The notes beneath the pieces were generated by a model. That model did not search any database and was not told the DNA's origin. It saw nothing but the letters and a program-made list of their open reading frames with translations. From contig QPMI01000106.1 of the NCBI GenBank assembly GCA_004431415.1, positions 62,001 to 126,000 on the forward strand: a stretch of DNA of 64,000 nt, read 5' to 3'. The DNA is from Cyanophora paradoxa CCMP329. Taxonomy: Eukaryota; Plantae; Glaucophyta. Below, piece after piece: positions 1 through 64,000 of the stretch; position 1 is the first letter of the stretch; each line of letters opens with the position of its first letter. The translations under genes were made by a program, and so were the position numbers.

Positions 1-58
1 CCTCTCCCCCCCCCCTCCACCGCCCCCAACCCTCCCCTGATTACGGCGCCCTCCAAGG

Positions 59-142
59 TGCGGAGACGCTGCGGTCGCCGCCGAGATCCAGCGGCGTTAC
101 GAGAAGTCGATCCAAAGCGGCCGCCGCCGTCTGAACTCGTAG
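59..142 (+). CDS. Probable last exon of an upstream gene (CGDAAVAAEIQRRYEKSIQSGRRRLNS*), with a decayed duplicate near 469-520
   Basis: Follows a C-rich intron-like tract ending in AAG and is open to TAG. CGCCGCCGAGATCCAG recurs at about 494-509, also after a pyrimidine tract and CAG. Confidence 0.35.
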   Translation, partial: CGDAAVAAEIQRRYEKSIQSGRRRLNS

Positions 143-1538
143 GCTCGTGCGCACGCAGTGCAAGCTGCTGAGCTAGAATGTCGCTCATAATATATGGCGA
201 CGCTTCGTGATTGTTTTCGCCGCAGGTGACGCTTCTCGTAGACGGGGCGAAGCAGCTGTACATGTGCCCCCCCCCCCCCCCCCCCCAACTCCCCCCCCCC
301 TCTTCCTTACCCCTTCGAGGTAAAGTAAGCAGTGATGATCCGTGATGCATCTCGTTGACGAGGTAAACCAGCTGTGCGCCCCCTTCCCCGGCCCGGCCCG
401 GCCCCTCCCCCCTCCCTCCCCCCCCGCACCCCTTCCTCACCCCTTCTTCCTTCTTCCCCCTTCGTCAGATGCGGGGATGCCGCATGCCGCTATCGCCGCC
501 GAGATCCAGTGGCACTACTGCGATGCAGCGAAAGCATTATTTGCTTGGATAGGTCCGGCCAGGCAGGAAGGTCCTAGGATAGGTTGGATGGTGTACATGT
601 TGTGGTCCAGGCATAGCTATAGGTCCTCAAGCGTAGCTGCTGCGGCAATGCAGAGCTCCTGATTGTAATTAAGCCTGGGGATGCTGCTGTCACCGGTACT
701 ACGGTATTCGCAGCCAGGCAGGAAGCTCTGGTGACTCTCAGGCGTAGCTGCTGCGGCGAACTTCGGAAAACAATATTTGCTCGGATACATAGCTATAGCT
801 ATAGGCCAAGCGCTAGCGTAGCTGCTGCGGCGATATTGATGTCATGATGATCACAGCTGCGACAATGCAGCTGCATGCGCAGGTGTCCTAATTAATATCA
901 GTATATATATTGACTAAGGCTGATACCGGTTGTCGAGCTCAGAGCCTCGAGCCCTAGGCCTGCAGCTGCGCATGCATTTACGTATATACGTACGCATGCG
1001 CATGCGCATGCCGATGCCCTAGGCCTGCAGCTAACGTTAACGAGTGGCGAAATCAAAAAGCGATTTGCTGCAGCACTTGTGCAGCCGCCTCCGCATGCGC
1101 AGATCCGATGATCACTTGCAATTGCGATTCACAGTTAAATTCGCATCATGACATCCACCGAGTCCATATTTATTCCGGATCCGGGCGCGAGGCCAATATT
1201 ACAAGCGCACTACATGTAGAATCGCAGGTACTTTCGTATACGAATGGGGAGGATGCGCGAACGCACTAAGGGGGTGCGGGGCGTCCAGCGAAAATATGAT
1301 ACACTACCCTCGGTTCAAAACTTGCATGAAACTAGGTGCACACGAGATGAATACCAGGACAGGCGCCATAGGCGGCGACAAACGCAGGCGAGTCGCGGCA
1401 AGATTTATAGGCTGCGCGAGGCCGCGGAATGCGCGATCACGAGACCCAGCCATGGGAAGGTGGATGGGCAGGCCTGGGCGTGGGAAAGGAATCTACCTAA
1501 GCCAATCTAGGAGCGAGCTGGAAACGCGCGGGGTACAG

Positions 1539-4473
1539 TTACAAGGAGGCGCGGTGCGTGGCGGTGAAGCGGGGAGGGAAGCTGGGCTGCGCCGCGTACG
1601 CGACGGGCATCTTGGAGGCGACGGGCGTGAGCTCCTCGTCCTCCTCCTCGTCCCCCCGGGGGGTAGAGGCGTCGTCTCCCTCCGTGTGCCGCCTCCGCGC
1701 GTGCGGCACCGGCGGCGTCACAGAGATCTCCGGCAGCAGCGCCGAGAACTGCGTACCCCCGGACGCGTTAGCGTAGGGGAAAGCGGGGAGGGGGTACGAG
1801 GGCACGGACCTGGAGCTTCTTGGTGACGTGGAGGGGCGCGCGCTTGGCCGAGCCCGTCGTCGTCGAGCGCCGCGCGATCGGGGGCTCCTGGGAGGTGGAG
1901 GGGGTACCGCGTTAGCTAGCCGCGGAAGCCAGAGGGGTACGGGGGCGCACGGGGTCCGGGAGGCACATCGCAGCGAGGGCGGCCTCCTCCCGCGCGTCGC
2001 TGAGGGCCGCGATCCGCGGGTGGGCAAGAAGGGCCTGCGGGGGTACCGCGTCGGATTCCGAGCGGGGAGGGGGGTACGGGACTCGACGGCGCACGTCGGC
2101 GGTGGGGCGCTGCGAGTGGACCGGGTTGGCCATCGCGCGGATGACTTCCTCCAGCTCCCGGCTGCGGCCTGTGCCCCCCGTTCGGACCGGAGGTGGGAAG
2201 AGGAGGGGTACGTAGTTTCACGGACCGGCGGGCAGGTTGAGGGTCGCCTCGCGGAGGGCGTGCCACTCGGGGCCGCTGCTGGGTAGCTCGATGTCCGCCG
2301 CCATCTATTTTTGGAACGTGAGGGGGGCTACCGCGTCACCGGGGGCGGGGGTACGCGGACTTCGTACACGGTCATGCCGAGGGAGAAGATGTCTGCGGAG
2401 GGGATACGTCGTCAGGCGAACGGTCCCGGGCCGGGGGGGGGGGGGGGGTATGGCGGCGGCTCTCGGGCGCACCGCAGTGGGGGCCGGCGGTTCCGGAGAG
2501 CAGCTCGGGGGCCATGTACCGCGAGTCGCCTGCGGCGAAAAAGCAAGGCGTCAGCCCCGCGGGTTCGAACCCGCGTGGGGGAACGGCACGGCCCTCGCAC
2601 CCTCGCCGCCGTCCTCCAGTTTGTGGCCGGGGCGGAGCGAGATTCCGAAGTCGGCGATCTTGAGGGCCGGCCGCGCCCGCCGCAGCATGAGCAGGTTCTG
2701 CGGCTTTACGTCCAGGTGCACTGCAGGCGCCGCCGCCTCAGCGAGGGAAAGAAGAACGGAGGGGATCGGAGCAGCGCAAGGAGGGCCGGCCCACCTATGC
2801 CGCGGGAGTGGACCTGCCCCGAGCAGCCGCCGCCGTCAGACGAACCGCAAAGACAGAAAAGAGAAACAAGGAAAGAGGAAGGGGCGGCTCGCCTCCTTGA
2901 GGCCCTTGAGGACGTCCGTGAGGTAATTCCATATCTCCTCCTCCGGCAGCGGGCCCTCCCGCCACGCGAGGTACTGCGGCGCAGCGCAGCGGAGAGGGTC
3001 AGAGGCAAGACGGCGGAGAAAGGAAAGAAAGAGAAAAGAAAGGAAGAGAAGAGAAGAAGGGACCTGCTGGAGGGAGCACTCGGCGAGCTCCATTTGGATG
3101 TATATGTGGCTCGACTCCTGAGGGGAGAATAAAAGAAAGGAGGTCAGAAAGAGGCAAAACAAAGAAAGAAAGAAAGGCAGAGTTAAGAAAGGAAGAAAGA
3201 CGGACCTGCCAGGCGCGGTGGACCTGGACGATGAAGAGGTGCTCGGAGGCCATCAGCTCCGACATGTTCTTGACCTCCTGCAGCAGCCGGTCCCTACGCA
3301 GCCGTGAGCGGAGGAGGAGGAAGGAAGGAATCGCGGAGGGAAGAGCGGCGCCGGAGGGGCGCACCGCTCGACTTCGGAGTGGAACGGCCGCTTGGACCGC
3401 TTGAGGGCGTACGCGCGGCCGTTCGGTGCGTAGACGCGCCGCACGGTGAAGAAGTTCCCCTCCGCTATCACTTCGCCCTCGACGAGCGACTCGATCTCTG
3501 CGCGGCGCGCGTCGGCCTCGGCGGCGGCGGCGCGCTGAGAGTCGAGTCGCAGCGAGGCGAACGCGCACGCGCACCGTCGTCGTCCGCCTCGCACCTCCGC
3601 TTCGGGTCACGGTGCGTGGCCGGGAATGTGAAGAGAATTTGCTGCCGAGGCGACAGTCAGCGAGGCGACGCGGATGGCCAATTCGCGCACAACGGGCACA
3701 TGTGAAGGGCTCGCGGGGGCTCCGGCCCAGGGCCTAGCTAGCTGCTTTAAGATAGTAACGAAGCTATGCGATGATTCGCGAACCTTCTCCTCAAGCTCGC
3801 GCTTCACGGGCGTGCGGCGCGGGCTCGGACTCGGAGGGCACACTGGCGTAAGGGAGGCCCTGTCTCCGTGGCTCTTCGGCGATGGCTTGCATGTGAAACC
3901 GCTGTCCTCTGCGGGCAGGCAAGGGAACACGCGTTAGCGGGAGATGAGCACTCAGACATCCGCCATGGGTCATTCAGGCCAGGCGCGTGTCGGCCAGCTT
4001 ATGTGTGGCCCTAGAACGCTTTGTCGATGCATTTATGACCTATGGCCGGCGCAAGCACGGCCCGCCCATCCGCAAGATCGCAGAAGTTGCTGCTCAGCAG
4101 ATCCGATCATTCTGCCTAGAGAAGCCAGAGGGCGCGAGGCGAGCAGCCATTATGGCATACCTGGACGAGGAAGATGCCCGCGCCTCACCGGCGACGCCGC
4201 GGGCAGTCGCACTGGGCTGGCTGGGACCAGGAAGGGACTGGCCGTTGCAGCAGTCATCGGGGGCCCCAGCTTGGCGTTAGAAGAGTGCTGCTGTTGTCGC
4301 TTGGTAGTTCTGTCGTGCCGCCCGGAGCGCGTGTCTCGTTGCTGGACAAAAACGTGGAAGGTCTCGTTGCTACTGTTTTGAAGACCTGGGTACAAGGGTT
4401 TTAAAGCTTCATCCCCCCCCTTAAAAACGTCGCTCCAATTCGTCCGCCGCCCCACCGCGGCCTCGCTCTGCAT
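1539..4473 (-). CDS. WEE1: Wee1/Myt1-family protein kinase, multi-exon
   Basis: Spliced motifs: IAEGNFFTVRRV, YALKRSKRPF, LLQEVKNM, HIYIQMELAECSL, VHLDVKPQNLL, KIADFGIS, EGDSRYMAPELL, ADIFSLGMTVYE, ELPSSGPEWHALR. N-terminus is SP/TP-rich. Start at ATG 4473 is tentative. Confidence 0.85.
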
Positions 4474-4853
4474 CGCGATATCGCGTACGCGTCAGGCGCC
4501 GTCAGCAAGCAGCGGCGATGAGTTTGCAGCGCAGCTGCTCGACCTGCATGCCGCCGCCCGGGGGCCGCGCCCCGCTTCTCAGCGCTCTCGAGCTCGATTC
4601 CTCCTCTCAGAGTCCGCTGCCCGCTAGGATGATCAAGATCAAGATCAACGTTCCGGGTCGTTGCGTGCCATTTGGGAGTCGCGTCGGATCGGCGCGCCAG
4701 TGCGGCGCTGAACGGCTGTGAGGCGGCAAACAGACGTGTCTTCTCGTTTGAAGTGCGGTCGAGCGGCCGCGGGCGCGTCCAGCCAACCGAATCATCGAAG
4801 TGATTCTGCGCGAAGGAGCGGTAGCTGCTTAGTGTGCAGTCTTCCAATCCGAG

Positions 4854-7267
4854 ATGGCGGCCGCGGACACAACCGGCAACGTTAACGATGTCGAAGCGGG
4901 CGGAGTGCCCAGACAGTCTCCTCACTGGCGGAAGCTGCGGCTTGCGGTTCGATCCAGCAGCGCATTTGTTGACAGGTTCGTTTCGTACTGCCGCCTGCGT
5001 GCCTGTGTCGCATTGCCGGGCGCTGCTCAACCGGCAGCTCGTACGCGTCCGCAGGAAGTGGGGCCATGGGCTGTTCTCGCAGGGCTTCCAGCACATGTTC
5101 CTTCGCTCTGCGACGATGCGGACGCGCAAGGCCGAGAGCGCCGCCCCTTCGGAGACCACGCCGCTCCTGCCGGCCGCGCCCGCGCAGGCGGGTGCGGCAG
5201 ACGCTAAGGACGAGATGATGCACGGCGACGCGACCGTCTTTCAGTCCATCTCGAACAGCGTGAACATCCTGCTCGGCATCGGTGCGCGCCCCGGGTTCTG
5301 TAGATCAAATCTGCAGCTCACCGCCCCGTCCGCCAGGCGTGCTGGCGCTGCCCTTCTCCCTGCGCATGGCCGGCTGGTCGGGACTGCTCTGGCTCGTCTT
5401 CCTGGGCGTCCTGGTGCGCCCCGCGTCCGGGCGCGGCCGCCAGCGCGCCCCGCCGATGCGGCGCGCCCGCAGATGGCGTACACCGCAAAGCTGATGGGCC
5501 GCTGCATGCTGGAGACACACTGCCTCTCGTACCCCGACCTGGCTGAAGCGGCCATGGGCCACTTCGGCCGCTGGATGGTCTCCGCCATCCTCTACTTCGG
5601 TTCGAATCCTGCCGGCGCCCCTTCCGGAAGCGAGCGAGCCGTACCCCGCAGAGCTCTTCTCGATGCTCGTCATCTTCATCATCATGGAGGGGGAGAACCT
5701 CCACAAGGCCCGCGCAATCACGTATCCCCCTCCCCGCCCGGCCGGGCTGACGTACCCCCCGCCAGATCTTCCCCGAGGTGCCGCTCCTGACATTCATGGT
5801 GGGTACGGCGGTCCTCGTGCTGCCCACGGCCTGGATGCGGGACCTTTCCTGGATCTCTTACATCTCCTCCGTCGGCGTCGTTGCCGCACGTGCGCCATTC
5901 CGTACCCCCCGGTGCACCGGCGTACCCCCGACGCCCGCCCGGCAGTGACGCTCATCGGAGTCGTCCTCACGAAGGCGGCGGTCGTCATTGGCGTCGAGGC
6001 GAGCCCGTACCCCCCCGCGGCTCGGCCCCCCGCGGCGGGCCCCTGAGGCCCCTGCGCAGGGGACCCCCGTGGGCCCCCTCCTCGACCGCACGTCCTTCGT
6101 CTCGGACTGGGCGACGTGCGCCGGCCCCGTACCCCCGGAAGCTCTCGTACCCCAGCCGACCCGCGCCCCGCCCTCCGCAGGGTTCCGATCGCCTTTGGGC
6201 TCATGACCTTCTCCGTCGGCGGTCACGCTGTGGTGAGCCTGAGCCGGCTCGATCGGCAACCCCGCCGGTGGCCGAGCAGCTGATCCGCGCCGTGCCCCCC
6301 CCCTCGGTCAGTTCCCCTCGATCAACGCGTCGATGCGGGAGCCCGAGAAGTTCGACCGGGTGGTCGATATCTCCTACCTCGTCGTCCTCTTGGCGTACCC
6401 CTCCCCACGATCCCCCTTACCCCATTGTCAATCTGACCCGGCTCCCTCTGTCGCAGGTACGGCGCCATGGCGGGGGCGGGGTACGTCCTCTTCGGGCCCA
6501 AAGTCTCGCCCCAGATCACGGTACCCCGGGAGCCTTCATGCACGCCTTCGTGCTCGGCTCTAACAATGTACCCCAGCTGGACCTGACGGGCATATACGGT
6601 ACCCTGGGCACGTGCCTCATCCTCATCGCCCCCCTCACCAAGTTCTCCCTCAACTGCAACCCCGTCGCCGTGCGCCCCGTACCCCCGCCCCGGCCCACCC
6701 GTACCCCCCTCCCCCGACGCGGGCGCTGTATCCCCAGTTCGGCATCGAGGAGTGGTTCGGGATCGGGGACTGCGAGGGGGACCGGGACGGGAGCGTCCCG
6801 GCCTCCAAGCGCGCGGCGCGCCTCGCCGTCCGCACGTCGCTTGTCGTCGCTGCGCTCTTCGTCGCCATCGCGGTACCCGCCTCCCTCTCGCCTCGGCCGC
6901 ACCGTACCCCCCGCCGACCGCGCCCGGGCCGGGCGCAGTGCCCCTCGTTCGGACTCGTCGTCGCTGTGGTCGGCTCCTTCGCATCGATGGCAGTCGCCGC
7001 GTGCGCCGTGTCCCGCCCGCGCGCCCCTTGCCGCCCCTCGCGCCGTCTCACCGGTACCCCTCCAGCATCTTCCCCCCCATGCTGTACCTCGGCATCTTCC
7101 GCGGCCGCCTCCCCGCGTGGGAGGTCGCGCTCAGGTGCCGCCGTACCCCCCCGCGCGCTCGCGGCGCCCCGCGTGGTGACGCGTACCCCCGCAGCGTCTT
7201 CGCGGCGCTCGTGGGCGTCGCGTGCGCCGCGACGGGTACCCTGGCGTCGCTCGCGAACCTGAGCTGA
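4854..7267 (+). CDS. Amino-acid transporter (Aa_trans / AVT1-like, probably vacuolar), copy 1
   Basis: Exons read ATVFQSISNSVNILLGIG|VLALPFSLRMAGWSGLLWLVFLGVL|MAYTAKLMGRCM..SYPDLAEAAMG..FSVGGHAV|FPSINASMREPEKFDRVVD..PLTKFSL..FGLVVAVVGSF. Acidic dileucine motif ETTPLL. Introns are GT/GC-AG. Stop TGA ends at 7267. Confidence 0.9.
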
Positions 7268-7937
7268 CCGTGGACTGCCCACCCGACCCGTTGGTCGTAG
7301 CCTAGTAGTTTATTATTCTCTTTCCCATTCGTTATTTGGCGTGAGCGCTTAAGCTTGCCGCGTTCATGCACCTGTATATTCAACCGCGCTTAATTAGTAG
7401 TTTGCGTGACTTATAGCTAACTGACCCCACCACCGCTGCGCTTTCTGGGCTGAGCGAATGCTCTCCTGCGCTGAGCGAGGGCTGGAATTTGTGGACATGG
7501 CATCAAATTTTGCGCTATAGCTAGCGCTGCGATTCCGGACGCCGACAGCGGCCAATTCACAGTGTCAACCGCGCCAATTGCGTTCATCATATGCATCCTC
7601 ATGATCGATTCGAGACTTCACGTGCTTTGGGGCAAACGCCGGCGCCGGCCGCCGGGCGCGCGCCGGCTGGTGCATGCGGCGGTGCCGCCCGGCGCCGGCG
7701 GCCGGGCCGGCGAAGCTTAAGGCGCCGGCAAGGATGGGGCCTGTCAGTGCCTGTCACAGACTCACAGTGTAGCCGGGCCGCGGGCCGGGCGGCGGACGCG
7801 GCCCTGCGGGGCCGCCGGCGCCGCCGTGCCGGCGACAGCGCTTTCTTCGGACAGGGGGTACGCCTTAATTCGGCAAGCTGACGGCGGCAAGCGAGCCGGC
7901 TGAAAGCCTGCGGGCGGCGGATCGCGGCGGTGCCTGC

Positions 7938-10356
7938 GTGCCGAGCGCTGCAGCTACGATCCGATCCCCCGCCGTCCCCGCATCTCGACTCAGTGGAGTC
8001 CCCGAACCACGGCACACTCGGCGGCAAAGGCGGCACGGCCGCAGGAAATGCGGCAGCGGCCTGTTCTCACACGGCTTCCAGCACATGTTCCTCATCTCTG
8101 CGGATGTACATGTGCGGCGGCGAAAGGCCGAGGCATCGGTCCCTTCGGAGACCACGCCGCTCCTACCGGCCGCGGCCGCGTTCGCCGCAGGAACGGCAGA
8201 TGCGGATATGCGGCCGCGCAAGGCCGAGGGCACGGCCCTCTCGGAGACCGCGCCGCTCCTGCCGGCCGCGTTCGCTGCGGGAGCGGTGGACACGAAGGAC
8301 GAGATGATGCACGGCGACGCGACCGTATTCCAATCCATCTCAAACAGCGTGAACATCCTGCTCGGCATCGGTGCGCGCCCCGTGTTCTGTAGATCAAATC
8401 TGCGGTTCACCGGCCCGTCCGCCAGGCGTGCTGGCGTTGCCCTTCTCCCTGCGCATGGCCGGCTGGTCAGGTCTACTCTGGCTCGTCTTCTTGGGCGTCC
8501 TGGTGCGCCCCGCGTCCGGCGCGGCCGTCAGCGCCCCGCCGATGCGGCGCGCCCGCAGATGGCGTACACGGCGAAACTGATGGGCCGCTGCATGCTGGAG
8601 ACCCGCTTCGTATCGTACCCTGATCTGGCTGAGGCGGCCATGGGCCACTTCGGCCGCTGGATGGTCTCCGCCATCCTCTACTTCGGTTCGAATCCCGCCG
8701 GCGCCCCTTTCGGCAGCGAGCGAGCCGTACCCCGCAGAGCTCTTCTCGATGCTCGTCATCTTCATCATCATGGAGGGGGAGAACCTCCACAAGGCCCGCG
8801 CAATCACGTATCCCCCTCCCCGCCGGCCGGGCTGACGTACCCCCCGCCAGATCTTCCCCGAGGTGCCACTCCTGACATTCATGGTGGGTACGGCGGTCCT
8901 CGTGCTGCCCACGGCCTGGATGCGGGACCTTTCCTGGATCTCTTACATCTCCTCCGTCGGCGTCGTTTCCGCACGTGCGCCATTCCGTACCCCCCCTGCA
9001 CCGGCGTACCCCCGACGCCCGCCCGGCAGTGACGCTCATCGGAGTCGTCCTCACGAAGGCGGCGGTCGTCATTGGCGTCGAGGCGAGCCCGTACCCCCCC
9101 GCGGCTCGGCCCCCCACGGCGGGCCCCTGAGGCCCCTGCGCAGGGGACCCCCGTGGGCCCCCTCCTCGACCGCACGTCCTTCGTCTCGGACTGGGCGACG
9201 TGCGCCGGCCCCGTACCCCCCGGAAGCTCTCGTACCCCCAGCCGACCCGCGCCCCGCCCTCCGCAGGGTTCCGATCGCCTTTGGGCTCATGACCTTCTCC
9301 GTCGGCGGTCACGCTGTGGTGAGCCTGAGCCGGCTCGATCGGCAACCCCGCCGGTGGCCGAGCAGCTGATCCGCGCCGTGCCCCCCCCCTCGGTCAGTTC
9401 CCGTCGATCAACGCGTCGATGCGGGAGCCCGAGAAGTTCGACCGGGTGGTCGATATCTCCTACCTCGTCGTCCTCCTCGCGTACCCCTCCCCCGATCCCA
9501 CCCTCCACCCTCTTTTCCAATCTGACCTGGCGCCCTCGGTCGCAGGTACGGTGCTGTGGCGGGGGCGGGGTACATCCTCTTCGGGCCCAACGTCTCCCCC
9601 CAGATCACGGTACCCCAGGAGCCTTCATGCGCGCCTTCGTGCTCGGCTCTAACAATGTACCCCAGCTGGACCTGACGGGTATATACGGTACCCTGGGCAC
9701 CTGCCTCATCCTCATCGCCCCCCTCACCAAGTTCTCCCTCAACTGCAACCCCGTCGCCGTGCGCCCCGTACCCCCGCCCCGGCCCACCCGTACCCCCCTC
9801 CCCCGACGCGGGCGCTGTACCCCCAGTTCGGCATCGAGGAGTGGTTCGGGATCGGGGACTGCGAGGGGGACCGGGACGGGAGCGTCCCGGCCTCCAAGCG
9901 CGCGGCGCGCCTCGCCGTCCGCACGTCGCTTGTCGTCGCTGCGCTCTTCGTCGCCATCGCGGTACCCACCTCCCTCTCGCCTCGGCCGCACCGTACCCCC
10001 CGCCGACCGCGCCCGGGCCGGGCGCAGTGCCCCTCGTTCGGACTCGTCGTCGCTGTGGTCGGCTCCTTCGCATCGATGGCAGTCGCCGCGTGCGCCGTGT
10101 CCCGCCCGCGCGCCCCTTGCCGCCCCTGGCGCCGTCTCACCGGTACCCCTCCAGCATCTTCCCCCCCATGCTGTACCTCGGCATCTTCCGCGGCCGCCTC
10201 CCCGCGTGGGAGGTCGCGCTCAGGTGCCGCCGTACCCCCCCGCGCGCTCGCGGCGCCCCGCGCGGTGACGCGTACCCCCGCAGCGTCTTCGCGGCGCTCG
10301 TGGGCGTCGCGTGCGCCGCGACGGGTACCCTGGCGTCGCTCGCGAACCTGAGCTGA
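7938..10356 (+). CDS. Amino-acid transporter, tandem copy 2 (start uncertain)
   Basis: Exons and introns are nearly identical to copy 1 from about 8036 onward. The 5' end differs and contains a duplicated RKAE..SET(T/A)PLLPAA segment. Confidence 0.85.
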
Positions 10357-10528
10357 CCGTCGACTGCCCACCGGATCCGCGGCCTTCGTTATTCTCTCTC
10401 CCAATCTTTTTTTTGTGCCGCGTTCATGCAGCTAGGTCTGTATATTCAACCGTGCTTATTTGTTTGCGTGACCTAATAGCCGGTTGTCACAGTGTGTGCA
10501 TGACAGTGCATCATATGCATCCGAGAGT

Positions 10529-10916
10529 TTAGATTTCCGCACGGGGCGGCGGCGCCGGCGCGGCGGGCGGCACCGCGGCTCGCCGGGCGGGGCCACCGGG
10601 CGGGAGGCTCGGCTGGCGGCGGCGCGGCTCCGAGGGCTCGCCGCACGGGCGGCGGCACCGCGGCGGGCGGCACCGCAGCTCGCGGCGTGGACCCCGGCAG
10701 GGCGGAGGCGCGGCGGGCGCCGCCGCCGAGCTCGCCGCGTGGGGCGGCGGCGCGGTGGGCGGTATCGCGGCTCGCCGGGCGGGGCGGGAGGGTCGGCGGG
10801 CGGAGGCACGCACGGCGCCCCGGCGGGCAGCGGCGCGGCTCGCGGTACGGGGTGTAGGCGCGCGGGCGGGAGGCTCGGCGGGCGGCGGCGTGGCTCTAGA
10901 TCTCCGCACGGGGCCG
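10529..10916. repeat. GC-rich degenerate repeat block bounded by ~18-bp direct repeats TAGAT(T/C)TCCGCACGGGGC
   Basis: Boundary repeats at about 10530 and 10897. Internal recurrences of GCGGCTCGCCGGGCGGGGC and GGGAGGCTCGGC. Confidence 0.4.
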
Positions 10917-12029
10917 CCATCCTCCCAGGGTGCTTGTGCCCATTCCCGATAGCTTGCATGTACAGACACCGTGTGTGACCCCAGTTCCAAATTAAAATTC
11001 TCATATATATATATCTTGTTTTGTCTCTCCAAATTAAAGTTCCAGCTGTACGTATCTTGTCTCGGTGTGTGCGATCGCGAGTTCCTCCCCCCCCGGGCCC
11101 GATCTGCGGCAGCTTCTAGGCTCTGCAATCCGACTCGAGCTCGTTTCGAGCTCAAGCATTTGGAGGAAGACATCAATTACAAGCGCATGCGCAGCGCTAG
11201 CAGATCTAGATCTGTAGCTAGAAGCGCAGAGAGGTAACAGTACTCAGTTGCTAGCTAGTAGCTACAGCTGTAGTAATCAAGTGGCAATTGCAAGCACGTG
11301 CACATCATGGCATGCCATATGCATGGCCATGTAAAAAAAACAGCTTGTGAAAAACACAAGGGCATAAGCGAAAAAACAGCTTGTGCAAATCTGAGACAGA
11401 CAGACCGTCGGATCGGACTGCTGTTACACTCGGAGCCTCGGAGACAGATTTGCGGCAGCGGAAAGTACAGATGTAGTGTGATCAAAGAGCTATCCGATGA
11501 TCACTATAGCTAGTTATGATGATGATATACATCATATTATAAGCTGACGTTTACAAGTGAAACTGATAGAAAAGGAAGAAGCTGAAGAGAACTTGACTGA
11601 TCGAAAGGCTCTTCGAATTCACTGAGTCATCGACATCAAATTACTAAAAGCTTCATGAAAGCGTTAACTGCCAGACAGAAATAGATCTAGAAATACATCT
11701 GAAAGCCTCAAACGGTAGAAAAGTGCATGCGTATAGAGAAAGACAGTCGACAAGCTTAAGTACAATCGCAAGGACAGCGCTATCCGCAATTGCAAGGAAA
11801 GATAAGAATCATTGAATGCTGAAAGCTTCAAAAGACTCATGATCAGGCCCTGAGGGCGAGATATACGTGGAAGACGAAAATAGCCTAAACGAAGCTAGAC
11901 GAAGACTAAGAGAAGGTGAAAGAATGAGACATAGATCTAGCTAGAGAATGTTTCAGCATGATTACATGCATATGTACATGTTACAGAATCGACATGCTTT
12001 TCGTCGATCGACACTCACGATCGCTAGCG

Positions 12030-13731
12030 CTATTTGTGAAGATCTAGAGTCGGAGGAGCGGCGCCGGCTTCGGGCATAGGCTTGAAGGTTTTAAAGGAAG
12101 CTTCGGAGTTCGGTGCTGAGACTGACAGCTGCTGCGGCTCAGGCGCCGGCGCCATCGATATCTGGCAATCTGAGGATATCGATCCGGACGGGCTGTCGCG
12201 TGCATTACTGGCCATGGCCATGGGCGCCTCTTCCTCGTCCTCGAATCGGGTCTCCATGGCCAGCGTCTTCTTAAGATCTTCGAGTTTCTTCAATTCGCCG
12301 TCAATGAAACTGTTGATTGCCCCCAAAATGCGCTCGAAAGCACTATTAACATTAACGTCAGCCGGCGCCTGCTGCAATCATCAGCACTGCAGTTGGCGTC
12401 GTGATTCCTGCACCGAAGTCCATTCACCTTCCCATCGCGATCGGCGTTCGCGATCGAGGTTCGAGCGAAGAAGGAGAGAAGTCGAGCGAAGATTCCAGAG
12501 CGGCTGCGATTGTTGGTAAAACTCGACACCTGTGGAGACGAGTTAATATTCGAAAGAGAACTGAAGTGTCATCAGGGTTAATGTCTCAAATCGAACCAGG
12601 TTGGCCGGAAATTCTTTGTAGAAGGTAAGGACAGCTTCCTGCGCACACTCAGGATCAGTTAACTTCGCGTGGATTGCAATTATTCGAGTAGGCTTTTAGA
12701 TAGAAGTTGACATTAATATTGAACGCACTGCATATTTGAGAAAATTGTAAACGGCCTGTTCTTGAGTGCTGGTTAGCTCAGGATCACGTGCGCCACTTCC
12801 AGCCCCATGGTCGTGGCCAGCTGCGTCCTTTGGAAGCTGGAGGGTTTTCCGTACAGCTTTCGCCTGCGTGCCAAGCCTGTCAAACTTTCTCCGATATATA
12901 TATACATACATACATATGAATATTCTGAAGCTCGACACTCACCTCTCGTACGAGTCCGGTCAGAGGAGCCTGCCGCAATGTATTTTTCAGCAGCGAAAAC
13001 GACCGAAATTAAGCAAGCAGCGCACAAGCGCGTTGGCGGCCAGTTCTGGCAGCTTTTTTAAATCCGCACTGCCGTCCGCGAGCTTCTCAAGCTCATCGTT
13101 GATTATTCCGGAAATGCTGTTGACGATGGTTTCAATGTCCTGTGCAAGGGTACGCGGGAATCAGCATCGAACGCCGCAAAGCTTTTCTTGTCGCACTTGA
13201 AGTGACGGAGTACTCGTGTCGGCATCCAATAGCACAATTGTAGATTGACCACGATCATGAGCTATGGGACCCGTCGCGGAGCTCCCAAGAAGTTGATTGA
13301 ACAATGTCTTGCACTTGGCCAGTTTCGGGGGAGTCGGTTCTGGAGCCACCTTACGCGTTCGAGCACTGTTTTCGGAGAGTTGTTTTTGAGCCTCGCGACC
13401 GAAGCTGATTCTCAATTCTTTCTGCGGTGCGCATATGCAAACGAAAGTCAGTTGTTGCAAGCTTCGGGCGCCATGCACCGATACGTATACCGCTCACCAG
13501 TGTGCGCAGCAGATCATCGAAACCCTTCGTTTTCTTTTTCTGAATGCGCAAACGCGTCAATCGTTTGGATACGCGATAACGTACGCGTCGAAAGAGCACC
13601 AGTTCACTAAGCTTCTTCAAAGTGCCCGCTAAAGCCAAGAGAATAACACCGCGCTTCCAAAATGCCGCGAAGACTCCGACGACCACGACTGGACCACCGG
13701 CGCCAGCGGCGGGCACAACCTGGGCGTGCAT
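12030..13731 (-). pseudogene. Decayed multi-exon gene of lower GC, function unknown (helical segments)
   Basis: Protein-like pieces (AFERILGAINSFIDGELKKLEDLKK; ISGIINDELEKLADG; KKLSELVLFRRVRY) are interrupted by stops and palindromic insertions. Confidence 0.4.
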
Positions 13732-13985
13732 CGATCATCTTAAAGATCTAGATGTTATGCGGGCTTTATATATATCTTACGCACCGTCTTTACCACCTCC
13801 GACTTCGAGTCTGCCCCGGCGACCGCCGCACCTGAGAGATTATAATTACTGGTCAGTTGCCAAGTTGCAAGACTCGAGCTCAGAATTCGAATATTAATGC
13901 TTATGGCGTGGGTTTCTTATCCAGTTTACTTGTGAGCAGGCCGACGAGAGCGTCAGTCGCATCTGCCAAATCCTCATGATCAGGT

Positions 13986-16730
13986 TTAATTTTGAGGATA
14001 TCGAGAGCATGCATATGGGGTCAGAATTCGAAGATCGCCGCGCACTGCCTGTGTTTGCGATTGCCGTGGCGCTGCTCGAGGACGTCGACGCCGACGTGGA
14101 CGTCGACTGGGACTGAGAGGCCGACTGCGACGTCGACTGCGCCTCCGCCGTGACGGTCTGCGTGACCTGCGTCTGCGTCTGGCTCGCCGACGTGCTAGAG
14201 CTAGTGCTGCCCGAGGTGGAGGCGCTGCCCGAAGCCGAGGTGCTGCCGGAGCTAGACGACGACGTGACTGACGATTGCACGTTGCCGATCGAAATGACAA
14301 TCTGGAGGGGGCAGGGGACGAGGATGCGGTCTCAGTGCCATATGCATGCGCCCGCGCCTTCTAGATCTTGCAATTGGCGAGCCGTTTTTGTAGCGCGCAT
14401 ACCTGCGGGGCGCTCGTCGATGCTGTTGTGAATCAGGAGGTCAGCAGATCGAATGAGGTCGACACATAGACGCGAGGCGAACTCTGATTGTTTGAAGGCG
14501 TAGACACCAGGGGCACCGGCGCCGGCGTCGGCGTCGGCGTTGGGTCGAGGGGCGTGGTGAAGCTGAGGTCTTGAATGGAAACCGAGGTACCCTGCCGCGC
14601 GGCCGGGCGCCTGGATCAGACGCTAGGTTGCACCCAAGCACAATGGGAACAAATTCAAGCACGGCAATGTTCGCAATGCTCGCATTGCAGCGGTAGGTGG
14701 AGGTCGGGAGTAGACCTGTGATTCCTAGAGTAATGAATCTCGAGCCCGCAGCCAAATCGGCCGCCGTTGCTGTCAACGTTTTACTCCAAACCGTGGCACC
14801 ACCGCTTATATTTACTGGTGCGCAAGTTCCGGAAGCTGACTGAATGTCGACGATCGCGCCGCTGGGTGTTGTTATAGCGTTCGGAAAACTGACACTGAGC
14901 ATTGCTGAGCGCGAAGTGATGTCCTTGATTGTGGCGCCGGTCGGGCTGCTCGGGGGACACGGAGACATGCTGACGCCAACGCTTCCAGCCGGAATCGAGC
15001 CGTGTCTGTCATATCCGGAGTAATCTTTAACAACCTGAGCGGCCGCAGAGTAAGGTTCAGGGCTCAGCAAGACTTTTTATTATAATGAAATATATACAAG
15101 TCTAATACTAATTATATGATGTCAGCGCCCCTTTTCGCACCTTGGACAAGCAACCGTCGAACTTGAAGAAGAATATAGGCTTGAATGTGGCAAACGAGCT
15201 GCCTGCAATATCGTTCGAAGCCAAAGTCCAGACTTCGGGATCATTGACCCCCCGAGCCCACAGTCTGAAGTTCGCTAGATGAAATCCACCCCTCACGAGG
15301 CCGTTTCCCGCGATTTTACACTGAGCAGACCAGACAGTCGTAACCTGCGCATACATATTCATTGATGCAGTGCGCGAATGAGGAGCCTTTGTCGTGTATG
15401 CATGGGCACCAGGACGGCGGCGGTTGAATCGAACCGGTTGGCGTAATTCGCCCCTGCGAAAAAAGCACCCGTGGTCAATAAAAGAAACACAAAGATGTAC
15501 AAGGCCGTAAGCGTTTTAGGCGCATCGCGATCGCCTTTTATGCGCACCATAGCCATTCATGTAGCCTCGAATGCCGGTTCTGAAGTAAGTCCTCGGGCCG
15601 ACATTCGTGACTGTGACGGTCAGGTCCGGGGTTCCGGGATAGCTCCCCGTATTGAAAACCACCACGATGTGATTCCTGCGCCAACGACGTTATCATGAAT
15701 CTCGTGTGCATGTTCAAATTCTGCCTTCAATTCAAGTGCGTGCGCATATGCATACGCACCACTGATACCACTGAAGAAAAGAAGACGCCGACCGATTATA
15801 TATATGATCAGCCGAAGTCGTGGAAAGAGAAATGCAATAGATGATCTCACTGGGATTCCACTAGAGCCAGGGAACAGAAGCACTTGTTGTATGAGGTTGC
15901 CGTTCCAGTAGTACCTACGTGTTTGGGGCTTTCAATCAGTGCACATGTTTCTGGCGCAGCATCGAGTTGAAAGATGATTACATCCACAACAAAGCAGTCT
16001 TCCCGTTCACATTCGTTTCGCCCTGCAAACAAAAGGAAATGAGTCAGCGGAACGCAAAAGGAAAAAAGAAGAAACAAAACAAACTCGCGTTTCTGCAGAG
16101 CGCTTCGGACATCGGGCAAAACACCAAGTTCCACTGGTAGGAGCCTCCGCCTGTACTTGCAGAAGAGTCATAGCACGAATAGATGATCTCGTGCATCGCT
16201 TGCTCATTGTCCTGTGCTTGCGTGAGTTATGAATCCGGGATCCCTGTCACAGTGTGCTCGATTATGAGCGCGCGGGTTCTTTGTATAGGCACCAGTTTGA
16301 TCCTGCGCACGCTCCACACATCAGGCCTATCATGATCAAGAGCGTGTGGACAGGAGGAGATCTAGATCTAGAGCCTCGAGGGGGATCCGGAGGAATGCTA
16401 GCGCTAGCTATAGCGACCAAAAAACCCACCAGAAGTCGAGAGTTCTGGGCGACTCGTGGCTGTTCATCGATACAGTCCCTCCAATCGCTGCGACCGTGAT
16501 CAGTTGCACTCGGAGTCCGATCCATTGGTGAGCGTGGGGGCCATAATACTCGAGTACGCACTAACGGCGAGACTGCTTGGGGGACCGGGAGACAAATAGT
16601 TCAAGCTGAACGGTGTCGGGTTGGACGGGAATGCGAAAGCCGATGCCGCGCAGAGGAGAAGCAGCGGTATGAATGTGGCGAGACGCGGCTGCGAACCCCG
16701 CTGTCCCGGGAGTCCACGTGCGCGCATTCG
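13986..16730 (-). pseudogene. Probably decayed secreted/surface protein: signal peptide, Cys-rich exons, FN3-like domain and S/T-rich tail
   Basis: Signal-like ATFIPLLLLCAASAFA. FN3-like ..ITSRSAMLSVSFP..ITGLLPTSTYRCNASI. Mucin-like SSSGSTSASGSAST..TQTQVTQTVT. Several in-frame stops between the pieces. Confidence 0.45.
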
Positions 16731-17363
16731 CGATCTGTCGCGGATATTAAACTTCCGCCCGGCGGTCTCGGGAGATTTTGGTCCACCGTGGCACGTGCGC
16801 GCACTCGCAATCGGCCGCAATCGGTTCCGCCGCGGCCCGCGCGTGCACGTGCAGATCCAAAGACATCACGTGAGAGGGGTGATGCTGGAGCATGCGATGA
16901 TCTGCTGGATGATGATGCTGGTGCTGGGCCCCCGGGGCGGTTTCGGCTGAAGGTGCAGCTGCAGGCTGCTTGCGCTGCTGCCCGCGGCTCAGCGGCTGCT
17001 GCTTTCCCTTCTTGTGCCCGGCCGCGCGCGCGCGATCGATGGCAGGCGATGCGCGCACTCTCAAATTGGACTCCGGGAGTCTTGCTAATTAATGCCGAGT
17101 CACAGTCACTGAGTGCGACTCAGTGCCGACTCGGCGATTACTAAAGTTAGTACTATAGCTAGTACGTACTGCCACGGTACTGGTATACTCCGAGGCTCAC
17201 TGCCGAGCCCCGCGATCGGATCCGGAGCTCGAGGCTGTAAGCCTGTAACCGCTGTACTGCGGTATAGCTTACTAAGTTATTAACTCACTACCGTAGTACT
17301 ATTAGTCTACTAATAGTAAGTTACTAAGTTAGGAAAGGTTCCGGCCCGCGGCCCTGACTCTCA

Positions 17364-18084
17364 GGCTGTTTTCCGGTTGCAGGTCAAGTCTTACATATCA
17401 ATGGCGAAATGGAGGACTTGCCGGGCCGAGTTCGGTACTTTCCGCGAACCGGTGGTACTTTTCGCCAACCGACAGTCCGGTAGACTTAAGTCTTTGGCGC
17501 GGTTTTCCCAAAATCGCGCCAAAGCTTAAGCTTAAGACTTAAGTCTACCGGACTGTCGGTTGGGACTGTTGGTTCGTGTTATCGAGCTTCATAGCTAGCT
17601 AGAGGGGTACCGGTAGGCATACAGACTACAGCGCTAGCGCTATAGCTAGCACTAGCCATATGCATAGTGCACTGCCGCCTAGTCCCTAGGCCCTATAGCT
17701 ACGTATACTAGCTATAGCTAGTCCTAGTCCTAGGCCCTAGCTAGCTATGTAGCGCTAGCTGTATGCCGCATAATGCCGGCAGCTGGGCCGGCGCGGCCCC
17801 CGGCGGCGCCCTATGCTATGATAGCTCACTGAGTCAGCGGCTAGCGCTAGCGGCTAGCGCTAGCACCGCGGTACCCCCCCGGGCGCCAGGTTAGTCTTCA
17901 TGATCAGGCAAACACTAGTACTGCGGCTGCAGTGCGGCAAACGGGCCCCGGGCTGTTCCGGTTGAGCCTCCTAGGCAAGACTTCAACGGCGTCCTAGGAC
18001 CCGAACAAATAGCCACCACCGGCGAAGCGACAGCCCCGGTAAAGTCCAAGTCCGCCGCCTGTGTTCAGCATCCGGAAAACAGCC
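17364..18084. mobile_element. Non-autonomous TIR element, PIF/Harbinger (Tourist)-like
   Basis: TIRs GGCTGTTTTCCGGTTGC and GCATCCGGAAAACAGCC match at 16/17. Left flank is TCA; the right flank resolves to TCA once a CTC-GAG-CTC triplication is removed. Confidence 0.6.
17465..17563. repeat. Fold-back inverted repeat with ~42-bp arms and a CCC loop, nested in the element above
   Basis: CCAACCGACAGTCCGGTAGACTTAAGTCTTTGGCGCG.. pairs with ..CGCGCCAAAG[CTTAAGCTTAAG]ACTTAAGTCTACCGGACTGTCGGTTGG. Confidence 0.85.
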
Positions 18085-18494
18085 TCGAGCTCAGAGTCTG
18101 ATACTATGATAATGAGTCCGACGGTCTGATGACTCAGTGACTTTGATCATGGGACTCGATGATGAGAGTCGCGGGCAACTTGCAATTGCGGCCCACTGGG
18201 CCAACGCGTTAACTAGTAACTTCAAAAAAGTTGCGGGAACTTGCCAAGTCGCGCATGCGCATGCGGGCCGATGATGCGGCCCGCCGCCGCCGGGCCGGCC
18301 GCCGCCGGCCCGCCGGCGCCGGGCGCCTGGCCGCCGCCGGCGCCGGCCCGGCGGTGGCCATGGCCGGCCACCGGCGGCCAGGCGCGCCGCGGCCCGCGGG
18401 CCGTAGGCCCTTAGTACATCACTGTGCACGTGCACGTACCTACTAGGCTACGCGTCCACTCCCGGAGTCCGCGAGCTCGTCGTGCTGCTGTGAG

Positions 18495-19212
18495 TAGGGG
18501 GGTGGACCGAGTCGGGGGGTCGACCGTCGGACCCGATATCGATCGACCCGACCCGCTCGCCGGGCCGACCCGCCCGGGTCGACCCGGGTCGGCCCAAGGG
18601 GGGTACTTCTATCCCGTCCTCTACCAAACTTTTGAAAGGAATATCGATATCGCAAACGTCATGAACTGCATCGAAATCGTGCTACGTATACGTATATACA
18701 ATGAAGTAGAGACAGTTTATAAATGCAATATCTGCAATATCTGATGCATTTTGCACTCCGGAAACGACCTTCTGCTGTTCCTGGGGGGTACGTATATATC
18801 TACCATATATGCGCGCATCATGATCATGATCAAGCAGCCATGCCACGTCCGGATCCACTACGTATACATGTACGTATACGTATATATATACATGTGTGCA
18901 TTTGCATGCATCTGTGCCGCAGTGCAGTGCAACATAGACATGTAGAGCACATATAATACGTCTAATCTAGATCTAGACGAAGATTTCAGCATTTAGCAAC
19001 ACCTGAGAAAGGTGCAGATCTAGATCTAGAACGGTTCCCGGCCCAAGGGTGTACCCAGGACCCTGCGGCCCGGGTCGACCCGGTTCGGCCCCGGATCGGC
19101 CCGACCGATCTGACCCGGGTCGGCCGCGGGGGGTCGGCCCGACCGACCCGCTTGCCTGGCCGACCTGACCGCCAGTGACCGGGTCGACCCGGGTCGGCCC
19201 GGCCCGGTCCAC
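18495..19212. mobile_element. hAT-like non-autonomous element with CCGACC/GGTCGG subterminal arrays
   Basis: Left end TAGGGGGGTGGACCG; right end CGGTCCAC is degenerate. Dense GACCCG/CGGGTC repeats at 18510-18597 and 19070-19205. Confidence 0.45.
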
Positions 19213-19299
19213 GAATTGGACCATGATATCGATGCTAGAGCCTGTGAGCCAAGAATCGACTCGGCGAGAATGTACATATCATATGCATGTACAGTGATG

Positions 19300-19550
19300 T
19301 ACTATTGTAGAACTAGTTAATTTAGTACAGGAAAATAATTAGTACTTTGCCAAAACTGCTAATTTAGCAGCTGCCAGGCTGGTAAAAGTTTAGTCGATCA
19401 GTCTTCGCGGCCGCGGGGCTTTTGTATGGCAGAGGCGGGGCTACCCCTAAGAATTCTCGGCTTTAGCAGGCGGGAAATATTAAGTAGATCGCCCAAAAAT
19501 GTTTAGTACTATAAATATGCAGCCCACTAAATATTTCTCGCTCTCCAGTA
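19300..19550. mobile_element. Diverged relative of the TA-flanked MITE family found at 21.5 and 46.4 kb
   Basis: Shares GCCAAAACT, TATGGC..GCTACCCC and a CAGTA end with the other two copies. Confidence 0.3.
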
Positions 19551-19855
19551 CGTATACTCAGTAAAACTGTACATCACAGTACATGTAGTATACTGCGAGT
19601 ATGCGACCTCGACTTAGTTTTGTGGCCGTTAAAATTGCGGCGCCGCGGCCGGCGCCGCGGCGGCAATTCAACCAAAGAAAAATGCATGAAGCTTCGAAAG
19701 GCTTAAGCTTTCGGCCCCTTGAGTACCAGTCGTGCGTTTGCAATATGGAACGTTGAACGTCGAACATGATTACCAATCAGATTTAACCGCGAATTGCGAA
19801 AAATTCAATCTTAACATCAATCAAGTGAAATGAAGTTTGTTTTTGATATGAATCA

Positions 19856-21400
19856 TACTTGCCTGTTGGGCGGGGGCAAAGACGACGCGCGGGGTTCCGT
19901 CGATCTCGAGCCGGTAGCGCGAGAGCGCAAAGAGGAGGAACGAGCGCGACGGGTAGCACGGGACGATCGATCCGCCCGCGCTCTCGTCGACGACGCTCGC
20001 GCCGATCGACGCGGGGTCCAGCTCTGCGCCGGTGGCGACGTCGTGAAAGGAGAGCACCGAGACGCTCGCCCCCGCCGAGCAGACGCGCGCCTCGCGCTCG
20101 GCGTCGAGCGGGATCCACTCGAGCGCGAGGGCGCGATCCTGCCTCGACGCGCACGATGAGAGCGTACCGCCATATTCCCATCGGTTCGCGACGGGGCACC
20201 CGCGCCCGTTGGCCTTGTACGCGGTCTCGGTCAATTCCGGGAGGGCACCGCACCCGGGCGTGACGCGCGCGTAGATCGTCGACGGGACCGACGCGCCCCA
20301 GTTAGCGGCGATTCGGTAGCCGGAGTAGGCGCAGTAACCGACGTTCTGGACGGGGGCGACGGCCGAGAACGGGTACGTGTACCCGTACCTGTTCACGGAG
20401 TAGACGCTCCAGGCGGGGTCCGCCGCGGAGATCGACGCCCGGTCGATCAGGCAGGAGTAGCCCTGCGAGACGGACCCCGGGTGGTCGCATACGTACACGC
20501 TCGCGCCGTTGGTGACGACCGTGCGCACCACGCTGGATTCGTAGGACTCGTCGACCTCGTCCATGACGCCCGGGCGGATCCGGGCGCGCTCGCAAAACGC
20601 GGCGCCGAGGCCCGCGTGGCGCCGGGGCTTGCGCGGGCCGTCGAGCTCGTAGAGGGCGAGATCGTACGGGTGCTCGGTGCGGCTCGGCTCTGCGACCAGG
20701 AGCCGCTCGCCGTCCATGTCCGCGAGGAGCGAGCCGTGATGACGCGGGATCGTGTGCGTCGTCTTCGGGCCCGTCGCGCACCGGTACCGGTCCACGACAA
20801 AGTTGCGCTCCAGCTCCCCGTCCTCGGGGGCCGGGCGGAAGAGCCCGTAGCGAAACTCGCGCAGGACGAGCACCCCGCCCTCGCAGGCGGCGAGGCGCGC
20901 GTAGTCGTCGCGCGGGATCGGGAGGGTGCGCCGGTCCCAGCGCCCGTCGGCCGCGCGGACGAGGGAGACGATCGACTTGCCGTACTTGGACGCAAACGCG
21001 ACGCTCCGCCCGTCGTCCGCGACGCTCACGGGGACGCCCGGCGATGTGAGCTCCGAGGCGACGAGCTCGCCCCCGCAAAAGACGGCCACCGACCCCGGGA
21101 AGAAGTCGCTGCCGCCGTCGTCCGTGGCGATCACGACGATCCGCGCCCCGGCGCCGCCGCGCGAGGCGTAGGCGGCCCCGACCTTGGAGCTGCACCGCGC
21201 CTTGGCGAGGGGCGCGGCGTCCGCGGTCGCGCCCGCGGAAAAGGCGGCGACGACGTGCGTCGTCCCGTCGTACTCGACGCTCCAGTCCTGGTCCTCGGGG
21301 CGCCGGGCCCGGATCCGGTACTCGTGGTCCCCGGCCTCGAGGAACGTTCGCCACGTTGCCACAAGTTGTTGCAAGTTGTTGGGGTAGAGCTCGAGAGCAA
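19856..21400 (-). CDS. Long uninterrupted exon/ORF of about 500 aa, unknown beta-rich (propeller-like?) protein
   Basis: ORF 19821-21473 has complex, protein-like composition and GC3-biased codons. A probable GC donor (CAG|GCAAGT) lies near 19863. Confidence 0.6.
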
Positions 21401-21473
21401 CCACTGTTCTAGAGACTCGAGAGTCGAGACTCGAGCTCGAGTCACTCGGTTTTTTGTTTATGTTTCGACCCAA

Positions 21474-21687
21474 CGTCTAATCTGCCGTGGAGTTAATTTG
21501 CCGAATTCGCCCAAAACTGGAATTGCCGTGGCGATAAATTGCCAAATCCGGATCTCTGCTCTATGGCGGCCTAGGAAAACCGCTACCCCCAAGCAATTGC
21601 CGTGGTGCTAAATTGCCGAATATTAATTCGGCCTCTCGGCAATTTACGGCAATTATTTACCACGGCTAAAAAACTACGCCTACAGTA
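21474..21687. mobile_element. MITE, sibling of 46390-46614, lacking its left terminus
   Basis: AATTGCCG subterminal repeats, shared core GCTCTATGGC..CTACCCCCA and CGGCAATTTACGGCAATT. Ends CCTACAG|TA. Confidence 0.65.
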
Positions 21688-22219
21688 TTTGGAATCCCCC
21701 AGCGCTTGCAAAATTGACGGCAAGCCGCAGGCCTACCGGTACCCCCGGGCCCCAGCCCCGGCCCCCAGGGCCCAGCCTGCCGCCCAGGGGCCAGGGCGGC
21801 AGCCTGGCAGGGCCCCAGCCGCGCGCGGGCCCATGGCCAGCGCTGCTAGCGCTGGCAGTCTCAGAGTCTGTGTACTACGGTACGTGGCAGGCTCTGGCAG
21901 CGCATGCGCTGACTCAGTGTCACTGTGTCAGAGCCTGAGTCAGTGTCACTGAGTCACTCAGTGATGATGCGCATGCGCGGTACGCCGTGACGGTAACCCT
22001 ACTCTACTACGGTTAGGGTTGCCGAAATTCGGAAATTCGGAACTTCGGAAGTCTACGGTAGCCTGTCGGTAGGATGGCTTTTTAACCCTCGCCGCGGCCG
22101 GCTACCGACGCCTACCGTACTACGGTATTATCGTCGGTATACCGTGGTATACGCGTAGTCGTCGCGTACGTAGGCCCGGCGTAGCCGCGTAGGGCACTAA
22201 ATCATGAATTACTGCGGCG

Positions 22220-22460
22220 GAAATTAACGCGGTGTCAAACCTGGTTGAGCAAAAATTAACGCGGTGTAAAAGTTCGAGGCTTGCATGCACATGTATGGGG
22301 CGGTGATGGTGGGGGGTACTGTATGCAGCAACCTGCAGCTGGCAGTACTAGTAAAGACCGTCGGACTCTAGATCTGCTGAGAATTAACGCGGTACCAAAT
22401 TAACGCGTTGAGATTGGATTTCGGCGGGTTGATTTGGTACCGCGTTAACGTTAGTTAATT
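22220..22460. repeat. Cluster of AATTAACGCG(G)T motifs (4 direct, 1 inverted), probably a TE remnant
   Basis: Copies near 22222, 22254, 22382 and 22398, with inverted ACCGCGTTAA near 22439. Confidence 0.5.
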
Positions 22461-22478
22461 TAAGTGCCCGCGGCGCTG

Positions 22479-23574
22479 GGCCGGCTCGATCGGCAACCCC
22501 GCCGGTGGCCGAGCAGCTGATCCGCGCCGTACCCCCCCCCCCCCTCGGTCAGTTCCCCTCGATCAACGCGTCGATGCGGGAGCCCGAGAAGTTCGACCGG
22601 GTGGTCGATATCTCCTACCTCGTCGTCCTCTTGGCGTACCCCTCCCCCGATCCCACCCTCCACCCTCTTTTCCAATCTGACCTAGGCCTGGCGCCCTCCG
22701 GATCCGTCGCAGGTACGGTGCTGTGGCGGGGGCGGGGTATATCCTGTTCGGGCCCATGGCCAACGTCTCCCCCAGATCACGGTACCCCAGGAGCCTTCAT
22801 GCACGCCTTCGTAATCGGCCGCGGCTCTAACAATGTACCCCAGCTGGACCTGACGGGCATATACGGTACCCTGGGCACATGCCTCATCCTCATCGCCCCC
22901 CTCACCAAGTTCTCCCTCAACTGCAACCCCGTCGCCGTGCGCCCCGTACCCCCGCCCCGCACCCGTACCCCCCTCCCCCGACGCGGGCGCTGTACGTATA
23001 CCCCCCAGTTCGGCATCGAGGAGTGGTTCGGGATCGGGGAATGCGAAGGGGACCGGGACGGGAGCGTCCCGGCCTCCAAGCGCGCGGCGCGCCTCGCCGT
23101 CCGCACGTCGCTTGTCGTCGCTGCGCTCTTCGTCGCCATCGCGGTACCCACCTCCCTCTCGCCTCGGCCGCACCGTACCCCCCGCCGACCGCGCCCGGGC
23201 CGGGCGCAGTGCCCCTCGTTCGGACTCGTCGTCGCTGTGGTCGGCTCCTTCGCATCGATGGCAGTCGCCGCGTGCGCCGTGTCCCGCCCGCGCGCCCCTT
23301 GCCGCCCCTCGCGCCGTCTCACCGGTACCCCTCCAGCATCTCCCCCCCCATGCTGTACCTCGGCATCTTCCGCGGCCGCCTCCCCGCGTGGGAGCTCGAG
23401 GTCGCGCTCATGATCAGGTGCCTTCTCCCCCCCCTCGGCGCGCCCCCGGCGCCCCGCGCGGTGACGCCTACCCCCGCAGCGTCTTCGAATTCGCGCGCGG
23501 CGCTCGTGGGCGTTGCGTGCGCCGCGATGGGTACCCTGCAGCTGGCGTCGCTCGCGAATTCGAACCTGAGCTGA
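22479..23574 (+). pseudogene. 5'-truncated third copy of the amino-acid transporter, introns retained
   Basis: Aligns with 6243-7267 and 9329-10356, and flank homology to copy 1 extends to about 24020. Lacks the 5' half and carries many 6-bp palindromic insertions. Confidence 0.9.
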
Positions 23575-24325
23575 TCGTCGACCGTCCACCCGATCGCGAC
23601 CTGTCCGGGATCCGTCGGCCTGTACATGTGTTATAATTATTCTCTTAAGCTTTCGCAGTCGTTATTTGGCGTGAGCCGCGTTCATGCACCTGTATATTCA
23701 ACCGTGCTTATTTGTTTGTGTGGCCTATATAGCTAGCTGACGTCGACCCGTCACTGCGCTTTCTGGGCTGAGAGAGAGCCCTCGAGCTCCCGGGAGTCCT
23801 GCGCTGAGCGAACTTCGGTAGGCCCATATGCATGGCCATGCAAATGGCATTAAATTCTGCGCTAGCGCTAGCGCTGCATTCGCAGCTAGCGGCCAATTCA
23901 GGTTCATCAAATTCTAGATCTGCGCGCGCGGTTCCGGACAGCGGCCAATTGCAATTCACAGTGTCGACGTCAACCGCGCCGGTTGCGTGCATATACATGC
24001 GTGTCAATTCACGTGCGCATGCGTGCTCTTTCTACCGGCGGTGGCGCGGCCAGTTTGCAAGCCGCTGAGCCTTTAATTTGAAGCTTGTGCGGCTTCTTGT
24101 ACGTATACCCCTGCCGAGGCCAGCTTGCGCCAGCTCCGATCCGAGCTCGATGCTACGCACGCCGAGCCACATGCTGATTGCACTGCGGTAGTGTTGGACC
24201 CTGGCAGCTGTAGTGCACCCTGGCTGCGGAGCTTTTTGGCGCGGCCTGCAGGCTGGTGCATCGGTACATTCGATCTTCCTGCAGCCGGCTGCTGTGCAGC
24301 TGTCAGATCCATATCCCGCGGGGCG

Positions 24326-27174
24326 ATGGCATCGCTCGGCTTGAGTGCGCGGGCGCGAGCTCGGGTGGAGCCAGCGGATCCGCCCCCACAGATCGTGACC
24401 ACGCTGCCGCTCGAGGATGAGGAGCTCTCGTCGCTGCCTCCGCGCGCGCAGTCCCCTCCGGATCCGCACGCCGAGGATCCGGAGGCCACGGCCGCGCCCG
24501 GCTTCAGCGCCCGCGGCGGCAGCGCTCTTGACCTCAAATGGGCCGCGCCGCCCATGGCCAGCGCCTACACGTTCATGACGAGTGGAAGATTCCCGGCTCT
24601 CGCGGCCGGCGCGCCGCGGGCGCCGTCCGCCGTGGGCCGAGCGGACCTGGGTTATTCGGCTGTTGAACTGCGTGAGCTGCTCTCGGCGCCGCACCTCTCG
24701 CCACAGGAATCAGATCTGAGTCTTCTCGAGAACAAGTGGTGCGCGCGCGACCGCGGGCACACCGGTACTCGCTGCGCCGCTCACCTTCCGTTCTCAAATT
24801 CGCAGGTTCATCGCGCTGCTGAAGGCATGCTTTTTCCGCGTACCCCTAACTTCTCCCCCTCACGTGCACATTGTCCAGGTCGTCGGGTACTATCCCCCCT
24901 TCCAGAGCCGCGCCCTGAGCACCCTGCACCTCTGCTGTACCCTCCTCGCCGCCCTCTTCGCCCCTACCCCCTGGATCGTCGTGTACGCGGAGCTGAGTGA
25001 GCCCATGTACCCCCTCCACGCGCCTCCGCGTACCCCTCTGACTTTGCGACCAGCTTCGGACCTGCCGTACCACCTCCCCGCCGCGGCCCTCGGGTACGCA
25101 GAATCAAATCGATCTCTTCCCAGTCTCCTGCGATCCGCCCCATTGCCTTATTATTCCTCCGATGCGTGCACAGCTTCGCGGTCTTGGAGTTGGCCTATCT
25201 TTTCGGGCTCCAGTATTTCCGCCGATCCCGCCACGGCTGGCACGTCACGCCCCTCGCCTCCCGCATGCTCAAGTGCCGCCCTTCCCCCCCCCTCCTCCTC
25301 CCCCCCCCACAATTTGATCTTCGTTCGCAGGGAGCCGCGCCGGCGAAGCTCCCAGGAGCTTCTCTCGCGCCTCGTCTACTCGGCCGCCTTCGTGGGCACC
25401 TTCGTACAGGGCGCCCTCGGTGACCCCGCCCCCCGCCGCCCCCGCCCTCAGATCCGAGATCAGATCAGATCTGAGCGAGGGGGCGCGTGCGCAGCCGCCT
25501 GGTGGCTCTGGGGCAAGAGGGAGTGCGCGCTTGAAATCGCCGTACCCCCGGACGGCTTGCCTCTGAGCCGCGCGCGGCCCGCAGCTTTCTCTGGCGCTGG
25601 CCGCTCCTCGCGGCGACCTCCTTCTGCGCCTTCGTGCGCGTACCCCCTCCCCCTCCCTTCCCCCAGGCGCTTCTTTTCCGACCGAGCAACTCCGGGACAG
25701 GTCATCCCGAACATCGGAGCGGTGCCCTTCCCCGCATGCGCAGGAGTCTTCTCTTTTCGGCCCGTTTCGATTTGTTTTATCACAACGCCGCCCCAGATGA
25801 TCACCGTGGGAACTTTTCTCTACCAGACTCAGCTCTTCGTCTGGTGCCCGCGCGCGCCCTGCATCCCCGTACCCCCCCCCCGTCGAAGTCACGGAGTACC
25901 CCCCCAGGTGCTTCGACGAGGCGGCGGACGACGTGAGGAACGAGGACGGCTCGGGGTCCATCGTGCGGGCCGTCCACAGGCACGCCGTACCCCCCCCCCC
26001 GCTCCCGCCCCCCGCCCCCGCCCGTCCCGGGGTACCCTCCCGATCCACGCTTACTACGTACCCCACTTCGCTCTTTCAGGTACCCCGCCATCGCGGAGCT
26101 CGTCGAGTCGGCCGAGACGGCGTGGGCGCCCCTCGCCGTACCCCTGGGGGTAGTTGCCTTTCTTCGGCCGTACCCTACTCGTTCTGAAGATCCCGTACCC
26201 CGACAGGCCCTCGCCGCGCTGGCTTTCGCCTACATGGGATTCGTCTTCACGTGTGCGTGGCTTCTCCTCGTCCCCCGCCGGGGGCTCGACTCTGGCCGCC
26301 GACCCTTTCGCCGCAGCCGCGACGGGCCTCTCAATCGTCGGGGCCGTCACTATGGCCGCCTGCTCGGTGCGAAAATCAGTACCCCGGCTTCTATTTTTAG
26401 AGCGACGAGAGTCCCTCAGGCGGCGTTCCTCGTGGCCGCTGCGCGCGTGACTGCGGCGGCGGTTCGCGTGCGCGAGGCGGCGGGGTACTTCATCCTGCCC
26501 GGCGGTACGCGCTCTACCCCCCCCCCTTCCCCCCCCCTCTCTTATAATTATAATTATCCCGCGCAGGGGGCGCGGAGGCCGCGCGCTCGGGCTCCTCGGC
26601 GGACGAGGCGGCCGCTCGGTTCCTGCGCTACTTTTCCTCCCGCGACCAGGCCCGCCCTCCGCGTACCCCCCCCTCCCCCTTCTTTCCTTCCCCACCCCCC
26701 CTCTAGGGCCGAAACCTCTTCTGTTATGTTACCTCTCCATCTAGACCCGGGCGCGCCCCGCCTTTTCTTCCGTTCCCCCCCCCCCCCCCCCCACCCCACC
26801 CCCCACCCCTCCCCACCCCCCTCCCCCTCTCTAGGGCCGAGAATTGCCCTTATTGTTATCTCCCGCGAGATAATAGATCCCCGGCCCTTCTTCGGAATCT
26901 ACATCTATAGCTAGATCTTTCGCCCCGCCCCTAAAGCTTCCACGAAGGCTGAGACGCCTACCCGCACCCTTTCTTCTACACCTAGATCCTCTTTTCCTCT
27001 ACAACTAGATTCTCCAGGCCTATATACAGGGCCAGGACTTACATATAAGTTATCATGCAGGGCTTCCGGATGCTGGGCGTCCTGGTCTCGAAGTCGCTGC
27101 TCGTGCGGGCCTTCTACCTCGCCCTCTCCCTTGTCGGCCTCCTCCTCCGCCTCTCCCTCGACCGCCGCGGCTGA
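24326..27174 (+). CDS. DUF3537 / gustatory-receptor-like (7TM ion channel superfamily) membrane protein
   Basis: Multiple hydrophobic exons. The C-terminal region AAFLVAAARVTAAAVRVR ... RFLRYFSSRDQ|GFRMLGVLVSKSLLVRAFYLALSLVGLLLR resembles the plant DUF3537 C-terminus (AAKITH..; YL....GITV.GF.LDR..L) as I recall it. Confidence 0.6.
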
Positions 27175-28469
27175 CGGGCCGCGGCTGACGGGCCGCGGCC
27201 GACCCGGTCACCGGCCTGCCTCATCATCACTAAGTTATATCTTTATTCAAATCTGCATACACGTACCTACCTCTAGCTCGCCCTCTCCCTCGTTTTCTCC
27301 CTCGTTGGCCTCGTCCTCGATCCGCGGATCCCGGATGACCGTGGGACGGGCCAGGGCCGGGCCGGGACCCCCAGTCTGCACCCCGACCCCGACCTGCGCT
27401 ACTAAGCTTTTAAGTTATATCTGTATGCGTATGCGTATTCTGTGTTATGTCTCTCTGTACTATGCCATGGTGTAATATCTCTAGATCTGTATTACATTAC
27501 AATCGCAGGGCGGCCTGCTATATATAGCTATTTTACTAGATTAATAGCCCCGTGCGCTGGATTTCTGTATGTACATGTCATAGTATAGCTAGTTCAATTG
27601 TAACTTCAACGGTTAATATATATAAACCCTCGAGCTCACCCGTATACGTCACGGCGTACCGCTCTTTCCGCGGCCGCCCCGGGCCCTCTGGAGGCTTAGG
27701 CTTCCTCTCCTCTGCCCATGCCATTCCTCCCCGGTCCCCGGCCGCGCCACGGGCCCTTGCAATCGCTCTTCTTGAATCGCTCTCTTCAAGGCTTCGCCAC
27801 GGGCCCTTGCAATGGAATTGTCATGATCACGGATTACTTAGTATACGTATAAGAAATAAAGACCCCGGGCCCGGCCCTGCCCATGGCCATGGCCATGCCA
27901 TGATCACTAGTACTCGGTGACTTAGCTTGCAGATCATCGGATCATCTAGATCTAGATCGATATCTGCCCATGCCATCCCGAAGTTCCTCCCCTCGCGAGC
28001 CCTTGCATTTGCTTCTTCTGAAACTTTTTGAAAGAAAACGCGCAGCTCGGATCGCGAATCCGAAAATATATGATTGCATTCCTTTCTTAAAAGCTTTACA
28101 GCTCGGACGGCGCTACGAATACGCGAATACAGGTACCGATTGAAAGCGGACGTACATGCTCTGCGGCTGCCGCTATAGAGTGCGGAGGGAAGTTTGTTGA
28201 CGGAATAGAGCTAAGCGATGCCTGAACACTGACGAAATAGAGCGCTGCGTGAATAGACGAAGTTGCTTAAAGCTTTAACCTTTAATTTACACGATAATTT
28301 AGCGTCCTGATGGGACGGAGGGAAGGGCTTCGTGTCGCCCATAGATACAAACGCGTACAGAGAAGCCGAAAAGCCGAAAATGCCTCGGGAAAAAAATCCG
28401 GGTCGCGCCCCAGCGCGGGAGCTAGGCGGTGCACACTGCCGAAAAAGGGCTCAAAAACGAAAAAAATGA

Positions 28470-30928
28470 TCACGGGTCGTCCCACGGGTCGCGCGGGGCC
28501 GCGGGCTCTGCCGGGGGCGGCGGCTCCGGGGCGGCGGCGGCGGCCGGCTCCCCGTTCCCTGAGAAGGAGGCCGCCGCCGCAACTCGCTGTTCATCCTCTG
28601 ACTGCGCCGGCGCCGGCGCCGGCGCCTCCGCCGCTTCCGCCGCCGGGGCTGCGTCTCCTGCGGCCGGCTGCTCCACCAACACCTCCTCCTCCTCCTCCCC
28701 CTGCAAGGCGGGTACCCCCGCCGCCACCTCGCCCCCCCCGGCCCCGGGCCCGGGCCCGGCCCCCGCCTCCTCCGATTCATGCGACTCGCCGTCCGGCTCC
28801 AGATCCTCCGGGCCGTACCCCGGCGGCGGGCCCAGCGGCGAGCCGTCGTCGGCGTAGCCCTCCTCGTCCTCCTCCCCATCCTCCTCCGCGTCCTCGTCCC
28901 CCTCCTCGAGAGGCTCCTGTACCCCCAGGGCGGGGACGCCCTCGCCGGGGGGTAGGATGAGGCCGCGGCCGACCATCGCGGGGCTCTCCGTGCCGCGGGC
29001 CGGCGGCGGACGCGCGAAGGAGGGGGTACCCTCCCTCGAGGAGCGTTCCTCCTCGGACCCTTCCACGATGGTCGTTAGCTTGCCGGCGTTGGCGCCGGCG
29101 CCGGCGCCGGCGACGGCGGCCGCCGCGGCCGCCGCCGCGGAGCGAGAGCGTCCGCGACGCCGCATGCGGCCGCCGCGGATGGGCGGGGCGCCCGGGGGCG
29201 GGCGCGGCTGCCCCGGCTCCGAGGACGAGGACGGCGGGCGGGGGCGGACGGGGCGGCGGGCGGGGAGGCGTGCGGGGGCCGCGGCGCGGAGGAGGACGAG
29301 GGCGCGGACGAAGAGGGAGAAGAAGAAGAAGAAGAGGAGAGGTCGCCGAGGCTGTGCATGGCCAGGAACGCGGCGTACGAGAGCGGCGCCCGCGCCGCCG
29401 CGGCGGCCGCGACCGAGGGCGGAAGGGCGGGGGCCGCCCCGGGGACGGGCGCGGCGAGCAAAGCGGCGTCCCGCTCGGCGAGGGAGGCCCGCAGGAGGCG
29501 CCGGGGCGTGGGACCGGACCCGGAGGTCGGGAGGGGCGGGTGCGGCGGGCTCCTGCTCGGGCTCGGGCCGGTGCCCGAGCCGACGGCGGCCGGTGGCGCC
29601 GGCCGCGACGGGCGGCGCGCCCGCGCCAGCGCCTCGGGGTCGAAGGGGGTACCGGCGTGGCTCGGGTCCGTCGGGTTCGTCAGCACCCGGTACACCATGT
29701 CGAGCAGCGAGTCTGGAGGGGGCGAAGAAGTCAGGGAGGTACGCGGTGCAAAGAGAAGTGGTAGCAGGACGGGGTACGTGCACTACGCACCGCACTTCTC
29801 GACGTAATCGGGGTTCTGGGCGATAGAGGAGCCGGGCCGGGGGGCGGCGCCGGCGTTGACGCCGCCGCCGCCGCTGCCGCCGCTCTCACTGCTGCCGCTG
29901 CTGCCGCTGGCGCTCCGCGGGACCGCCAGCAGCCGCCGGGGCACGCGCCGCGGCCGCTGCGGCTGCGGCGCCGCCTCCTCTGAGGCCGGCGCCGACGACG
30001 CGGATGCCTCCGGCGCCTCCGCGCCCGCCCCGGCGGAGCGGTCCGCTGGCTTCGACGCGGCGACGGCGGCGGCGGCGGCGGCGGCGGCCGAGGAGGAGGA
30101 GTCGGTGGCGGAGCCATCGGCCTCGTCCGGCTGGTACCGCACGCTTCCTCCAAGCGCCTCCGAGACGGTCACGTGCTCCGAGCCGCGCGAGTCGTCCGAA
30201 GAGCTCGGGCGCGCCGCACGTCGCTCCGCCTTGCGCGCCGCCCGCGCCGCCGCCCGCGCCGCCGCTTTCTCGTCCTTCCGCGACACGGCTTTCACTGTGA
30301 TCTGCGCCCGCACGTGAGCCGCGCGCAAGCAAGCAAGCAAGCAAGCAGACAGCTTTAAGCACTGAGCCGCGCGCCCGCACCGGCGGGTCGTCGATGCGCT
30401 CGAGGCGAAAGGACGGCCGCGGCATGGGCGGCTCGGCCTGCCCGCGGTCCTCCCCTTCGCCCCGCTCCGCCTCCGAATCGCTTTCCTCGTCCTCTCCGTC
30501 TCGCCTCGTGCAGTACCAGACCGCCCCCGCGAGAAGGATGAAGGAAATGTTCATCGCAATGCCGCTGGCGGCCGACGACGGCTTCGGGAGGCCAGGGATC
30601 GAGCCCCACGCCCGGAGGATCGCCGCCTGGATCGTGCTGAATGCTGCGCGGGCGATCGATCGGCCGAGGGTCCCGCGTAAGCGCGTACGCCACTCACTCT
30701 TGACCCAGAGCTGCACAGGCGAGACCATGGCGTAGTGCGAAATGAACAGGTAAGATGCGCCGAGAACAACGAGAAACACTAACGCGAGGAGCGTCAGCTG
30801 GCCGGCCGCTCAACCGGCAAGCGGCTCAGGTAGGATAACGGACCGACGTCGCCGAGGCGTCGTCGCCGCCGTCTTCTCTTCGCCGGCGCCGCCGGGGTGC
30901 TTTGGGCATCGGCCCCGGCGGCCTCCAT
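28470..30928 (-). CDS. Hypothetical protein with N-terminal hydrophobic segments and a long acidic/Ala-Pro low-complexity tail
   Basis: Exons FLVVLGASYLFISHY..MNISFILLAGAVWY, ITVKAVSRKDEK, LLDMVYRVLTNP and KLTTIVEGSEEE..PWDDP*, with introns between them. Confidence 0.55.
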
Positions 30929-31283
30929 TTCGCAAGCTGGTAGATGCGGGCCGGCCCGGGTACAGGTGCTTAGACCTGTTGCGCGGCCAGACGTCGACTT
31001 GGCGAGAGAGAGCGCTGAGCTCGAGAGAGGCTGAGCGTTCTAGAGCGGCGCGCGTGCATCGCGGCCGTCCGAACTGTCGAGCGCGACCGGAAAGGGCCGT
31101 GCGGCAGCCCGGAGAGCGATACCACTGCACTCGACTCGATTGCGCTCCGTGAAAGACGTCCGTCGCGAGCGAGAGGTGCCAGGCGGTCTGCCAATTTGCG
31201 AATGCGGTCCGTTTGCGCTAGCTCAGCTGGACGCACCGCAGCCAGGGAAGGACAAGCATTTCGTCGAATAGCGGATATGATCG

Positions 31284-34200
31284 ATGTCCAGGCGGCAGGA
31301 GGTCGAGGAAGCTTTTGAAACGTGCATCAGGCTCATCGACCACCCGCCCGCCGAATACAGGTGCTCCGCGTCGTCGTTGGACGCGCTGCGAACGAGATCC
31401 GATCACTCTCTCTGCCAGGATCGTCAAGCAGGCCATCATGGGCCTCACGCACATCGTGACCGTCGACGACGACCTGCGCGCCCGCGGCATCCTGAAGATC
31501 ATGCAGCTCGTGCAGGCCGATCCCGCCACCTACAGGCGAGTCCCCCGGCCCCGCCGCTCTTCGCCGCGCCGGGGGCGAGCGCTTGCGCCACGCGCAGGTC
31601 CAACCCGCGGCGCTTTGCGGTGCGGAGCCTCGGCTGGCTGACGTACTTCGACGAGTCGATGGTCGTTCCGGCCGTGCAGCTGCTCGTCGACGTGCGCGCC
31701 CGCGCCCGCGCCCCGCCGCCGCCGCCGCGATTTGATCCGCCGCCGCAGAAAATGAGCCGCGAGCACGAGCCGAGCCAGTACGTGCGGAAGGGAGTTTTCT
31801 GCGCGCTGAGCCGCATCGGTGCGCTGCGTCCGGAGGTCCCGCCGCCGTCTTTGAGCGTGCATGGCAGGGCGCAAGTACCCGAACCTGCAGGAGTACCTTG
31901 TGCCGCTCTTCAAGCAGCGTTGGCAGGACCCGAAGGAGAAGTCCAGCATCCTCTGGGGCGTCCTCATCGGCCTCGGTCGCATGGCCCAGACCAACGCACG
32001 CCTCCGCTGCGAGTTCGCGAAGGACTGGATCAAGGCGCCCCCGGCCCCGCCTCCCCCGCCCCTCGCCCTGAGCGGCCCCCGCAGGCGTGCCGCAGCAGGG
32101 ACTTCCACATCCGGCAGGCCGGCATCCGTGGCCTCGGGTTCGCGGTCTGCAACGCCGGCAGTGCGCCCCGCCCCGCCCCGTACCCCCGAACAGCCGCCGC
32201 CCGCCCCGCTGAGCCGCCGCCGGCAGACGTGAAGAGCGACCCCGCGCTGGCGATCAAGTGCTACCTGCTCTGCCGCGAGCTCCTCCGCACAGGCGGCATG
32301 CCCGAGCTCATCGAGGAGTGGGACGGCTCCGCCGATAAGTGCGCCCGTACCCCCCGCGGCTGCTACCCTCCCTTCTGAGCGCCGGCTCCTGCCGCAGGGA
32401 CCCCTTCAAGCGCGAGGAGGTCTACATGGTCCAGGTCCGCGCGCCTCGTACTCCCCCACTGGCGGACACTCTCCTGTACCCCCCCCCGACGCCCTCCGCA
32501 GTACGGGGCCTTGCAAGCGCTGGGCCACCTCCTGCGCTCCGACCCCGGTACCCCCGGCCCCGTCACGCGAATCGCGTACCCCCCGCCCGAACCTTTTCTG
32601 CTGCAGACGAATGGTGGCCGCGCATGTCGGAGGTCTTCGCCGAGGTGCCGCGTACCCCGTCCCAAGCCTTACGCCCCGAACAAACGCCGTACCCCCCGCA
32701 GGTCCTCCAGAATGCACGCTACGCCGCGATGGTCAAGGCTCGCACTTCCACCCCCACCCCACCCCTCCCCTGTACCCCGTCTGAGAGGGGCGGGCGCAGG
32801 CGAGCGCGCTGCTGACCTTCGGCAAACTGGCTTACTTCATCGCGGCGGACAACCCCTTCCTCGCGCCCATCAAGGCGCGTCTTATACGTCCTCTAACTAA
32901 GATGACGAGTAGAGACTTTACAGCATCTAACGACGCGCGCCGCCGCAGGAGCTGCTCTACAAGCTGTCGGAGATGGAGAACATCCTCGTGAGCGAGCCGG
33001 CGATCTACGCCCTGACCAACTTCGCCCTCGCCCACCCCGACATGGTTCGAACGCGTACCCCCCATGCTCGTTCGTGCGCGTACCCCCCTCCCTCCTCACG
33101 GTGCCGCAGTACCCCCGGCTGCGGACGCTGCTGGAGGGGAAGATCGGGGGCAGCTCGGTGGGGCGCGCCTCCGAGCACGCCCTCCTGTACTTTCTCAAGG
33201 TCCGCCCGCCCGCCCGCCCGTCCGCCCGCCCCCGGCCCGGGCCGGCGGTCCGTGGGCCTCATTCCCGGGGACGCCGGCGCGCCCCGCCCCTCCAGACCTG
33301 GTGCAAGCTAGTCAGCCGGGTGCGCCTACCGGTGGCCTTTGTGCGACGGGCGCGCCTTCTGACGGCGCGCGCCGCCCTAAGGAGTACCGCCCGATCCTGA
33401 ACCAGTGCGCGGACGTAACGGCGCGCCACACGGCCGACACCGTCGCCGCCGCCGACATCGGGGTACGCCACATGTACACCGCGTGGCTTAAGAAGCCTTC
33501 CTTCCTTCCTTTCTCTCCCCAGCAGCCCAGCAGCCTGCCTGCCTGCCAGTACGCCACACCGCGCCCCGCTTCACAGCTGCGGCCCGAGGACTGCCTTAGG
33601 GTCTCCTTCCTGCCTTCCTGCCTTCACAACAAGCCTGCCTTCCTTCCTGCCTTAGGGTCTCCTTCCTGCCCAACAGCCTGCCTGCCTTCCTGCCTTCCTT
33701 CCTTCCTCTCCGCCCCTTGTAACGAGCTTCCCGCCTTCCGCCCCGCAGCTGCGGCCCGAGGACGCGGTGATCGCCCTCTCGGCCGTGGGACCCGAGCTCC
33801 TCGACGCCCGCTTCGCCTCGGGGCGCGTACCCCCCTCCCTCTTCTCCTCCGGTTCTGAGGGCGGAGGGCGGCTCGCCTGAGCAGGCACGAGGCGGGGGAC
33901 GGGGAGGAGGCGGAGGCGGACGCCTTCGGCGGGGCCGGGGCCGCCGCCGACGTCGTGCGCCGCCCCCGTACCCCCCCTTTTCCCCCCCCTCCTCCCCCCC
34001 CTCTCCCCTCCTCCCTCCCCTCTCCCCCCTCCCCTCCCCTCTCCCCCTCTCCCGCTCCCTGTCGAGATCTCTTCCCCCGCTAACCCCGCCCCGCCCCTCC
34101 TGCCTCCATCTAGCTTCCCCCCGCTCCCGTCCCATCGCCCATCCCGACCTCCTATCTCGGGACCTCTCCGCCTCCGCCCCTCTTCCGGGCCTCTGAGCCG

Positions 34201-37200
34201 CCGCCCCGCCCGGCAGAGCGTGGTGGAGATCGCGCACGACGACGGGGCGCTGCGGCGCCTCTGCGCCGGCTTCAGCCCCGCCCTCGTCGAGTCCGTGGTC
34301 CGCGCCCCCACCTTGCTAGATTAAAATAAGATGCTCAGCGCCGCCCCTGCTTCATTGTGCCCCCTGCGGCCTCGAAGCCTGCCAGAAGCGAGGGCCCCCC
34401 GCCCCGCCCCCCCCTCTCCTCCTCGATCGCTGACCGCCGGGTACAGTACTTCCTGATGACGAGCGGGGAGCTGCTCGAGAACGCCGCCTTCCTCGCCACC
34501 ACCCGCGCCCTCATCGAGGACTACCAGGTCCGCAATAAAAGCTTAAGAAAAGGATACTAAAAAAGGACTACTAATAGGGAGAAGAGGTAGTCCTTTGCTT
34601 GAGTCCTTAAGGTCTACTATAAAGAAGAGGGAGGGGCCACTAGGACTCCTAGGTCCGTCTGAGCGCGTCTGAGCGCTCTGGCGGGAGAGAGCGGAGGGGC
34701 CCGGCTGGGTCGAACTTGCGCGGCACATCGGGGACTCCGTTTGTCCTAGCTGGATCCAGGTCGACCCTTTGCGGCTCGCAGAAGATGCGCGCGGCGGGTA
34801 CGGCGCCGAAGCGGACGGCGGGCGACGAGGCGGAGCTCGACCGGCTCCATGCGCAGCTCGCCGCGCTGCCCCTACCCCTTCGGGTGTGCGAGGAAACGTT
34901 CCTCTGGGCTGTGAGGAAGCTTCCTTTGACGCTCGCTCGCGGGGCGCAGGAGAGCGCGGTGACGGTCCTGCGGTCGCCGCCCGTCCTCGGCAACGCGATG
35001 TGGCTCCGGTCCATGCGCTCTATGATACGGCGCCAGGTCCACAGAGTCTTTCTTGTACCCCGGGCTCGCTTTCTTCCCGTCTGTCTCATCTCTGATGTCG
35101 TTGCGCTCGAAGGAGGGCAAGCTGGCGCCGGCGGGCCGGCCGCGGCCGCGGGCCCGGGCGCGGCGGCGGGCGGCGGACGGGGAGGCGTACCGGGACTGGG
35201 ACGCGGGGGGCGAGGAGCGGCTGGACCTGGGGCGCCTCGGGCTGCCGGCGGAGGGCGAGGAAGGGGAGGTACCCCCGGGGCTCGAGCCCGGGGCTGGCGA
35301 GGAGGAGGAGGACGAGGGGTACTGGGACGAGGAGGAGGAGGAGGAGCACGATGACCGCGCCGGCGCCGCCATCCCTTTCAACTACGGCGCCGCCGGCGCC
35401 ATGGGCGGCGGGCGCGGCGGGCGCGGCCGCGGGCGCGGCAGGTATCGCCGCGACACGGGGGGTTACCACTCATCGTTCTACGAGGAGCGGCAGCGCGCCC
35501 GCGAGCGCGACCGGGACCGGGATCGCGAGCGGGAGGGGTACGGCCACCGCGGCGGCGACCGGGGCGGGTACCGTGGCGGCAGGGGCCGGCCGTACAACAG
35601 CAGCTACAACAACAGCGGCGGGGGGTACAGGGGCAACAACGGCTACGTGGACCGCGGTGCGCGTGTTCGGTTGCGCTCGATCGTGTTTCGCGCGCCTCAC
35701 GCACGCCCGGCCGCGCCAGGCGACTGGTACGACCCGGCAAAGGATAACCGGCGCGGCGGCCTCTTCGGACCGGCGCCGGGCCGGGGCCGCTCCCGGGCCC
35801 CTGCGAAGCGAGGCGTGGGGTTCGAGGGCGCTGCCGGCGGCTCGCGGCCGGCGGGGCGGGCGCCCGTGTTCGTGCCGCCCACGGAGGCGCGGGAGGCGTA
35901 CGAGGAGCTGCCCGAGGGCGGGCGGCGCCGCCCGTGGTGGGCCCGCGACCCCATCGGCCTGGCCATTGAGGCCCGGACGCCGGCGCCGGCCGGCGGGTGC
36001 GGCCTGCCCATGGACCGGGCGGCCCTGCCGGACTGGGCCGCTCCGCCCGCCCCGCCCGCCCCGCCCGCTTCGTCCGCCCAGGCGGCCTCGGCGCCGGCGC
36101 CGACCTCGGCCGCAGCGTCGTCGAAGGCAGGGCACGCTCACGCGGTGCCTGCGCCGTCTGCCTCGTCTTCCTCCTCGTCGTCGTCGGTCGCCTCGGCCTC
36201 GGCCTCGGCTTCGGCGGCGGCGGGGGCGGCGGGGCGGGAAGGCCCCGCGCTCTCCTCCTTCGTAAAGTCCTCCCTGGACTCGCGCCCGACGTGGCTCCGC
36301 AGCGCCGCCGCCGCCGTAACGTACCGCCCGCCAACGCGCCGGCCCCGGCCCCGGCCTCGGCCGAGCCGCCCCGTGGGCCCGCGCCGGCTTCGCGCGCTCC
36401 TGGGCCGGCCTCGGCGCCGCCCCGGCGCCGGCGCCGGCTCCGGAAGAAGCCGAGGGGGCGGAGGCGGGGCGGAGGCGGGGGCGGAGGCGCCGGCTCTGAA
36501 AGCTTCGGAGGCCGAACGTGAGGAGGAGGAGGGCCGGCGGGCGAGCCGGCGGGGCGGCGCGGGTCGGAGCTCGAAGCGCAAGTGGCTGCCATCGTCGCCG
36601 GCTTCCAAGCGGGAGACGCGGCGGGGGCGGAGGCGGAGGCGGGGGCCGAGGCGGAGGTGGAAGTGGGCGAGGCGGAGGACCGGGCGCGCCCCGCGGAGGA
36701 GCTGCCTCCGCCCACGGCCGCTGCATCGCCGCCGCCGCGGCCGCCGGTGGCTCGAGCGGCACCGGCACCGGCGCCGGCGCCGGCGCCGGTCCCGAAGCCC
36801 GCGGGCGCCTTTCTTCCCCCGTGGCTCCGCCGGGGCCCGGCGGAGCCCGCCAGCGCGCCCGGCGGCACGGCCGCCGCGGCGGCGACGGCGGCGCCGTCTG
36901 CGGTGGTGGCGGCGGCGCCGTCTGTGGTATCGGCGACGGCGCCGTCTACGCAGTCGGCGGCGGCGGCGGCGACGGGTTCGCTCAAGGAAGCCGATACGCA
37001 GCCGCAGCCGCAGCGCGAGGCGGGGACAGCAGGGCCGGAAGCGGCGCCGGCGGATGCCGCGGAGGCCGCGGAGGCGCCCCCCGGCTCTCTGGAGGAGGAG
37101 GAGAAGGAGGGGGCGGGGGCGCCCGGGGCGGGGGGAGGGGGGGGAGAAGGCGGGGACGGGGAGGAGGGCGAGCTGGAGGCGGACGAGTGGGACCTCGCCA

Positions 37201-39458
37201 ACGCCGCCATCGAGGACGCCCGCCGGTAAGCCTCTACTAAGCTGACTCGAGCTTCTGAGCTTAAGACTCCAGCTTCTCTTCCTGAGCTTAAGAATCTAGC
37301 TTCTTGAACGCAATACTTAATTTCAAGCTCTTTCGACTCGAGAGTTGATCGAGCTTCAAAAACAAAAGCTCACGAATCCTGGGGCGGGCCAGGCTGGGCG
37401 GGGGGTACGAGAGCCCCGACGAGGCGGAGGAGTTCCTCGTAGCCCTCCCGCAGCGCCCGCCGCGGGCGCAGCCGCCGCCGCCGGCCCGCCTCGCCGCGCC
37501 CGCCGAGTCGCTCCTCCTCAAGCGCGGAGGCTTCTCAGGTGAGCGCCCCCCCCCCCTCCCCATCCGCCTCGCTCTGAGCTCCTCGCCCGCCCGCTCCGAA
37601 GACGGGGGGGAGGAGGGACCGGCCTCGAAGCGGGCGCGCCCGGGCGACGACGAGGGCCGTCCCCCCCCCCTCCCCCGGGCCCCCGAGGACGGTCCGTCCG
37701 CCCCCTCCCTCCGCTCTGAGTCCGAGTCAGAGTCAGTCTGAGTCTGAGTCAGATCGGAAGCGCAAGTCGCCGGACGACCACGGGGGTACGCGCTCCGCCC
37801 CGCCTCCGCCCCGCCCCCGCCCCCGCCCCCGCCCCCGCCTCCGCGGCCGACTCCGCTCCGCCGGGCAGACGAGAAGCGGCCCCGCGGGGCTCCGGAGGGC
37901 GCCCGCGCCGTCTGCCGCTCGTTCCTGGCCGGCAGCGGCTGCCGCATGGTCCGCGCGCGCCGCCCTCGCCCGCCCCGCGTCCGCCTGAGCCGCCCGCCAG
38001 GGCGAGGCGTGCCCCGAAGCGCACGAGCGGCCGACGCCGGCGCGGCGCGACGTGTGCCGCTTCTACTCCTCGGAGCGCGGCTGCAGCAAGGGCCCCTTCT
38101 GCGATTTCGTCCACGAGGCGCGAAACTTCACGAAACTTCACGAAACTTCGCTGTTCTGAGAAGCGTAGCCGCAGATCAAGCGGCCGGCGTGCATGTACTA
38201 CCACTGGACGGGTACCTGCAGCAAGGGGCAGCGCTGCAACTTCTCCCACGAGATTTTGACCTCCGGTACCCCCCTCGGCCCCCCTCCCCCACCCTCTCCC
38301 GACGCCAACGACCTTTTTTTTCGCAGAGGACCGGGCGCGGTACGTGGCGCAGTGGTCGAAGGGCGTCAACGAGGGCCCGGCTCCCGGCGGGGGCCCGCCC
38401 GAGCCGCCGCGGAGCCCGCCCCGCCGGCAGCGCAGCCCGCCGCGGAGGCAGCGCAGCTCGCCGCGCCGCCGCAGGGGCGGCAAGAGCCCCCGCGCCAGCG
38501 CAGCCGCAGCCGCAGCCGCAGCCGCAGCCCCCGCCGCGGAGACCGCGGGCGGGAGAGGGGTGCGTGATGGATTCGCCCCGCCCCGCTTGCCCTTTTCTTA
38601 GCGGCGGCTGTGCAGGGTGGGAGCACGAGCGGGATCGGGAGCGTGAGCGCGAGCGGGGGCGGCAGGGCGGGGCGCCGTGGGAGGGCCCGGGCCCGGGCCC
38701 CTCGTCTTCTTCGGGGGCCCGGGCCCCTGGCCGCCCGGGCTCGGCGCCGGGCCCGCGGGCGCGGGGTACCCCCCGGCCCCGGCGTGGGCATGGGGCCCCC
38801 GCCTTCGGGGGTACCATGGCCAGCCGGGGGCGGGCGGCGGGTCGGTCGTGGACGCTGTGGCGCGGGCCCTCGCCGGCGGCGGCGGCCTCGGGGCGGCCCC
38901 CGCCCCGGCCCCGTACGGCGCCGCGTGGCTCCCCTCGGGTGCCCCTGCCAGCGGCGCCGCCGCCTCTCTCCTCGCCGCCCTCGCCCCGCGCAGCCGCCGG
39001 CCCCGGCGCCGGCCCCCGCGCCGCCCGCGGCGCCGGGCGGGGACGCGTCGGCCCTCCTCCGCACCCTCCTCGGCCTCGCGGGGGCCCGGCGGCCCCCGCG
39101 CCGGCGGCGGCGCCCCCGCGGCGGCCGCCTCGGGCAACGCGGCGAGCGAGCTGCTGGCGCGGCTGACGAGGGCGCAGCAGCAGCCGCAGCCGCCCTCCCA
39201 GCTCGCCGCCTTCCTCGGCGCCGCGGGGGGCGCCAGCGCCGCCGCCGCGCAGTCGCCGGCCGACGCGCTGGCGGCGGCGCTGCGGGGCGCCCCCGCCCCG
39301 CCGGCGGCGCCCAGCCGTGGGGCGCCCCGCCGCCGCATCCGCAGCAGCAGCCGCAGCCTCCGCAGCAGCAGCAGCCGCCGGCGCAGGGGCAGAGCGCGGG
39401 GGCGGCGCTGGCGGACCTGCTGCGGCGCATGGCGCAGCAGGGCGGGCCCGGGCGCTGA
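31284..39458 (+). CDS. Large protein: N-terminal HEAT/ARM repeats, RGG/acidic region and three CCCH zinc fingers (single-gene model)
   Basis: HEAT-like exons (IVKQAIMGLTHI, RRFAVRSLGWL, YVRKGVFCALSRI, FHIRQAGIRGLG, YGALQALGHL). RGG tract at about 35400-35650. CCCH motifs VCRSFLAGSGCRMGEACPEAH, VCRFYSSERGCSKGPFCDFVH and ACMYYHWTGTCSKGQRCNFSH. Splice sites can join all parts. Confidence 0.6.
33490..33745 (+). repeat. Intronic CCTT/CCTG low-complexity tract with an internal duplication (CTGCCTTAGGGTCTCCTTCCTGCC x2)
   Basis: Seen directly in the sequence. Confidence 0.7.
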
Positions 39459-39725
39459 GGGCGGGCGAGGGGAGACTCCCAGCGCCCGCTTGTTTAGATC
39501 GCTCGACAGTTTAGACTCTTCGAGCTTAATGTTAGCGAAATGTCACGTGCACGGTATCTGGTCATGGATCCCGAAGCTCAAGGTTTATCTTTGCACACAA
39601 AACGGATGCTACTCTGATGCTCAGCCTGTGATCAATTCCTTTCAACTCGAAATCAGAGACACATCGGAGAGCAATTGTTTTAATTTTGAGTTCAGCGCAA
39701 GCATAATCTTCCGATAATCTTCAAT

Positions 39726-40745
39726 TTAGAAGGCGTAGCCGAAGGCGTCGTCGTCGGCGGCGGATGCGAAGGCGTCAGCGGCGGCGAAGTCAGCCTCCAG
39801 CATGTCCAGCTCGTCGTCCAGCGCGTACACATAGTCGGACTCGCCGGCGACCGGGCCCTCGCCCTCGCCGGTGCCGTTTTCGACCGGGCCCTCGCCCTCG
39901 CCCTCGCCGATCGCGGTGGTGGCCTCAGTGGCGGCCAAGAAAGCCGCAACGGCACGCTGCGATCACGGAGCGCCATTAAATATAAGATTATCAGATGTGA
40001 CTGGTGCATATTAAATTAAAGGCGCGGGCGGGGGTCGCGATCGGTCGTCTATCTATGACTTGATCTAGTACTATGTGATTACGATGTATTTGGAGGACGG
40101 GGGGGCGCCGGGGAGCGCGACAGACCTCAAACTCGGCGCGAACGGCCGGCTGCTCCTCGGCGGGAACAGCACTGAAGGCGGCAACAACACCCGAAGCAAT
40201 CGCTTCATCCTGCGGGCCGCGTCGCCAGGTCGACATCAACACACATATCGATCGTCGGATAATTATGGCGCGCTGCATGCATGCGCACGCTCATATCACC
40301 GCTGGAAGAAATTGAGAGGTATGCATTCTCCAAGACCTGCGCGTGCGGGCACGTGCAATCAGCTGATGGCTCTAAGCCAGGCGAACTTCGGAAACCGCAT
40401 TCATCAATATCGCATGCGCATGCATACGCGAATGCAAAACGCAATTAAACGTTTACATATAGAATCGTGAGCATGCGCATCTCTCGAGATCTAGTTTGGG
40501 CGCGCGATTATGACCCTAGGCTTACGCCTGTACAGTGTACGCACCTTGATCAGGCTCGGATACTCCGCGGCCAAAGCTTCGCGGTGCTCCAGCGCCTGGC
40601 TGAAGTGCGTCTTGACATAGCCGAGGAGGGCGGCCTGCTTCTCCGGGGACGCGAGGAGCTCGAGCGACATTTCAAAGGTGCTGCAGCTGAATTCGAAGTT
40701 GCTGGAATGAACTGCGAGCCGTTCCGCCGGGCTGACTTTTAAAGA
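39726..40745 (-). CDS. 3' part of a hypothetical gene with an acidic tail; 5' part not identified (abuts nested TEs)
   Basis: Exons ..MSLELLASPEKQAALLGYVKTHFSQALEHREALAAEYPSLIK|, DEAIASGVVAAFSAVPAEEQPAVRAEFE| and ..YALDDELDMLEADFAAADAF..GYAF*. Confidence 0.45.
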
Positions 40746-40865
40746 CTTCCGATAATTAAGGGGCGCCGTGGCACGTATACGTAGTATCGATGTCACATGA
40801 TACAGAGACGAGCAGGGTGCTAGCACGGTGCTAGTAGCCAACCACTACTAGTAGCCTAGCAGGGG

Positions 40866-41938
40866 ACGTCCGACGCCGGACCGACGGTCGGCCGCCGGCG
40901 GGCGCCCGGCCCGCGGGCCGCGGGCCCGCGGCCCGCGGGCGCGGCCTCGGGCGGGAGTCGGGCCGCCGAGTCGGCGGCGTCGGGCGCCTCGCGATCGGCC
41001 CCCATTACGGTCCTCGAGCTCCTCCGAGGCTCAAAGTTTTTTCAGACGAAAAACTATTTTGCGCGATTGGGACCACCAATTGCAATCAAATGCCTGCAGG
41101 CTGCAGCCAGTGATGTTATTACTAATTAATCCCAAAAATGCACTATTACCGATAATGTTTAATGGTATTATAATAAACCTTACTAATATTATACTATATT
41201 ACCTGTAATACCTCATAGAAACCCCATTCCCGCAGCCCTGCGCTGCTTATTCTTGATGCTAATATGTCCGAAACACTCTCTTATCACGTGAAACATGCAA
41301 GATGTGACTTTAAGCTTATTGCTAACATGGTTTAAGAGGCCTTTTGAGGCGCACTACAGGGGTACCCCATCAAGCAAGGTCGAACGGGGCTGTTAAAGCC
41401 TTGAAGAGCTTCCTGGTCATCAGAACTGTCAAATTTAGCTTATATGTTGTTAAATAACGTGTAGGTACGTCGTAGAGCGCTGCTGCTCGTGAGATAAGGG
41501 GGTCTTTCCAACCTGTAATACACCTTACCGGTAACCCCGGAAAGTGGCACTATTACAATAATATTATTATAATGCATTATTATAATGTATATTACAGAAT
41601 ATTACTGGTAAGGTTAACATCACTGGCTGCAGCCTGGCAGCCTGCACAGTCTGCACTGGCCCTGCAGGCCATGCACCCGCGGGCCGCGGGCCGCGGCCCG
41701 CCAGTCCGGCGCCGGCGGCTCCGGCCGGCGGCCGAGAGGGCCCGCGACTCGGGCCGCGAGTCCGCGAGTCCGCGACGACTCGGCGACCCGCCAGGCCGGC
41801 CGGCGGCCGCCGGCCGGCGCCCGGCGGCCGCCAGGCCGTCGCCTGCCAGTACTACCGTAAAACACTTTAAGTGCAGCTGGGCGGCCTGGCCCGCCTGCAG
41901 GCTGCAGCTGGACCGTCGTCGATCTGTCCGTCGGACGT
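40866..41938. mobile_element. GC-rich TIR element hosting a nested hAT MITE
   Basis: Terminal inverted repeat ACGTCCGACG / CGTCGGACGT, plus inverted GACGGTC/GACCGTC and GAGTCGG/CGACTC subterminal motifs. Confidence 0.5.
41108..41625. mobile_element. hAT-superfamily MITE (518 bp)
   Basis: Perfect 11-bp TIR CAGTGATGTTA/TAACATCACTG. 8-bp TSD GCTGCAGC at 41100-41107 and 41626-41633. TATTAC subterminal repeats and an AT-rich interior. Confidence 0.85.
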
Positions 41939-43343
41939 AGCGTATAGCTAAGTCTACTGGCCCAGTACTGGGTACCGCCCGGCCGGCGCCTGGCTCGCTG
42001 GAATACCGTAGTACTAGTAGTCTATAGTACTAGTCTACCCGCCTGAAAATTAAATTAGTAGTCTAATTATTGAATATATATAGTGTCTTTCCTTTTTTAT
42101 TGTCGATTTTGGCTCTTTGTCTTATCTTTCTTCGTGCTCTTGTCTTAGTTATTTTGCTTTTTTGTCTTTATGCCCCCTGGGCAGCCCCCGCAGTGCTGGT
42201 GTCTAGAGACTGTGGCCGGTAATTCACCAAAAAAAAAATATATATAGTGGAGCCCGAATTTGTTATAACGATCGAATTAGCTATTTTGGGCCGGGGACGT
42301 CGACTCCATGGCCAGTACTTCGATTCCCTGCTAGCGCTGTGATTTCCTGCGAAGTGGCCTCGAGCTCGTGCGTACAGCTATAGTAACCGTAACCCACATA
42401 TGCATGTACATAATTACCGCCCCAAGCGCCGGCCTAAAAAGTCCGGGCTCCGGAGGGCCAATTTTTACAATCCTCTAATTTCCGATCCAGTGCACGGTAA
42501 TGGGTACACTCGGTAGCACTGGGTTACGTTACTTACGTACTACGGTACTACGGTACCGCCGTACCGGCCGCCGGCCGGCGGCGCCGGCGCGGCTACTACC
42601 GTAGTACGCCGGCTCAGCGGCTTGTCCGAATTCGAAGGCTCCGTAGCTCCGAATTACAGTATAGCTAGGCCCGGCTACGACGCTAGCTATAGCCCGGCCT
42701 AGCCGTGCCTACTAGTAGCCTGGACATGTGCTGCGATGATGTGCAGTGTGAGCTCGAGCCTGCAGCTGCAGCCTGCATGCCGCGCGCAGTGCGCAGGCTC
42801 TGCCAGGCTCAGATGATCAGCCGCCACTGTGGCACATCGTCATCAGTCAGTGAGTGATCGTCGCCGATCGCGAGTCGCTTCAGACGCCTTGCGTATACCG
42901 TAAGCGAGCCTCAATAGGTGCGCATGCGCTTCAAACGCGTACGCTCCGGGCTCCTTAACTTCGCACTGCGGTAAATTAAACATGGTCCGACGGTCTTCGC
43001 ATGCGCTAAATATATAGTGAAACGCTTCAAGCTCGAGCTTGGTCCATTGCCGCAGTGCCAAGTTGCGCCTTCAAAGTACTAGTTAACCATGCATACGCAT
43101 GCGATCGTTACATATATTATTAGCTATAATTGGCCTTGCATATGTGAAGATGTAGACGTCGACCTTGCAGCTGGCTATCTACGACGAGCTACAGGGCTAG
43201 GCTCTATATATGCATGCGCACTGCACATATCCGCAGGCATATGCTCTGTACCAGTTTTGAATCCGGTGCTCTAGTGCTCTGTGCTTACCGTGAGAGGCTT
43301 TGGCTGCAGTTCGGGATTCGTTCACTGAGTCAAGACGTTTCAA

Positions 43344-45595
43344 ATGAGCACCTCTACAACTACGTACACATTCGAGTGCTATGATGGAAATTCCAGCAAT
43401 GGCACGGCTTTTTACAACGGGACTGGGACGCTCCTTGGGACAGTAACGCCAAATACGAGCCAGCAGCCTCAGTTCGCGGCCCAAGAGTGCGTTAACGTTC
43501 GGCGAATAGACGCGAGTTCAAATCGATGCGCATGCGCATGTGCATGTGAGTATTTGGCTGACAATGGGTCGCGTCTTTTGTGCAGCGAATGCTGGGGAAT
43601 GGGAGGTAAATGGCGTCGAAATTTGAGACGATTTCGAACACGCGGCATCTAGAACCGCGTGTTCTGATCGTGGGCCGCGACGTCCGCAGGCGAGGTGCTG
43701 AAGCAGACGTCCAAGTCTGTTTACTCTACAGGTGCTACCAGCACAGGGGTCAGCTGGCTGAACAAGCCGATCGTCACCTGCTTCGACTACTATGGGTTCG
43801 CAATCGGATGCTAACGTTGACTGTACTCTAGATCTCGATTCAGCAACGCATATCATAGTATGCTGACATTTCCATGGTCAGATGTGGCTCAGAGGTCTGG
43901 AACGGCAAGACCGCTGTGCAGCTCGGCACGTCGGTCGACACCATGACGTTCGCACACTCGAGCTCGAGCTCGAGAGATGCTCATTTCAAACAAATTATCA
44001 GATTGATATTGCTGCGCGCCGCATGCGCAGAAAGTGCACCCAGGATTCGGAAGGCTACTCCATGCTGGTCCAGCAGTGGAACACTCAGACGAATGCGTTC
44101 CACACGACTCCGTATTGCCAGAGCCTTTTCAATAAGGTGCGGTTTTGTATAATCTTTAATTGAGCGAGAATTTTTATAAAATCTGATCGAGCGTCTAAAA
44201 AACTTATACGTAATATACGATGTAATGCTGCTATTTCGCAGGGCCCATGCTACAGTGATTACCGCGCTGGCGGAACGAACTTGGGCGTCATCGGGACTTC
44301 CGCTGCGTGCGCCGTTAATTTCGAGCTAGAGACATGATTACGTATACATAAATTACTCCGAACAATTCTGATCATACGCATGCATATGTGTTTGAGCGTG
44401 TACGTGCTCTCGATCGAGCTCACGATCGGTCCACTCAATTATAATAGAGCCCATGGCCATGCACGATCATCTCGAATGCTGATCATGTTCTGAGGGTAAC
44501 CGCATGCGCAGGGACTGCTGGGCAAAGGGGGGCAAGTCTATCGTCTATCAAAACAGAAATTCGACGTCGACAACGAAGACTACCATCGAGAATGTTGTGA
44601 ACAAGAGCGATAACTTGTGCTTTGCTGATTTCAACGGCACGGTGCGAAATGCAATTCTCGGATTTACCGAAATGACGAGCGTTTCGAGTTTGGTTTCTAT
44701 CGCAGGGTGCCTCTCTCGGAGCTTTCGAGAGCCCTCAGTGCGTCAAAATATTGATAGATTTGTTTCCATGACGTGCAGATTCGAATTCATTTCGTCCTCC
44801 GCAGAGCTTGCACTGCAAGCAAAGTTGCGAAGTCGACCACAGCCGTGATTGGGGCCGAGGGGTGCTCGTACAAGCTGAATGTCGACGGGAGCATTGTTAA
44901 CAACTCGTACGAGTGTGGCACTTGCTACACGGACTCCACGTGCGCGCCGCGGCGAACGACTATATCTGATATACGTGCAGAGAGAGATCGTCTCTCATTT
45001 AATTTCGTGTTCGGTCGCGGCAGGTGTGCGACCGCAATGAGCGGCACATATCACCGCTCGTGCGCACACGTGCTTTAATTTCTGCGCGGCTCAAGAGGAG
45101 TCGAACGAACCCTTGTTTCGTTCGCATTATTGCGCAGGGCATGCTTTGGGCTCAGCACTGCAAAGGCGTTCAAGAATGCCGCAGCGGGCGCAACTTGCAC
45201 TCTGAAACCAGCGGCGCGTCTGGACAACGAGGATCAGTCCGCCAGTGAAAAACTCGAAGCTGATCTCGAGGTGCGTGAAGCTTTCTGAAACGGCCTTCAA
45301 TCAGCTGGAATACATAGCGTAAAGCTTTCTGAAACAAGCTTTCTGATCTCGAGAATGCCGGCCGCAGCTGGACTATGACGTGGAGCTGGCCATGGATGCC
45401 TTCGAGGCGGACTTCTCCACAGATGCCGGGCTGGCTGCCGTGCGCGCGCTCCGGCCCCTCTGGCCAAAAGATAGCGCTTCTCTTTTAAACTCCTTCATTT
45501 CAACACAACGTTCACTCGCGGCCTCCGTATGTTCACAAATTCGCATACATTCGCAGGTGGAGGTTGGGCATGCTGACTTCAACGGCGCGGAATGA
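43344..45595 (+). CDS. Cys/Thr/Asn-rich, probably extracellular protein, multi-exon (5' end uncertain)
   Basis: Exons TYTFECYDGNSSNGTAFYNGTG, ECWGMGGK, KCTQDSEGYSMLVQQW, DCWAKGGKSIVY, GCSYKLNVDG..YECGTCYTDST and acidic tail ..VEVGHADFNGAE*. Many N-x-S/T sequons. Confidence 0.55.
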
Positions 45596-46389
45596 ATCAA
45601 TCGGATATCGCGCCGTAAATTGGCCCGTAATCATACCAACCAACGTTAACGATTGTTTTGCAGACCGCTCATACCGTAGTACTCTAGATCTGAGGTCTAT
45701 ATATATAGCTAGCAATATTAATACAAAGCCTTGCTGCAGCTGTACGTACTGTCTGCCGCAGACTTAGCGACGGTCGAGCTAATTATATAATTATGTAAAT
45801 GCGAGTGCTGAAAATGACAGTAGGAGTGATCGATATATATATAATGCCGCTGAAAGTGACACAAGCGGGGCTAACGCTCGCGATCGCGATCGGGGCAACT
45901 TTAACGTAATCATGATCACCAAACTCAAGGCAGGCTGGGACCGCGGGTATCTTACATGATTGAAGTTAATAGTTATCCGATGGTCGTCTCATTAAAAAAA
46001 CATTGAATAAATGTCGAGCTCGGTCGTTGTTCCGAGTTTATACTATGATAAAGGGAATAATATGAAAGATCTAGTGTTTTTGGATTCTGTCACAGTGTCT
46101 AATTCTAGATCTAGAATGCTATAGCTACGAGCCCGGCGGCCCCGGCCTGCGCATGCTATAAAGTATGCATGTGGCCCTGATATCGATCGCGATAAGCATC
46201 AAGTCTCATACGCTATATGATCGATAACTAGTAATGTACGTATACAAGCACCGGATCCCATATGCATTGATCCAAGATGAAAGGTAGCTCCGGATCCGCG
46301 CCGCCGGCCACATTGGCCGGCGCCAGCGCCGGCCGCGTGCGCGGCGCCCGCGCTAGCGCTGCATGCATGCGCATTGCGCACTGCGGCAC

Positions 46390-46614
46390 TACTGTAGGAT
46401 CCGGAGGCGTAAAATTGCCGCGTTCTTAAATTGCCGAAGTCGCCAAAACTCGGATTTGCCGAGTCAATAAATTGCGCATGCCGAGAGTGAGGCCCGAGAC
46501 CAGATATTCGCTCTATGGCAGCCTAAGAAAATCCCTACCCCCAGCGACATTCGGCCGGCGTGTCGGCAATTTACGGCAATTTGAAGACCCGGCAAAATTC
46601 CGCTTCCTACAGTA
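46390..46614. mobile_element. TA-flanked MITE (Tc1/mariner-like termini)
   Basis: TA|CTGTAGGA ... TCCTACAG|TA, with AATTGCCG/CGGCAATT subterminal repeats. Sibling at 21474-21687. Confidence 0.7.
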
Positions 46615-47539
46615 GTACTGCAGCATACTGAATCATTATTACCGATATCTGATCAGTGGGGGACGAAGACCGAAGGGCTTCTGCCAGCTTGCTTCCCGTT
46701 CCCTCGCTTCAGCCAAAAGTTTTCTTGGAGGCCGTTTCCGAGGGCCAGTATGCAACACGAGAAAAAAGGGGCTTATTCGCGTTCCGATTGGCTCGGTGGA
46801 CCGGTCAGCCTTCGACTTTCGAGCGTCAAAGTCAAGCTCGCGAGAGCTCTCTCGAACTCGCGAAAACTGGTTTTCGAGGGGAAAACCAACTTCGCTCTCA
46901 TGATCACTGCTCAGCGGCTCTAGATCTGGGCTCTCGCTCGCGCGGCGGTACCGGTGCGCTGCGTCACACGGCGGTTTTGCATGACAAGCACTTCTCCCTA
47001 GCTGTCTCCTCTAGATTTCGGCTTCCTCGCACTGCGCCGCGTACGCCGCACGGTGCGCATCCGCGAAGCGCGCGCTTGTGTGTCCAAGTGAGCTGGTTTC
47101 GCGGCTTCCGAAGTTCTGCACAAACTTGCAATCATCAAGCGTTATTCACAGCTTCCCACAGAATCCGGACCGGCTGTCATCTGGCGGCACGCCGGCCCGG
47201 CGCTTCTGCGTACTACGGTAAATGTAAATCATCGTTGTCGTTCCTTCGCATCGTTTGTTTCCTCTGCCAGGACCAGGACCAGGCCAGGACCCTCTTGCCA
47301 GTTGAGCCTGCCAGGGCTGTATTCCAAGTCCCGGCTGGCGTTAACGTTGCTGCATTGCAGCGCTGTTTTGCGCCAGTTCGTCTAGATCTTCGCATGCTGT
47401 TTCAATCATTGATCATGAATTGTCTTCGCTTTCTGAAATTATACTGCATGCACAGGGCGCCTCTCACAGGCTTATCGTCGCCTCTTGCCCTGGCGGTACC
47501 CTCTCGTTGATTGACATGCATCTCCCGGCCGCATTGACG

Positions 47540-47599
47540 TGCACGCTCAGCCTGGAGCATTTCAACTGCTGCACGCTCAGCCTGGAGCGTTTCAACTGC
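47540..47599. repeat. 30-bp tandem duplication TGCACGCTCAGCCTGGAGC(A/G)TTTCAACTGC
   Basis: Two adjacent copies seen directly. Confidence 0.8.
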
Positions 47600-49149
47600 C
47601 TGAGCGGAACATTGGAGCAGCGCCGGCCCGCCAAATCGGCAATCAGGTTTGCGATAGAATCAGCCCGAATAATGTGAATGAGTTCTTGCTCCAGGCTTTG
47701 CCGCCATCGCCGTCCGCAGTGATCCCCTCCAGAAGGCCTGGATCGCCTATGTTTACGGCGAGCCCTCTGCAGACAGCACCATCATCTTTTAGCCAGCTGT
47801 TCAGGGTTAGCGGTAGGCCGTGCGAAGAGAGTTGATGCGCAGCGTTGTTTGGCTCCAGAACAATCTTTGATATAGTGTGCGCTGAGTCTGGCCTTTCATT
47901 GAGTCTTTTTTTTATCGACTTGATCGCAGCGTGTGCTTATCGGGCCTTTTCTATTTTTTCAATCATAATCTGTGATTATCTTTACACTTCGACCTCCCGC
48001 GCGCACTGGGCCGGGGTCGTTCTGCCGCGCGCATGTGCGTGCCACTAGGACTCTTTCATATCGTCCGACGTCGACTGTCTCGCCAACATTATACATTTCT
48101 CGATTGATATCACGATCATGGGATCCTGTGAATTTGATCTCGAATTTCCCCTTCCGAAGTTCAACCGCAGTCCTTCACACAAATTGACCGTTCTACGTGC
48201 CATCCGCAAGCAATCAAGCTTCTGCATGTACAGAGGGCTGCCCCGCAATATTCGAATTCGATAGCGACGTTTAAGGACAATTAAAATAGTAAATGTAATC
48301 GGCATCGGCTGTCATTCGAGATGTGAAATTAAATACCGTGCCGAATATCCATGTCGCACTGACCGTACGCGTGCCCAGCTGCTGAAATGCACGGGTGCAC
48401 TGACTTCTCGAGTGAATTATTTATGTTTCCTCGAGCGAGTGCGTGGCCCCAGGGCGGCGCCGCTATATATAGCTACGGCTGGGGGTACCGGTGCGCTTGA
48501 GCTCCCCCGGGGACCCAGTGGCCGCAGCGCATCCCATAGAGCTGCTGGATCTCGGCGGCCACGCGTGCGTCCCCGCACCTGCAGCCAACGAGCGTGAGGC
48601 GCGCGCGCCAAAACGCGAATGGGGGGGGGGAAGGGGGGGGGTACGGCCCGCACCGCTGCAGGGCCGCCACGACGAGCTGCGCCACCTGCGGCGAACGAAG
48701 CGAACGTTCGCGTGCGGAGGCGCGGTCACTGATAGCTATATATAGCGCGCGGCGGAGCGCGAGCGAGGCTAGACTCCTATATATGCCGATCCCGGAGGGC
48801 GGCCCCTAAAGGCATGTCTTCAGACCTTCTTCGCTCGCGGAGGTATCGTAGGTATATATCGCGGACCTAGAACACTAAGATTCTTCACAGGACTGCTGGG
48901 GCTACTTTGATTATTCGGGCTTCGGCTTCGATCTTGCTTTAACGACGTTATTATCATAAGTAGACAGCTAACGTTGTGTTATAGCGGACCTCGTTGTCGA
49001 GGGCGTCGGCTTACGGTTTCAATCTCGTTTAGCAATATTAATGCAGTTGATCTTATAAGCAGCTAGCGTTCCATTAATTAATCTTATATAATCTTACGTT
49101 CAATTATTGCAGCTGATCTTATAAGCAGCTGGCGTTATTTATATTACAT

Positions 49150-52100
49150 CGGACCTCGCTGTCGAGGGCGTCGGCGACGGCGTTGAGTGCGTCCGCGAGG
49201 TCGGCGGCCTCCTCCGGCCCCAGCGGCCACTGCCGCGCGGCGGAGAGCAGCGGGCCCCGGAGCACCTGGGTCGGGTGAAAAGATGTCAAAAGATGTCATC
49301 GCTAAGAGATTCTAAGATGTCTAAGATGGCTGGCTATTAAAGTAGCTAGTAGCTATTAAAGCACCTCCGCGGGGTACACCAGCAGCGTGCGCCCCGTCAG
49401 CCCCAGCTGCTCCAGGCAACGCAGCCTGCGGGGGTACCGATGAGACGAGATCTAGACAGACAAGGCAGAGAAGTAGAGAAGAGAAGCTTCTGAAGAAAGG
49501 CAGAGAAGCTTCTATAAATAAAGCTTTAATCAAATCTTCTAGTGAGTGAGTCTTTAATCAAAGCTTCTAAATAAGCTTTAAAGCTTTAAAGCTTTGAAAG
49601 ATAAAGCTTGAGCTTTAACAAGGCGGCGGCGGCGGCGGCGGCGGGCGCACTCGCGGTGGGCGTCGGGGTCGGAGAGGAGGCACTTCTGGTGGAGCCAGGC
49701 GAGGGCGGCCGGCGGCGGCCAGCCTAGCACCGCCCCGGGCTCCGGCCACGGCGGCGGCGCCGCCGCCGCGCCGCCGGCGCCGCGGGGCCCGGCGCCACTG
49801 CAGGGGACGGGTGAGCGGTGCACGTGGGCAGCAGATCCAAAACCAAAGAACGCGGGCGCAAACCCGCGAAGGGCGCGGGAGGGACGACCGCGGGCTGCCT
49901 CGGAGGTCCGGTGGCCGCGGAAGGGCCGGTCCGGGCGGCAGCGGCTGCCGCTGCAACCCCGCGTGCTGCCCGGCGGCGGGGGCGGCGGCGGGGGGTACGG
50001 GGGCGGCGGGGGCGGGGGCGGGGGCGGCGGGGCGGGGCGGGGCCGGGCAGCAGCCTCCGCTGTACCGGGGCCGGCGCCGCCTGCGGGGCCACTCGCTGCC
50101 TCTTCCCGCCGGCGCCCGCGGCCGCGGCCGCTGGCTCCGCAGACGGGCCTGCGGCCGCCCCGTCCCCGAGCTTCCGCTTCCCCCCGCCGCCCCCCGCCTC
50201 GCGCCTCTCCGGCTCCTCCGGCTCCCCCTCCTCGTCGCCGGCGCCGGCGCCCTTGCCCAGCAGCAGGGGCGGCAGCGGGACATACTCCTGCGCGCGCGCG
50301 CGGCTCAGATGAGGTAGTAAAGGGAGGGAGGGGAGGGAAGGGCGCTCGCATCGTAGACCCGCGTCTCGTTGACGACGTACGCGACCGTCCGCGCCACGGC
50401 GCGCGCCAGGTCGTCCGCCCAGCTGCACAAATGGGCCTTCGCCTTCAGGCCGCGCGAGCGAGCGAGCGGAGGGGGCGGGGCGGGGCGGAGAGATAGCCTA
50501 AGGCGGCTTAGGTGTGCCGGTAGAGTTCAGACTAGGCTGTGCCCGGCACGCGTGCCTTTATCAACTCTAACCGTCCCGGGCGGCTGGCGCGCGCGCGGGC
50601 GGGCGGCGAGGGCGGGGCGGGGTGGGCGGGGGGCACGTCGGGTCGTTGTCTCCTACGAGGAGCTTGCGCTTGGGCCCCCCACGGCCCCCTCCGAACAGTT
50701 TCTTGTAGAATGTCTCCCCCTTGTAGTCTGCGCGTGCGGATCGGATCGGTGAGATCTCGTAAGGCTGGGCGCGAGGCAGGGCCGGGGCCGCTGGCGCGCG
50801 GGCGCCCTTTCATCGATCCCGAAGTTCGGGATCGAAGAAAGTGGCGCGGGCGCGGGCGGGCGGGCGGGCGCGCCGCTCAAGGGGAAGGTCAGCTCGTCGC
50901 CGAAGTGCTTGTACGCCTCTCCCGAGGGCCCCTCCGGCCCGAACCTAATTAAACAACCGTAAATCAACTAGATACCGTAAATCAAATAGATTAACGACCT
51001 AATAGCCCAGTTATAACCCCGAATCAAATAGATACGCTTCTTCCGAATCAGATTCCGATCTAGGGTAGATAGCGGGCATAGGTCGCACCAGGCGATGCGG
51101 CAGCGGTCGCGGAAGCGGAGGGCCGCCTCGACCGACGGCAGCAGGGGCGAGATTACCTGCGCACGGGCGGGCGGGCCGGATCGGCTCTTCTGTTCGCCAG
51201 CCACTAGAATTTCGGGATCGAAGAAAAGTTCGGGATCGAAGAAAGTTCGGGATCGAAGAAAGTTCGGGATCGAAGAAAGCTCGGGATCGAAGAAAGTTCG
51301 GCATCGAAGAAAGTTCGGGATCGAAGAAAGTTCGGGATCGAAGAAAGTTCGGGATCGAAGAAAGTTCGGGATCGACGAAAGTTCGGGATCGAAGAAAGTT
51401 CGGGATCGAAGAAAGTTCGGGATCGAAGAAAGTTCGGGATCGAAGAAAAACGGCGCGCCTTCTCGTCCTCCAGAGTGAAGGCCGCCACGTACTGGCCCGC
51501 CGAGACGAAGAAGACGTGCGGGGACAGCTGCGGGAGGGCGGGCGGTAGAAGAAGACCGTAAGCACAAATTAAAAAACTCATTAATATCAGGGGAATGCGT
51601 AAGCGAACTTAAAGATTAAAGTCATTTCTCCGTAAGCGAATGTAGGGATTAATCGCCGGCGGCGCGGGCAAGCGGGCCCGCGCCGCGAGGCTTTCTCTTG
51701 ATCGCGGTGGGGCGCGGGCGGGCGGGCGGGCGGGCAGGCGGGAAAGGCGGGGAGGGAGGGGGGGGAGGGGGGGGTACTCGCCTTCCGCTTCGTCGCCAGG
51801 GCCCACGCCTTCTCGAGGACCTCGAAGTCGATCTGGGGGGTACGCGAACACGGGGGCAGGGGTATTAGATATATATTTGGCGCCAAGATCAATAATCCTA
51901 GACGGGCGGTTCGGCTCGCGATCGGAGCGGACCGGCACGGCCACCAGGACCTTCCAGTGGTGCTCCAGGAACTCTGCGCGACCGTGAATTCTTCAATGGC
52001 GACGAATGAAAGGACGAGGCGGAGAGCGCAGCGCACGCTGGAACTGCGCCGCATTTCCGGAGAGCAGCGCGCCCACTGGCTTGTCCAAGCCGCTTGAAGG

Positions 52101-55100
52101 CTTGGGCACTTTCGCCGGATCCCTCTGCCTCCCGCCGGCCGCCTTGGCCGGCTCGCCCTGGCCCTGGCTTGGGCGTCTTGATGCCAGCTTGGAAGCTAGC
52201 TGCCTGGTAAGCCGCCTGGGAGCCGCCTTCGGCTTCTTTTTTTCCTTTCCTGTACCCGCGGAAGAGGTCTAGGGGTCAGGCAGATAGAATAGATGAGAGG
52301 GAAGCGGCGCGGATCGTAAAAGGAGATATCGATCTAGCTGTTGATTGTGCTCCAGATAAAGGAGATCATATATATATTCAGGCGGATGGATGGCGGAAGC
52401 GGCGCGGACCGCTGGACGAAGTCGACGCTGCGGGGCCCCGCGCAGCCCTGAGGCCGGATCCGGAGCCGCTGGCTGCAGGGGTGCCGGCGCCGCCCCGGGT
52501 GCCCCCCTGCTTGTCGAGTCGCTCCTGCTCGCGCTTCCTCTTCTCCGCCCCTTTGCGGATCAGCTCCGGAAGCCCAGGGCACGCCTGCGAAGACGACGCG
52601 TAAGCCTCAAGGAGGCGATGCGAGGCGGGGCGGGACGGGACGGGGTCCACGTAAAAGTGAGGGCACCCCGAGGGCCCCCGTCTCCCCGGCCAGATCTTCA
52701 CAACAGCACTTCTACAAGATCTTTTAAGCACTTTTATAAGATCTTTTGAGATCTTTTAAGCACTTTTATAAGATCTTTTGAGATCTTTCAAGCACTTTTA
52801 TAAGATCTTATAAGATCTTAAAGAGAGGGCACCTGAAGGGCCCCCGTCTCCCCGGCGACGAACGCGACCGTCCGCGCCACGGCCGCCGCCACATCGCTCG
52901 CCCGCCTGCGGCCGTGACCGCGGCCTCGAATCAGGCCTCGGATTTGGGGGAGAGAGGGGAGGAGGAGGGGCGAGGAAGCACTGCGGGTCGTTGGCGCCGA
53001 CGAGGAGGCGGGCCCCCACGTGCGCCGGCGCCCCGAAGAGCTTCCCGTAGAAGGACTCGCCCTTGTACTCTGAGAGAGGCCGCGCAATCGAATAAATGCA
53101 TGCGACGCCGGAATGCGCGGAGACGGCCGCGGGCGGGGAACTCTAATTATAAATCAAAGAAAGGTCATGTCGTCGATGGCCGCGCGCGGGGAACTCAGGG
53201 ACCCGCTCTTGCGCTCTAAAAGGCCCCGGGCCTTCGTCGATCGGAAAGACGCGCGGGCAATCGCAAGGCGACGGCCGCGCGTGGCCGCGGCCGCGGGGAG
53301 CCTAAGGGCAGGGAACCGAAGAAGATGGCGTACCCTCCAGCGGAAAGGCGAGGGTGTGCGTCTCGCCAGGGGCGACGTAGGAGGACGCAGAGGGGCCGTC
53401 AGGCCCGAACCTGAAACGCGATTAAGAATCGAAGATTTAGAATGAACCTATCCTCGGTCGTGATTATACGATCAAGAAAAACGCGGATACTTAAGAGAAT
53501 GATTGTGATTATTCATACAAATATCCACGTTATCCTTAATCATATATAGAACCCGAATTCAAGCGCAGCGGTGTCAACATCACGCCTTGGATATAAATGG
53601 ATATTAAGCGGCGCCGCGCGCACCAGGCGATGCGGCAGCGGTCGCGGAAGCGACGGGCCTCCTTCTCGGACGGAAGGGGCGGCGAAATGACCTGCGGGGA
53701 ATTCGAACAGAAGAGCTTAGCCAAGGACGACCCGAACGAGTTCGAACTCGGGTTCGAATCGCCCGGGGGCACCTTCTTGTTCTCCAGGAAGAAGGCGGAA
53801 ACGTAGACCTCCTCCGTGATCTCGCGGCCCCGGTTGATCTCGTAGACGAAGAACTCCGTGCGCTGCCGCAAGTCCAATGGTCAGGAAGCTTAAGGAGGGA
53901 ACGTGAAAATTCCCTTTGTGAGCTGGCTCCAGCATGCTATGCTTATATATATTTGAAGACTAAAGTTTGGGCCCTAACTAAAGCATTGGAGGGCGAGGAA
54001 CAGGGCGGGCGCCGGCTCGCCTTGCGCGTCGCTGCCATCCAGACCCTCTCGAAGAGCTCGGGGTCGACCTGGTCATGAATGAGCAAGGCGCGTGAGAGGA
54101 GATCTAGAGCGCGAGCCGCGGATGAGTCGGAGGGTCGGAGGGTCGGACCGGGGGCGTCACGAGGTCCTTCCAGCGCGTCCCCAGGAACTCTGGGGGCGGC
54201 GCAAACCATAATTATGAGGCCCGCAGAGCTAAAGAAGGACCAGGAGGACTGGGAGGGGTTGCGCACGCAGAACGTCGAACATCTTCGGGAAGTGTGTGTC
54301 GAGCGGCGCGTCCGCGTCGACGTCGATGACCTGTCCCGCGACGGCCGCGGGACCCCCGCTCGCCGCCGTTGCTGAGCTCGGTGCTGGAGGTGCTGCCGAT
54401 GACGAGCCCGGTGTTGGCCCCGCCGCCGCCGCCGCCGCCGCCGCCGAGCCCCTTGCCGGAACGGCCGCCGCCACCGCTGCGCTTTGCACCGGCTGGCTCG
54501 CTGCAGATTGCGGGTCCGTGCTCCGCACGAGGGCCCTGATTGCGTTCGGAAAGTTCGCTTCTTCGACCCCGTCCAGGGCTCCCTCCTCCAGCCGCGCGAA
54601 GAGCGGGTCGCCCTCGTACTCGCCCCGCCCGAAGTTGAGGTCCGCGTCCGTGGGGCCGCCGGCGCGCCCGTCCCGCCGGTCGAGCCACTGCGCCGCCAGG
54701 ATGCAGCGGTCCCGGAACCGCGCGGCCTCCTGCATTGGCCGGCCGCGGGCGCCGGCGCCGACCCACATCAGGAAGGCAGGATGCGGGCCCGATAAATAAA
54801 TATCCCGAAAGGCACCTTAGGAGACTTGAACGTGCCGGTCCCAAACTGATGACCGCGCCAACCGATGGGCTCAGTGCAGACGGCGTAACCCTTCTTCTTG
54901 ACGCGCTTCAAGACGACGCCTTTCCAGGCCGCGGGCTTGTCCGCCGGCTGCGGCCCTCCGGATCCTGGTCTGTCGAGTTGGGGCGGGGACGGAGAGAAGA
55001 GGTCCGCCCCAGCCTCCTCGCCCGCCGCCTCGACGTCTTCGTTTCCGCTGTCGCTGGGCGGCGACGCGCCCGGAGCGCCGCTGTCGGGCGCCGGCGGCGT

Positions 55101-56344
55101 CCCCGGCCCCGAGCCGCGAGCGCCCCCTCCCCCCTCGTCCCCGCCAGCCTCTGCCTTCGTCCCCCGCGCCTCGCTCTGCGCGACACGGTTGGCGACGCCG
55201 GGGCGCCCCCGGGCCCGACCCGAGGGCGTGCGCGAATGAGCTGACCGTAGCTGGAGAGGCGCAGTTGGCCGCCTCGGGGGCCGCCGGCGCCGCCGGCAGG
55301 GCTGGGCCGACCGGCCCTCTTTCCTCATCCGCGTCCAGCACAATCGCATCCTCGCGGCTGTCCCCGGACGCCCCACCCTGTGCAGCACGGTCAGAGGCGC
55401 GTACCCCGCCGCCGCGCCAACTTGAGCACGTGCGGGTGCAGACCGTCGGTGGGAAGAATTGATCGGCAACCGGCACAGGAGGGACCGCCGCCGAATTAGA
55501 AGACGCCGCGGAACACGCCCCCACCGGCTCGGAGCTCGACCCTTGGACGGGTCTCGTTTCGCCTTCCGGCACTGCCGGGACGGCCGGCTCCTCCTCCTCC
55601 GGAAGATCCCCTGTACCCCGCGCCAACGCCTCCCCCCGCCTCTCTTCTCCCCCCTCCTCGCGCTGGAAGACCCCGTCAGAGGCGTCAGCGCCGGACCGGA
55701 AGGAGGGGCGCGGACCGCTGCCGTATCGCCGTCGCCAGCTGTCGAAGGGTCCGTCGCGGCCGGCGCCGCGGTCTCGTCGGTGCGGCCATCTTTTCGACCC
55801 GCACACAGCCCAGCGCCAGCCTCTTCCTGCAGTCGGGCGGCCGCCACATGACCGCGGCTCCGGGGGCGGCGCAGGGGCGGTGCGAACCTCAGTCACCGCA
55901 CTCGGCGTCGACTCAATCTCGACCTGCGCGCGCGCCGATGAGGAAAAAGCGGTGCTGGGACGCTGTATGCGGCTTCCGGGGGCGCGCGCGTGCCTTTTGC
56001 TGCTTGGGAGAAGGTGAGGAGGGGGCGGGCGGCGGCGGCGGCGCCGCTGCCGTATCGCGCACGCGCTCAGCCGTGGCCGGCGCCGGCTCTAAAGTCGGTG
56101 CGGGCGGATCCGGCGCGGCGTTGAAGGAGGCTGCGTGCTGCGGCTCTGCATCCAGCGGAGGCGCGGCTGGCACGGATGGCTGCAGATCTAGACCTGCAGC
56201 GGTACCGGTCGGCTCAGCGCTAGCTGCTGCCGACGGCTCGCCGGACGCGCGGTCCGCCGCGGTAGAAACTGTCGCTGGTGCCGAAGGAGATGCATCTGTG
56301 GGCTGGCTCGCGTGCGGCGAGCTGTGAGAGGCCTGTGACCCCAT
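49150..56344 (-). CDS. Protein with one canonical-like and two divergent AP2/ERF DNA-binding domains (termini uncertain)
   Basis: WKGVVLKRVKKKGYAV..FGTGTFKSPK|EAARFRDRCILAA..DADLNF. Two further repeats: ISPPLPSEKEARRFRDRCRIAW|FGPDGPS..LAFPL and ISPLLPSVEAALRFRDRCRIAW|FGPEGPS..LTFPL. Confidence 0.65.
51211..51449. repeat. Intronic minisatellite, about 14 x 17 bp (GAAAGTTCGGGATCGAA)
   Basis: Head-to-tail units with a few variants and no spacers. Confidence 0.95.
52716..52821. repeat. Intronic AT-rich tandem repeat, about 3 x 32 bp (AGATCTTTTAAGCACTTTTATAAGATCTTTTG)
   Basis: Seen directly in the sequence. Confidence 0.85.
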
Positions 56345-56715
56345 CCGTCGTCGCCTCCAGCGAACGCGGCCTCGCCGCGGCGACCCGCGGCGGCGTCAAT
56401 CTGCAGAGCGCATCAGATGATGTTGCAATAGCTAAAGCGCATTTCGCAGTATCCGGACGGGACCGCGTCAAGCGACCCAGCAAAGTTGGATCGCTAGCTC
56501 GGAGGCCCAAAGGCGCGACGAACGCACCTGAAAACGCTTTTGCGGCGATTCGCTCTGCACCGCACGCCACGCTCTCGCTCCGCGTTTCAAAGCTGCGCGG
56601 AGGAGAATGGCCGTCAGTCGCTCGAGCTCCGAATGGTCCAGTCGCTCGCACTCACGCACTCGCGCGTCGACCGAGCGCTCTGATCGCAGCACAGCCGGAA
56701 GTGAAGTTCGGAGCG

Positions 56716-56742
56716 GGGGGCGAGCCGCGCCAGGGTACGCGT
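56716..56742 (+). promoter_or_regulatory. Candidate promoter element GGGGGCGAGC(C/T)GCGCCAGGGTACGCGT, copy A
   Basis: 26/27 identical to 62191-62217. Both lie 60-90 bp upstream of a + strand ATG. Confidence 0.45.
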
Positions 56743-56829
56743 GACAAGGCTCTGTATTTTTCAGCTCCATCGCTTGCTTGGCCTCGTTATCTCTTCTCTT
56801 GCTTTATCGCTTTATCGTTCATCTCTTCC

Positions 56830-59800
56830 ATGCGCGTGCGGATTGTCGTGGTGACGGGTGGTCGCGCGGGCGCGGGCACTGACTCGAAGGTTTACGTTGA
56901 GCTCGCCGACGCTGCCGGCCAGTCCACGGGTCCACTCGCGCTTGAGCAGGTACGTTCTTTCGCGCTCCGCGCACAGCTGCAGTTGACGAGAGTCGCAGGA
57001 TGAGGACCTGGTTGGCCACTTGCATCTGCTTAAAAGCTTGCGCATGCGCGCTTCGTTGCCTCTCATGCCACTCGCAGCTCTATGCCGTTGGCCCGAAGCA
57101 CGGCGGAAGCTCTCGTCCCGTGGCAAACCCGCTCACTTCTTCCATTTGGGGCTGGCGCGGTCGTAGGAATGCCCTCTTTGAGCGCAACGCTGTCGATTCT
57201 TTCGTGCTCGAGGTGACGAGCTCGTTCCGTTGCTCGCCGCGATGCGCGCCGGCGCCTCGCCGTTTCGAGTTCCGCACCAACGCGGTCGCGGAGCGCAGTG
57301 CAGGGAGATCGGTCCAGTCGCCAAGTTAGCGGTCTGGACGGACGGCAGCGGGCACTTCGCCGCCTGGTTCCCGGACCAGATAGTGGTCGAGGTCCGCGCG
57401 GCAACACAAGACGCGACGGCTGTCCGGCCCCGCTCACCCTCGCCCGTTCGCGGCGCGTCGCAGATGGAGGACAGCAGCCAGTACGCCGCGACGTGCCGCG
57501 AGTGGATCCGCGGGGGCGCGCGCGACCGCCCCCGTGTCTACCCCACCCAGAAGATAAGGACAGAAGGGTGTGCCCGAGCCTCTCGCGTTCTAAGCGAGCC
57601 TCGTCCTGACGCGGCGCAGATTCGATTCCGAGCTGGAGGCGTCTCGCCGGGACCGAATGGAGAGGCCGCTCCTGGGCCCCGTGCGCGGACTCCGCCAGGC
57701 GGCGCCCAGACTGGAAACTGAGTACCCCCCGCAGGTCCTCGGGTTCCGCGGGCAGCAGGGGGACCGCTGGCGCCTCTCCGTTCTCCTCGTGCCCCACGAC
57801 CGCTCGGGGCAGGCCCCGGGGCCCCTCTCCTGGTCCCCCGCGGCGGGCCCCGCGGCTAGCCTCGCCGCCTCTGCCGCCGCCGCACCGGGACCTGCGTCGG
57901 GGTCCAGCCACGGCGGCACGGCCGCGCCCGTCCGCATCCACAGCTACAACGACTACAGCGTCTACCGCTACGATTTCGACGTACCCATGGCTCCCAACCA
58001 GACCCTTGTGTACAGGTGCGCGTACCCCCTTCCCGAGCACCCGCCACCGTCTCCAGCGAATCCACTCTGAGCCCAGCCTCCAGTTATAAGGTGGAGAGCG
58101 TGCGGGGGACGGGCCCGTTCGAGTTCGTCGTACCCCCCAGCAGCGCCTGCCCTCGGTGCCGTGCCCCACTCCTCCCTCCCGCCCCCCTTTCCTCCCCCGA
58201 GGCCGGACAGCTTCATGTTCTGCTCGTGCAACGGCGTGCCCGACTCGGCTTTGATCAAGCGCGAGGAGGGCATCAACGGGCTCTGGCTCTACGCCCGCGA
58301 GGACCACATCCGCCAGGCCCGCCCGCCCTCATCCCCTGCCCCGCTCCCGCCCCCCTCTCCGTCTTATCCCGTCCGGCAGCCCTTCAACCTGCTGGTGATG
58401 GGGGGCGATCAGGTCTACGCCGATCCTAGTGAGCTTGATCGAATTCCTTTAAAAGGATTTCTTTCTGATATTGCGTCTTTTACAGTGTGGTCGATCTGCC
58501 GGTACGCGCCGCAATCGAGCCTTCCTCCCTTCGTTCCCCGCGCCGCGGTCGACGCGGGGGCGGGGGCAGGACGCTGCGGCGGTGGAGCGGGCTGCGGACG
58601 GAGGGCGCCAAGGTGCGCGCCAAGTGGACCGAGCAGGCCGCCAAGGAGGTGCGCCCCGCCCCGCCCCGCCCCGGCGCGCGCCCGAGCTAGGCCCCAAAGG
58701 CCGGGCCCCCGCCGAGGCGCGGCCGGCCCGCAGGTGCGGGACTTCTATTGGAACCTATACACCGAGCAGTGGTCCGAGGTGCCCCGCGCCGCCCCGCGCC
58801 ACGCCCAGCCCGAGCCGAGGCGGCCCGAGCCGAGCCGAGGCCCGCCGCAGCCGGAGCCGGGGTGGATGTTCGCGCGCGTGCCCATGGTCCGCGCGCGCGC
58901 CCCGGCGGCCTCTCCTCCCCGGCCCCCGCCGGCGCGAGCGAGCGCGGGGCCGGGGCCGGGGCGGCGGGCGCAGGTGTGCATGTGGGACGACCACGACATC
59001 TTCGACGGGTTCGGCTCCTACGACGACGCACGCCAGGTCCCGCCCCCGCCGCCCCGCCCGCCCCGGCCGCTTTGTCGCTCTTCGAATTCCCCCCGACCGC
59101 TGCTGCGCCCGGGCCCCGCGCAGCACTGCTCGACCTACGCCGGCATCTTGTGCGCTGGCGCCCCGCCCCCGCGGCTCCCGCGGCTCTTGTTCCTTCCCCT
59201 CACGCCGGGCCGGGGCCAGCGCGGAGGCCAGCGACGCGTTCCGCGTCTTCCAGGCCCGCTGCGACCCCGAGCTCGCCCTCTGCTACCAGCCCCGCCGTGC
59301 GCCCCGCCCCTCCTGCGCTGCGCCCGCCCCCGCGCCCCCTCAGCGCCCCGTTCGCGCAGCCGGGGACACGCCCGGCGTCCTGCCCCCCGACTTTCGCGGC
59401 CCCTATATCTCCGCGGTACCCCCGCTCGCTCCGCGCCACCGGTACCGAGCCTCGCTCGCTCCGCGCGACCGAGGGCCCCGCGCGCGCGCGCGCAGTTCCG
59501 CGCGGGGGCGGCGGGGATCGTGTGCCCGGACCTGCGCTCGCAGCGGAGCATCACGCGGGTGATGAACCAGGATCAGTACGACGCCATCGCCGGCGTCGCC
59601 CGCCTCTGGGGCGCCGCCGGTGCGGCCGGGGCCGGCCCCGTCCTACTGCGGGGAGGCGGGGCGAGGCCGGCGGCGGCCCCGCGCCGGCCCCGCCGCTCCT
59701 CCTCTCCTCCGGCCCGCCGGCGGCGACCGTGGCCGTGGGCGGGCGCCCCTGCAGGCCCCCGAGGCGCCCCCTCTCCCAAGACTTCATCGAGATCTCGCCC

Positions 59801-61793
59801 GCCGCCCAGCGGCCCGCCCCCGCGCCGGCCCCGCCCGCCGCCGCCCCGCCCCTGCCGCCCCCGCAGCACATCTTCATAGTCTCTTCTATCCCCGGTGAGC
59901 GAGTGAGCGTATCTTTTCTAAATTCAAGTTTTCCTGCTTTAAAATCATTAATTGCTTGAGCTAAATCAAACGTAACAGTACCACCTTTTGGAGAAGGCAT
60001 TAGTCCTCTTGGACCGGACCTAATACACGTCCTAATTTTGCGACTTGTGGCATCTCTTAAATTTACGAGCCGCCCGCTCCCTCACGGCCCGAGCCGCACG
60101 CGCAGTGGCGTTCGTCGACCTGGCGGCGGGCGAGCGCGTGCTCGACCTCGTACCCGGTCGTCAGGAGCTCGAGGTGCGCCAGGGGTACCCGATCCCCGCC
60201 CTCCGTGACGTCAACGCGCTCTCGCTCAACGCGCGTCAGGACGATCTGCATGACCACTGTGCGCCCCCGCCCGCGGGCCGAGCGCACGCCTCTGAGAGCT
60301 CCAGAGACTATGCCGCCGTCCTGCGCCCGGGCCCCGCGCCCGTCTTTCTCGCCCCCTCCGCCGGCTGCGCTCTTCGATCCCGTGCGCTGACTGACTCAAC
60401 TTTTCCGCCCCCGAAATTCCGGAAATTCCGCAGGGAGCTCGCCCTGCCACACGTGCGCACCCCCCTCTGCCCTTCTTTCTTCTCCACCCCTCCCGGTCCC
60501 CGCCGACACGCGCGCAGGGAGGAGCGCGCCCGCTTCGTGCGCCGGGCGGCAGCGCTTGCCATGCGGGCGCGCGGTGATGGAGGGGGCGGGGCGCAGGTGC
60601 ACGCGCTGGCGGCGCTGGGGGCGGCGTGCAGGGCGCGCGTGACGGTGCTCTCCGGTGACGTCCACGTGGGGGCCCTGGGGCTCCTGCGCCCCACCAACGG
60701 GCCCCACGCCGGCACCATCCTCTACCAGCCCGTCTCCTCCGGTCCGGTCCCCGCCCGCCCCTCCCGCCCGCCCCCGCTCCCTCCCCGCCTCACGCCTTCC
60801 CCAGGCATCGTCGCCCCGCCGCCGCCCTCGGGCCTCCGCGCGGGGTACCGCATGCTCCTCGCATGGCACGGCTTCATCCGCGCGTTCAGGCGGCCGGTGC
60901 GGGCGCGGCGCGGGCCGGCGCGCCCGGTCCCTAGCTGAGTCGGCCGGCAGGCGCGGGCGCTGCGGGGCAAGCGGAGCGGGGCGCCGCGGGACGAGACGCA
61001 GCTGCTGGTCCTCCACCACGAGCGGCAGGAGCGCGTGCCGACCCGCAAGCCTTCGCAGTTCGTCTGGGCCCAGGTGTCCCCCCCCCCCCCCCCTTAAGCA
61101 CGCTTCCCTGAAGCTTCCGCCCGGTCCGCTGAGGGCCGTCCCCGCAGAACTTCATGACCCTCTCGCCCTCGCCGGGGGCAGCCATCGGCGGCCCCCCCGC
61201 CTACGTCGCCCGCTGGGTCTCCCGCTGCCGCCGTGCGCGGCCCCCGCGCCCCTCTACCCCCCTCCCCCGCCTCCGCCCCCACACCGCCCGGCAGAGTGCG
61301 TGAAGGCGGACGCGATGCTGGCCCCTGACGCCCGCCTGGTGACGACGCCCCGCGCTGCCGCGGTACCCCCCTTCGGCTGATTGACGTACCCCCGCAGCTC
61401 GTGATCCCGCCCTTCGGGCTCGACCGCCGCGAGCGGGGCATCCACGTACCCCTCCCCAACCGCGGGGGAAGGCCCGTGGCCGCCGCCTCCGCTACCCCTG
61501 CGGCCCATGCCCCCAGGCCGGCCCCCCTGGAGCTTGGACGGCTCGCGGGCGTTCCGCCAGCGATGGGGCCGGGCGCCCCGGATGCGGCTGCGGCGGCGCC
61601 GGCCGCCGCGCAGCAGCAGAAGCCCGGCCTGGGATACTTCCCAGCGGGACTCGTCCGCATGCGGATCGAGCGCGTCACTCTCGTCCCCGCGGCCGTCGCC
61701 ACCGGCGCCCCGGCGGCCGTCCCCTCGGTCCCCGTACGCGTCGCTGGCCGCGGGGCGCCCGTTCTCGCACCCGCGGCCGCGGCCGAGGAGTGA
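56830..61793 (+). CDS. PLAT/LH2 domain fused to a PhoD-like (PhoD_2-type) metallophosphatase
   Basis: PLAT: [47 protein letters not shown]. PhoD: [56 protein letters not shown]. Confidence 0.85.
59909..60053 (-). pseudogene. rpl1: Plastid-derived rpl1 fragment (NUPT) inside an intron
   Basis: AT-rich. The reverse strand reads [12 protein letters not shown](P)[33 protein letters not shown], a cyanobacterial/plastid L1 signature, with a 5-bp GGACC duplication. Confidence 0.9.
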
Positions 61794-62190
61794 ATTCGGA
61801 GTGCGCCCTGGCGGCCCGGCCGCCAGCTGTAAATATCAGCAATTCCGTGATTTAGTTTTGGCGGCGCGCGCGCGACGGCCGCGCGCACGCATATCGCGTT
61901 CGCGCATCAAGTCCGTCTAGACGCGCTTGTTGCGCTAGCGCTAGCTAGTGCTGGCGCTATAGCTGGCTTTCAAAGCTGAGGTCGTTTATCTGGTGCACGC
62001 GTGTCGCCGCGGCGCTGCCAGGCTGCCCCTCGAGCTCGCTTTTGCGCACGGTCGCCGCGGTGCTTACCCCCGCTGGGCACGGTGGCGCACGCTGCTAGCG
62101 CTGCGCTCGCTCCGCCCGGACAGAGCGTCACGGGAACGCACCTGCAGCTGGCCGGCCCGGCGGCGCCATATGCATGCTGGCGCAGCAGAG

Positions 62191-62217
62191 GGGGGCGAGC
62201 TGCGCCAGGGTACGCGT
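62191..62217 (+). promoter_or_regulatory. Candidate promoter element, copy B
   Basis: See 56716-56742. Confidence 0.45.
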
Positions 62218-62275
62218 TCGGCAAGGCAAGCGAGGCAGCCGCGTAGGTCGAACTTGAGCTTCCGGATCGGCAAGG

Positions 62276-64000
<1,725 letters not shown>

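Follow-up and report, generated by a model that had tools for sequence, protein, structure and literature searches.

Abundant palindromic three-base scars in a Cyanophora paradoxa contig as probable excision footprints of transposons with a 3-bp target duplication

The window, that is the whole stretch of 64,000 nucleotides analysed here (Cyanophora paradoxa CCMP329, assembly GCA_004431415.1, contig QPMI01000106.1, positions 62,001 to 126,000 of the forward strand), carries three related copies of an amino-acid transporter gene, A, B and C (Table 1), whose exons were mapped from the database spliced model P0002. A transporter exon matches the EukProt EP00741 protein tig00000430 g600, and an intronless open reading frame of the window matches g601; relatives of one transporter exon were searched for in metagenomes and none was found. 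The database model g600 (4854-10356) joins copies A and B as one protein of 958 amino acids, which is probably an annotation error, copy A having its own stop at 7265-7267, and several of the transporter introns between 5056 and 10356 seem to begin with GC. The intronless g601 (19821-21473, minus strand) is an orphan gene of 544 amino acids located between two MITE-like repeats, and the homologue search returned g601 itself as the sole match. A multi-copy repeat with inverted ends of the GGGCACT type (22192-22469) abuts the 5' break of copy C and may be the cause of the truncation of this copy.

Table 1. Transporter copies and scars in the window (X, three-base target; +4, +5 and +6, number of added bases).
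Feature	Position	Strand	Description
Copy A	5056..7267	+	Intact gene for an amino-acid transporter (Pfam Aa_trans); span includes 14 short introns; 0 copy-specific scars
Copy B	8046..10356	+	Intact transporter gene; closest reference for copy C
Densest mixed stretch	16250..19830		41 six-base and 24 eight-base (X-C-X'-G-X) scars in 3.6 kb
+6 scar, X = AAT	21619..21627		Inside high-copy repeat; 6-7 contigs of other copies without these 6 bases
Copy C	22476..23574	+	Pseudogene: 5' half missing, frameshift near 3' end; 10 scars (4 intron, 6 exon)
Three exact +6 scars	22681..22762		X = CCT, TCC, CCA
Two +6 scars with neighbouring changes	22816..23001		X = CGG at 22816, TAC at 22993
Five exon scars	23392..23564		X = GAG, TCA, TTC, CTG, GAA
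+4 product, GCG target	23493..23499		Source of the frameshift; single case
Copy C 3' flank	23575..24125		12 six-base scars in 550 bp, the six of the initial annotation among them
+5 product, TTT target	24072..24079		C and G flanking; identical in contigs of four runs

The initial annotation had noticed, in copy C and its 3' flank, sixteen nine-mers of the form X-X'-X (three bases, their reverse complement X' and the same three bases again) and had read them as six-base insertions relative to the intact paralogues. All sixteen are present at the positions given, and alignment to copies A and B bears out this reading. When copy C (22480-23590) was aligned pairwise with copy B to score insertions, seven were exact +6 insertions of the X-X'-X form (22681, 22697, 22754, 23392, 23408, 23536 and 23556) and three came with a neighbouring change: two substitutions immediately upstream of the insertion at 22816, one additional C within a C run at 22993 and, at 23484, where the +6 itself is exact, a separate +4 at GCG (23493-23499), for which dinucleotide slippage may be another origin. 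Among the flank sites, comparison with copy A gives exact insertions at 23644, 23946 and 23963, and those at 23591 and 23739 (against copy A) and 23631 (against copy B) are +6 by eye. Preservation of the reading frame, also claimed, holds for five of the six exon sites and fails at 23484-23499, where the +10 causes a frameshift, and the peptide given as an example, WEVALR, has S and not R after WEVAL in the database model. The scar at 21619 is polarised independently, because other copies of the repeat in which it lies do not have the six bases.

Pairwise alignment of copies A and B gave 72 substitutions over 2159 sites and no X-X'-X insertion; between copies C and B there are 27 substitutions and 10 insertions of this form. 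On its own branch, copy C has 16 substitutions alongside its 10 scars, or about 0.6 scars per substitution. The introns of A and B, 62 bp in length, have 0 scars per 23 substitutions versus 4 per 9 for those of copy C (Fisher p=0.012). The absence of scars in the A/B introns fits a harmful inserted intermediate, and constraint on the introns explains the contrast too, since they diverge by 2.7% and the exons by 3.7%.

The initial annotation had named absence from raw reads as a sign of artefact; short-read contigs of as many as four public runs (one of 2012, one of 2019 and two of 2024) contain 15 of the 16 sites, so that these are not assembly artefacts. This support comes from contigs rather than from raw reads, some of the contigs being mosaics of copies B and C. 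The region 23365-24200 is covered by contigs of four runs with no difference to the assembly, including the +5 site at 24072; no scar polymorphism was found there between the four runs, which may be of one strain. Run X2 covers 22618-22802 without difference, run X1 crosses 22993 gap-free, and site 22816 is spanned by none of the listed contigs. Sampled 31-mers of 22400-24100, 70% of which are absent from copies A and B, were present at 80-90% in 14 runs.

Over the 64-kb window, X-X'-X with a 3-nt X has 500 matches when 47 ± 7 are expected from dinucleotide shuffles, and 301 matches versus 15 expected when two-letter words are left out. X of 4 to 6 nt gives few matches and X of 7-8 nt none; the sharp peak predicted for a 3-nt X is thus found within the window. 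When spacers were allowed (X-s-X'-t-X), a sister class, X-C-X'-G-X, appeared, with 69 matches in the window versus 1.1 expected; it is the only spacer pair standing out and had been missed by the earlier account, which was right about the X-X'-X class. Spacers therefore measure 0 bases (6-bp class) or 1 base (8-bp class). Separate 2-, 4- or 5-bp classes are not proposed, their small excesses being derivable from decayed 3-bp scars. Scar density is 0-2 per kb in intact genes versus 5-22 per kb elsewhere, older scars are decayed and nested, and removal of the scars shortens the 25 kb of non-coding DNA by 7.8%; for this DNA, the proposal of a major mutation class is upheld by these figures and by the rate in copy C. 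Alternating-unit arrays of 4, 5 and 6 units number 17, 9 and 2 in the non-coding DNA versus 9.3, 2.8 and 0.1 for random re-hits, an excess that may come from re-insertion at scars or from 6-mer slippage. No nucleosome-like spacing was found among scars. Two low-GC, spliced-looking regions (11500-16250, minus strand, and 43200-45600, plus strand) have 5-7 scars per kb, like dead DNA, and gave no convincing Pfam match; a spliced protein-kinase-like gene at 1550-3600 (minus strand), Wee1/Myt1-like by eye only, is scar-free.

The junctions of the scars are palindromic and loop-free, the inserted bases being the reverse complement of the adjacent flank, and both copies of a fixed-length 3-bp target duplication are kept. 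In the 8-bp class, the spacer bases C and G have a source other than the target and correspond to the ends of an element of the C...G type. Among mixed products, in which one spacer is present, neither C nor G is in excess (8/37 and 9/36), and therefore both ends are cut alike within any event; a single enzyme picking the nick position independently at each end was rejected, since mixed products would then be the commonest class. As for the targets, the initial annotation had seen no sequence preference, and X itself is indeed roughly unbiased, but the flanks favour C at -1 and G at +1. These bases occupy 44% of the half-sites of the 6-bp class versus a background of 27.5% (p about 1e-11) and 34% of those of the 8-bp class (p 0.05; difference from the 6-bp class, p 0.04). 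In the 6-bp class, C..G sites number 36 versus 35 expected from the margins, the two sides being independent, and flanking G..C, A..T and T..A pairs are depleted around scars; such a symmetric preference looks like recognition by a protein dimer, not base pairing. Because mixed products are rare and flank preferences differ between the classes, two enzymes are likely. Among the targets, TAA/TTA are under-represented, and GTA/TAC are in excess among the 8-bp scars (10 versus 1.8 in non-coding DNA), part of which may be footprints of TA-targeting elements.

Judging from the sequence, we consider it probable, with good confidence, that the scars are excision footprints of CACTA-like cut-and-paste transposons with a 3-bp target-site duplication (TSD), probably involving two enzymes. 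An element would insert at X to give X-element-X, C-X-G sites being favoured in the 6-bp class. On excision, the transposase would seal each flank as a hairpin, as suggested by the spacer-free palindromic junctions and by the chemistry of hAT, MULE, Transib and RAG; a nick at the border would produce a perfect hairpin and a nick one base inside would keep the terminal C of the element at the tip. A host nuclease would then open each hairpin 2 nt past the tip, a position suggested by the +5 result described below, to leave 4-nt overhangs, 3' and 5' overhangs being indistinguishable from their products. Since both flanks carry X, the central base of X would in every case be the point where the overhang ends pair; with fill-in and ligation, the border nick would lead to X-X'-X and the nick one base inside to X-C-X'-G-X, as reproduced in silico. 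Longer pairing within X would shrink the product to +5 at homotrimers and to +4 at GCG/CGC, which has statistical support. The 99.9-Mb assembly of the C. paradoxa genome, 60.3% covered by genes, is described as probably haploid (PMC6704402), and in a haploid, breaks would more readily be end-joined than repaired from a homologue, leading scars to accumulate wherever selection permits.

Hairpin opening followed by end joining was enumerated in silico for various opening positions. With a 3-bp TSD, openings of 2+2, 3+2 or 3+3 nt past the tips all yield X-X'-X, since in every case the ends pair at the middle of X, and this convergence on one product would explain why the scars are uniform; with an 8-bp TSD the openings do not converge. 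A +5 at homotrimers, which results from longer pairing, is predicted only if the opening is at most 2 nt at both ends, and this prediction was fixed for AAA/TTT ahead of counting. AAA/TTT targets in the 25 kb of non-coding DNA have the +5 word at 12 sites, all of this one window and unpolarised, versus a background of 0.7-1.7 (4 for the best other word with this composition), and have no +6 word. Simulation under a fixed rule gave 9.3 ± 3.2 +6 words at these targets (minimum 3 in 60 runs), and the 2+2 rule gave 8.7 ± 3.3 +5 words. The frequency of +6 per 1000 triplets is 16.6 for ordinary triplets, 5.3 for C/G homotrimers and 4.0 for GCG/CGC, for which the end-joining model predicts the +4 size that is seen, polarised, at GCG in copy C. 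The product thus depends on the microhomology between the opened ends, as the +5 at AAA/TTT and the loss of +6 at GCG/CGC indicate. At two-base-run targets the form shorter by one base is about 1/8 as common as +6; a 2+1 opening, which would make +5 the rule there, was rejected, as was a mismatch-tolerant second +5 product at the same targets (7 versus 5-7). ATA/TAT targets are uninformative owing to TA repeats. Of the hairpin mechanism first proposed, the hairpins at a pair of ends, each with a 3-bp duplication, are supported, but not their opening 3 nt from the tip, which predicts +6 at AAA/TTT: judged by the products, the hairpins appear to be opened 2 nt, not 3, past the tip. This position agrees with the preferred cut of Artemis, 2 nt past the hairpin tip. 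Artemis nicks hairpins to a 3' overhang (PMC4914130).

Flank hairpins are documented for Muta1, hAT, Transib and RAG (PMC5499845). In hAT elements (Ac/Ds), hairpins formed on the flanks are opened by the host and leave short palindromes at the joint (PMC5873905), but their TSD is of 8 bp, the palindrome is centred on the complement of the element-adjacent base and the footprints are many, 28 types in 128 clones (PMC5873905), whereas the C. paradoxa scars have a 3-bp TSD, a centre at the border or at a retained C and one dominant product per class. A hAT origin was rejected, X of 7-8 nt having no matches and the hAT register with a 3-bp TSD giving +4 for every target. RAG and Transib also form perfect flank hairpins, which are nicked to an overhang and joined (PMC5499845, PMC4914130); unlike the scars, V(D)J joints are made diverse, and the TSD of Transib is usually of 5 bp, although 3-bp cases with G-starting ends have been reported (bioRxiv 10.64898/2026.08.26.747230). 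PIF/Harbinger elements such as mPing share the 3-bp TSD but target TAA/TTA and excise precisely through TSD microhomology (PMC4561436); they were rejected, since the scars occur at every triplet, TAA/TTA being under-represented among X, and retain an inverted copy. CACTA/En-Spm (CMC) elements, with their 3-bp TSD, C-starting ends and excision footprints (PMC3193017), are the best candidates, but no element or transposase of this type was found in the window. The 3-bp target duplication is implied by the scars alone, and of the inverted-repeat ends 5'-CACT(A/G)...(T/C)AGTG-3' the scars show no more than the outermost C and G, and this in the 8-bp class; elements with such ends do not exceed chance in the window. 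The 6-bp class is tied to an element by analogy, because its scars carry no foreign base. We found no published report of hairpin chemistry or of an X-X'-X footprint for a CACTA transposase.

Searches of the window for terminal inverted repeats, before and after in-silico removal of the scars, gave no element with a 3-bp TSD and C...G ends but only pairs at chance level, such as an 8-bp CACAG pair (15259-42214) that is within the about 2 expected by chance, and 29 ORF pieces of the window, repeat-like regions included, gave no Pfam match to a transposase, whether Transposase_21 (TnpD/Tnp2) or another. No site filled in one copy and scarred in another was found among the paralogues or the contigs of four runs. 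A repeat motif searched for in metagenome and viral contigs was absent from them. If excision far outpaces the decay of a 9-bp scar, missing elements would be weak evidence against transposons. Two short, high-copy repeat families (19306-19550 and 21483-21687; relative at 46392-46612), whose summed contig depth exceeds 100 times single copy, are TA-flanked with CTG...CAG ends and are MITE-like, not 3-bp-TSD elements. A scar-rich, TA-flanked element with a 12-bp terminal inverted repeat lies at 18414-19302, and an element with a 20-bp terminal inverted repeat at 41099-41634, apparently with TGCA on both sides after removal of an 8-bp scar at its right end and without a Pfam match inside. A 17-bp unit is repeated 14 times with 96% identity at 51211-51448, apparently within an intron, and a dispersed unit occurs at about 50815.

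No donor element was found among the roughly 300 scars of the window, and their products are unusually uniform, which could also suggest a transposase-like nuclease, host-encoded or domesticated, that produces the 3-bp duplication as well as both hairpins without any lasting mobile element, by abortive insertion or by the invariable removal of a programmed insert. Beyond the hairpin stage, the chemistry would not differ from that proposed for transposons, and the hairpin and end-joining evidence fits equally well; such a nuclease would be a standing mutator pathway of Cyanophora, writing across dispensable DNA. We nevertheless regard it as improbable, since the C and G spacers of the 8-bp scars require ends of inserted DNA and since resident elements should be rare anyway if scars last until mutated and elements until excised. 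Still less probable is a template switch for exactly three bases followed by return, which would write X' and the second X in one step, as for the small inverted triplications of FEN1 (rad27) mutants. These share the direct-inverted-direct order, require no element, and could account for arrays of 5-6 units being at least 3 times as frequent as random re-hits. However, the published triplications are rare, about 50 times longer and variable (median 148/160/148 bp, with 30-bp spacers and 6-bp junction homology; PMC13334657), whereas here the length is fixed and spacers are of 0 or 1 base, and no base pairing primes a switch, because flanking G..C, A..T and T..A pairs are depleted. The +5 that replaces +6 at AAA/TTT argues for end joining, and with the fixed C/G spacers, which template switching does not explain either, it contradicts the earlier placing of fixed-length switching as an equal alternative. 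Finally, an assembly or polishing artefact, or low-complexity chance, has a negligible probability although the assembly is long-read based, as scars are found in short-read contigs of 2012, 2019 and 2024, the +5 site at 24072 included, which refutes it for the sites checked, and as scars avoid intact genes, the older ones are decayed and nested, and the shorter form at two-base-run targets is a minor one.

The chemistry of hairpin footprints is already known; it is the uniformity and the scale that are unusual here. As the initial annotation had supposed, no description of such footprints as a bulk mutation class was found in a full-text literature search covering mostly open-access articles, with the classic En/Spm footprint papers outside it; the text of the genome paper has no match for 'palindrom' or 'insertion' (PMC6704402). 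If scars are indeed left by excised transposons, such footprints would constitute a main mutation class here rather than rare leftovers, amounting to about 0.6 per substitution in the pseudogene and to about 8% of the non-coding bases of the window. Extrapolated from this one window with a gene coverage of 60% (PMC6704402), the genome would contain a few hundred thousand scars, each recording one past insertion and excision, and together they would map transposition, with dates and at single-base resolution, in the absence of the elements themselves. They would also be in vivo evidence that elements with a 3-bp TSD form hairpins on their flanks, and would let the position at which a glaucophyte opens hairpins be read from sequence. 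The end-joining geometry, by which scars are uniform with a 3-bp duplication and not with an 8-bp one, predicts similar signatures in other haploid genomes. For the C. paradoxa genome itself, scars create palindromic 6-mers and in-frame insertions of two residues, and they will distort alignments and estimates of repeat age.
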